A stretch of DNA of 64,000 nt from Schmidtea polychroa (Eukaryota): assembly GCA_044892525.1 (NCBI GenBank), contig CM097885.1, positions 22,136,001 through 22,200,000 on the forward strand. The letters are read 5' to 3'. The notes beneath the pieces are model-generated. The model made no database searches. It saw nothing but the letters and a program-made list of their open reading frames with translations, and had not been told where the DNA came from. This document shows, one piece after another, positions 1-64,000 of the stretch (positions within the stretch are counted from its first letter, which is position 1; each line of letters begins with the position of its first letter). A program made the position numbers and the translations under genes.

Positions 1-54
1 GTTAAGTTAAATTTATAGTTTATATTTTAAAGCTAATATAATTTTATAATTTAT

Positions 55-207
55 AGTTAGATATATTGTTGTTTTAATAATTAGGAATTTGCGGTTTTTG
101 TGAATTTATTAAAACTTGTTATTTATAAATTCTTTGATTAAATATATATTGTTAGTTTCAAGATTTTTGCTGCAAATTTAAAGATGGATCTAAAAATGGA
201 TTTAACT
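55..207 (+). repeat. 5' LTR of element A (AGTTA...TAACT)
   Basis: Direct repeat of 4595-4747; 5-bp terminal inverted repeat AGTTA/TAACT. Confidence 0.93.
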
Positions 208-1476
208 GGCGACCACGCCGAAAATCAAAATATCAACGCCATTTCGAAATCGACAAAATCGCTAATGGAATGCCTACCGAAATCATGCCAAGACATGCTC
301 ACACTGAACATCAGACGATATGATGGACGAGGTTTAAAAGAAGCCGAAGAATGGATCAGAGATATAGAAGAATGGTTGCTGAGAAATGGACAGCGATTGA
401 CAAGCACTTTCGATGTGTTATTAGTGGCAAAAGCAAAGACATTGTGGGAAAACGTCAGAGAAACAGAAACAACAGATGTAAAAGCCAAAGCGTGGTTCTT
501 AAATACGTTCACAATTACAAAATCTATAACTGACAAAATCAGAGAATTGGCAGCTATGGAACAGGAAAATGATGAAAGGTTTGCAGCTTTTGAGATACGG
601 CTAAGAAAAGCTTTAGCTGAAGCTGTAAATTCAGGACGATCAGAAGAAGATATTGTTCAAGACCTCATCGCAAATAAAGCACGCGATGCGAGACTGAGGG
701 AGATACTATTGACAAAACCAGAAACAAAAATTGAAGAAACGAGATCATTGGCGAAAATTTTTGAAAGTAACAAAATTGGAAACCATAAAACAGAATTTGT
801 TAAAGCAATCGGTCAAAGAACATACGCTAGCGTGACTGAGGGAGTGCAGATGAGAATTCGACAGAATACCCAAAATCCCATGCCTACATCACCACAAAGA
901 AGGCAATCAGAAGATCGATTTAGTCACCACAGATCAAGAAGAGACGAATATCCTATACGCGGACCAATACAATATGAAGGAAATAACCATGGTCGTCGAG
1001 AACAATCTCCAAGAGAACAATTCTTGAGAAATGCGAGAATCCCGAATAGCTCAGAAAGGAAGCTGCCGACAATATCCATGAAGAATATAGCAAGGAGGCT
1101 GTACAACGAAAGTATAGTAGTACCACAAGCATCGGTAGGTGATTGTTTTTGCTGTGGCAAAAGGGGAATTAGAAGGTATGAGTGTCCACTGGGAAATAAA
1201 TGCCTGATATGTGGCAAGGAAGGTCACGGTTTCCGAGATTGTTTTTCGTTACGGAAAGAGGTTCCACACCGATATCAAAGGATAGCGTGCATAGAAGAAG
1301 AAGATTCAAAATCTGAAAGAAGAGATTACACCGAGAACAGCCAGGATTTCAGAACTGCTCACAGCGACATGGAAGATAGATACAATGTCCCTGAAAAATA
1401 TACTATATTGAGAGAAGACCAAAAAAACAACAGCGACTCCATGGGTTTCATTTCGTCGGTGGAGTCAAGACAATAA
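184..1476 (+). CDS. gag: Gag of element A (430 aa)
   Basis: Capsid-like N-half; two knuckles CFCCGKRGIRRYEC (His lost) and CLICGKEGHGFRDC; candidate -1 slippery site A_AAA_AAC at 1422-1428 with the pol frame open from there. Confidence 0.9.
   Translation: MDLKMDLTGDHAENQNINAISKSTKSLMECLPKSCQDMLTLNIRRYDGRGLKEAEEWIRDIEEWLLRNGQRLTSTFDVLLVAKAKTLWENVRETETTDVKAKAWFLNTFTITKSITDKIRELAAMEQENDERFAAFEIRLRKALAEAVNSGRSEEDIVQDLIANKARDARLREILLTKPETKIEETRSLAKIFESNKIGNHKTEFVKAIGQRTYASVTEGVQMRIRQNTQNPMPTSPQRRQSEDRFSHHRSRRDEYPIRGPIQYEGNNHGRREQSPREQFLRNARIPNSSERKLPTISMKNIARRLYNESIVVPQASVGDCFCCGKRGIRRYECPLGNKCLICGKEGHGFRDCFSLRKEVPHRYQRIACIEEEDSKSERRDYTENSQDFRTAHSDMEDRYNVPEKYTILREDQKNNSDSMGFISSVESRQ
207..217 (+). 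promoter_or_regulatory. Primer binding site, probably tRNA-Arg; overlaps the last LTR base
   Basis: TGGCGACCACG is complementary to the 3' end (...CGUGGUCGCCA) of metazoan tRNA-Arg(UCG) as recalled. Confidence 0.75.
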
Positions 1477-4400
1477 ATTGTGAAATAAGAAATGAACGAC
1501 GAAGAGGCGAGGCAGAAGAAGAGATGTACCAGACGAAAGATGGAAGAAATTGGAGTAAAATAATGTTGAATAATGCCGAAACAGAGATGTTATGGGATTC
1601 TGGAGCATCAGTAACAGTCATGAGCAAGAGTTTGTGGGAGAAAATCGGCAAACCAGAACTTAAACGTAGTATGATATTATTGTGCGGAGTTTTTTCAACT
1701 GGAGGTGAAGAAGCAATGGGATACATGACTATACCGGCCACATGGAATCAGAAGACCAAAATAATCACAGTAGTAGTGGTAAAAGAGATCAAACCAGAAT
1801 TCATAGGGGGCATTGATACAATGAAAGAGTTTGGAGTAAAGTTAGTGAAAATCAGTAATATAGAAACGTCATTGATAAACAAAATTTACACTGATGAAGA
1901 AAGAATAAATAAAGCACTAGTGGCGATGGCAGGTGACAATAATAAAGATATTGAAGGAATGATCAGGGAATACGGCGGAATTTTTATGGCATCGAAATTC
2001 GATCTGGGATTTACAAACTTAGTTCGACATGAGATGCGGATAACAGGAGGCCCAATAATGCAACATCCTCGACGTCAACCAATGCACATGGAGAAAAGGA
2101 TTGAAGAACTGATAAAAGAGTTAATGAAAGCAAATGTTATTCGGTGTTGCAAGAGTCCTTGGAATGCCCCGTTAGTGATAGTAGGGAAGAAAGATGGATC
2201 TATCAGGATGTGTGTAGATTATCGTGGATTAAATTCCATAACAGAAAAAGAGTCATTTCCTATGCCTAACACCAAATTCTTACTAGACTGTCTCGCGAAT
2301 GCAAAAGTATTTTCGTCAATCGATTTAGGTCAGGCGTATTATCAAGTGGAGTTGGCTCCAGAAATTCAAGAAATGACTGCATTCAGTACAAGAGAAGGAC
2401 AATTTTGCTTCAATAGACTACCGTTTGGCTTAGCAACAGCTCCTGCGACATTCCAGAGACTGATGCACACAATGCTAGAAGGAATGCTATTCAAAGGAGT
2501 AGTAGTTTATCTAGATGATATCTTGGTATATGGTAAAAGTCAAAAAGACCACGATGAGCTATTAAGGGAAATATTCAGAAGAATTCAAATGGCAAGACTG
2601 AAGATAAATCCAGAAAAATGCAAATTCAATAAAACATAATTGTGTTTCCTTGGTCACACAATTAACGAGAAGGGTATCCAAACAAACAGGAAGAAAGTGG
2701 AAGAGATCGAGAAAGCAGAAGTACCAAAATGTTCAAAACAATTGAGATCGTTTCTCGGATTAACGAACTACTATAGAAGATTCATCGAAGACTATGCCAA
2801 AATCGCCGAACCATTATACGCTGCAACATCTGGATGCGATAAAGATATAAATTGGACTAAAGAATGCAATAAGAGCTTCCAAACTCTGAAGAGACGGTTG
2901 TGCAAAGCACCTATCCTTGATTTTCCAAGAGAAGATAGGACTTTTATCTTAGACACAGACGCTAGTTTCGGAGCCATTGGTGCAGTTTTGAGTCAAATTA
3001 CAGAAGATGGAGAAGAATCTGTCAAAGCTTATGGCTCGAGACATATGTCATCACATGAAAAAGGATACTGTGTAACCAGGAAAGAACTGCTCGCCGTACA
3101 CGAATATGTCATGCATTTTAGAGAATATCTGTACGGAAAAAAATTCATAATTCGCACCGACCACAAGGCATTGGTTTTCATGAACACTACAAAAACGCCA
3201 ATCAGTCCGCAATTCCAAACATGATTAGCTAACCTGTCGGAATATGATTTTGAACTAAAATATCGGAAAGGCGAAGAACACTCAAATGCAGATGGACTAT
3301 CAAGATTAAAAAGTATGGTTTGCACCCAGTGTCAAACAAGACATGAAGAAGCTAAGGAAGGAAAATCAAAGATTAGATATATATATATACTATCCAAAGA
3401 ACAGAAGCTATGGAAAAAGTATGGGAACAACAACAAAAGGACATTCGGTTTTGAGAGCTGCGAGAGATATTGGAAAATGGATGTACACGGGAGAAAAAAA
3501 ATTGTTTTCCTTTTAACGAAAAAAACATACAAATTGATGGAGGATTAATAACAGTAGAAAAGAACAAAAATATCTTAATGTTAGTCCCAGAAACATTTGC
3601 AGGCCGGTTAACAACAACGCTACATGAAGAACTATGTCACATTGGAGATAAGAAATTATTTCATTATATGGAAAAGATATTTTATTGGCCGAAAATGCAA
3701 GAAACAATCCAACTCTGTTTACAATGTTGCGAGATCTGCGCTAAGAGAAAGATCGATCAGACAAGAACCAAGGAAACATTTATTCCTAGATATAGCTCTG
3801 AATTCCTAGAACAGATTGTTATAGATGTGGCTTACATGGAAATAAACGCCAAAAAAAAATATATGGTAGTAATGGTGGACCGTTTTAGCAAACTGATTTC
3901 TTTAACTGCAATCACAAAGCAAGACGAAGGGACCATTTTCAAAACAATACTTAATAGTTGGATCTATCGATTTGGAAAACCGAAGAGTATTTTAACAGAT
4001 AGAGAGCGAAATTTCGAAGGGAATTTCCTAAGACAGAAGCTACAGAAACTTGGAATCAAACAGGAATTCAGCTCACCTTACCTGCACCAATCAAATGGTT
4101 TAGCCGAAAGAGCCATATGAACAATAAGAGATCTTATTACAGCAACATTGGCAGGCGGATGTGAAGACAGAAACTGGCACGAACTTCTACCCAAAATAGA
4201 GTTCACTATAAATAGCAGTCGACAAAGTACTACAGGCTTATCACCATTTGAGATAATTTATGGACGGAGTGTTAACCTACACTCTAACCTGAAACAAGCC
4301 GAGATATCAAGAAGCGAAAGAATCGAAGACGCGAGATTTAACTCGAGTAAAGCCGCAGACACTATGAGAGCTATGGATAAGACAAAGAGGGGCACTCGTG

Positions 4401-4585
4401 TTTTTGAGGTGGGGGAGGAGGTACTCGTACGTAAAGAGCCGCAGAACAGGCACAAGGATGGTATGCAATACGATGGCCCATATAAAATCGCCAGATTTCT
4501 ATCACCTCATCGAGTCGAACTACATTCACAAGAAGGAACGAAAGAAAGAAGAATCGAGTGGCTGAAGAAGTGGAAAAAGTCTTAA
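1422..4585 (+). pseudogene. pol: Pol of element A (PR-RT-RNaseH-IN), disrupted
   Basis: PR LWDSGA; RT YLDD; RH LDTDAS...TDHKAL; IN HHCC, D..D..E and GPY; in-frame stops at 2637, 3222 and 4118 and frameshift(s) near 3375-3470. Confidence 0.93.
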
Positions 4586-4594
4586 GAAGGGGAG

Positions 4595-4747
4595 AGTTAG
4601 ATATCTTGTTGTTTTAATAATTAGGAATTTGCGGTTTTTGTGAATTAATTAAAACTTGTTATTTATAAATTCTTTGATTAAATATATATTATTAGTTTCA
4701 AGATTTTTGCTGCAAATTTAAAGATGGATCTAAAGATGGATTTAACT
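4595..4747 (+). repeat. 3' LTR of element A
   Basis: Follows the PPT directly; followed by TSD TTTAT. Confidence 0.93.
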
Positions 4748-5100
4748 TTTATATTTTTAAGTTTATAATTTATATTTTATGAAGTTAAATTTATAGTTTA
4801 TATTTCTAAAGCTAATATAATTTTATAATTTATACTTTTCAGTTTATAATTTACATTTTTATGAAGTTAAATTTATAGTTTATATTTCTAAAGCTAATAT
4901 AATTTTATAATTTATACTTTTAAGTTTACAATTTACATTTTTATGAAGTTAAATTTATAGTTTATATTTCTAAAGCTAATATAATTTTATAATTTATACT
5001 TTTAAGTATATAATTTATATTTTTAGGAAGTTAAGTTAAATTTATAGTTTATATTTCTAAAGCTAATATAATTTTATAATTTATACTTTTAGGATCAATT
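4748..5100. repeat. AT-rich tandem repeat, ~84-bp unit, decaying to ~5650; also at 1-54
   Basis: Repeated GAAGTTAAATTTATAGTTTATATTTCTAAAGCTAATATAATTTTATAATTTATAC; element A is inserted into this array. Confidence 0.85.
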
Positions 5101-5436
5101 ATAATTTATTTTTTTTATAGATAATCAAAGTTTCAAGTTTATGTCTTTTAGGAATAATATAAACTTATGATTTATGTTTTTATAGATAGTTCTAAGTTAT
5201 AATTTATAATTTAGGGGTGATATAAATTTCTAATTATATTTTATGAAATTAAATTTGTAATTTATTCTTTTACAACTAATCATGACTTATATTCTATGAA
5301 AGCAAACTCATACTTCGAAATTATAACGTATATTTTATAACTCATTTAGATTTGTAATTTATGCTTCAGTCAACATGAACCTATAATTTATATTTTAACT
5401 TTATAACCTATACTTTATAGTCAGTACGAGTTTATA

Positions 5437-5480
<44 letters not shown>

Positions 5481-7778
5481 TTATAATCAGTACAAGTTTA
5501 TGATTTATATATAACTATTTTGGAGTGGTAATTTATATCAGTATAGATTCACGACTTATATTTTTAGGGGGTTAAATTTATGATCTATACTTTCATGCTA
5601 CTTATACATTATATTTTTATGAAATCAGATTTACCCTTCATATAGTAATTTCAATGGCCTATTCAACTTATAAATTAAGTCTTACCGATACGTATGTCGA
5701 ATGCCTTTATGAATACTATTACCATTAATACTATCATATGGAAAAATCTTTCCTTTACACTATTATTAAATAGGTTATTTAAGACTTTAGGTTTGACATA
5801 CGTTTAGGTAAAGTTCATTACTTATTAGGTTATGGATAACCGTCTACATTAATCATGAATATCAGTCTTGTGATTAGTTTATGTCTGAGATCTACTCCGT
5901 TTATTTACCTTAGTGTATTGTATTGTGATGATTTTGGATGTAGATTTTAACTATGTAAGTTATTCATGTATTGAAAGTCGGGAAGAGCGCTTGCTTACGC
6001 GGCCCCACTGTGACCACTACGATAAGCCTTACTGTTGTGTTGAGTCAACATTTTTACTGCTGACCTATAATAGATAGGTAGAGTCAGACGGAGCGATCTT
6101 ATCGACTTAACTCCATGGCAGAACCATGAATTGATGCGACCTCCGACTGACCTGAACAAAAAAAAACCAATAATATTGATAGGTGCGTACCAGGCAGTGG
6201 CCTGCAATCATTGTGAGCAGTGTACTCATCAATGATAAAGCGCATAGGTGCAGGGTTGGCTGGGATCTCGCTTCAAAATCAATGATAACCGACGATCTCA
6301 CTCAAACCTACATTTCTTTGGTTAAAAAGAAATAATGAAAACAAGGTTTCAATAATAATAATTTATAATTCACAATGAAATCGTCCTTACCTACAATCTC
6401 AGAAAAATCAAAACCAAAAATTTGGCATAAGAGTAAGCATTAGCATTTGCATTGAAAAGTGACGAAATTTGTTAGTTTATATAGCTTCTGTTTGACGTGC
6501 ATTGATGCAGTAAAACAAATTCGGATTATTTTAATTCTCGAACATTCGATTTTTAATTTTTATCGATTTTGATGGCGATTTTTCAGTAAGAATTTTTGTT
6601 TTTATTTTTGAAATTTTATTTTTGAATTATTTTTTATTAAATTTGCCTCCATGATGGATTTCAGTATTTCCAGAACATTCCATGCTAAATTTAATCTATT
6701 TCTTATTTTTAAATTGTTTTTTATGATTTCTTTGCAAAAATTTTTATTTTTTAAACTAAAATATTTATTTTTTATAAATTTTATTGGGTCGTTTGGCGGT
6801 CATAATGGATTTCGCCATTTTTATGAATTGTTCTGGATTTTTATTCAAAATATCGATATAATTTTCTTTACGTAAGATTTTATGGAGATTTCTTTAATTT
6901 TTTTTAAAATTTTTACTAATCGCCTTTATTCGAATTTGTTTATTGTTGTTTTATGTATTTCGGTTTTATTTGAGTAATTTTTCGTGTAATACTTCTTGCT
7001 CGTGTTTTATTTTATTTTTAATTCAGATGTTTTATTTTTGGGTATATTATATCTCTATTATCATTGTTTACTTGGTGTTTTATATATTTTTATTTAATTA
7101 AACCTAATACTGGGTATGCGTGTTGTGTACTGACACATTTCGTCCCATTCCTAACTTTGGGTTTTGAAATCAGTTCTCGCCCAACATTTCCATAGACACT
7201 TTACCTTATTAAATTTTTATTTAGGTAAAGACATTTTCTTTTTACCTTAGTTTATGACAGGAATCGTATAGTATTTTTGATAATGAGTATTAGATGTAAG
7301 ATCTTCCATCGGTAGTCAAGAACCCGTAGGAGTTTTATGGAGGAGCAGTCCTACCATAGGGGTTCACCTGCTCCATGATATCCACCGACATCGCACAGTT
7401 CCAACATGACCTCTGTCATGGGTACCTGTCGTGATTGAAATAATCAGGGGCGTTTTGGAGACTCCGGTTCTATATGAGAAAGTGATTGAACGATTAAGTA
7501 GCGACCTGAAAGGAGAATACCCAATAGACATCGTTTTCGCTGTATTGTCTTTACTGAACCGGATTTCCACCACCTAACACCCAACAATATATACATTTCT
7601 TTACAGTTAAAAATGTAATTAGTGACTTCACTCTTATAGCTACCACGAAATTCAATTCGATTCACTCAGATGTTACACATCACTAGATGACATTAGTACT
7701 GTACCAACTAGTTTTGAAAATGATTTTTAAAACAATATTAAATTCGATTATTAATGAAAGTCTAGCTCCCAATTCATT

Positions 7779-7849
7779 TGGCTCCCGGAATCGAATCCAG
7801 CAAATTAATGATCAAACCATAGAGCCTAACCACTGAGCCATCAGGCCAC
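7779..7849 (-). other. tRNA-derived Pol III promoter element (SINE head or tRNA pseudogene)
   Basis: Minus strand has A-box TGGCTCAGTGG and B-box GGATTCGATTCC at tRNA-like spacing; the anticodon arm is not convincing. Confidence 0.6.
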
Positions 7850-8031
7850 ATGGATATCATAACTTTTGTAATAAATTATTTTTAATGTTTAACATTTACT
7901 GAAATATTTTACATAACAAATCACATGATAAATTATGAAATTTTTTAATTTAATTTTAATAATGAATAATTTGATTTAAAGAGTTTCAATTTGATTATGA
8001 TCTTGATTAAAATTTTTGAAATAGAGTAAAG

Positions 8032-10330
8032 CAGTGGTGTCAAACATACGACCCGACACCCTCTTACATGCATCCCACAGCCGCCTTCAAAAATACTGCA
8101 AATCATGTAAATATAATTATAATTATAAAAATATCAACGAATGCAGCCTTGGTAAATGTTTTATCTGGAGTCTTTCTTATATACGATGCTCCAGCCCAGC
8201 AGTACTTTGAAGTTTGAACAACCTCGTTAGTTCACGCAAAGTGTCAAATGTGTCGTCCACACGTAATGTTTTGCATGACAAATTACAAATGATCATGTAA
8301 GACTACCGACAAAACATTAGTCGTGTGAATGGACCTTAGTGTACTTATCTGATGGTCTGGCACCAGCAAAAGGGGTACGACGATAATTCCCTCACACCAA
8401 CAGACAAGTTGTCGTACTTGTCTAATTTAGTTGTTCTGGTCTAATAGTAAATATTACTCATTTATGATAGTTTGTAGCATTTAAGCACTTTAACTTTTCG
8501 AATTTACATTTGTTACATTTGTGTTTTGTTTGTAATTTTACTTATATTGTGTTTATTTTCTGAACTTATAACCATATTTTTAAAGCAAAGAAATGTTAAC
8601 AAAGAGTGTCGGGTGGTGCAGAAAAATTGGAGACTATCATACTTTTGGTTGGCATTAATGGAAAGCCAACATGTTTAATTTGTAACAAACAGATTGCTGT
8701 TGCCAAAGATTATAATGTTTGAAGACATTACAGGTTTTTGAAAGGCAGCCAAAAGAGATTAATCTTTCACATTTTCCTACCTTGAAGTCCTTGCCAGGCA
8801 CAACTGAACTTCCAGCTGAAATCAACACTGAATCAATATTTCCAACTTGAAGAATGAGTTCCAAGAACGATTTGCCGACTTTAAATACCTTGAAAAGGAC
8901 ATTACCATTTTTTCAGAATCCGTTTTCGGTTAATGAAGCACCAGATCTACTTCAGCTAGAATAAATTGAGTTCCAGTGCGATTCTTTTTTGAGGAACAAA
9001 TTTTTCAATGTTGATATTGGCACATTTTATCAATATGCTGGACCAAATTATTCTATGATTAAATTTTTAGGTTCGGAAGTAAATACGTATGTGAACAATA
9101 TTTTTCTCTAATAAACATAAACAAAAATTGGCTTCGCTCGAAACTTTTTAACGAGCACCTTATGTCAATACTGTTGGGTTATTGAGTTGGTGACAATATT
9201 TGTAAATTCAAACCTTTAATCTGGCTCCAAAGCGTGTTTATTAATTCGCAATTCAACACTCTCGAACACAATAAGCTTTATTAATATCCACACGTAATAG
9301 TACAAATTTCAATTACAACCAATTAACTATAACCAATTTATCACACAGAGCTTATTTCGACACTACGTGAAGAATAGCCCTTTCTGTAACCACAGCAATA
9401 ATCACTAGCCGTCAACTACTCAATTACAGAGTATGTTGATCGATTGTTCTATTTGCTTTGACCCCACAATTTATTTACTCCACCTTTACTTTATATTCAA
9501 TTTTATAAAGGATTCTCTTTTTACTCTGTTTTGATTCCCCTTTTTACTCTGTCTTCTCTAATTTTACTCTACTTTTTGCCTCTAATTTCGTTTCGTTTTG
9601 CTCTTAACTTCGTTCTGTTTCCGTTCTACTTTTCGCTTCAAATTTGTCTAAATTTGCTCTCAATTTGTTCTGATTTCATGTTCACCTGTTTTCCCTTATA
9701 TAGTTCGCTTCTCTTGTGGCACTCCAGATAATCGAGTGTTTTTCCACTTTCCATCTCCTGCTTTCCCCGACTGTCCCATTTTTATCTCTGACAGCTGTCA
9801 AGTTGTTTTTTCCCTTTTTCCTTTCTTGTTCGACCGCCTTCTCCCATCAATTCTATTATCACCGGCAAGCTGTCGAGATAAGGATATTGTTGTTTTCCTT
9901 TTTCCCTGATTTCAAAATTCCTTTTCCTTTTTGTACTAATTAATTAGTACTGACCTTGATTTTTATTTTCTTGTTTGATAACTTTTATTTCCTTTCTCTT
10001 TCTCATTTTTGATTTCTTTTCACTTCCGTTTTCTTTTCTGAGTCTCTATAGATCGTCCCGTTTGTCATGGCAATCTTCCCTCAGGTAATTTTATTTATTT
10101 CTTTATGAATTATTATTTAGGTATCCTCAACAATACTGAAGGTTGCTACACCACAGTCATTGGAGATCAAACTTTGATGAACTTGCTAATAGCAAGATGT
10201 GTCAAGTGTCTGGAGGCAACAGTAACAGGCAGTAATGAAATAATATATAAGAATATATACATCCGCTAACGTATATATATATATATATATATATTATTTA
10301 TATTAAATTTTATATTATTTGACATCCCTG
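8032..10330 (+). mobile_element. Internally deleted hAT (GTF2IRD2/SPIN/Charlie-like) transposon
   Basis: TIRs CAGTGGTGTCAAA / TTTGACATCCCTG; perfect 8-bp TSD GAGTAAAG; transposase relics (KPTCLIC..KDYN; LQLE.IEFQCD; EHLMSILKVA..CQVS). Confidence 0.9.
9172..10132 (-). mobile_element. Solo LTR (961 bp) nested in hAT
   Basis: TGTTG...CAACA ends; 4-bp TSD ATAC; removal restores the transposase frame HLMSILKVATP; minus-strand TATA-like CTATATAAG near 9695-9703. Confidence 0.85.
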
Positions 10331-10699
10331 GAGTAAAGATTTTCTAATTCGCAATTTTATTTTTTGGCAAATTTGAAAGGTGTTATATAGTTTGTTTTAT
10401 TTAAAAATTACGACACCAAAGAAATAATTACACTTGCAAAATTTTAGACAATTAAAAAGTATATTTATTTTTTAATCAATCAATTTTTTATATTAAAAAC
10501 TCAATCGATTTTCTATTTCTTTAAATGGTTTTGAATCAAAAGTTTTTTTGGTTCAAATATTCCTATTTTTTGCAAGGCTCCAACAAATTCTCTGTTAATT
10601 ACAATTCTAATAGGTTCATCTATATACTAGAATATCGCCTTTTGTATACAATTCAAAATTTTCAACATTATCAAATATTTTGACGTTTGTAACATCAGT

Positions 10700-11080
10700 T
10701 TAAGAAATTTCATTAACTATTGCACCATTCTTTGTGAAACGGATTCGAATAAATTCTTCAACTGCATATTGGTTCAATGAAATTCGAAATCTGGTAAAAT
10801 TCTTAAAACTTTCTTTTTAATTTTTATTGAATTTTTTCTGAATCTTTCCAGTTTGCATGAGTAAAGAAATTATTTATTGTATCAAATTTTATTTCATTCA
10901 ATTTCGTTGATAAAAACAAAATCATAGCTGTAATATTAATTATTATACAACACTCATAAACATGGGCTCCTTCTCCTTCAATTTTCAATTAAATCACGAA
11001 ACTTGGTTTTGATTGCCTTGATTATCCCCTGATTTATTGGTTGTATAGTAGTTATAGGATTTGGAGAAAAAAGTTTCTGA
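10700..11080 (-). mobile_element. Tigger/pogo DDE_1 transposase relic
   Basis: FSPNPITTIQPINQGIIKAIKTKFR matches the LPPNTTS.IQP.DQGII motif. Confidence 0.7.
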
Positions 11081-12017
11081 GAACTGTAAACACAAATACA
11101 TTAGTTTACACTACCCATGATGGCATAGTGCGTACACTCTGTTTGTCTCCTCTAATTTAGCAAAAAATGTGAAAATTTCTATAGAATACTACGTGGCTTC
11201 AGTCTGCTCTTAAAACCTATCTTAATTTCTCATTTAATTGTCTTCATTAAGTTTCATCAATTCTTTATTTCATTTTCGATAAATTTTTGTTTTTTGCTTT
11301 TTAATATTATTTTATATCATTTTATTTTTATTTTTGTTTGTTATTGTGCTTTTTATTTTGTTTTTAAACTATTTTGTTATTATTCTCTTTTTTAGTTCTT
11401 TTAATTGATCCTTTCATATTCTATTTGAATTTTTGCCTGTTTCTATTCTTATGTCATCGAGCTAGATGAACAAAATAAGATCAGAGTTTGTTTTTCTCCA
11501 ATATAATTAACTTTATTTAGTTATTTCTAATTATTTCTAATATGACTTTTAATTAATTTAAATTAATAAATAAACTTCCAATATAATTACAATAATTACA
11601 AATGATTACAATATTACAATAACGCCAATATCATTAAAATATGTGAAACTGAGTAAGCAATATATTTAGTAGAACGAACAAAGTTTCTGATAGTTTACCG
11701 AATAAATATCAATAAATAAATTTTGAATTCCATATTTTACACCTAGATTTAAATTTTCATTATATACTGAATCTCATATCATTTATATTATTATCTTTCA
11801 GCATTTGACCATTCCAGAAAGTAAGTATCTGGACACAGAAATATTTTACTATATATCTTTCAAAATTCATTTATCAAATATCCTCTAAAATTTCTCATTG
11901 ATTACTTTATTGATATTCGTATATTCTCACAAATAATCATTTAATCATTAAAATAATCATGTAATTATCAACTTTTTGCCTTTTAAATGGTTAAATATTA
12001 AGTTAAAACATTTATAT

Positions 12018-12053
<36 letters not shown>

Positions 12054-12099
12054 GAATTATAAATATTTAATATAAATTTAGCCATAAATTTAGACTATT

Positions 12100-12900
12100 T
12101 TTATAATGTTGTAACTACATAACTTTAGACTAAAATAACTTTGTAAAATTAACAACATATTTGTTTAAATAATTGAAACTAAGATAAATAATTAAAATGC
12201 AAATTAACGGTTTAATTCCAACACGATTTTTAGTAACAATTAGTCATCTTATAGCTGTTATATCAATTTTTCTTAAAAGAGTACGTTAGAATAAATTGGC
12301 TATGAGATGCTTATAAATATTCTAGGAAAGGTACACAACTATCGCGACAAGTGAAGATCAACAGTAAGTAAATATTTTACTCTTGTATTTCTCTTGATGT
12401 AAATTGATAAGGTTTATTGCCGGATTGTCATTTTCAATTTTTTTTCTTCTATTCGAATTGGGTAGTTTCATATGCGGTGTTACTATGTTTAAAAATACCT
12501 ATTCATTGTTCAGTAAATTTAAAATCGTTCATTAATTTAGTTATTGATTTATATTTTAGTGAGCATAATTCATGTTAGTGGAACGGTGTCATTGTGCTAC
12601 CTTATAACTAATAAATGGTCTGTATCGTATTTCTTTAACATATTTTATGGAACAATACTCGTACCAGTGACTTCAGAGATCATTTATATAATTTTCCGAT
12701 TGTGCATTCGACATAGTTTGTAGTGATATTTGAATAGATGAAATTTATTTTCTAATTTAATCGATTCTATATATTCATGTGGAAATTTTGGAAAGGATTT
12801 ATAAAAATTCAAATAATTCTAATAGAAATATAAATTAATAAAAAATTAATTTTGAATTTTAATTTAAAATTTAGTTTATTGAATTTTCTATGACAACAAT
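12100..12900 (-). mobile_element. Degenerate repeat, probable non-LTR retrotransposon ORF2 3' part (copy 1)
   Basis: Colinear similarity with 25740-26600 (e.g. AAATTAACGGTTTAATTCCA; ATGTTTAAAAATAC); the family assignment is weak. Confidence 0.4.
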
Positions 12901-13291
12901 TATTTCAGCCAATCAATTAATTTGATTTGATATGCCACTGCGAATGAGAATCAATATATCTAATTTATTGCGAATTACATTCTGGTTGCTTGAATATTAG
13001 CTTAAAATATATAATTCTATGAAATTTATTTGAATGATAATATTTCTGAATGACTCTAAAAGTTATGCTGAATTTTGAATTTTTTTATATACATTTTCAT
13101 GGTTTCATTCTTATCGTGATATTTTGTCGTGAAATCGGTTTTATGCATACAAGATACAAGGAGATTTGAGCATTATTTAGAGACATAAAATAATGTATAA
13201 TTTCCGAGTTCAGAAATCATTTATCAGTATCAATTCGTAGATTAATTGTGCTGATCACAGTACTTGGTCAGAACCAACTACTAATATAGAC

Positions 13292-13746
13292 CAGTGCTCG
13301 AAGTGAGGCGGGATAGCCGGGATATTACCCCGGCATTGATTATGTAGGCGGAATTGCATCCCGGCACTTCATTTCATATAATCTATAGGTTTATCCCGGT
13401 ACTTATTTCATTTCATAGGCACACAAATACTGCAATTAAGGTCACACATAGTACATCCATATATGTATGTATATATATATTCTCTATTCAATTAAGAATT
13501 TCCCAAGCAGCAGTAATGTATAGGTAGGTATATTCTCTTATTTATTTTAGTTAAACCAGCAAGTTGTTTGTTGAGTTATTTATACTGAGACCCCCTCTAT
13601 ATATAATGTGTCTATATATAAAATTTGTTGGACACCCCCCAAAGTTTTGCAACACACCCAACTAAAAATTTCTGCATAAAAGCTTGGAATCCCGGGTGCC
13701 ACAGCATGCCTATCCCGGCACATATTTTGTTCCACTTCGAGCACTG
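13292..13746. mobile_element. Non-autonomous hAT / MITE (455 bp)
   Basis: Perfect TIR CAGTGCTCGAAGTG; 8-bp TSD ATATAGAC; repeated subterminal CCCGG motifs. Confidence 0.92.
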
Positions 13747-14362
13747 ATATAGACAGCCACCTATGACACCAATTTTTAGAAACAAACATTCAAGTTTTTC
13801 AAAGCCATAAAATCATGATAATACAAAAATACTATGCTAATCTAAGTCAATTATTCCATGTTAATTCAAAATCTCTACAATAATTGCAAATTTTAAAACA
13901 CTTCAAACCATCTTGAAATCGCAATACACTTACATTCAAACAAATAATGTCATTTTTACTCTATATTAACTTCACGCACATTTTGTGAGGCCAAATTAAC
14001 TTGAGCTGAAATTTGGCAAGTAGATTTGTTATCGAGAACACTGCATGCTATCAACATTTCAGATCGATCTGATCACGGAAAGTTGGTTAATTTAAAAAAT
14101 ATTGATATGTAAAATCTAATATTATTTCCTTGTTTCAATATAAATTCTTAATTTTTCATTAGTGTTGGATTAAAGAGATAACGTAATTATATCTAAAATA
14201 TATTATATAAATTTGAACATTATGGCCATGTAGGTCTTAAGGTGTTAATTAGTGTTGGGACATTAATTAATTATTTTAAAACAAATTTAAAAAAGAACAA
14301 GTTAATTTGTTTAAATATTGTGTTTGTTAAATAAATAAATGTTTTGAATTTTTTTTGTAACT

Positions 14363-15271
14363 ATGAGTCTTACAAATGGTGTCAGAAACTCCGAAGTTGA
14401 CCATGTCTCGGTCAAAATTCCGGCCATTTTTCAAAATCAAAGTCTATGGTTCAAGCAAGTGGAGGCCAGCTTCAAGATATCCAGAATTACAGAAGAGACC
14501 ACAAAGTATTTTCATTTAATTTCAAATCTCCCAACAACGTTGCTAACAAAGTACGAACACTTACTGGACTCAGAAACCGAACTTCCATACACCACTCTGA
14601 AGGAAGCAATCTTAGCTGGTTTTGAACTATCAAGGACAATATCACTAACTGACCTGATGAGAGACGACTGCCTGGGAGATCGATCTCCATCAGAAGCGCT
14701 TCAACACATTACAGGACAAATACAAAGAATAGACACATCCATGGACCCATTCAACAGTCCTATATCTCGGGAATTATTCATGCGACTACTACCAAGATCT
14801 GTTCAAGACATCCTATTATCGATGCCATCGACGGACCTTCGGAAATTAGCGATCACAGCAGACAGAATAATGATATCAAAGCGTCAATCAGTGAAGGCAA
14901 TTGAACACGAAGATTGCAATAATCAAGAAGTAGGAGACAAGACGAGAACAATCATGGAACTGCAGGAAGAAATAAATGCAATACGACAACAATTGAACAA
15001 TAAAAACACCGGTAAGTTATGTTTTTATCATAGTAAATTTGGGCATAGGGCGATGAAATGTCAACCGCCATGTGAATGGAATGCAAATCAGAACGACAAC
15101 TATCAATCGAGGAAGTACAACAGAGAGAAATATCAAAATTTCGAACCGTCAAACATATCGTCAAGGAACAACAACAACAATTTCAACAAAAACAGCAACT
15201 TCAACAAAAACGGCAACTTCAACAGCAACAACCACAGAGAGAACCAGGGAAACGAGAGAAGGTTTCATTGA
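14363..15271 (+). CDS. gag: Gag of element B (302 aa)
   Basis: VKIP...LWFKQVEASF N-terminus and the CHCC motif CFYHSKFGHRAMKCQPPC typical of CsRn1-clade Gag. Confidence 0.9.
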   Translation: MSLTNGVRNSEVDHVSVKIPAIFQNQSLWFKQVEASFKISRITEETTKYFHLISNLPTTLLTKYEHLLDSETELPYTTLKEAILAGFELSRTISLTDLMRDDCLGDRSPSEALQHITGQIQRIDTSMDPFNSPISRELFMRLLPRSVQDILLSMPSTDLRKLAITADRIMISKRQSVKAIEHEDCNNQEVGDKTRTIMELQEEINAIRQQLNNKNTGKLCFYHSKFGHRAMKCQPPCEWNANQNDNYQSRKYNREKYQNFEPSNISSRNNNNNFNKNSNFNKNGNFNSNNHRENQGNERRFH

Positions 15272-18228
15272 ACCCGAACAGTGAAACCTACAAAATCATA
15301 TCTTCTTTCTCGGGACAAAACAACTCACAAATATTCGAAATACCAGCAATCATAAATGGAGAACAAATTGACTTTCTCATAGATACAGGCGCTGATCTCA
15401 GCATCCTTCCCGCAAACCGTTTCAAGCCTGATAGAAATGGAGAACATCGATCTTTAGTATCCGCCAACAATTCATCAATCACATACCACGGGCAGAAAAC
15501 GATTGAATTTACTATTGAAGGATTCAGAACTAAATTTATATGGTCTTTCGCTATAGCCGGCATATCTCGTCCAATTCTAGGTGCAGACTTCCTGGCCCAT
15601 CACAAAATCGATGTTAGTTGTCATTCCAGATCAATATGTTGCCCTAGCAGTAACGAAAGAACAGAAGCGCGGAGAAGCCAATGTGCCAAGATCTGTGCTA
15701 CAATCAACAAAGAAAACACATTAACCACGAAACTACAAATTATCACCAATGGTTCCCCTGTAGCTCAAAGACAAAGACCACTTTTTGGAGAAAAATTAGT
15801 TGCAACAAAGAAAGAGTTTGACAGACTCTTAAATGAAGGTGTGATTCGGCCAAGCAAGAGTGACTGGGCATCTCCATTAGTAGTGGTTAAGAAGCCGGAT
15901 GGATCATGGCGGCCTTGTGGAGACTACAGAATGTTAAATGAAATAACCCAGCCTGACAGATATCCACTTCCGAGAATTCAAGATTTACTGAACAAGATAA
16001 ACAACCCTCATGTATTCACTAAATTAGATTTGGAAAAGGCATATCATCAAATTCCGATTTGTGACGGAGACATTTCAAAGACAGCAGTCATAACACCTTT
16101 TGGATTGTTCGAATATACGAAGATGCCTTTTGGACTTCGAAACGCATCTCAAACGTTTCAGAGACACATGGACAACGTACTCCGAGAACACCAGGAGCAT
16201 TCCTTATCCTATATTGATGATGTTCTGATATTCTCCAAGACTGAAGCAGAGCATAAAGAACACGTGGCAAGGGTGATGGCCAGTCTTCAAGCCGCTGGTC
16301 TCACAATGAACCAGAGCAAATGCGAATTCCAAACCGAAAAGGTAAACTTTTTGGGTTTTGAATTAACAAAACAAGGAATAAAACCCTCTGAAGAACGCAC
16401 GTTGGCAATTAGCAATTTAAAGAAGCCAACTAACAGTCAAGATTTACGACGTTTTATTGGTGGCATCGGCTATTATCACTGGCTAATTCCTAGGCTGTCG
16501 GATACACTGAGTCCACTGCATGACTTGTTACAAGAGTCGGTCAATAAAAAGGAAGATCTCTTATGGCAAGACTGCCATACACACGCTTTCATGAGTGCCA
16601 AAAATTCGGTACGTGAAATCAGCAACGTTTCATATCCTAACCCGTCCAAGCCATTCCTACTATGCACTGACGCATCTTCTAAAGCAATTGGAGCAAGTCT
16701 AAGTCAAATCAACGAAGAAAATAAATCATTTCCAATCGCTTTCTTTTCGAGGAAATTAAATCTAACCGAACAGAAGTATTCCACCTTTGACAGGGAGTTA
16801 CTGGCAATATTCTTATCTATAAAACATTTTAAGCATTTTTTAGACGGTTCTCATTTCACAGTCATGACGGACCACAAACCTTTACTACGAGCTAGACATA
16901 TGAAAGATCCATCGCCAAGGCAATGGCGAATAATCGAATACCTTGATCAATTTGATTTTACCATCGAATTCATCAAAGGGGAAGATAATGTAGTCGCCGA
17001 TCTCTTGTCCAGACCATGCAGTAATCAAAACCTACAAGTATCAACGGTGGAAATTAATTTCGTCGAATTCACGAAAGAAAGGTTAAAAGAAGAACAAAGG
17101 AAAGATCAGACCTTATCTACACTGAAAAATGCAAGTCTCCAGTTATGTAGTACTACGGATGACATTCTCATTGACAATTCTACGGGGGAAACCAGAGTAG
17201 TACTGCCAAAAATATTCCGACATCAAGAATTTCTAAGAATTCATAACATATCGCATCCAGCATCCAAACCAACGATAGAACTGATCAAGGCGAGATATGT
17301 GTGGCCTCAGATGAAAAGCGAGATCAGAGAGTGGTGTAGACAATGTCAAAGATGTCAAAGTGCAAAAATAGCAAGACACACACATGCTCCTTTGGGCACT
17401 ATAGAAACCAAAGGAAGGTTCATTACAGTCCATCTAGATATAGTGGGTCCCCTTCCGAGCGTCGATAACAAGAGATACATCATGACAATGATAGACCGAG
17501 GAACGTCATGGGTTGAAGCAATTCCTATATATGATATCACAGCAGATATGATCATAAGAACATTTGAAAGAGAGTGGATCAGTCGCTTTGGTGTTCCAGA
17601 AATTGTCATAACAGATCAAGGAACACAATTTGAATCAGAAAAATTCTCCAATTTCTGCAAGGTAATGGGAATCGAAAGGAGGCGAACAACAGCCTATCAC
17701 CCTCAATCCAATGGGAAGATAGAAAGATGGCACAGAGCCCTGAAAAACTCAATAAGAGCCGCATCAGAAGACTCCTCCAAGATGTGGGCTCATGATCTCC
17801 CCAAAATTCTACTCAGTCTAAGAAACTGCACGAAGTCCAATGGGTCTCCATCAGCAGCGCAACTCACATTCGGTTGTCGAGCTAGATTACCAGGAGATTT
17901 TGTCATTAGTGAACCAACATTAACCGATATCGAAGAGAAGTTGACATCGATTCAAGAGGAAATCGACTCACAACTAAATAACAAACAAACAAGCCAACCA
18001 AAAGAACATAGTTTTGTAAGCAAACTATTAGTTCACTGCCAAAGAGTGTGGCTTCGATCTGAATTTAGGAAATCGTTAGAAGATCCGTACACGGGACCAT
18101 ACGACGTCATAGAAAGATCCGATGACAGTAAAACGGTAAAAATCAAAATCGGAGACCAAGTAAAAAATGTTAGCATCGACCGTCTCAAGCCATGGATTGG
18201 AACGGACGAATTTGCTCCGCAATCTTAA
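15247..18228 (+). CDS. pol: Pol of element B, expressed via -1 frameshift at G_GGA_AAC (15247-15253)
   Basis: FLIDTGAD protease, YIDD RT, TDAS..TDHKPL RNase H, HHCC plus DDE integrase, GPY; pol is in the -1 frame relative to gag. Confidence 0.93.
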   Translation, partial: GKREKVSLNPNSETYKIISSFSGQNNSQIFEIPAIINGEQIDFLIDTGADLSILPANRFKPDRNGEHRSLVSANNSSITYHGQKTIEFTIEGFRTKFIWSFAIAGISRPILGADFLAHHKIDVSCHSRSICCPSSNERTEARRSQCAKICATINKENTLTTKLQIITNGSPVAQRQRPLFGEKLVATKKEFDRLLNEGVIRPSKSDWASPLVVVKKPDGSWRPCGDYRMLNEITQPDRYPLPRIQDLLNKINNPHVFTKLDLEKAYHQIPICDGDISKTAVITPFGLFEYTKMPFGLRNASQTFQRHMDNVLREHQEHSLSYIDDVLIFSKTEAEHKEHVARVMASLQAAGLTMNQSKCEFQTEKVNFLGFELTKQGIKPSEERTLAISNLKKPTNSQDLRRFIGGIGYYHWLIPRLSDTLSPLHDLLQESVNKKEDLLWQDCHTHAFMSAKNSVREISNVSYPNPSKPFLLCTDASSKAIGASLSQINEENKSFPIAFFSRKLNLTEQKYSTFDRELLAIFLSIKHFKHFLDGSHFTVMTDHKPLLRARHMKDPSPRQWRIIEYLDQFDFTIEFIKGEDNVVADLLSRPCSNQNLQVSTVEINFVEFTKERLKEEQRKDQTLSTLKNASLQLCSTTDDILIDNSTGETRVVLPKIFRHQEFLRIHNISHPASKPTIELIKARYVWPQMKSEIREWCRQCQRCQSAKIARHTHAPLGTIETKGRFITVHLDIVGPLPSVDNKRYIMTMIDRGTSWVEAIPIYDITADMIIRTFEREWISRFGVPEIVITDQGTQFESEKFSNFCKVMGIERRRTTAYHPQSNGKIERWHRALKNSIRAASEDSSKMWAHDLPKILLSLRNCTKSNGSPSAAQLTFGCRARLPGDFVISEPTLTDIEEKLTSIQEEIDSQLNNKQTSQPKEHSFVSKLLVHCQRVWLRSEFRKSLEDPYTGPYDVIERSDDSKTVKIKIGDQVKNVSIDRLKPWIGTDEFAPQS

Positions 18229-18648
18229 GGGGGAGTTGTGTTGGGACATTAATTAATTATTTTAAAACAAATTTAAAAAAGAACAAGTTAATTTGTTTAA
18301 ATATTGTGTTTGTTAAATAAATAAATGTTTTGAATTTTTTTTGTAACTATGAGTCTTACAATTAGTATGAAAAGTTTTAGTTTTGAGTGAAATATAGAGT
18401 TTCATAGATCATGTTTTTATGGTTGATTTTTTGTTATAATTCAGACATTTTGTCGTATCTATCTTTCAGTGCCTGCTTTATCTGAAATGTGTTTTTGTAC
18501 TAATAAAACATTAACATAGTAATGAAAAATATTTAAAAATTAATCAATTATGCTAACTGTGAAATGGGGTACCGTTATTATTGGCTGCATAGGGCTTCAT
18601 ATTGCATGTGAAAGGCTCTGTACTTGGTACTTTTCAATTACCCACCTG

Positions 18649-18979
18649 GGTGGTCAGACAAGGGCGCACAAGTCAAATACTCACAAGTGAAATGCGCCCA
18701 AGATATATCTTCTCAGTGTCAGATGCGTACAAAAGATTAAAAATATGGATTTACAGTAAATAGTTTTATATTAAAATTGTATGCATTTATAATAATAATT
18801 AAATAATAAATATGTACAAAATAAATTTTTATTTATTGCATATATTGTCACATTAATTAAATATAAAATAGTTGAAAAATTCTAAAAATTGACAGACCGT
18901 CTATCTTGTTTTAGCGCATTTGTCATCGTGCGTACCTGTCACTTTGATGTTATGTCTTGTGCGCACTTACCATGTAACC
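18649..18979. mobile_element. MULE-like MITE
   Basis: Imperfect TIRs (GG..CAAGGGCGCACAAG / CTTGTGCGCACTT..CC); degenerate 9-bp TSD ACCCACCTG / ATCCACTTG. Confidence 0.6.
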
Positions 18980-19728
18980 ATCCACTTGGGTTGAAAAATT
19001 GTCAATGCTTTTATAATTGATCCTTTAAGAGGTTTGCATTCTGCTATTATTAGTTTTAGCTTCGTTCAAATTACTATTTTACTTCACAAGATAAAACATA
19101 AGTTGATAAATTAAAAAATTAAAAAATTAATTATATTAAATAATGAAGAAATACAAATAATACGGTTTTAAAATATTTATGATGTTGTACCAAGACTGAC
19201 AATATTTAGAATGGTTTCAACATCATGGCAAAATTTTCACATGTAATCAACAAGAATTTGAATTTAAAATATGAGAGCAAACACGAAATATCACCAAGAT
19301 ACCAAAAATTAACAATAAGGGAATAGAAATATATATAAAATTCAAACCTAGCAACAAGTTGTATAAAATATCAAAACATACGAAAAACAAGAAATTGATT
19401 ATATTACAAATGTGAGGTTTTAAATACTCAATTTATGTCACTTATAATTAAATAAAAATAATATTGATTAAAAAATTTATTGATTCAGATATATACTTTA
19501 AACATTGATTTACCTTCACCGAGCAGATTCACTCTGATAAATGCTTTAAATTTAGGTGTATGTTTTTTTAAGGATGCTTAAATAATCGTTAAAATATAAA
19601 TTTATATTAATTAATTTAAATAAAAAAGAAATTTAAGTGTTTTAGGAATAAAAATTAAAGTACAGTATTAAGATTGGTATTTTTTTTAAAAGTTAATAAT
19701 TTTTTTAAATAAAACCTTTTAAAACTTC

Positions 19729-22700
19729 TGTTGGCGTATGTGGGGAGAAAAGAAAACTTATCACCAGACCACACATCCCGTTCATTTGACTCAGATCCTT
19801 CCCCATCATACTCCAAGTGACCTTACAGATATTCCCTCATTTGAGCCCGTGGAGGTCTTACACGTTGGTGATGCTCACATGGGTTGGAGTTAGTTAACAG
19901 GTGAGCCCCTGCCTTAGGACTGCTATTAACCTCCTCACGGTTCGGGTTCCAAGGTGCCATAGAAGGTCTTACCCTTACACTTACGCACAACTCGGTTCGA
20001 CCCTGGTCCAAGGGGACGACCTTTATCCGATGACTTTCACTTCGATTCAGCAATCAAACCAAACTATGCACTCAACAATCTCGTAAATAACTCAATAAAT
20101 GTCAAGAAAAATTTTTTTTATTAATTCCGCTACGTACATTGAATACACCCAAAAAAAATGTATATACACCAGTGTCTTGTTAGATGATGAGGGTAAGCCC
20201 ATCACTACATTTACCCTAGACAAATACTACAGGACAGGGCCCAAAAAATATAGAGTAAATGTGTACGCCGAAGAGCGCAGATAGATAAATATTCCAACAA
20301 ACAACCCAATTTCAAGCAAATCAATTCAACCCAAAGACAACCCAGCAATCTGAAAACTGACTAAATCGTCGAGCAAACTATGCATATTCTATCTTATCAA
20401 CAATTGTGTAAATATAATTGACTATTCTATCTTATTAACAATTGTGACAATCCATGTATATTTTATCTTATTTATATGTATATTTTATCTTATTTTCCGT
20501 CTGAATATTTTTATCTTATTTTCCGTTTGAATATTTATGTAGAATGTTAATATTTTATCGGGTGTATGTATTTAATAGATTTTATTAGTTAACATCTTAA
20601 TTATATACAAGGGAAAAATATTTTAATAATTTTAATTTGATATTTCAAACTAATAACAATAAATTTCAAAATTCAATTTTTAATTGTAAACTTCAATTAA
20701 TTTTATATTTCAAACGAATTGTAAAGGAAGAATTTTTTAGAACAGCTGGTTTAGAACAGCTGAGAAATTTTGACAAAAAACAATAACACTTTAAATAAAA
20801 TAATTAATTTTAAAACTAGGAAATAATAATCAATTAAATTTTAAGTATGTAAATTAACAACAGCTGCCCGTAAAAATAGTATAAATAGCGACAAAAAATT
20901 AGTTTTAGTCGCCCAAAAAATAGCGCAAAGATTTTTTATTCGAAGGTAAATCCTGAGGATAATTCAATCATTTGAATCAGCACAAAACGATTCACAAATA
21001 GTAAAAGCTTACGAAGACACAACACGCATATACAACAAATAACAATAAACATACTTTCTTTTGCACGCATTTCAGTTGGAGAATTTAACAAACGAGTATC
21101 GATTTTTCAGAATTGTAATTGGATTATATTTGGTAAATTTTACTTTCAATAAACCTTTATATACGTCTTTATTTGTTTTGTTATATATATAAGAACCAGT
21201 AAGTTGAGTGTTCCCGATTAACGAGACCTCAACAGTCTAATGAACAACTAAAATGCACAAATGAATTGTTAGTAGGCAAGGATCGCAGTTAGGCCTGTCA
21301 GGACGAATTAAGCTGGTCACCGACGTTATGTCTGATCATTGAAAAATTTCCCCTTCCGCTAACATTTCGTCTATGTCTACGGGTAACCGGCGATCCGCAA
21401 GATACTGGATTCCATCAGCCGGAACCACTCTAAATATTTCTTGGTTTGGGATTGAATGGGACTCGGATATTTCCTTGATGGTGGATTGGGCCACCGATAA
21501 CGAGGCTTCTAGTGCTGCTATGGTGTTTCGGCGCTTTTTATTTTTCTCAGCGCGTGTCGGCCGCTTACGTTTTCGATTTGGCGCTGTAGTTTCAACAGTT
21601 GGCTGTATCCGAGGAGGCTGAAGAGTTGGAGCCAAGATGGGGTTCGATGGACCCGTTGTCGTGGGCCTAGGACTCGAGAGGACTGGAGCGAAGATGGGGG
21701 ACAATTGCGGGTTGTGTCCCTTGCAGCGGGTTGTTGATGGAACCTCGGAAACCTGATGATGAATCGGGAACACATTTGTCCCGTCTTGAATTGGGTATTC
21801 TCGAACCCTCTTCGAGATCTCGACGTCTGTGTAGATTTTATGCAGGGCCTCTGATTGGGCCTTTATCGTGAGCCTCTGGCACCTACTTTCCTCCAGGAGA
21901 CTGTCGCGACAGTGCTCCAATCTCGAGATTTTCTGACGCTCCTCCTTCATTTGTGGACGGGAGAACCACGTGCCCTCGTATAAGTCAATACGTTTCTTTA
22001 AGGCCCCGATATAGGCGTGGAGTTTATTAATGTCTTCATTTTTGTCCGAACAGGAGAAACATGGACGAAGATCTTTTCCAGATTTAATTGGTGCAGTCAT
22101 CTAAATTTAAAGAAGTTTTTCGATCATGGTTAAAGGCAATCATTGGTGTATCGTTTACAGAGATGTCAGGTGTTTGGTGCAGCATCCTCAGGCGTTTCCC
22201 TCGGTGATCCTCAGCGGATCTCTGGTCACTCGCAAACGTTCATACCCCTTCACTCTCAAGCATGCCCATTCAGTCACTCCAATTCATGCTAATTAAGATA
22301 AAACGGGGATTGTTAACGATGTATTCACTATATTCCCAACATACAGGGTATTTTAGTTTTACCAATTATTATTTAATCCACTCCTCACTTCGGTAAGCGT
22401 ATATTTTTACATTTACAAACTCCTTATTGTTGTAAACCATCAGCTGGGCTAAGGTCATTTGATATTATGACCGATTACGCGATTGTTCATGTTATACTAC
22501 GGGAAACGAATAAATTCCCCTTGATGTCCTCAACCTCGTGGTGCAGAGAAATAGATATATTTAGGAAAATTATAAGTCTTAATTAATTTTAGCAGACAAT
22601 TGTAGAATTTATTGACTTCGCGACGTAGATATTGTCATGGAAAATCTCACCGTTCTGTGCTGTCGTCACTCTATCCCCTGTCCTGTGCGTGCAAAATGGC

Positions 22701-24995
22701 GGTTTATGAATTTCTATTAAGATGCGATGTTGCCGGTGTTCATCATCATTAGTCATGCCTTGCTGCGACTCACTGTTAAATAATGAAGAAAATTTTATCG
22801 TCTAGATTGTTATGACACCATCTCGATCTAATACACTACACTTTACTACTACAGCGATATCGACCTGCATACTACACTAGATCGGGTAGACTCGTCGGTG
22901 TGTATCGCTGCGTTCATCAGGCTTTGGGTGTAGTCTTAATACCAGATTCTGTTGGACGATAAAGATTCAGTTTTGCTTGGACTTGTAGAAAACGATTTGT
23001 CAACTTTTCGGAATTATCTATCACTCTATCAGTTGGGATTTTAATTCCTTGAGTACATCTCTTATGATTAGTGTTTGCTCGGGATAACTGCTGTCAACCT
23101 TGTCTGTGTGGTGTCGTAGTTTCTTATCCGTCGACTGCAGCCAATTCCTAATAGAACAGAAACGAAAGATAATTTCTCGACTCTCGTCGACGGCAGTTTT
23201 ACTCAATACTATAGCGAGTATTTGTATTAATTATCTGAGAATGTTTATGTTTTATCTAGATCGACGGTTGAATAATGATAGTGGCCTGTCGAACCTCGAT
23301 TTCTATGTCCACTCAGACTTTACAGATAGACGACGCTAGGGATTTATGCGCTAACGACTTTCGATACGAGCTATCAGACAGATCCCGAAAAAATACCGGT
23401 AATTATGGGAAATTGTTGGACATTCTCTCTAAGTATGGTCATTCGAGCACTCCTCCCAATTACGTTAATAGGCAAGCCATGCGCAAAAAATTCACTCCGA
23501 GTTATATGGATCCTCATGAAGTCGAAAAACAAGATACAAATGTCTAAATCTCCTGACTCGTTCTCATTTTTGGAATTTACATTATCTTTCCATCTAATCG
23601 AAATCTTGGTGGACTGCATGAAAAACGAAGATACTTTATGAATGATCGCGCTCGGTGAAAGGAATCTCACTCCACAATCGGATATTCAACCTGCTGAGTC
23701 TCCTCACCCCTCATGACATACCCAAGAAGGCATTCATTTCTGCCGCCGTTCTTGCACCGTCATGAGGGACCATTCGACTTGTTCTCATGAAAGCAATAAT
23801 TCGTGCACAAATTATGACAATAAAATAGTAAATAATGAGCAAATAAATCAATCAAAATCTTACCCGGCGACCCTAGCATTTGGACTCCAAGTATGATGTC
23901 ATCTTTTCCCTACAATCACACATTTGTCATGACCTGGCGAACATCTCATACAACCATTATCATTTTCTCCAAGTATCAATTGTCTTTCGACATCTTCTGG
24001 ATGCATAAAATGACAAACTCCTCGTGGTATCTCTCCTCACTGTGGTATAACTCCTGCTTGTCCACATCATACTTGGGGCTCCCAGATGGTACAGTCGCCG
24101 GCACCATGAAGGAAAAAGCTATTTTCATTTAAATAAATTTATTGCAAGAAATGAGTTTGTTTTTATTTTCAACCATTAACTAAATCAAACCAATAAACAT
24201 AAATAAATCAACATACTTCAAGCTTTGAAAACTGGATTAAATTGAACTTAGAACTTGTCTTGAATAAATTTGTCGTTAGTCGCTAAGTAATCCTCCCTAG
24301 ATTTAGTTTTGAAATCTCTGAGTTAGTTCACTGTGGTTAAAGGTTCCGTAATCTGTAGAGTAGTTCGAATGAATGAATTTTTCCCTGTAGAGTATTTTGA
24401 AAAGTGGTACATAATGAATGAATTTTTACCTGTAGAGTATTTTGAAAAGTGGTACTCTACTAATTTTTCGCGTTTCTTATATACTATTTTTCGTCCAATC
24501 AGGACACGACTTGTTTGTAATTTCGTTATTTATTATTATTTTTATGTTTTTATTATAATATATTAGATTTTAATAACTTAACTTATTTCTTATTATTATT
24601 TTATTTATTTTCTTATTTTATTATTTCTTTCTCCTATTTTTCCTGCGGATTTATTGTTACTTTATTGTAGTATGATTTTTTGTTTTAATTAGACTTAAAG
24701 ATGGTTTTATTTTTATTTATTTCTTTAATTTCTCGCTTTTTTACTTATTCTATTTCTACTTTATCCGCTGTGTGTCGTAAATCATTTCCTTTTTGTTTTA
24801 TTTCCACATCTAAGGGGTTTATTGGGTTTTATTTATTTTGGTTGCTTATTCCTATTCTTTTATTGGTATTTTATTGTTTCTTCCTACTTACTACTGAGAT
24901 TTGATGGTATTTTATTTTTTATCTTATTTCATTTATTCTTCGAGGTTCGCTTTTCTATTTGATCCAGTTTTTCCACTTCAAATTTTAGCCCAACA
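19729..24995 (-). mobile_element. 5267-bp TG..CA unit, probable giant solo LTR with coding cargo
   Basis: TGTTGG...CCAACA termini; 4-bp TSD CTTC at 19725-19728 and 24996-24999; no gag/pol motifs and no internal LTR pair; minus-strand TATA-like TATATAAG ~24476-24483 with a nearby CCAAT. Confidence 0.72.
21336..22100 (-). CDS. Orphan 254-aa protein within the 5.3-kb unit
   Basis: GC-elevated uninterrupted ORF; CxxC, predicted coiled coil, Pro-rich linker, basic NRKRKRPTRAEKNKKRR segment; ATG directly preceded by a TTTAG acceptor-like site. Confidence 0.6.
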   Translation of the reverse strand: MTAPIKSGKDLRPCFSCSDKNEDINKLHAYIGALKKRIDLYEGTWFSRPQMKEERQKISRLEHCRDSLLEESRCQRLTIKAQSEALHKIYTDVEISKRVREYPIQDGTNVFPIHHQVSEVPSTTRCKGHNPQLSPIFAPVLSSPRPTTTGPSNPILAPTLQPPRIQPTVETTAPNRKRKRPTRAEKNKKRRNTIAALEASLSVAQSTIKEISESHSIPNQEIFRVVPADGIQYLADRRLPVDIDEMLAEGEIFQ

Positions 24996-25739
24996 CTTCA
25001 CGTATTTTTACATTATATTTAATCAAATTTAAACCATTGAAAATCCATGAAATGGATATAAAAACGAAAACCAGCAAGAATTTAAACCCTAACCTAATAA
25101 AAAGGAAAAAGCAAAACATATCTCGACACTGTCAGAGATAAAATGGGAACAGTCTGGAAAATGCGGGAGAAAGAGAAATGAGAAACATTAGATTATTTAG
25201 AGACATAAAGTAATGTATAATTTCCTGGTTCAGAAATCATTTATCAGTATCTATTTATCAAGTTAAAAATAATAAACATTAAAAAATTGAAAATTAAATT
25301 AGATAGATAAAAATAATAAAAATATAATAAATAATCGAATAAAAAAATAAAAATAACAATTAAATAAATAAATAAAATAATAAATTTAAATAAATAAATA
25401 AAGTACGTAATTGAAATAAAATAATTAATTAATAAAAAGAAATAAATGAAAAAATTAAATTTAAATTTAAAAAATGATTAAATTAGTTTATTTTTGATAA
25501 TTTTAACATAATTTTAATGACATTGTGATGACCTTGAAAGGTTATTGTGGTAAAAGTGCACGGTGTCGTTACTACTTACCACTACATTTTTATAACTTTT
25601 GTGATATAATTATAAAAAATAATTTTTTTATTAATTTAAGTATTTAAAATCTATGTAACATAATATGATCTCCGTTTCTTAACTAAAACTTATTATTAGA
25701 AAAAATTTCTTCTTTAAAAGTGAAATTTAATTATCACTC

Positions 25740-26600
25740 GATAACTGATGATGTTAATCATTTGTTTAATTCGAATAAAGTAACATAATTGTTTGTTCAT
25801 TAAATTGTATCGAATTATAATATGAAAATTAACGGTTTAATTCCAGCAAGGTTTCTAGTTTTACTAAGCCATTTAATAATTATAATGTCTATTATTTTTC
25901 AAAGAGTAAGTATGTAATTTAATTTATAAAGATATTAAATTTAGGATAGGGTAAACATAACAAAATAGAATCTATTGAAGATAATCAGTGAGATATAATT
26001 GAAAGAGATTATAATTACAAAGCATTCCAATTAAGGTTTTCCATGGGATTATCTATATCAGTTGTGTTCATTCTATTTGAGCTGTGTAGTTTCGTAAGTG
26101 GCGTAACAATGTTTAAAAATACATATTCGTTATTTGGTAGAATTTATATTAATTATTAAACTTAAGCTAATCGTGATTAGTAAGCGTAGCTCATGTGGCA
26201 GGAACGAGTTGTTTAAGTTATTTCATAAATGAAAAGTGGTCAATTGAAAAGTTTTGGTATATATTTTATAGCACTGTTCTAGTTCCTGGAATTGCCGAAT
26301 TTGTTAACGTTATGACCAGGTTGTGTTTCCGTCAGAGTCTTTAATGTGTTTTAGTTTTAATGAATTTTTATTAAATGCAATATTGGTTTTATTTAAATTA
26401 ATGTTGGTTATTTACGTTTCAATGTTTTGTGAAATGATGAGTTTGGAAATATAAGTATTTAGGATAGATAAACAGAGCATTTTCGGGACTTATGATATTA
26501 TTTTTAGTTTTTTAGTAACGAATTTGAAGTTATACTGTTTAAAAAAACAGTTTGCTTTTAAAAGAACTTAAAAATCCAAAATGCTACCGTTGATAACAGA
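25740..26600 (-). mobile_element. Degenerate repeat, probable non-LTR retrotransposon relic (copy 2)
   Basis: Paralogous to 12100-12900; broken minus-strand frames (NEYVFLNIVTPLTKL...). Confidence 0.4.
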
Positions 26601-26727
26601 TATTTTAATAAAAGTTAGGAAACGCTTTTTTTACACGGATTTCTGATGAAAATATGTACAGTGTAAAAAACGAGTGGGGTATATAAGATTTTATTCTCAA
26701 TAACAAAAAAACCATTTTACAAAATAA

Positions 26728-27367
26728 CGTATTCCGACAATCCGCCAACAAGACAATCTGCCAACACGACAATCCGCCAACATTAAAAAATTGGCCAACG
26801 CTGACATTTATAAAAAAATATTTGTAGGTCATCCATATTAAAATTAACTCACATGTACTTGTACAACAAATTTGCCTAAATAATCATTCAAATAAAAGCA
26901 TTAAAATCAAATACCAGTACCTTTATGATCAGTATCATGGCGACATGTTGAATGTGAGTAGTACTCTTGTGAGCAATACCCATAGGGGGTCAAAACATCT
27001 TGTCGGATAAACTCAGAGTATATTTAATAAAACGAATTAACTCATTAAAATTTATCATTGAATCAGTCAAATTATCACAAATTTTGATAAAAAATCTTGT
27101 TTACCTCTCAGCCAGTTAAATTGTTTAAATATTTAATTAAAATTTTATATTAAACAATTACTAGTTGATTCTTATCTTTCAGCGGAGAATTTATTATTAA
27201 AATTTTAAAAATATAATAAATTTAAAATGTATGTATGTTAAAACAAAAATTTATCGACTTTTTGGCAGATTGTCGCTTTGAACTATTTGGCGGATTGTCA
27301 TTTGGCGAATTGTCGTTTGGCGAATTGTCGTTTGGCGAATTGTCGTTTGGCGGATTTTCGTACAACC
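26728..27367 (-). mobile_element. MULE-derived non-autonomous element
   Basis: Inverted arrays of a 15-bp GACAAT(C/T)CGCCAA(C/A) subterminal repeat at both ends; approximate 9-bp TSD ACAAAATAA / ACAAATAAA. Confidence 0.7.
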
Positions 27368-27439
27368 ACAAAATAAAATATACAATATTTAGAAATATAT
27401 TTGTTTTTACATCTTTTTGCTTTATTGAAGTGCTTCCCA

Positions 27440-29400
27440 AAATGGTTGTTGACGGTCCGGCACCGGTCAATGAGATCTATATAGCCGGTCCGCACCATGG
27501 TCCAAGAAACTGGTTAAAAAAATTTGGCCTAATATAAAATTGGCCATGCTCAAATTCATACAAATTTCATGATATATTTATGATTATATTAAAAGGAAAA
27601 AGATAGCTGTAATAAAGGAAATGTCTGAAGTTGAAGGAATTTGATTTAGCTTCTGATAATATTTCTTTCCTGATTAATTCTTCCATAATTTTAACTTTGA
27701 TTTTATCTATTTGTTAGTAATCTGCATTTTACCCGTTCGTGCCATTTCCGACGCAATCCAAGATACAATGACTTGTTTAGCCATCCGTCACCCATTGAGG
27801 GACCAAAGTTAGTAATGTGTCGTGTGTGGGTGAGTGCACCTCTGTACACTATTATCATCGAATATTCCAATGGGTTCGCAGGCTGGAGATAGAAGGCCTG
27901 TGCCCGACTTCAGTTAGACACCTTCACATTATGCCCACTGGCGCAACTCCTGAGGCCGGTGTCGGTCCGATGGAATTCAACGCATTCGAACTGGAAACAC
28001 AAATAACTACATTTTAGTTTATTATGGTATCACACTCGGTTATCACAATAATTTAGTGGTAGGTTACAGGTAAGCATATATTTTACCTTGTCGTGATGTT
28101 TCCAGCATAATCCAGAATACAAAGGATGTGTTTTACCGCTTGATACCCATTGAGTTACCGAGTGGGGATTGCTCGTAAAACGCGAGCGCACTACTTGTAT
28201 TATAATTGTCGGGCACTCGTTTGGGTTCACGGACTACCGATAGAAGGCTTATGTCCGATTTCTCTTGGTCCTTTTGTTAGATCATTTTTCCAAACCCATT
28301 AAACATTTATCATACTCGCCAGACATTTATAATTCATTCGCTTTCTCATTTCTTTGGGACTGAACCACGTGCCTTCCAGCTCTCAGCACCGCTTCTTAAA
28401 TTTCAGGAGTCTCCGTCTTAAATATTCCACCTGGGCTTGAGTTTCCTTTCAATCGGTCCGCAAGTTCTTCAATAACTTCAGCACTGAATTATAAGATTAT
28501 TCATTTAAGTTATATAGTATTTGAAGTGGTTACACCATTTTCAAATCCGCCAAGAATTTATTTGGTGGAATGCCCATAGACGTGGATATATGTTGAGGGA
28601 ACCCTTTCCATACCTACCTTATTATTATTTGATGTTATCACAAAGTTACTAAGGTATGTAGTCTGCACCGTAATTACTTTATTTAGCTAGCTAGAGTCGA
28701 AATTATTCCTAGGCCTTTTAGGGTGAAGAAGATGAAATCGAAACAAAATACAAAACAATATAAATGGATAAATGACAAAGATATATATTAAGCAAATAAA
28801 AATTAGTCACAAGACTATGATCACAGGTCATACATTGTATGGATAACAAATTTGGAGTTAGTGAGTCAACAAATTAAACGAATCAAAAGAAATGAATATA
28901 GTTATTACGACGCCTTTCGTCAGATACGGTGCGACTGGCTGGGGTGATTGGACAATTGAGGAGTTTGTATGGGCCCGCTCCTGCTCCATCTGGATACGTG
29001 TTAGTCAGTCCGTGTCGGTTCCTACGATGTCTACCTTGTCGGGATCCCCGAACTTTTCACTACTTATCTGGAACTCGATTCACCGTAGCCTGGCCACCGC
29101 AACTCCGATGTCCATGATTGCCAGTATACAGGCCTCATGTAGTAGATTGTTTTGGGCCTCTTGTTTGACCCAGACCGGGGCTCCTAGCTGGCGTCCCAGC
29201 CTGACGACCTGGCCAAATTCTGCTACTGGTGCCATATCCACCGGGTCCAGAGTCTGGTTACGGAGTTTGACTTGTCCATCCCCACGATACTCTGCACTTC
29301 TTTTCCTTGTTTGACCATTTGGGGGCGATGTGTTTTAAGACGAGCTAGTTGTGTATAGGTCGATCTGATCTGGTTGGTTGTGCAACCTTAATGGTGAAGT
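27440..29400 (-). mobile_element. Degenerate GC-elevated coding relic, possibly retroelement integrase tail plus accessory ORF
   Basis: Broken minus-strand frames, e.g. NQFLGPW near 27495 (GPY/F-like) and a ~140-codon frame at 28890-29320 with two stops. Confidence 0.3.
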
Positions 29401-30559
29401 TTCCATCACACTATACGTACAGGTTCTACAATTATTATATTCAATCATTCACAAATAAAATGATCGGACTATGGGAGTCGGAAAAAATGTAATAAAATAG
29501 AATTATATGAGTTTAGTTTGACAGACTGTAAAATTATTATATCCGTATTCATCTCTTCATATGCTATAAAGAAATTTTATGCGGCACTGACTCTGAAAAT
29601 CTGACCTTTAACTTCATTTTCATGATCAGTTCTTTTCAAATCACATTTTTATAATTTGTTTTATTGTATATTTTCCAAAAATGATTATCAAGTTCCAGGT
29701 CCAATCTCATTACATTTTATTTACATATTATTTTCCGCATTGAGATCGTTTTTTGATATAAGATTTTGTATTAAAAAATCAAAACTAATTGGTAAAAATT
29801 TAAATATATTTTAACCGGAAAAGCTCTGAAAAGGTCTCTATTAATATATAGCATCGTATGAATTTTCCTTTTATGAATAAATGTAAAGGGAATTTCAAGC
29901 AAACCAATGCAAATGAGCTGCATTGTATTGTCATTATAGGTTCAATTCATTAAAAACTACTATTTATTTTACGCAAGGAAAATGTCACTCAAATTGTTTA
30001 TTAATTGCATTCAAAATATCGCTGCTAGTGTCGCATAGGATTACAAAAATTGGATTAGCTGAATTAAAAATGGAAAAGTCTACAATTTCTGAAGGATAGC
30101 TATTGACAAAACAAAGAAATGATGAATAATCTTTACGCTACTGAAGGCCCTAGGAAAATTAAACATCAAAAACCAGTTTATTAATTGGGTAAATTACGTT
30201 TGGAAATTTGATAGACAAGATAAACCCAAGAATCTTGAAGTCAGATCATTGGTTAACATTTATAGGGAATTTATTATAAAGGCTAACGGATTCCAAATAC
30301 AATACAATATTAGCCCAAAAATCAATCTTGAGATAAATTATCAATGTTAAAACCATATTCACACAAAGCATAATTTTCTAAGAATTATCTCTTTAAGATG
30401 AGAGCTACCTAGTTGGAGAGAAGTTATTTATTTTTGTTGAAAAATAAGTTTCAATTGTTATGTCTTGTTAAAAAAAAAGAAACCAAATATCGAGATCTTC
30501 CTTACGAACAGTACTAACAAGGATCAGTTGTGATAATTGTATCAAGTTTTTATTTTTAC

Positions 30560-31015
30560 TATTTATCATTTGCTTAACGCCAAGTTTATAAGTCAACAAA
30601 ATCACGACTCCAAATTCTTCGATAATTCTCTTACAACCTCTCCAAATTGACTCAATACGAAGCAATGGCCTAACGATAGCCCGATAATAGATTCGACGTG
30701 TGGCAATAATCTTTTAACTTTCAGCATATTGATGTTTGACTTGAGTTGATTTTGAGAAATTCACATAATCTGACCAATTGGGAAAACTCTTTAAATCCAA
30801 ACCCATTGTCTCAATACCATACATAAAATAAACAATCGTCCGATGAGAAATTCGACGTACAGCAATTGTCATTTGACTTTCAGCATATTGACGTTTGACT
30901 TGAGTTTATTTTAAGAAATTCACATAATCTGACCAAATAGAAGAACTCTTTAAGTCCAAACCCAGTTTATCTACTTCATAATCATAATCTTGAGACATTC
31001 TTTCTTTGAAACTTT
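30560..31015 (-). pseudogene. CSTF3: CstF-77 / suppressor of forked (CSTF3)-like fragment with internal duplication
   Basis: SFKERMSQDYDY..DKLGLDLKSSSIWSDYVNFLK..YAESQ..AVRRI...P.LRIESIWR resembles CSTF3 SYKEKMAQAYDFALDKIG..IWVDYINFLK..YAENQRITAVRRVY..PMINIEQLWR; two in-frame stops. Confidence 0.8.
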
Positions 31016-31929
31016 AATATTCAAATCTTGTTCCAAAAATGTTCTTTAAAACAAACTTTTAAAACGAAAACTCCAGAAAGTTCGAAAAATAAATCCAAAA
31101 TTCAAAAACAAATAAGAATCAATTCGACAAATCACAATTCCAACGAAAACATACAGATCAACTGGGCGATGTAAGCCTTTTGTCGCAATCAGTAAAACTA
31201 ATATTTGATTATTACTTTCAAAATTTCTATAAAGGTGAAACATTTTATCGAAAACACTTATATTTTTAAAAATTTTGATAGGCTTATAAATTATTTTTTA
31301 GAAATTGAAAGATTTTAATTGTTTTATATAATAGTTTGGTTATGCGTGAAAATAAATATTTAAGCTGTTGCTGACAATAACATTATCGAGGTGCATAAAA
31401 TTTGAGAATTATTTAAACACTTCCTACGATTCCAAATGAAAAAATTAAACCCTGCAGCATAATTAATTTGAGCATCTGAGCAATTATTTCATTGTTCGGG
31501 AAATGAGAATGTAAATAAATTTCACGTTTAGAGAATATAACTCTCTGAAAATATATTTAACTTTTATAAAAATTATGTTTATTTTCCCTGATTTTCCCAT
31601 TTCCTTCAATTTCACAGTTTTGAGAATTAAAACTATCGGGAAAAAATATTTTTAGATAGAATTTTTTTGAAAAAAATTAATAATTTAAATCTTCTCATGG
31701 GGATTTGTTGTTGTGATTGTAACTAACTTTTCGCATTTCTATAATTTCTATTACATAAAATCATCATGCAAAATGTCAAAATATAATTTATTAACTATTG
31801 AAAGTGTGAATATACAATTTATTTGAACTTAAACTCTTTGTACAAATTAACAGAAAAAATCATTGTAAAAGAAAACATTTCAATGTCAACATGTTTTGAA
31901 TTGATATATAAACGTTATAAACTAAAAAT

Positions 31930-32290
31930 TATATTAATAATAAAAATTATTAATAATAATAAATAATAAAAATTAATAAATAATAATAAATAATAATAAT
32001 TAATAATAAAAAATAATATTAATAAATAATAATATTAATAAATAATATTAATAATAAAAATAATAATAATTAATAATGAAAATTAATAAATAATAATAAA
32101 CAATAATAATCATTAATAATAAATATTAAAAATAATATTAATAAATAATAAAAATAATAAATGATAATAATAATAAATAATAAAAATTAATAAATAATAA
32201 TAATAAATAAAAATAATAATAATTAATAATAAAAATTAATAAATAATAATAAAAATAATAAATGATAATAATAAATAATAAAAATTTATA

Positions 32291-32321
<31 letters not shown>

Positions 32322-32535
32322 TTAAAAATAATATTAATAATAAAAATTATTAAATAATAATAATAATAAATAATAATAATTAATAATAAAAATTAATAAA
32401 TAATAATAATATTAAAAATAATATTAATAAATAATAATAAATAAAAATAAATACTAATAAATAATAAAAATTATTAATAATAATAATAAACAATAATAAA
32501 AATTAATAAATAATAATAATAATAATAATAATAAT

Positions 32536-32566
<31 letters not shown>

Positions 32567-32774
32567 AAAATAATATTAATAATAAAAATTATTAAATAAT
32601 AATAATAATAAATAATAATAATTAATAATAAAAATTAATAAATAATAATAATATTAAAAATAATATTAATAAATAATAATAAATAAAAATAAATACTAAT
32701 AAATAATAAAAATTATTAATAATAATAATAAACAATAATAAAAATTAATAAATAATAATAATAATAATAATAAT

Positions 32775-32805
<31 letters not shown>

Positions 32806-32956
32806 AAAATAATATTAATAATAAAAATTATTAAATAATAATAATAATAAATAATAATAATAATTAATAATAAAAATTAATAAATAATAATAATATTAAA
32901 AATAATATTAATAAATAATAATAAATAAAAATAATAATAATAATAATAATAATAAT

Positions 32957-32990
<34 letters not shown>
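31930..32990. repeat. Compound (AAT/AAAT) low-complexity satellite with higher-order repeats
   Basis: About 1 kb of almost pure A/T, followed by (TA)n at 33012-33065. Confidence 0.95.
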
Positions 32991-32991
<1 letters not shown>

Positions 32992-33007
32992 CAATAAATT
33001 CACACAT

Positions 33008-33068
<61 letters not shown>

Positions 33069-33441
33069 CAACATGCAATCTTTTCCAACAAAATCCCGCG
33101 AAAACTTGCATTTCAAAGAAATAATTTAAAGAATAGTGGAAAACAGTAGTCATAGCAATATAATAACAATAACAAAAGTATTATTACAAATAAATAGCAT
33201 TTTCTGCACTGAGATCGTTTTGCCATAAAATTATACCAAACACATCAGAATAATATCATAAAACTAAATGAATGTCATTATATATCAGAATAGCTCGAGG
33301 TAGAAAATATGCATTTATTTCATTATTTATTTATATTTGTATTTATATATGTATGTATATTTATATATATTTATATAAAGAATATTATTCCTCCTTTAAA
33401 ATACTTGATTAAATCATCTAAGAGTAAACTGTGTGTCGGCA

Positions 33442-54707
<21,266 letters not shown>

Positions 54708-54855
54708 CTAAAAATAAAGGTAATTATATTATCAATCTTATTTTACATGCAAACAAATAATAGAATTTATTGAAATATTAAAAACCTAATGTTTGATCCA
54801 AATATCGTAAAAAACCTATAATAATTTTAATTAGTACCATACAGTGGTAAGATTA

Positions 54856-55030
54856 CCGTATTTTCCCGCATATAACCCGCATTCGCAGATAACCGTCATA
54901 CTCAGATACCCCACAAGTTTTTAAGTTTTGTGTAAAAATTAAGCAATATAGTAAAATAACAAATACTTGTAAAAAATGTTTGATATAACCCGCGCTCATA
55001 TATACCCCGTACCCCCCCCCTGTGGGATAC
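54856..55030. mobile_element. Truncated pogo-like MITE related to 40692-40907
   Basis: Starts TA|CCGTATTTTCCCGCATATAACCCGCA. Confidence 0.55.
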
Positions 55031-55299
55031 GTAAAATTCGGTATTGCTAAATAATATCTTTGAAATTTCGGTAATTCCTGGAAAAATCGAGTAGTTAATG
55101 TAGGTAAAGAAATTATTAAAGATGAAATTGATTCTTTTAATATTGATGCTTAAAAGGATATGATTGTAAGTTTTTGTTCATATATTTAGGTGTTTTCTAT
55201 TATATAATAAAATTTATTAAATAAATTATACTTCCTATTTCCGATGTCCAACAAAAAATATAGAAAGGTGAAAATAAGACAAACAGATAGGCCTTAATC

Positions 55300-55870
55300 G
55301 AGATAAAGAATATATTTAGAAACCTGATATTCTAACTAAGCGCTTAGGAAAGAGGAGATTTGAAATCAATTTGATAATGACAGTTTGATACTCTAATATA
55401 TCAGAAAATGAATATTTCAATTCTCAAAGGATTTATAGTATTCAATGAAAAATTAAATTAATTGGCATTTTTCTCATTACACTATTTTCACCGAATCAAA
55501 TTTTCTAGTCGAAATTCCTGTTTTTGATAGAACAAATTTTATGCTCGGTAAAGGAGGAATAAAAACTGATTTGTTTTCCTTGATTAACACAAGACCACAG
55601 ATGATTCATTAGCTGTTCTTACAGGTATTACAGTAGTATTTAATAAAATTAAAAATTAATTAACAAAAAATTAAGGTTATAACAGAATAGTTGATATTTT
55701 TAATAGTCATTTTGGAACCGAAAAAGAACTGAAAAAAGTAAAAGAATGCATTTGCCATTGGTTCAAGTCACTTAAGATATCAAGACAGCTAGTTTTTTGA
55801 AAACTTAATTTTCACTCCATTTACACATAAAGCACGGGAAGACGGTTTCCCGCACTGAAAATTATGAATA
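55300..55870 (+). mobile_element. Possible piggyBac C-terminal relic
   Basis: Degenerate Y...KGG and RP.R...AV motifs; heavily broken frame. Confidence 0.35.
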
Positions 55871-56889
55871 AATCGTAATACATAAAATTTCATAATTATG
55901 AATTTTTATTAATTAAATGATAATTATATTTTAATAATATTATTGCCATTATTTATTTTTATCCTATTTAAATCTAAAAACAAAAACCTGAACAACTAAT
56001 GATTTTAATTTCATTATTACTTATAATTTTACTGGTCTTATTAAAAAATAGACGTTTTCAGAAGAGGAAAGCAAGGAAACTGAAGAAATCTTTCAATTAT
56101 ATTCGTTGGAAAGCGACCCCAGATGCTGTGGATCAGATGGGTGATTCATGAAAAAAATAAAAGGACATCTAACATAAAGGATCAATAAAATTGTGACTTG
56201 TTGAAATAATAAATTAATAAAAATATTTGACAAAAAGAAAAATTAGAATAAATAATGAAATGAAATAATTTACAATGTTAATATGGTATAAAAAATTTAA
56301 TTATGGTCGATAGGCTAAATTTGAGGGTATTATTAGACAAACAGAATTAAAATATTATTAGACAAAAAAATTAGTAAGTGTGTCGCAAGCAAAAAAAAAG
56401 TTGATAATCATTGATGGGTGTTGAGGAGTCGGTTTGGCAACCTCGTCAAACTCTAGTCGGAACAACACTTCGATTCTTTCAAAAATACCAAATTCTTTAC
56501 ATCAGTTTAATGTTATTTATAAAAAATGCATTAACAAAATTTTTAATTTAATAAAATATAAGTTTTTGCAAATGAAAATAAATATTTATTAAAAATTTGA
56601 TAGAGGGCTCTGGAAAACTTGATCTCTGAAAAATGGGTAACACTATTCTAAATGAATATCCGTACACAAATTCGTCAGTAAAATAATGATTAAATGAGGT
56701 GACATGTTTTTGTAGTTCTTCAAACATTCAAAATGATTTAAAGTAAACAAAAATATTTGTTCATAAATGCGAAAATTAACTTTGAAAATTAAAAATTCAA
56801 GTCATTTTCGTAGATACAAAGCAATATCTAAAACCTATAACATATCATATCAACTGGCAATAGTAATTATAATTTATCACAGTAATCAC

Positions 56890-58616
56890 TAGGGCAACCC
56901 ATTGCAACTTTTTGCAACTTTTGCAACTTTTGACTTTTTTTGGAAAATTTTTGATTTAAAAATTATATATTCATATATAGATTTTTTGATTTAAAAATTA
57001 TGTATTCATATATAGATTTTTAATTTTTTTTACCATGAAAAATAATTCGAACATTAGAAAATACTGTGCATTATACAATAAGGAGTTTGTAATGGCCCCA
57101 AACGATCAGTTGTACTGCAATCTGTGTTCTAAAACAGTCGACCACAAAAGAAAATATACGATTGAAAAACACCGAAGAAGTCTTAAGCATTCCACCTTAT
57201 TATCCCAATTAAATAGCGAAGAACCCGCTAAACAAGACTTTATAAGCGTGAAGAAGAGGGAATTTCTTGAAATATTAACAACCGCGTTAATATCAATCGA
57301 CCTGCCGCTTCACAAACTACGAAATAATAGTCTCAAAAAGCTCTTTAATTTTATGACCTATCCACTTCCATCTGAATCGAGTATGCGAAGATACATTATT
57401 CAAAATACATACCCAGCAGTTTTGAATAAATTGAAAGATTATGTCAAAAACAAAGAAATATTTCTTGTTGTGGATGAAACTTCAATCAACTTAGAAAAAT
57501 ACGCCATGGTATTAATAGGAATAATCGAATCTCCTAAAGTTGTTTACGCGGCCAATTTAATACACCTGAAAGCTCCGATAACCCACCAAATTGTAGTCAA
57601 CATTATAAATGAAACATTTGATATTCTTGAAATTGAAAGTAAACAATTTTTGCTGTTGTTAAGCGACGATGCTAGCTACATGCGAAAAGCAGCCGATCAT
57701 TTAAAAATCGTGCATCCAAACCTTTTCTCAATTAAATGTATTGCGCACCTAATTCATAATTGTGCAATGCGGTTAAAAATTCACTACAAAGATGCTGATA
57801 ATATGATTTCTGCGATTAAGTCAATAACGGCAAAAAATAAAGAAAATAAAAGAATTCTTTCTAAGGCAGGCAATATTCCAGATGTTATTGTAACACGATG
57901 GTCAAGTTGGCTTGGCGCTGCATTAATTTATTCTAAAATACTGCCAGAAATAAAATTACATTTCAAGGAAATAACTCAAAAGGGAATATTGATCGAAAAT
58001 GCGAAAACGGCTATTTTTAAAGAAACGATAACAAAAGAGTTGGAAGAAATATTTAATTGTTACAGGGGGTTAGTTGTATTGGCTGATGAGCTTGAAGATT
58101 CAAAACATTCAATTGAAAGTGCATTTAAAAGAATAAATGAATTCGACTTCAAAGACGACCCTTGTAATTTGAAATCTTATATTCAGGAAAGAATGTTTAA
58201 AAACGACTTAAACAACATTTTGGAGTTGTCTAACGACAAAATTTCGCCAGCAACATATTCTCAGTTAAAAAATTGCCAGCCAACGTCAATTGACGTGGAA
58301 AGGAGCTTTTCAATGCTGAAAAGAATGTTAAGAGAGGACAGGAATTATAACGGAAATAATATTCCGTATTACTTTATCTGCTATTTCAATTCAGTTGATG
58401 AAAAAAACAATTTGATCCGAAACATTAGACCAAAGAATTATCAAGAATTTTTGCTTGTTTTCCCGTTTACAAAGGAATTCTACTTTAATGATTTTATATT
58501 TATATTTTGTAGTAAATAATAAAAAATTTAATATTATTTTATAGTCAGCTTTTATTGCAACTTTTGCAACTTTAAGTTTTTTTGCAATTCTTTTTTGCAA
58601 TTTTTGGGTTGCCCTA
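56890..58616 (+). mobile_element. Compact, potentially autonomous hAT (1727 bp)
   Basis: Perfect TIR TAGGGCAACCCA; perfect 8-bp TSD GTAATCAC; subterminal TTGCAAC repeats at both ends. Confidence 0.95.
57035..58519 (+). CDS. hAT-family transposase (CGGBP1/DUF659-like), 494 aa
   Basis: N-terminal CxxC..H..H zinc finger, VVDET, LSDDASYM, CIAH, TRW, DVERSFS. Confidence 0.9.
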   Translation: MKNNSNIRKYCALYNKEFVMAPNDQLYCNLCSKTVDHKRKYTIEKHRRSLKHSTLLSQLNSEEPAKQDFISVKKREFLEILTTALISIDLPLHKLRNNSLKKLFNFMTYPLPSESSMRRYIIQNTYPAVLNKLKDYVKNKEIFLVVDETSINLEKYAMVLIGIIESPKVVYAANLIHLKAPITHQIVVNIINETFDILEIESKQFLLLLSDDASYMRKAADHLKIVHPNLFSIKCIAHLIHNCAMRLKIHYKDADNMISAIKSITAKNKENKRILSKAGNIPDVIVTRWSSWLGAALIYSKILPEIKLHFKEITQKGILIENAKTAIFKETITKELEEIFNCYRGLVVLADELEDSKHSIESAFKRINEFDFKDDPCNLKSYIQERMFKNDLNNILELSNDKISPATYSQLKNCQPTSIDVERSFSMLKRMLREDRNYNGNNIPYYFICYFNSVDEKNNLIRNIRPKNYQEFLLVFPFTKEFYFNDFIFIFCSK

Positions 58617-58665
58617 GTAATCACATCATTATATTATTGCATAATTAAGATACAAAAGACAATAG

Positions 58666-58879
<214 letters not shown>

Positions 58880-61099
58880 TAAATCCAAATTCATAAATCA
58901 ATAAATTCATGTACATTACCTCTAATTATTATTATTATTATAAGAACTTTTTCAAATTTCACCACTGATTTATCGATGTTTTTGATATTCACGAATTTTA
59001 TATATTTATATATTTTAGTGAAATCAAATAATATGTGATATTATATTTATTTTAATTATTATAAATTTTTTATTCAAAACAAATTTTCGTCATTGCCTTA
59101 ATCAAATATTATTCAAATAAATAAAAGATTTTATTGATAAAATCAAATGTGCTTATATAATTATTGATAATAATTCTGAAATTATTCATAATTTGTGCAA
59201 ATTGATATGCAAAAGCAGAAATATCAATAAAAAAAGATTTGGATTCAAAATGGGAATTAATTTATAATGAAATATCATCGGCCAAGAATTATTTTTGTAT
59301 CCTGTGTCATGATGAAAAATTTATATTTACATGAGAATTTCGACATTTGTTGCCAATATATTTATAAATTAATATTTTACTGCATTCTATAAATATAATG
59401 TAACAATATTAACCTAATGATAATTATTGTTAAAATTCAAACCAATGATATCATTGGAAAATTAATTATTATTCATATTACGTAACTTATTAGTAGACGG
59501 AAAAGTTGTATGATTTAATAAAATAATTGAAATAAATATATTAAATTGAAGAACACATTAATTAAATAGGAAAATATTTTATTTGAATTGATTTCCAGAA
59601 TCACATAGTTAGAGGGTTGTTCATTCGGTTTTTAAAGTTTTTTTATGGCAAAATTTAAAAATTTGAAAAAAATAGGATTTCTACTTATTATATATGTAAA
59701 AATAATAATGCCCACATATCCCACATTTTACCATTGACAATGTAAGATGAATTTTAGGTTTTAATGCTTTATTTTCAAATTTCACTAACATCAGGTCTAC
59801 TATATAAAATGGTTACTGTTATTTTGTCTTCAGCTTTTGGTATGTGTTTTGCGATTTTTAGTTTTCATATTGGTTCATGCTAAGAAACTGAGCTTATACA
59901 AATTAGAAGTTGAAAACTGTAACAATTTTCAGTACCTTTGTAGATAAGTATTCTTCTTGAAATAAAATCATTCAATCCTTCAATCATGTCAGGGAATTTC
60001 AATTTTAGATTACGTCCTGTCGATAAGGTAACAAAAATACACATCACGATGTATTAACTATACAAAATAGATTATATACCCAGTAATAATTTTCTGTATT
60101 TTAGAAATAAAAGTTAGTTGCAAATTTCTGCCAATAGTGTTAAATGTTCTATTATATCGAAAATAATTTTCTTGATATTTTCTTGAAGCAAAAGAAATTT
60201 GTCAGTGTCAAAATATTTGTTCTTGAATATATGTATTAGTGCTTTTTAAATAATTAAAAATATCGGTAAATTTTATCATTTTAGCAGACCAAATATAAAA
60301 ATTTTTAAAAAGAATCTATATATTCAATTTGGAAAGGCCCAACACCCCATATTTAAGCTCCGAAATTCGGAATGATACTTTATCCTTGAGAAGTCGTGTA
60401 CAAAAGCAAAGGTTCGTACTGAGCTTCCGTATATATCAAGTAAATTGGAAATGCGTACTTTAAATGCATTGTTATAAATTGGTTATTCTCTGAGATAATC
60501 AGAAATCAGTACATCCATTTTTCACATTTTGTCTATTGTATTAAGATAGTTTGCAATAGTTATAAGTTTACATCTTACTTTTATTATCTTGTTCGTAAGA
60601 ACAAATGTATTATTGATTTGATGAAGATTCACTTTGATAATGAATTTTAATTAAACATTATTAATTATAGACTACAATTTTATGAGATTTATCTTAAAAA
60701 CTGCAATCTCAATCAATGAATGTATCATAGATATGAAGAGGTGTGGGTAAATATTCCTTCAACCTCCGAACAAAATCACTTTTTCATTTGAACGAATGAT
60801 TAAAATTGGTTCATGTTCAATTAATATTCATAGAACGCACTTGAATAGAGCCATATTTTATTAAATGCCATTTTTTCTTCTCATATAGCAAAAATTTATA
60901 ACAGTAGCGTTAGATACAAAAATCCAATTAATTAATTAGGTTTATTTAATAAAAATTCAGAAGAAAATATTAAATAAAATTACGAAAATATATATTATTG
61001 AGAAAATAAAGTATTGTTTATTTTATTGGGTTAGAATAATGTACAGTGGTAAAAAAGAGGTATTCTAATAATAATAAATTTTAATCAAGATGATATCAG

Positions 61100-62000
61100 T
61101 GGCAAATAAATATCTATTTTGCAGATTAATAAAAAAATCTCATGAAACACATTCCGATCAAGATTATGATGATGAGAAAAAGTACAGAAATTTCCAAAAT
61201 TAACATCTGGAACGACAAACATTAATCCAACATGTTTTCATTTTGTTTTTTAAATAATTTTCGTTTGGATGAACTTTACATGAAAAAACATTTAAAAAAT
61301 CAAGTTGGAATATGCGAAAATGGGAAAAGAATTTCTGTAGAAATTTAATTGAACTACATTTTTTATTAGGCAATTAAAAATCTTTCAAGTCCGATAATGT
61401 TATCATTAAATATTAGAAGTTTCTTAAATATTGTAATAAAAATTTAGATTTATTTTTATCCTTTTGACATTTCTTCTAAAAATATATGGAAATTCATTAA
61501 TGAAAATACAAAACAAAAAATGTTTTATCTGAAACCTAACTTAAAACATCGAAATCATTGTTCGTTCTGCAATTGAAAAAACGAATGATATATGGTTTAC
61601 TGAATTTAGTGATTCATTTGGATTTTTAGAAATTTTTTCATGAATTGATAATAAGCATTAGCCACCGTCATTTTTGATAAGTTGATGAAATGATTAAAAT
61701 TTTTAAATTTTAACAATAAGTTTACATGTTAAACAACTAGAAAGATCAGCTTTATCGATAGAGTACCGGTAAAAATGTGAAAGGAACAATTAAATGGTTC
61801 ATCTTAATGAAATGATTGCCTGAGTACTTGAAGCATGAAGTATGGTGTAATATCTGATAGATAGCTTTTGGTGGTATAATAATGATATGAATTTGTCATC
61901 GCTTAATGTGTAAAATATCAAATATATTTGACATAGGCGATACTACTGCCATATTCGGAGAGATGTGATGGTACACTGCACATTTTGGAGTCTTATTACA
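61100..62000 (+). mobile_element. Degenerate piggyBac relic
   Basis: VDEMI motif at 61681 with upstream piggyBac-like residues; many stops. Confidence 0.4.
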
Positions 62001-64000
62001 TAGTCACTTGATTTGTACCTGGTAAGTTAAGTTTCTTGCGTGATGGTAATGGTAGTCAGATAGGTCCGATGCTACCCTACCACTGAGAATCGTATCCAAT
62101 ATTACATGATGGTTTATTTAAGTTCATCTTAATGATGTATTATTAATCGAAATTTGCAAAAATCTCTAAAAAAATTAAAACTAATCTAGGAATCACAAAA
62201 GAAATTGTATAATAAAAGTTTTAAAAAAATCCCAAATGGCATACCGCTAAATCACAGATTATTACACTATTCTCGCCGTCAGAAACTATCATAGAAAATT
62301 TAAATAACTGTGAGGCAAAAATGAAACATTTAAAAAACTAAATATGGACAATTTTAGTGAAGCTGAATAATTAGATCAAAATCTGAGACGAAGTAAAAAA
62401 AGTGATAAAAATTACTTTTATTTGCATAAAAACTCCCGTTCTAAAATAAAAATTAAATTTCTCTTTTTCAAATTAAAAACCAAATTTACATCGGTAAACT
62501 TCAAAGACTTTTATAATAACGTAAAAATTATATATCCTGGGATTTCAATGTAATTGATACCAAATATTAAAATATTACAAATTCTGGTTCATTTGTCGAC
62601 ACACGACAAAAAGGTTAAAATTTCTTGAAATTTTATTGAGGAATCTTAATATATAATTATTGCGATTCATTTTTATTATGTGATTTCAAACTCTAGGACA
62701 GTTGATATAATTAATTTAACATTTTAATTATAGATATGTTAATAAAAATTTTTGTTTATTTAGAAAATAATAAGTATTTGAATTAAATATTAACGGAAAA
62801 TGATCCGAACCTTATTAAAATGCATTTATTTATAATAAAAACCACCTTTTCCAATATTATCAAAAATACGACTTGGAATTGGACTCTTTAAATCTTCGGA
62901 AAATTAACTGGTTCCTGATAATGCGTATTTAACATACTTATTAACCATATTACATTTAATTACAAAAATTATTCAATCAGATATTTTTAAATAGATTTTT
63001 TAGGAATTATTAGGTTAGATAACTTGTGAAAAATATTTAAACTTAACAATTGTCAACTGCTTACCAAAGGTTGTTTGGTAGCCACATACCCATCAGTGGA
63101 CATTTTTATCGGTATTGGATCAGATCATCCTTGGACATAATTTACATATCAATTCATAAAAGTGAAAATAAATGATAATATAGGAGATCATCCGTTAGTT
63201 CAAGGTTTAGGAAACAAATTAGTAAACAAATTTAGTAAACAAATTATTGGTAATTATTTTATAATTGCAAATTATTCGTATACGTAATTTCATTTCAACT
63301 TAACAGGTATTGAAAAGTGAAATTAATTTCCCTGTACAAAGCATTCTGAGTGTTAGAATATTTTTTATCTTACTGCAATGACTATAGGTTTTATCCCATA
63401 TGTTAAATTAACTGAGTAAAGATAAATAGACCTAAAGTTTAATACCATCAGATATTTTTCAAAGAATTTTTTTATTTAAAAAAAATGTTACAATTTCATC
63501 ATTTCTTACTGTTTTATGTGTCACATGGCATTCGACAAGATGTGAAAATTTAATTTTAAATTTTACAAAATGATTAATTCTTTGTCGCTAAATTTGAAAT
63601 TTTTGCGACTGATTGGGTAATATTAATACAATATCGCAGTTTCGTAAGCTACTACATATCTATAGCTAGTTCCAAATAAATGCTAGATTTAGAATTAAAT
63701 ATTATTCTCATTTATTTAGTAACTTTGAAATTGTAACTCATAATTTACAATGAAACATTAAAAACTCCGTTCCTGAAAAAGGCCTTAGCATATAAGTTCA
63801 AGTTTACTTTATGAAGGCACGAGTCGTCTTCAACCGCAATGTATTTTATCAAATAACCTAATATTTGTGTTTTGTTATTAAGTTATTATAAGTAAGCATA
63901 TTAAAATAATAATTTTATTTGAGTAGATGGTTGGTTTTTGTAGATAAATGCCATTTTTGTCCAAAAAGTAAAGATTGTAACCAATTTATAATAAATTAAT

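Follow-up and report, generated by a model that had tools for sequence, protein, structure and literature searches.

The window, by which we mean the whole 64-kb stretch of DNA analysed, holds few genes and many transposon remnants. Within it lies an LTR retrotransposon of 4108 bp in total, whose LTRs (14253-14374 and 18239-18360) are identical at 122/122 bases, and a second gypsy element is found near the start of the stretch. Their features are as follows.

55..4747, + strand: second gypsy element, 153-bp LTRs (AGT...ACT, 4 mismatches), 5-bp target-site duplication (sequence)
14248..14252, + strand: left target-site duplication (TSD), 5 bp, ATTAG, matching 18361-18365
14253..14374, + strand: 5' LTR, 122 bp, 17% GC, TGT...ACA, same as 3' LTR
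14330..14335, + strand: AATAAA, LTR position 78 (83 in L001, a relative), match to a polyadenylation signal, putative function
14339..14347, + strand: upstream ORF of two codons (Met-Phe-stop) within the LTR, absent from L001
14363..15271, + strand: gag, 302 aa; the LTR's final 12 nt supply codons 1-4; residues 27-98 match DUF7041 (sequence, Pfam)
14377..14387, + strand: primer-binding site (PBS), 11-nt match to the tRNA-Leu(CAA) 3' end, in frame as G-V-R (sequence)
14397..14415, + strand: 6-bp hairpin within gag codons, its loop carrying an out-of-frame AUG, the first one past the PBS (sequence)
15020..15073, + strand: CX2HX9CX3C (CHCC) knuckle of Gag, residues 220-237 (sequence)
15247..18228, + strand: pol, -1 frame, no stops until TAA 18226-18228; domain matches, catalytic motifs intact
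15247..15289, + strand: putative signal for -1 frameshifting, made up of the heptamer G GGA AAC (15247-15253), a 6-nt spacer and an 11-bp stem-loop (15260-15289)
15382, + strand: protease DTG, in pol
16210, + strand: RT YIDD, in pol
16669, + strand: RNase H DAS, in pol
17221, 17437/17614/17722, + strand: integrase HHCC (17221) and DDE (the other three), with GPY tail, in pol
18227..18235, + strand: polypurine tract (PPT), sharing bases with the pol stop codon; 3 nt separate it from the 3' LTR
18239..18360, + strand: 3' LTR, 122 bp, same as 5' LTR
18361..18365, + strand: right TSD, 5 bp, matching 14248-14252

The LTRs, TSD, PBS, PPT and pol order PR-RT-RH-IN are those of Ty3/gypsy (Metaviridae) elements; integrase comes last, which does not agree with the Ty1/copia order PR-IN-RT-RH. 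The integrase has a GPY/F tail, and both a chromodomain and env are absent. The LTR begins TGTTGGG and ends ACA, as does that of L001, and in this one insertion ATTAG is a 5-bp TSD, a 4-bp reading fitting nowhere. An earlier sequence-only reading had reported identical LTRs, intact gag and pol, a length of 4108 bp and a pol stop adjoining the PPT with no internal 3' UTR. All of this was borne out by the sequence, the stop codon overlapping the PPT. The stem-loop of the frameshift signal folds better than shuffles in both the window (z -3.1) and L001 (z -3.9), and the heptamer peptide QGN/PGN is retained among close homologs; from these sequences we infer -1 frameshifting at G GGA AAC. The LTR plus PBS has z -3.8 in L001, but z 0.09 in the window, where its fold is no more stable than that of shuffled sequence, and therefore no conserved LTR structure is claimed.

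As the same reading had noted, the gag ATG at 14363 lies 12 nt inside the LTR. The predicted Gag begins with the LTR-encoded residues MSLT, followed by NGVRN over the 2-nt spacer and PBS. The PBS was assigned by its match to tRNA-Leu(CAA) of other species, and no tRNA gene was found within the 64-kb window. The identical 11 nt begin both a mouse tRNA-Leu(CAA) probe (PMC7997516) and the Steamer PBS (PMC8905726). The next in-frame Met is codon 99, past the conserved Gag N-terminus as had been claimed, the Pfam DUF7041 match opening at residue 27; an atlas search also placed this Gag with DUF7041 clusters. By chance, an upstream in-frame ATG would be met before a stop about 0.15 of the time per LTR. 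Between the upstream ORF and the gag ATG lie 15 nt, and this ORF could divert scanning. The hairpin at 14397..14415 is without synonymous change relative to L001, a hint, from two sequences only, that it may be conserved.

Relatives were used to ask whether the LTR start is conserved. L001, whose Gag is 57% identical, has a 122-bp LTR that could not be aligned to that of the window by blastn; its gag ATG lies 24 nt inside the LTR, and a PPT, a 2-nt spacer and the same PBS are also present. The signature GV[RS] behind a Met in the first 25 residues was found in 17/152 Gag homologs versus 10/1765 background 25-residue windows, and in 11 of the 14 best-scoring matches. DNA was available for L001, the other 16 being machine-called proteins with starts that favour the longest frame. 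When the signature columns were removed, all 18 sequences (the 17 plus the window) fell into one 28-row clade (SH-aLRT 99; tree support here and below is SH-aLRT from short searches, not bootstraps), on which the signature changed 3 times compared with 17.2 in shuffles. Ten of the 28 clade rows lack GV[RS], one being an N-truncated call, and thus not every member of the clade has the layout. An A-first codon could specify the residue that follows GV[RS] in 18/18 (background 0.44), as the 11-nt PBS requires, and three clade Gags read GVRSG, a longer match to tRNA-Leu(CAA). The conservation over the clade supports use of the LTR ATG, which the earlier reading had held to be almost certain.

The element had also been described as CsRn1-like, which holds for its proteins. 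Elements of the CsRn1 clade (CsRn1, PwRn1, AgCR1-14; PMC2582038) likewise have a CHCC knuckle, a DUF7041-type Gag, the order PR-RT-RH-IN, a GPY tail, no env and gag/pol overlapping in the -1 frame. However, they have a tRNA-Trp PBS, a 4-bp TSD and LTR ends TGT...AAA/ATA with the 5' motif TGTGGYG, in contrast to the 11-nt tRNA-Leu(CAA) match, 5-bp TSD and TGT...ACA ends seen here. Because the first two of these are defining features, filing the element in CsRn1 proper is not supported. In the RT tree the window element falls in a 49-row clade (SH-aLRT 99) but outside a nested 32-row clade (97). The latter, which takes in the three Trp-PBS loci together with six pols linked to DUF7041, serves as a proxy for the CsRn1 clade in a tree without CsRn1, Kabuki and Boudicca themselves. 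The window element differs from that clade in having its gag start in the LTR and its RT outside the Trp-PBS group, and on these sequence comparisons it is probably a sister lineage to the canonical CsRn1 clade and not a member; the GVR branch is apparently undescribed. Of six control loci of the same Gag type, five were inspected for a PBS, which was recognisable in three and in two not. The Trp-PBS loci with a recognisable PBS all (3/3) have an ATG 14-52 nt past the PBS start. One of them, L087, has an additional in-frame ATG 17 nt ahead of its PBS, and therefore such ATGs occur outside the GVR lineage. For the AgCR elements the start of gag is not stated in the parts of PMC2582038 covered. 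A pol scan of viral and prokaryotic-genome contigs (80 of 99 and 78 loci retained) gave no close relative, the best segments being at most 44% identical, and loci from these contigs served as controls only.

The second gypsy element shows the same layout. Its gag (184-1476) starts in the LTR, where in-frame ATGs occur at 184 and 196, and its PBS is read as TGDH; its pol has in-frame stops. The layout is found in 13/15 of its homologs. The two elements are distant in the RT tree and their Gags, PBSs and LTR ends are unlike, which agrees with the earlier statement that two dissimilar gypsy lineages share an LTR start, each conserving it among its own homologs.

Taken together, these data very probably reflect an autonomous, env-less Ty3/gypsy lineage, sister to the CsRn1 clade, in which gag is started in the LTR and read through the PBS, and in which this layout is old. 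A single genomic RNA would start inside the 122-bp AT-rich LTR, so that the leader would be no longer than 110 nt. To judge from conservation, ribosomes would start at the AUG in the final 12 nt of the LTR, and translation would pass the integrase attachment end (ACA, read as Thr), then the spacer and after it the tRNA-Leu PBS, before entering Gag. A -1 slip at G GGA AAC ahead of the hairpin would then give Gag-Pol. The TNGVR peptide is probably a by-product of nucleic-acid constraints, since the LTR end and PBS are fixed, and the LTR-encoded residues before it vary freely in length and sequence, yet stay in frame behind a Met. The same nucleotides would be codons on translated RNA and a priming site on packaged RNA, as in Ty1, so translation and priming would have to alternate. 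The layout is probably old in this lineage and of separate origin in the second.

The PBS of retroviruses, and of most gypsy elements, lies in an untranslated leader. Ty1 of S. cerevisiae uses a +1 frameshift and Steamer-like elements of bivalves belong to the Mag lineage; unlike the latter, the window Gag is of the CHCC/DUF7041 type and the RT groups with CsRn1-type elements. In Ty1 cis-elements also overlap codons, the PBS (RNA nt 94-104) lying inside the GAG ORF behind a 53-nt 5' UTR (PMC4974528, PMC3592414). However, Ty1 belongs to the Ty1/copia superfamily, has another domain order, is primed by initiator-Met tRNA and is 5.9 kb long. Sequence and conservation place the PBS of the window element within the gag frame behind a short predicted 5' UTR, and by analogy it would work like Ty1 in this respect only, without being a member of that group. 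The Steamer-like elements have short LTRs (177-187 bp) followed directly by the same tRNA-Leu PBS, but no LTR-initiated ORF is mentioned in the parts of PMC8905726 covered.

A second account accepts the layout as real but takes it to be old and widespread in gypsy elements of small size, contained in repeat libraries, seldom remarked upon and without any link to the host. The same arrangement is known in Ty1 (PMC4974528), P0223 and P0225, two Gags from outside the clade, open with M...SGDP, perhaps the translation of a Trp PBS, and L087 carries its upstream in-frame ATG. On the other hand, the signature is absent from 135/152 Gag homologs and from the 121 rows outside the clade, and literature phrase searches gave no gypsy case. 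The literature searched, whose coverage did not extend to Repbase reports, the original CsRn1/Anopheles papers or most subscription papers, yielded no gypsy element whose gag begins in the LTR, and the sections covered of PMC12471100, PMC3601003, PMC12801592, PMC6238403, PMC3587641, PMC8556966 and PMC6431247 are silent on it. We give this account a substantial chance, if somewhat below even; it concerns novelty and is compatible with the LTR-started, PBS-traversing lineage proposed above.

That the shared layout stems from compaction of the host genome or from a common origin of the two elements, as the sequence-only reading had suggested, is very unlikely. The introns of the host TMEM107 gene are about 45 nt and both elements are small, yet the window is gene-poor and transposon-rich, and the contigs of the best-matching runs total 215-420 million letters (not a genome size). 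The minimal architecture is not special either: canonical Trp-PBS relatives are equally small (3818- and 3997-bp circles, without an LTR start; AgCR3, 4177 bp with 146-bp identical LTRs, PMC2582038 Table 1), and in one of the canonical relatives pol runs through the PPT. A common origin is disfavoured by the RTs, which do not group, and by the dissimilar Gags, PBSs and LTR ends.

It is very unlikely that Gag starts past the PBS at a non-AUG codon, the LTR ATG being accidental and chosen by ORF callers. Near-cognate ATT codons do occur at 14417 and 14426, a chance upstream ATG has the probability given above, and in L087 one stands beside a normal downstream ATG. However, a start at either ATT codon would fall within the conserved VKIP motif, too late to keep it whole. 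Moreover, a Met lies 4-16 residues ahead of the GV[RS] motif in 18/18, at varying distance and beyond chance, a count in which Met-less proteins may have been called from other starts, hiding the motif. Sixteen of the 18 lack any Met from the motif to the first conserved Trp; the other two have theirs inside the conserved motif. That a separate Gag mRNA is given its AUG through splicing, as by a spliced leader of flatworms, one of which ends in AUG, can be set aside as highly improbable, given that an in-frame join needs a codon-final AG, that the first AG-ending codon in the window and L001 is a Lys two residues after the conserved Trp, past the start of the conserved motif, and that the conserved LTR Met would be left unexplained.

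If gag is indeed started in the LTR, two gypsy clades with the PBS in gag would be natural, independent replicates of the Ty1 solution. They would allow one to ask how the switch from translation to priming and back is made on a single RNA, and whether a PBS that is translated is spared silencing by tRNA fragments, which act on mouse ERVs whose PBS lies within the 5' UTR (PMC7472051). A tentative and rather doubtful extension is that one host group has seen at least two unrelated gypsy lineages converge on an LTR start of Gag because a ribosome-covered PBS evades small RNAs, tRNA 3' fragments or the like, directed at a 5' UTR PBS; were this true, an LTR-encoded N-terminus, once present, would be free to grow. 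The data would also define a CsRn1 sister branch with a primer switch and another TSD length. The peptide tags GVR and TGDH find such elements from protein data alone, and annotation that separates LTR from internal sequence misses the Gag start of these families.

Lastly, four sequencing runs, all of them contigs, were compared with the element; no RNA run was among those listed as containing it. Among the pieces listed, none spans the LTR-gag junction and none has a variant at 14363-14365. The joints listed across the element skip 4181-4197 bases versus 4113 for a clean empty site; they come from other copies of the repeat that hosts the insertion, and therefore insertion polymorphism, a check proposed earlier, was not demonstrated. 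Depth of the internal region in run X5 is about 2100-2300 compared with 19-81 for the flank pieces listed, an excess that fits a multi-copy family while giving no copy number. The internal region merges into long contigs that differ from the window by about 0.6% (X6: 23 differences in 3684 bases). The insertion had been called very recent; 0 mismatches in only 122 bases, however, bounds LTR divergence at about 2.4% (95% bound), so its youth also leans on the intact frames and on these closely similar family contigs.

The element at 14253..18360 (+) is a real, intact and young Ty3/gypsy retrotransposon. It totals 4108 bp, is bordered by a 5-bp duplication, and carries LTRs and gag as follows:

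14253-14374, + strand: 5' LTR, 122 bases, identical to the 3' LTR, ends TGT...ACA
14363-15271, + strand: gag, whose first bases are the last 12 bases of the LTR
18239-18360, + strand: 3' LTR, 122 bases, identical to the 5' LTR

The -1 frame holds an open pol that encodes PR, RT, RNase H and integrase with intact catalytic motifs; the pol stop codon overlaps the polypurine tract. The 2-nt spacer and the primer-binding site (PBS), which matches tRNA-Leu(CAA), read as NGVRN in the gag frame. All that the sequence-only reading had described (identical LTRs, 4108 bp, intact gag/pol, an ATG embedded in the LTR and a PBS read as NGVRN) is present in the sequence. Its description of the element as very recent also stands; because 122 identical bases permit up to ~2.4% divergence, it draws on more than the LTRs, namely the intact frames and the ~0.6% difference of family contigs in other runs. 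Over the 5' end of gag (window 14410-14581), contigs of three runs come as two variants, one identical to the window (0 differences) and the other with 4-6 differences, which suggests two subfamilies. The element is inserted in another very high-depth repeat (window 14001-14201 and 18385-18430), and contigs from other copies of that repeat connect the two sides without it.

Gag is very probably initiated in the LTR, as had been proposed. The next in-frame Met is codon 99, DUF7041 begins earlier, at residue 27, and the first AUG downstream of the PBS is out of frame. One locus out of 374 candidate stretches, L001, is a relative with DNA, a circular contig of 3861 bp (Gag identity 57%). Its 122-bp LTR is unalignable to the window LTR by blastn and its spacer and PBS are the same; the LTR contains a single ATG, in the gag frame, 24 nt short of its end. 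By chance, an upstream in-frame ATG is expected in about 15% of LTRs. At all three control loci with a Trp PBS, an ATG follows 14-52 nt downstream of where the PBS begins, and one of these loci has an additional in-frame ATG 17 nt before the PBS. A Trp-type PBS is possibly read through in canonical CsRn1-type elements (proteins P0223 and P0225; locus L087:3622).

Read in the gag frame, the LTR end and PBS leave a protein signature, GV[RS] after a Met within the first 25 residues. It was found in 17 of 152 Gag homologs (4 from one search, plus 148 more from the best 150 out of 4536 matches in another), 16 of the 17 being machine-called proteins without DNA, versus 10 of 1765 background windows; among those best 150, 11 of the top 14 carry it. 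In a Gag tree of 149 rows, with signature columns taken out and four over-long proteins left out, all 18 signature rows (17 plus the window) fell within one 28-row clade (SH-aLRT 99). The signature needed 3 changes on this tree, against 17.2 in shuffles; it was missing in 10 rows of the clade, one a truncated call. Between GV[RS] and the first conserved Trp there is no Met in 16/18, and in the remaining two the Met lies within the conserved motif. The signature clade, the in-frame LTR ATG of L001 and this shortage of usable downstream Mets together argue that the LTR ATG is used.

We read GV[RS] as a nucleic-acid constraint visible through the genetic code. The following residue is encodable by an A-first codon in 18/18 (background 0.44), and three of the 18 read GVRSG, a longer match to the tRNA-Leu(CAA) 3' end, whose sequence is printed in a mouse probe (PMC7997516); the same match is printed for the Steamer PBS (PMC8905726). 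Met is always first, and the 4 to 16 residues before GV[RS] share little similarity among the 18, as expected of drifting LTR sequence.

Transcription would start inside the LTR, because replication requires R and U5 on the RNA and a start after 14363 leaves <12 nt for both. The leader would then be at most 110 nt; it is AU-rich and unstructured (folding z 0.09). AATAAA lies at LTR position 78 in the main element and 83 in L001, and since the L001 ATG is just 10 nt past it, the gag ATG may be in R rather than U5. Gag-Pol would most likely arise by -1 frameshifting on the heptamer G GGA AAC; 6 nt beyond it stands an 11-bp hairpin, which L001 retains (folding z -3.1 in the main element, -3.9 in L001). 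An Asn-rich Gag insert of ~40 residues (window 15140-15240), missing in all close homologs, lies just upstream of this site.

The first 14 post-LTR codons, which contain a 6-bp hairpin, show no synonymous change relative to L001: same-residue codons are identical in 13/13 cases there versus 58/106 further on, and beyond the PBS in 8/8 (p about 0.008). These two sequences hint at an RNA element overlapping gag, as in Ty1, where the PBS lies inside GAG after a 53-nt UTR (PMC4974528, PMC3592414). A translated PBS inside gag is therefore of a known kind; no gypsy element with gag starting in the LTR was found in the literature searched, a scope that stopped short of Repbase reports, the papers that first described CsRn1, wording that contains the 5-prime sign and the image supplements of PMC2582038.

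A second gypsy element (window 55-4747, +), lying in an 82-bp tandem repeat (window 4770-5124) that continues at the window start, has LTR ends AGT...ACT and a different PBS, presumably of tRNA-Arg type, overlapping the final LTR base. Its Gag N-terminus, Met...T[GV][DN][HLR], recurs in 13/15 homologs (28-61% identity), the other two being truncated calls. A Met stands between motif and conserved core in 8/13 and none in 5/13, so the case is weaker than for the main element. Both elements nevertheless represent whole lineages with this layout, in line with the reported sharing of the layout by two dissimilar gypsy lineages. The shared origin offered to explain it is not supported, as Gag, PBS and LTR ends differ and the RTs are distant; the two lineages acquired the layout separately. 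The proposed compact-genome host is not supported either: introns of a TMEM107 gene are about 45 nt, but genes are sparse across the 64 kb, set among remnants of hAT, DDE and gypsy elements. Another host-side cause, such as PBS escape from tRNA-fragment silencing, to which PBSs in the 5' UTRs of mouse ERVs are subject (PMC7472051), is speculation. A decayed third gypsy pol remnant (window 49303-50553, -) resembles the second element.

Nor is the minimal architecture special. The canonical Trp-PBS relatives include circles of 3818 and 3997 bp, in one of which pol passes the polypurine tract into the LTR, and AgCR3 of Anopheles measures 4177 bp with identical 146-bp LTRs (PMC2582038 Table 1), so short LTRs, small size and lack of a 3' UTR are undistinctive. 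In several relatives pol apparently continues past the polypurine tract and on into the 3' LTR, as in proteins P0020, P0021 and P0024 and, at the DNA level, at locus L084:3711-3732; the coding region may thus overlap the LTRs at both ends.

The label CsRn1-like holds in part. Of the clade features in PMC2582038, the main element has the CHCC knuckle and the GPY tail but lacks the Trp PBS, 4-bp TSD and modified LTR ends. An RT tree was built from 130 rows (the query, 89 locus segments and 40 pol matches out of 120 listed), without named reference elements. The main element and its 14 nearest relatives belong there to a clade of 49 rows (SH-aLRT 99) but not to the clade of 32 rows (97) that includes the Trp-PBS loci. 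It is best called a sister lineage to the CsRn1 clade, working like a CsRn1-type element.

Two diverged TMEM107 copies, 70-74% alike and 13.6 kb apart (window 12197-12720 and about 25818-26159), flank the main element. Two open frames, one of 254 codons (window 21336-22100, -) and one of 222 (window 33442-34110, -), have no Pfam match. Other genes in the window are:

38892-39116, - strand: eIF3 subunit (eIF3j-type) fragment
44116-47616, - strand: PH_9 domain gene exons

Remnants of hAT and DDE_1 transposases and a 509-codon DUF659 open frame occupy window 38530-41934, 53718-54077 and 56990-58516. Lastly, eukaryotic gypsy elements in complete form, some of them circular contigs, turn up in many prokaryotic genome bins (loci L082-L159), probably as contamination.

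Follow-up and report, generated by a model that had tools for sequence, protein, structure and literature searches.

A predicted spliced gene inside a putative giant Ty3/gypsy solo LTR of Schmidtea polychroa

The minus strand of a 64,000-nucleotide stretch of Schmidtea polychroa DNA (contig CM097885.1; hereafter the window) carries an ORF of 254 aa at 21336..22100, and we asked what kind of gene this is and whether it belongs to a mobile element. In 500 second-order Markov simulations of this region, an ATG ORF reached 254 aa or more just once (median 95 aa). The ORF, present as the initial annotation had described it, appears to be a whole coding sequence; the solo-LTR-like unit that surrounds it has two predicted promoters with a common core, which face each other with the ORF between them. 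The anatomy claimed for its protein, a coiled coil, a Pro-rich linker and a basic patch, is also seen by helix and composition analysis: a helical core (aa 17–101) is followed by a linker (aa 117–175) with 13 Pro, a patch (aa 175–193) with 11 K/R that runs into a helix, and an acidic tail. Helices are predicted at residues 17–41, 48–89, 92–101 and 183–214.

Modelled as a homodimer, residues 15–118 score 0.48, against 0.01 for the best of three controls; at least 86% of the contacts agree between runs, and pLDDT is at least 76. This mark is reached by 21/30 solved homopairs and 0/23 single chains from microbes, and by 17/29 homopairs (animals 7/16; 1/7 for those without an older solved relative) and 0/30 single chains from eukaryotes, with the caveat that long amphipathic helices in general may model as dimers. 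The model suggests that the conserved core is a homodimeric coiled coil, and we infer that the protein binds nucleic acid via its basic helix; a coiled coil together with a basic patch is an anatomy that fits a regulator. A Pfam search with the ORF gave zero matches at E≤0.1 (no REV, bZIP or TRP28), a PDB sequence search gave nothing better than E 0.13, and Foldseek gave zero matches at E≤0.001 in viral and PDB libraries. The best VIA-align hit (CsoR, Z 9.1, rmsd 1.7 over 68 aligned residues) heads a list of unrelated helical hairpins that differ little in score and is uninformative, and the best Atlas likenesses, 0.86 and 0.88, are mere leads.

The ORF had been taken for an orphan, a claim contradicted by 15 database relatives that share its helical core, with core identities of 32–43% to the ORF and 35–96% among themselves. 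A word-index search of proteins with the ORF alone gave none among 358 candidates, and an exhaustive search found nine. Eighteen core positions are at least 90% conserved, and W45, L68, E71, R73, Q75 and H115 are invariant. Thirteen of the 15 relatives are fused to 13 different, unrelated host domains, the pattern to be expected if gene models had picked up a mobile gene; none is fused to reverse transcriptase, RNase H or integrase, or to domains of the Burro/GYPSM1 gag-BIR-BCL2-env-pol polyprotein of ~5,000 aa. The family recurs in other animal-type gene models as a conserved, mobile-looking one. An NRRRRERRR-type patch, resembling that of Rev, is found in nine of the 15, and the ORF's own basic patch, RKRKRPTRAEKNKKRR, deviates from this pattern. 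Neither the ORF nor any scanned relative reaches the Pfam gathering score for Rev (PF00424), and homology to Rev is not supported at this score. One of the nine relatives scanned, P0006, gives a REV score under the 22-bit cut-off (E 0.0013, 19.1 bits), and this score stems from a low-complexity Arg run.

A decayed second member of the family lies about 6 kb from the ORF, at 28338..28490 on the minus strand (10 bits, i-E 2e-4 in a six-frame search). It has two in-frame stops, is truncated after a GTWFSP motif, and is preceded by an acceptor-like sequence, TCTTATAATTCAG, at 28484 with a 118-nt AG-free zone, the longest of 62, two neighbours reaching 97–98 nt. Thirteen candidate pairs of element ends were found for this remnant, none convincing. 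DNA likeness between the remnant and the left end of the solo-LTR-like unit is not significant (shuffles did as well in 27/200 and 8/200 cases), and nhmmer gave no match between them. A short motif chosen post hoc, GGGTT-n-ATAGAAGG, occurs at 19944, 27872 and 28223 and nowhere else.

The unit that contains the ORF spans 19729..24995 (5,267 bp; no strand assigned). Its ends, TGTTGG...CCAACA, form a 6-bp inverted repeat, and it is flanked by a CTTC target-site duplication at 19725..19728 and 24996..24999 (plus strand); beyond the perfect repeat, an ungapped inverted match of its first 30 nt to the opposite end is loose (16/30). The decamer CCAACA+CTTC occurs once in the window, and the maximum-likelihood GC change point, at 19728, falls within 1 nt of the unit's left end, although we note that it was calculated only after the ends had been spotted. 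A comparable partner with ends and duplication exists for 88 of the 2795 TG sites in the window, and for 9 of the 1434 with GC-containing decamers; around the ORF there are seven TG..CA pairs with a duplication and inverted ends of at least 5 bp, three of them with at least 6 bp. The unit has the TG...CA ends, short inverted repeat and 4–6 bp target duplication by which a Ty3/gypsy solo LTR is recognised, and a neighbouring gypsy LTR likewise starts TGTTGGG. Consensus motifs for a Pol II promoter and for poly(A) addition occur on both strands. Neither a second copy or paired LTR nor a linked PBS, PPT, gag or pol was found in the window, and related loci were seen in 0/22 stretches of viral contigs and 0/599 of metagenome contigs. 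By its ends, the unit would be the solo LTR of a Ty3/gypsy-type element; the ORF is very likely a mobile gene borne by an LTR, and we regard an LTR-encoded accessory gene within the unit as probable.

We then considered how such a gene could be expressed. The ORF had been proposed to be the last exon of a spliced transcript, and the signals named in that proposal are all present on the minus strand: a TATA motif, TATATAAG, at 24483–24476, donors CGG/GTAAG at 23866–23859 and GA/GTGAG at 23672–23666, an acceptor, TTAATTAG, at 22296–22289, and a 58-nt GT..AG interval (22158–22101) ending TTTAG/ATG. By a simple U1-match score over 128 GT dinucleotides the donors rank 1st (23863), 18th (23670) and 63rd (22158), and by a crude pyrimidine score over 154 AG dinucleotides acceptor 22289 is 2nd and acceptor 22101 is 5th. 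The TTTAG that abuts the ATG looks like a real, credible 3′ splice site (22101..22186, minus strand): its 84-nt AG-free zone is the longest among 157 AG (background 42/2976), and CTTTAAC, about 30 nt upstream, may be its branch point. Three relatives, P0006, P0012 and P0013, have three different upstream sequences joined to an identical 'IFDN-M' start, which fits an acceptor immediately before the ATG. The exon chain proposed earlier fares less well, leaving 23 upstream ATGs where the unspliced RNA would have 54; use of its best donor (23859..23866) leaves at least 15. We find no support for the use of donor 23670 or of the 58-nt interval, whose donor is weak.

No upstream ATGs remain with donor 24429 or 24216. 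The former, CAG/GTAAAA, would end a putative 26-nt leader exon that starts 28 nt past the TATA (leader region 24353..24455, minus strand) and is repeated, with a second copy at 24410–24385 and a third one, TACTCTACAG, which is partial and runs up to an acceptor at 24353; we count in favour of the proposed transcript that this duplication starts 28 nt past the TATA. The latter ranks third of the 128 GT and opens a U-rich candidate intron of 37 nt (GTATGT...TTTAG, 24180..24216, minus strand). Exons upstream of the ORF are predicted to be non-coding, a Met being aligned with Met1 in 11/15 relatives. The search for in-frame coding exons upstream gave open tails of merely 3–22 aa, and none of nine sequences, comprising upstream open frames of 70–103 aa and the stretch 28903–29334, has a credible Pfam match; one of the nine, 28330–28561, was read in a different frame from that of the family. 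We consider a spliced leader before the ORF likely.

The promoter core on the ORF strand (24476..24499, minus) would consist of an ATTGG (CCAAT box) followed by AAAAATAGTATATAAG, and an AATAAA at 21168..21173, 163 nt past the stop codon, probably serves as poly(A) signal for the ORF mRNA. A weak proximal pair of AATAAA on the same strand (24167 and 24143; 24138..24167) lies inside the putative long intron. AATAAA is frequent in such AT-rich DNA. The core recurs just once in the 64 kb, on the opposite strand, in a facing promoter (20872..20951, plus; AAAAATAGTATAAATA) with CAGCTG boxes upstream at 20743, 20757 and 20861, a donor AAG/GTAAAT at 20946, and weak AATAAA signals at 21044 and 21148 (21044..21153, plus). 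This facing arrangement of TATA, donor and AATAAA is as tidy as the one on the minus strand, so that layout does not settle the orientation of the parent element.

The overall best explanation, which we hold tentatively and at a little under even confidence, is a giant Ty3/gypsy solo LTR with a self-contained accessory gene acting in the manner of Rev or Rex. The unit would have been left behind by recombination between two LTRs of a giant retroelement. As read from the sequence, transcription would be driven by the TATA at 24483 and start at about 24455, a long 5′-UTR intron would be removed from donor 24429 or 24216 to acceptor 22101, translation would begin at the first ATG, and poly(A) would be added near 21150. 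A start site more than 4 kb from the LTR end, which is required in either orientation, is unusual. The protein, dimerised in the model by its coiled-coil core and probably contacting nucleic acid by its basic helix, would control the element's own RNA, so that intron-containing full-length RNA escapes splicing or early polyadenylation; this would be a Rev/Rex-type role within an LTR that has several donors and poly(A) signals. We slightly favour the view that the ORF is sense to its parent element, and a role in RNA processing or export, as against other regulatory roles, is possible but doubtful. A search for a leucine-rich CRM1 export signal in the family gave three loose regex matches. No strongly folded response element was found (best of 94 windows z −3.3, with 20 shuffles each), and there is no Rfam match in 19600–24500. 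More speculatively, the LTR-held spliced gene could be a Rev-like switch between a short spliced LTR message and unspliced genomic RNA, each solo LTR being an autonomous source in trans and an invertebrate Ty3/gypsy lineage having arrived independently at the strategy of complex retroviruses; we think this unlikely.

A somewhat unlikely alternative is that the LTR-borne gene is antisense to its parent. A plus-strand element would have U3 at 19729–20905, a short R to about 21170 and a long U5, and the dimeric basic protein would act on DNA or transcription, in the manner of HTLV-1 HBZ or of the antisense ORFs that plant Grande/Retand elements carry. Such a gene would retain its intron at no cost, since the genomic RNA is the opposite strand. 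Consistent with this are the plus-strand signals, TATAAATA at 20880 with the three CAGCTG boxes, donor 20946 and the two AATAAA, and the basic region that continues into a heptad helix; weak bZIP neighbours in Atlas (0.77–0.83) are mere leads. Published work describes a donor placed before poly(A) in foamy virus LTRs (PMC3694450) and antisense ORFs for nuclear or DNA-binding proteins as common in plant gypsy elements (PMC11963269, PMC7264820). Against it, the leader duplication is anchored to a start site on the minus strand and would fit an R on that strand, and a Pfam search with the ORF gives neither bZIP nor TRP28. The protein also lacks the Asn/Arg pair of bZIP domains.

It is improbable that the protein instead suppresses host silencing (the piRNA/PIWI or dsRNA response), made in trans by solo LTRs and, for example, coating dsRNA from the facing promoters. 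Many silencing suppressors are small basic dimers, and the convergent promoters could yield dsRNA; PIWI control of planarian LTR elements is described in PMC8532177. The ORF protein, however, has no GW/WG repeats and no known suppressor fold, and its structure matches no viral one at E≤0.001. That no retroelement gene is attached, together with the loose match of the ends, would suit a small non-autonomous cut-and-paste element, or a cassette of a larger element such as a Polinton, carrying the gene as cargo; we consider this quite improbable, given perfect inverted ends of just 6 bp and the shared start of the neighbouring gypsy LTR. Since about 3% of TG sites have a chance partner, the unit's ends and duplication could be coincidental and the ORF a lineage-specific host gene, which is highly improbable in view of the 13 unrelated host fusions, the decayed copy nearby and the left end lying at the GC step.

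LTR elements are known to carry accessory genes, most of which have no established role. The ORF defines a conserved protein family that has no match in Pfam, PDB sequences or viral structures, and this mobile-looking family would account for a set of chimeric gene models found in protein databases. If the terminal repeat contains the gene's promoter and intron as well as its poly(A) signal, solo LTRs would be active genes rather than dead remnants, and a Rev-like function would show a way for a very long, donor-rich LTR to be copied unspliced. An effect of giant planarian elements on stem cells has been reported, as cited in PMC13465017, making a trans-acting product directly testable by RNAi.

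Rev, Rex and Rem are made from spliced message, and Rev itself is a short hairpin. These are small multimerising proteins with an Arg-rich patch (PMC3856414), which the family may resemble: its core is modelled as a dimer, and nine of the 15 relatives have the Arg-rich run, the K/R patch of the ORF being of another pattern. The ORF differs in its 70-residue coiled coil, in showing no homology to them by Pfam and in lying wholly within the LTR-like unit, and neither an export signal (by regex) nor a response element (by fold windows and Rfam) was identified in the ORF or unit. Within planarians, the closest published counterparts are the giant gypsy-like Burro/GYPSM1 elements, with an internal region of up to 25 kb, a total above 30 kb and accessory ORFs (PMC6431247), dimensions that imply LTRs of some kb. 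Section 7 of that paper places their accessory ORFs in the internal region or in the polyprotein and names none inside an LTR. Within the articles covered on planarian LTRs there is no description of an ORF inside an LTR, and three supplementary files of PMC11410931 held no match. With plant Grande, RIRE2 and Retand (TRP28) and with HTLV-1 HBZ, the ORF would share the character of an extra LTR-element gene with its own promoter and a nuclear or nucleic-acid-binding product, whose function is regulatory or not known. Those genes are found in the interval from pol to the 3′ LTR (PMC11963269, PMC7264820), whereas the ORF is part of the repeat itself and has persisted in a solo copy. The TRP28 domain (PF04195) of the plant antisense ORFs is absent from the ORF and its relatives, and a bZIP/HBZ-like identity is not supported either, with no Pfam bZIP match at E≤0.1. 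Proteins coded by LTR sequence are also known in MMTV (sag) and HIV (nef), whose ORFs lie in U3 in sense orientation and are expressed by the provirus. In the unit described here, by comparison, a single repeat apparently holds the ORF together with its promoter, intron and poly(A) signal, and a promoter lies upstream on either reading.

The 254-aa minus-strand ORF at 21336–22100 is present, as is every motif that the initial annotation had named, each where it had been placed; when the region was simulated 500 times, an ORF of this length arose once. The accompanying description of the ORF as an orphan does not hold. A word-index protein search returned no relatives, an exhaustive search with the ORF recovered nine (E values from 2e-11 to 2e-4), and profile searches added six more. 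Over aa 41–116 the ORF is 32–43% identical to these relatives, which are 35–96% identical among themselves and fall into several subfamilies; 18 positions are at least 90% conserved across the family. Met1 aligns with a methionine in 11 of the 15 relatives, the other four lacking that region in the alignment, and the ORF is therefore a complete coding sequence. An NRRRRERRR-type patch lies downstream of the linker in nine of the 15, and several others end or are gapped there; one relative has a sub-threshold Pfam REV score. All 15 are unnamed single-member entries (P0001–P0015), and 13 of them are joined to housekeeping domains, a different one in each case (GDC-P, SNF, CRAL-TRIO, ABC, S8 protease, actin, L21, LSM14, MCM6, PTP, sybindin, M1 peptidase and ankyrin), with none fused to a retroelement enzyme. 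These chimeras are probably gene models that have swallowed a mobile exon.

No family, sequence or fold match gives the protein a name. AlphaFold with 16 sequences predicts helices at residues 17–41, 48–89, 92–101 and 183–214 and a disordered proline-rich linker (mean pLDDT 67, pTM 0.33), and a 10-sequence run is similar. The core, aa 15–118, is modelled as an in-register homodimer with a score of 0.48 against 0.01 for the best control; the runs have at least 86% of contacts in common, with pLDDT of at least 76. In calibration on microbes, 21 of 30 solved pairs and none of 23 single chains came up to the dimer mark; on eukaryotes, 17 of 29 pairs (7 of 16 from animals; 1 of 7 without an older relative) and none of 30 single chains did. 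The model supports a homodimer of the core, which falls short of showing binding.

Around the ORF, a search found seven pairs of TG..CA ends that combine inverted termini of at least 5 bp with a 4–6 bp duplication, one of which, TGTTGG...CCAACA at 19729–24995, is flanked by CTTC at both ends. Its ten-letter end signature occurs once in the window; of the 2795 TG sites, 88 have a comparable end partner, and when only GC-containing signatures are counted, 9 of 1434 do. The left end coincides with a step in GC content from 15% to 46%, with a change point at 19728 that was computed after the ends had been spotted. Neither a second copy nor gag or pol adjoins this repeat, and the simplest reading, though not a proven one, is that it is a 5,267-bp solo LTR.

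The surrounding DNA is AT-rich and eukaryotic and contains hAT-type remnants as well as two Ty3/gypsy elements with short LTRs. A compact plus-strand Ty3/gypsy element at 14235–18361 has 141-bp LTR matches (95.7%), open, overlapping gag (302 aa, DUF7041) and pol (1050 aa) frames, and ATTAG on both sides, read off the sequence. The other, at 55–4747 (plus), has 153-bp repeats (97.4%) and a pol in pieces, and is directly followed by an 82-bp tandem array (4748–5091). A decayed further member of the ORF family lies at 28460–28338. Adjoining this remnant are two GC-richer plus-strand copies, 64% identical (27717–27911 and 28070–28262), both with a GGGTT-n-ATAGAAGG motif that is also present at 19944; upstream of it, 28903–29334 (minus) is GC-rich and nearly open, with 84 aa and then two stops, and gives nothing in Pfam. 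Elsewhere are a Gln/Pro/Asn-rich 222-aa ORF with a small basic patch and no Pfam match (33442–34110, minus), a fragmented hAT/Spin-type transposase (39766–41931, minus; zf-C2H2_12 and Dimer_Tnp_hAT, mostly sub-threshold), a DUF659-like transposase with an open 494-aa frame (57035–58519, plus) and a 1.1-kb (TAA)n-derived satellite with a higher-order period of 242 bp (31923–32999). Three repeats lie outside the solo-LTR-like unit: an old direct repeat (60%; 11973–12880 and 25589–26513), a near-identical 64-bp repeat (94%; 13172–13235 and 25192–25255) and an inverted 104-bp match (76%; 9722–9824 and 25101–25202).

The 64 kb contain two instances of the core AAAAATAGTATA(T/A)A, one on the minus strand at 24491 and one on the plus strand at 20872, and the two promoter cores face each other with the ORF between them. 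Putative donor motifs follow within 70 nt, at 24429 (minus) and 20946 (plus), and each core has two AATAAA motifs within about 340 nt (24167 and 24143, minus; 21044 and 21148, plus). A further AATAAA lies 163 nt past the ORF stop; the unit's minus strand has 37 AATAAA hexamers in all, and the motif is weak evidence here when taken alone. In the minus-strand leader, a 26-nt segment that begins 28 nt downstream of the TATA and terminates in CAG/GT recurs 45 nt on, and partially at the acceptor 24353 (minus). The leader (24353–24455, minus) has an exon-end repeat that precedes the donor and recurs at the tail of the intron, and its 45-bp tandem duplication retains GT in the first copy only.

The ORF transcript is probably spliced, because 54 ATGs separate the start site from the ORF; because the AG directly abutting the ORF's ATG has an AG-free zone of 84 nt, the longest among 157 (background 42 of 2976); because the longest such zone of the remnant (118 nt, 62 sites; two others are about 98) is at the matching place; and because three relatives have differing upstream sequences joined four codons ahead of the Met. 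The exact exon chain first proposed fares poorly: it leaves 23 upstream ATGs, and by a crude score its donor at 22158 comes 63rd, and the one at 23670 18th, among 128. Its donor at 23863 ranks first of 128 by that score and leaves at least 15 upstream ATGs. With donor 24429 or 24216 spliced to 22101 instead, no upstream ATG remains.

If the leader repeat arose by reverse transcription, genomic RNA would come from the minus promoter, and the ORF would be sense to its parent element. The plus-strand promoter module, on the other hand, matches the arrangement described for foamy virus LTRs, with a donor ahead of the poly(A) signal (PMC3694450). We slightly favor the sense orientation. The main rival is that the ORF is antisense to the parent and its protein DNA-directed, which has parallels in the Grande/Retand ORFs or HBZ (PMC11963269, PMC7264820). 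A silencing suppressor is a possible role. The modelled dimer of an Arg/Lys-rich product, a presumably spliced LTR message and a repeat that would have to be copied with its 2.3-kb intron intact point to a Rev/Rex-like role, by analogy with the systems described in PMC3856414. Neither an export signal nor a response element was found, however, and the ORF's own basic patch deviates from the NRRRRERRR pattern of its relatives.

Accessory ORFs of LTR elements are already known as a kind. Neither this family nor a gene within a planarian LTR is described in the literature covered; the primary papers on Burro, the giant planarian gypsy-like elements, lie outside that coverage and may do so. Burro internal regions reach 25 kb and totals exceed 30 kb (PMC6431247), and LTRs of about this size are therefore plausible.

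Follow-up and report, generated by a model that had tools for sequence, protein, structure and literature searches.

A 5.3-kb unit in Schmidtea polychroa, probably a solo LTR of a giant Gypsy element, contains one intact gene

The DNA analysed here, referred to as the window, is a stretch of 64,000 nucleotides from Schmidtea polychroa (contig CM097885.1). Positions 19729..24995 of the window make up a unit of 5,267 bp, likely a solo LTR, which reads from right to left on the minus strand, the direction of its gene. On the plus strand, its left terminus is TGTTGG (19729..19734) and its right terminus the partner motif CCAACA (24990..24995), and the unit is flanked by two 4-bp copies of the target site duplication (TSD) CTTC at 19725..19728 and 24996..24999. 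Both the termini and the duplication were found as given in the preliminary description of this DNA. The inverted repeat is perfect over 6 bp only; over the terminal 30 positions 16 agree, with patchy matches extending to about 30 bp. By itself, this end motif is no better than chance, because the window holds 122 pairs in which a 6-bp inverted repeat starting with TG is combined with a 4-bp duplication at a spacing within 10 kb. It becomes convincing once base composition is added. The composition breaks at both unit ends (log-likelihood ratios of 38.2 and 33.4), and these breaks rank in the top 0.4% and 0.8% of sampled positions. Only one of the 122 pairs, namely this unit, has strong breaks at both ends, and the weaker-end break of the next-best pair reaches only 14.2. 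The best-fitting break positions are 19725 and 25021, which lie 4 and 26 bp from the unit ends, and the expected count of the needed 10-mer is 0.006 per 10 kb. It could be argued that the ends are coincidental and merely surround an ORF-bearing repeat fragment or the exon of a host gene, as motif pairs of this kind are numerous, the best-fitting break on the right misses the end by 26 bp and the ends were picked after the sequence had been inspected. Multiplying the 122 pairs by the tail fractions of 0.004 and 0.008 gives, as a rough product, about 0.004, and the ORF described below has relatives accompanied by 14 different housekeeping domains, a pattern not shown by a fixed host gene; we regard a coincidence as very unlikely.

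Read in the direction of the gene, the unit starts with a candidate promoter on the minus strand (24477..24499), which consists of an inverted CCAAT box (24499-24495) and the motif TATATAA (24483-24477). The earlier claim of a minus-strand TATA/CCAAT pair stands as far as the motifs are concerned (ATTGG at 24499, TATATAA at 24483; distance to the right end about 500-510 bp), but as a promoter the pair is plausible at most, since the window holds 18 CCAAT-then-TATA combinations. Directly past the TATA motif lies a 45-bp tandem duplication (24368..24455; two copies, 97%). It is followed on the minus strand by a candidate intron 1 (24119..24216; 98 nt, GTATGT...AG, 81% AT), an exon-like block of raised GC content with a 44-codon ATG-started frame that has no family match (23864..24118), and a candidate intron 2 (23784..23863; 80 nt, GTAAGA...AG, 75% AT). 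The next stretch, 22101..23783, has a GC content of about 40% and no demonstrable coding frame; it may be a long leader, an intron or a decayed second gene. An intact ORF of 254 codons follows at 21336..22100 on the minus strand, immediately preceded by an acceptor-like TTTAG. A candidate polyadenylation signal, AATAAA, is found on the same strand at 21168..21173, about 160 nt past the stop codon, and is one of nine instances on the minus strand of 19729-24500. The CCAAT-TATA pair and the AATAAA stand in the order expected for U3-R-U5, but both motifs are common (18 pairs and nine instances, respectively). Farther to the left are an AT-rich stretch with short tandem repeats (20454..20762; units of 22, 26 and 14 bp) and, in a U5-like position, a GC-rich (50%) last 300 bp (19729..20028), which abuts a flank of 17% GC. 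The RNA fold is not unusual at the 45-bp duplication (z 0.85) and unremarkable in the GC-rich last 300 bp (z -0.48), and a TAR- or RRE-like hairpin near the start site or at the left end was dropped as a candidate on the basis of these two values. A z score below -2.5 was reached by one of 62 folding windows and no structured element stands out; an RNA target of the protein might instead lie in the missing internal region of the parent element. No Rfam match was obtained in 18400-24500 and no tRNA in 1-24500.

The unit had previously been credited with about 4 kb of coding-like blocks and several genes of its own. What is demonstrably coding is 22100-21336 only, that is, one gene. Its length was equalled in none of 500 shuffles, whereas the longest ORF in 22101-24200 has 103 codons and was matched by 206 of 500 shuffles. 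Weak, uncorrected signals were obtained for the plus-strand break count in 22101-24120 (p=0.03) and for a 3-base periodicity in 23863-24120 (p=0.01), where the p values come from eight stretches, each tested three ways. A codon model trained on the transposon ORFs of the window weakly favoured the frame of the known ORF and found no clear frame elsewhere. In agreement with the earlier statement that RT and IN are lacking, no Pfam family was found in the 254-aa ORF, in eight shorter ORFs or in 12 frames that were read through their stops and span both strands of 19729-24200. Resemblances to a CCCH finger, hAT and piggyBac, seen by eye in the middle stretch, were dropped for want of Pfam support, and a PDB sequence search with two plus-strand read-through frames returned nothing (best E 0.74). 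The 12 read-through frames also bear on the idea that the unit is a BEL/Pao-type solo LTR with captured pieces of host mRNA, of which the GC-raised middle could be a mosaic. An element of this type would be expected to contain host pieces, ubiquitin or a Gag start in frame, whereas none of the 12 frames of the unit holds a host-gene, ubiquitin or Gag family (0 families), and the ORF is no host fragment but a self-standing family with its own start. We consider this idea highly improbable.

The 254-aa protein is predicted to contain two helices, residues 18-42 and 48-101, as a coiled-coil dimer; for 18-42 and 48-89, pLDDT values are 83-95 in most blocks. They are followed by a Pro/Ser/Thr linker and a Lys/Arg-rich motif at 176-189, with nine Lys or Arg within 14 residues, and a further helix is predicted at 183-205. 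A C-terminal motif of the protein is common to four of 16 relatives, and eight of the 16 have an Arg run ending in ERR, which is lacking in the query. The predicted homodimer scored 0.48 as compared to 0.00 for the best control, with at least 81% of the contacts shared between runs and pLDDT values of at least 75. In a microbial calibration, the dimer mark was passed by 21 of 30 solved homodimers and by none of 23 single chains, and in a eukaryotic calibration by 17 of 29 pairs and none of 30 single chains; among eukaryotic homodimers without an older solved relative it was passed by only one of seven, all of these being small counts. Of seven invariant residues in the long helix, in which 23 of 42 positions touch, six lie at the predicted interface, which is suggestive but not significant. 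The models predict a coiled-coil homodimer and, together with the basic motif, a paired, nucleic-acid-binding regulator.

The protein defines a family without a Pfam, PHROG, PDB or fold match. Foldseek gave no match at E 0.001 in the PDB and viral libraries, the best VIA-align hit (Z 5.9) reflects generic long helices, and the best Atlas hits (0.86 and 0.81) are both unnamed. The best PHROGs hit had an E value of 0.021. With a profile of the family, the best PDB hit reached E 0.12, and a match to the basic region of BZR1 (E 0.18) can serve as a lead only. PF00424 (Rev) was matched by one of ten rows, with 19.1 bits against a curated cut-off of 22 bits. A leucine-rich export pattern is present at residues 194-203 of the query, yet 69% of 1,000 shuffles contain one somewhere, and it is absent from nine of the 16 relatives in the 260 residues scanned.

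The relatives were found by a full HMMER scan of 1.84 billion representatives followed by a profile search. In total, 16 database gene models have the domain of the ORF at about 30-44% identity, nine of them from the scan (E 2e-11 to 2e-4) and seven added by the profile. The gene had been called an orphan; relatives exist, and it is an orphan solely in the sense that it belongs to no named family. The matches span the helical domain (query 15-151), the basic motif and, in four of 16, the C-terminal motif. The sequences suggest that the family behaves as a dispersed repeat exon, because 14 of the 16 models also bear an unrelated housekeeping domain, different in every case (seven of nine above the Pfam cut-off and seven of seven by precomputed Pfam). 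Each relative is a single gene-model record, and the fusions may have arisen as artefacts of gene prediction; as the records come without DNA context, they are evidence of a dispersed repeat and not of an LTR. In three models, the protein passes into the domain via the same four residues ahead of its Met, the pattern that a common splice acceptor would give. A tree contains a supported clade of nine rows (95/97), in which close copies sit on different host genes; the placement of the query is unsure because of its long branch (3.61) and a best identity of 38%. No Gag, RT or integrase domain appears in the Pfam listings of the 16 relatives, none of them has BIR, MATH or BCL2-like domains together with Gag or RT, and no protein joining the domain to a Burro polyprotein was seen among the top 8,000 scored candidates, which were at most 2,000 aa long. 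A word-index protein search with the single ORF gave none of 358 candidates, and an exact look-up in the protein collection none of five window proteins. Searches of metagenome and viral contigs likewise turned up no related DNA. A sequencing-run search detected part of the stretch in eight of the 16 runs among those listed, from four studies (best share 0.51). Four of the rows, all from one study, have a share of about 0.50, and no RNA holder was among the matches listed.

Between the left and right unit ends, no direct repeat was found, and neither a TGG primer-site start nor a purine tract was recognised adjoining either of them. As RT, integrase and transposase are also lacking, this is the anatomy of a lone LTR. 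Of the suggestion that the unit is a solo LTR carrying its own genes, the LTR-like ends, the absence of a primer site and purine tract and a gene of the dispersed-exon kind all fit, but the several orphan genes do not. A TGTTGG start is in use by LTRs of this genome, since an intact short-LTR Gypsy element next to the unit (14253-18358) begins with TGTTGGG. Assignment of the unit to this 14.3-18.4 kb element as its 3' LTR was ruled out, as the Gypsy element has short LTRs of its own and its own duplication. This duplication is 5 bp long, as compared to 4 bp for the unit, a difference that speaks against the Gypsy reading of the unit. The unit could instead belong to another class of elements, being non-autonomous or a passenger but complete, with ends of the TG...CA type, a duplication of 4 bp and the ability to move as one piece of 5.3 kb. 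A derivative of a Ginger-like DNA transposon is an example of such ends and duplication, and the data show a discrete, dispersed, gene-bearing unit, not its mode of movement. However, cut-and-paste elements usually need terminal inverted repeats (TIRs) longer than the 6 bp that are perfect here, and there is no transposase inside; Ginger-like elements have TIRs of tens of bp and an integrase-like transposase, and the unit has neither. We judge this possibility to be quite unlikely. Non-autonomous copies of TIR elements likewise have no transposase.

With a start site 500 bp in from the right end, R and U5 would take up about 4.7 kb, which is an unusual layout, as U3 is usually the long part of an LTR. 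This oddity speaks for another reading, that of a deleted or recombined LTR element, with ends derived from the 5' and 3' LTRs of a larger element and the ORF as a trapped internal accessory gene. It would also suit the 1.7-kb middle stretch, in which plus-strand stops are weakly depleted (92 vs 107+-6), and the extra ORFs of LTR elements are mostly internal, between pol and the 3' LTR, with some nuclear products (PMC7264820). Against this, the ends have no direct repeat, no primer site or purine tract was recognised next to them, and the 12 read-through frames hold no trace of gag, pol or env, so that we regard a deleted element as unlikely.

We propose, as the probable reading, that the unit is what remains, as a solo LTR, of a giant Gypsy-type retrotransposon, which may have been Burro-like, and that it carries its own regulatory gene. 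The two LTRs of such an element would have recombined to leave a single one. Transcription would begin at the promoter some 500 bp inward of the right end and run leftward; the transcript would be spliced to the acceptor directly in front of the ATG at 22100 and terminate close to the AATAAA at 21173. Since promoter, gene and end signal would all lie inside the LTR, each solo copy would retain them. The protein is predicted to pair via its long parallel coiled coil, and its basic motif could serve both nuclear entry and nucleic-acid binding. We propose that it may be a trans-acting regulator of the parent element, by analogy with the accessory regulators of complex retroviruses. If the LTR reading holds, it could, tentatively, act at the level of RNA, by promoting export of the very long genomic RNA or read-through of the end signal in the 5' LTR; roles of another kind can be entertained just as tentatively, and transcriptional control is only slightly less likely. 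The notion that the unit might spread a gene without retroelement enzymes needs correction, as a solo LTR is the remnant of an insertion for which the full element supplied the enzymes, and does not spread independently.

Several known systems resemble parts of this picture. The preliminary description puts the LTRs of planarian Burro and plant Ogre elements at about 5 kb. According to PMC6431247, Burro measures more than 30 kb in all, with up to 25 kb in its internal region, and Ogre LTRs have a length of 1.9-6.5 kb; giant planarian Gypsy elements with multi-kb LTRs and accessory ORFs are described there as well. If the unit is an LTR, its 5,267 bp would fit the multi-kb size implied for Burro and GYPSM1, which also resemble it in an AT-rich, flatworm-like genome and in carrying accessory ORFs. 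They differ in that their cargo is placed in the internal polyprotein, a giant Gag-Env-Pol protein with BIR, MATH and BCL2-like cargo, or in an upstream accessory ORF, and the text of PMC6431247 mentions no gene in the LTR. Ogre/Tat elements (Grande gene23, RIRE2, Retand) likewise have long LTRs and conserved ORFs without database matches, some of them nuclear and proposed to regulate the element, but these lie outside the LTR, for the most part between pol and the 3' LTR (PMC7264820), so that a solo LTR would lack them. Sequence similarity between them and the ORF of the unit was not detected. The retroviral proteins Rev, Rex and Rem (PMC5568270) are comparable as small proteins, and the protein of the unit has a predicted coiled-coil oligomerisation region and a likely spliced RNA. 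For their arginine-rich RNA-binding motif, a possible counterpart is the Lys/Arg-rich motif of the query and the Arg run of eight of the 16 relatives. There is no significant homology to Rev-like proteins, however, and the gene of the unit apparently lies inside the LTR. For coding sequences linked to LTRs, precedents are the MMTV superantigen Sag, encoded in U3, and HTLV-1 HBZ, a basic/zipper regulator expressed from an antisense promoter of the 3' LTR. Both come from vertebrate viruses with much shorter LTRs, and neither matches the protein in sequence or fold. PMC7264820 also mentions the antisense promoter of HTLV. A rather unlikely but far-reaching scenario is that in one lineage of giant invertebrate retroelements a regulatory gene, complete with promoter, introns, ORF and end signal, was moved into the 5-kb LTR, and that the dimeric arginine-rich protein acts on the very long RNA of the element like Rev or an anti-terminator, as a control circuit in the style of complex retroviruses that evolved independently in a Gypsy element. 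Each solo LTR would then remain a potential source of the regulator in trans and, in addition, an exon available for splicing to host genes.

Solo LTRs are normally regarded as remnants without coding capacity. If an entire conserved gene does lie within a 5-kb LTR, the many solo copies in genomes of the planarian type would be protein-coding cassettes that already contaminate gene annotations, 14 of the 16 relatives being chimeric gene models. Among the papers listed in a literature search, none was on a gene inside a planarian LTR, which does not amount to absence from print. Through the protein, the production or export of 30-kb retroelement RNAs could be approached experimentally, and this question gains weight because a Burro element reportedly supports the stem cells of planarians (Lee et al. 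2026, as cited in PMC13465017). Elsewhere in the window, outside the unit, a short broken match to the same protein family is found on the minus strand at 28341..28442 (profile E 2.5e-4 within the window), which is probably an older relative.

The unit at 19729-24995 is almost certainly a real insertion. As stated in the preliminary description, it begins with TGTTGG at 19729 and ends with CCAACA at 24995, with CTTC on either side and 5,267 bp in between. The window is AT-rich and crowded with transposon remains, and it contains 122 TG-starting 6-bp inverted repeats with a 4-bp duplication, spaced up to 10 kb apart, so that the end motif by itself proves nothing. At the left end, the GC content changes from 17% outside to 50% inside, and crossing the right end lowers the pyrimidine content from 70% to 40%, with the best-fitting composition breaks at 19725 and 25021. 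Among the 122 pairs, strong breaks at both ends were found for the unit only (log-likelihood ratios of 38.2 and 33.4), the runner-up reaching 14.2 at its weaker end. Chance ends are very improbable.

In a solo LTR, recombination between the LTRs of an element has deleted gag-pol and one LTR stays behind. TG...CA ends, a 6-bp inverted repeat and a 4-bp duplication, together with the lack of a repeat shared between the two ends of the unit, of a primer site or purine tract just outside it, and of internal enzymes, make up the anatomy of such an LTR; the reported absence of reverse transcriptase and integrase held in Pfam searches of ORFs and read-through frames, which also revealed no transposase in the unit. 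We consider a solo LTR, of which paired copies around gag-pol would be the defining criterion, the somewhat favoured reading, and its assignment to Burro, the giant Gypsy-like elements of planarians, to fall a little short of even. The size of the unit points to giant Gypsy elements. A review describes Burro elements with an internal region of up to 25 kb, a total length of more than 30 kb and accessory ORFs, and Ogre LTRs of 1.9-6.5 kb (PMC6431247). That the unit is what a deletion left of an element whose accessory ORF was internal is unlikely, and slightly more so is an enzyme-less element of another class. A BEL/Pao capture LTR is very unlikely. No DNA related to the unit was found in public contig collections (metagenome, viral).

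About 4 kb of coding-like blocks had been claimed for the unit, of which one clearly coding frame stands, a 254-codon minus-strand ORF at 22100-21336 that exceeds the longest frame in all 500 dinucleotide shuffles and is directly preceded by an acceptor-like TTTAG. In the 2 kb upstream of it (approximately 40% GC), the longest ORF is at chance level, being matched by 206 of 500 shuffles, two weak uncorrected coding signals are all that was seen, and a Pfam search of all read-through frames gave zero matches. The ORF protein itself matched no Pfam family, and its relatives were missed by a word-index protein search. HMMER, run in full against 1.84 billion representatives, identified nine relatives (E 2e-11 to 2e-4, 31-43% identity), each with one UniParc record, and a profile search added seven. 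All 16 are unnamed and known as protein records without DNA context; from their accession range, they are presumably worm gene models. The similarity spans the helical domain and the basic motif, and a C-terminal motif is also present in four of the 16, so that the ORF looks whole and conserved. In a tree of 17 domains, nine close copies form a supported clade beside looser groups, and the query sits on a long branch with unsure placement.

In 14 of the 16 predicted gene models (P0001-P0016), the shared domain is fused to an unrelated housekeeping domain, a different one each time: glycine cleavage P, neurotransmitter symporter, CRAL-TRIO, ABC ATPase, subtilase, actin and ribosomal L21 in seven of them, and seven further partners taken from precomputed Pfam accessions. 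The domain is located at the model start in some and at the end in others. Such fusions are what a gene predictor would be expected to produce when many genes contain or adjoin a copy of a dispersed repeat with an intact exon, and the chimeric models are a sign either that public annotations of the source genome are contaminated by this repeat exon or of real exonisation. Taken together, we have a real insertion and a real, so far unnamed protein family on a dispersed repeat, and the unit is probably a gene-bearing giant solo LTR. A short broken match to the ORF family (E 2.5e-4 in a profile search of the window) is present at 28341-28442 on the minus strand, in a GC-raised block at approximately 27.7-29.4 kb. 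An acceptor-like AG precedes it by about 40 bp, and no termini matching those of the unit were found around it; it probably represents an older relative, 3 kb from the unit.

With a mean pLDDT of 68 and a pTM of 0.33, AlphaFold2 (10-row alignment) predicted helices at residues 18-42, 48-89, 92-101 and 183-205 and a Pro/Ser/Thr linker of low confidence, and fold searches with this model returned generic helices only. When residues 15-120 were modelled in two copies, the prediction was a dimer held by a parallel coiled coil, with a score of 0.48, the best of three controls scoring 0.00, a contact agreement of at least 81% and a pLDDT of at least 75. In the calibration, 21 of 30 solved homodimers from microbes and 17 of 29 from eukaryotes reached the dimer mark, as did none of 23 and none of 30 single chains; of the seven eukaryotic pairs that had no older solved relative, only one reached it. 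The model thus supports dimerisation of the ORF protein. After the linker, the query has nine Lys/Arg within 14 residues, and an Arg run ending in ERR is found in eight of the 16 relatives. This motif weakly matches both Rev (one of 10 rows, below the cut-off) and the basic region with which BZR1 binds DNA (E 0.18), so that RNA and DNA binding are not distinguishable. An export-signal pattern is present in the query, but also in 69% of shuffles, and neither a folding scan nor an Rfam search singled out a structured RNA element in the unit.

The CCAAT and TATA motifs are indeed present on the minus strand, about 510 bp from the right end, as one of 18 such combinations in the window. The AT-rich GT...AG stretches 24216-24119 and 23863-23784 look like introns and are candidates as such. 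Since 54 ATGs separate the candidate transcription start from the ORF, the latter could be translated only after splicing or from a closer promoter. We propose that a full element inserted by means of its own enzymes, duplicating CTTC, and that LTR-LTR recombination, an established mechanism, then removed gag-pol to leave a single LTR at the locus. A promoter near 24480 would start the RNA, splicing would join it to the ORF exon and the RNA would end near 21150. In the full element, a short regulator mRNA would arise from the same signals of the 5' LTR. The long genomic RNA would need to extend beyond the end signal there and to be exported from the nucleus without splicing. By analogy with Rev-like proteins, a dimeric basic protein would be a natural candidate for the control of this read-through or export step; a transcriptional role would be nearly as likely as RNA-level control.

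LTR-tied genes exist in vertebrate retroviruses. Retroviral Rev-like proteins combine an arginine-rich motif with a coiled coil and control RNA exit from the nucleus (PMC5568270); the ORF protein has a basic motif and a predicted coiled coil. The well-known extra ORFs of plant Tat/Ogre-type elements have an unknown, possibly regulatory function and in most cases follow pol and precede the 3' LTR (PMC7264820), whereas the ORF of the unit apparently lies within the LTR. In the literature records covered, no report of a gene inside a planarian LTR came up.

An intact-looking Gypsy element at 14253-18358 on the plus strand has LTRs of approximately 120 bp starting with TGTTGGG, a 307-codon gag-like frame with its ATG at the LTR end and a pol frame that is open over 1,050 codons and has reverse transcriptase, RNase H and integrase (Pfam). 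It shares the TGTTGG start with the unit, but its duplication is 5 bp (ATTAG) rather than 4 bp. A second Gypsy-like element (55-4747, plus strand) has 153-bp LTRs that are 97% identical and start with AGTT, not TG; its gag-like frame begins within the LTR and its pol is split over several frames. DNA transposon remains at 39769-41587 (minus) and at 38530-38793, 53718-54077 and 56990-58516 (plus) comprise hAT-like pieces (weak DUF4371, hAT dimerisation domain), a piece of DDE_1 and a DUF659-like frame that is open over 509 codons. Host-like exons, all on the minus strand, are located at 44116-44451, 47347-47616, 38892-39116 and 30717-30905 and include two exons of a PH domain, a piece of an eIF3 subunit and, inside a 160-bp local duplication at 30672-30964, a weak match to the HAT/Suf repeat. 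A Pro/Gln/Asn-rich open frame of 236 codons at 33445-34152 (minus), for which Pfam gave no match, is possibly a terminal host exon, and a near-perfect 132-bp palindrome, 92% self-complementary, lies at 43696-43827.
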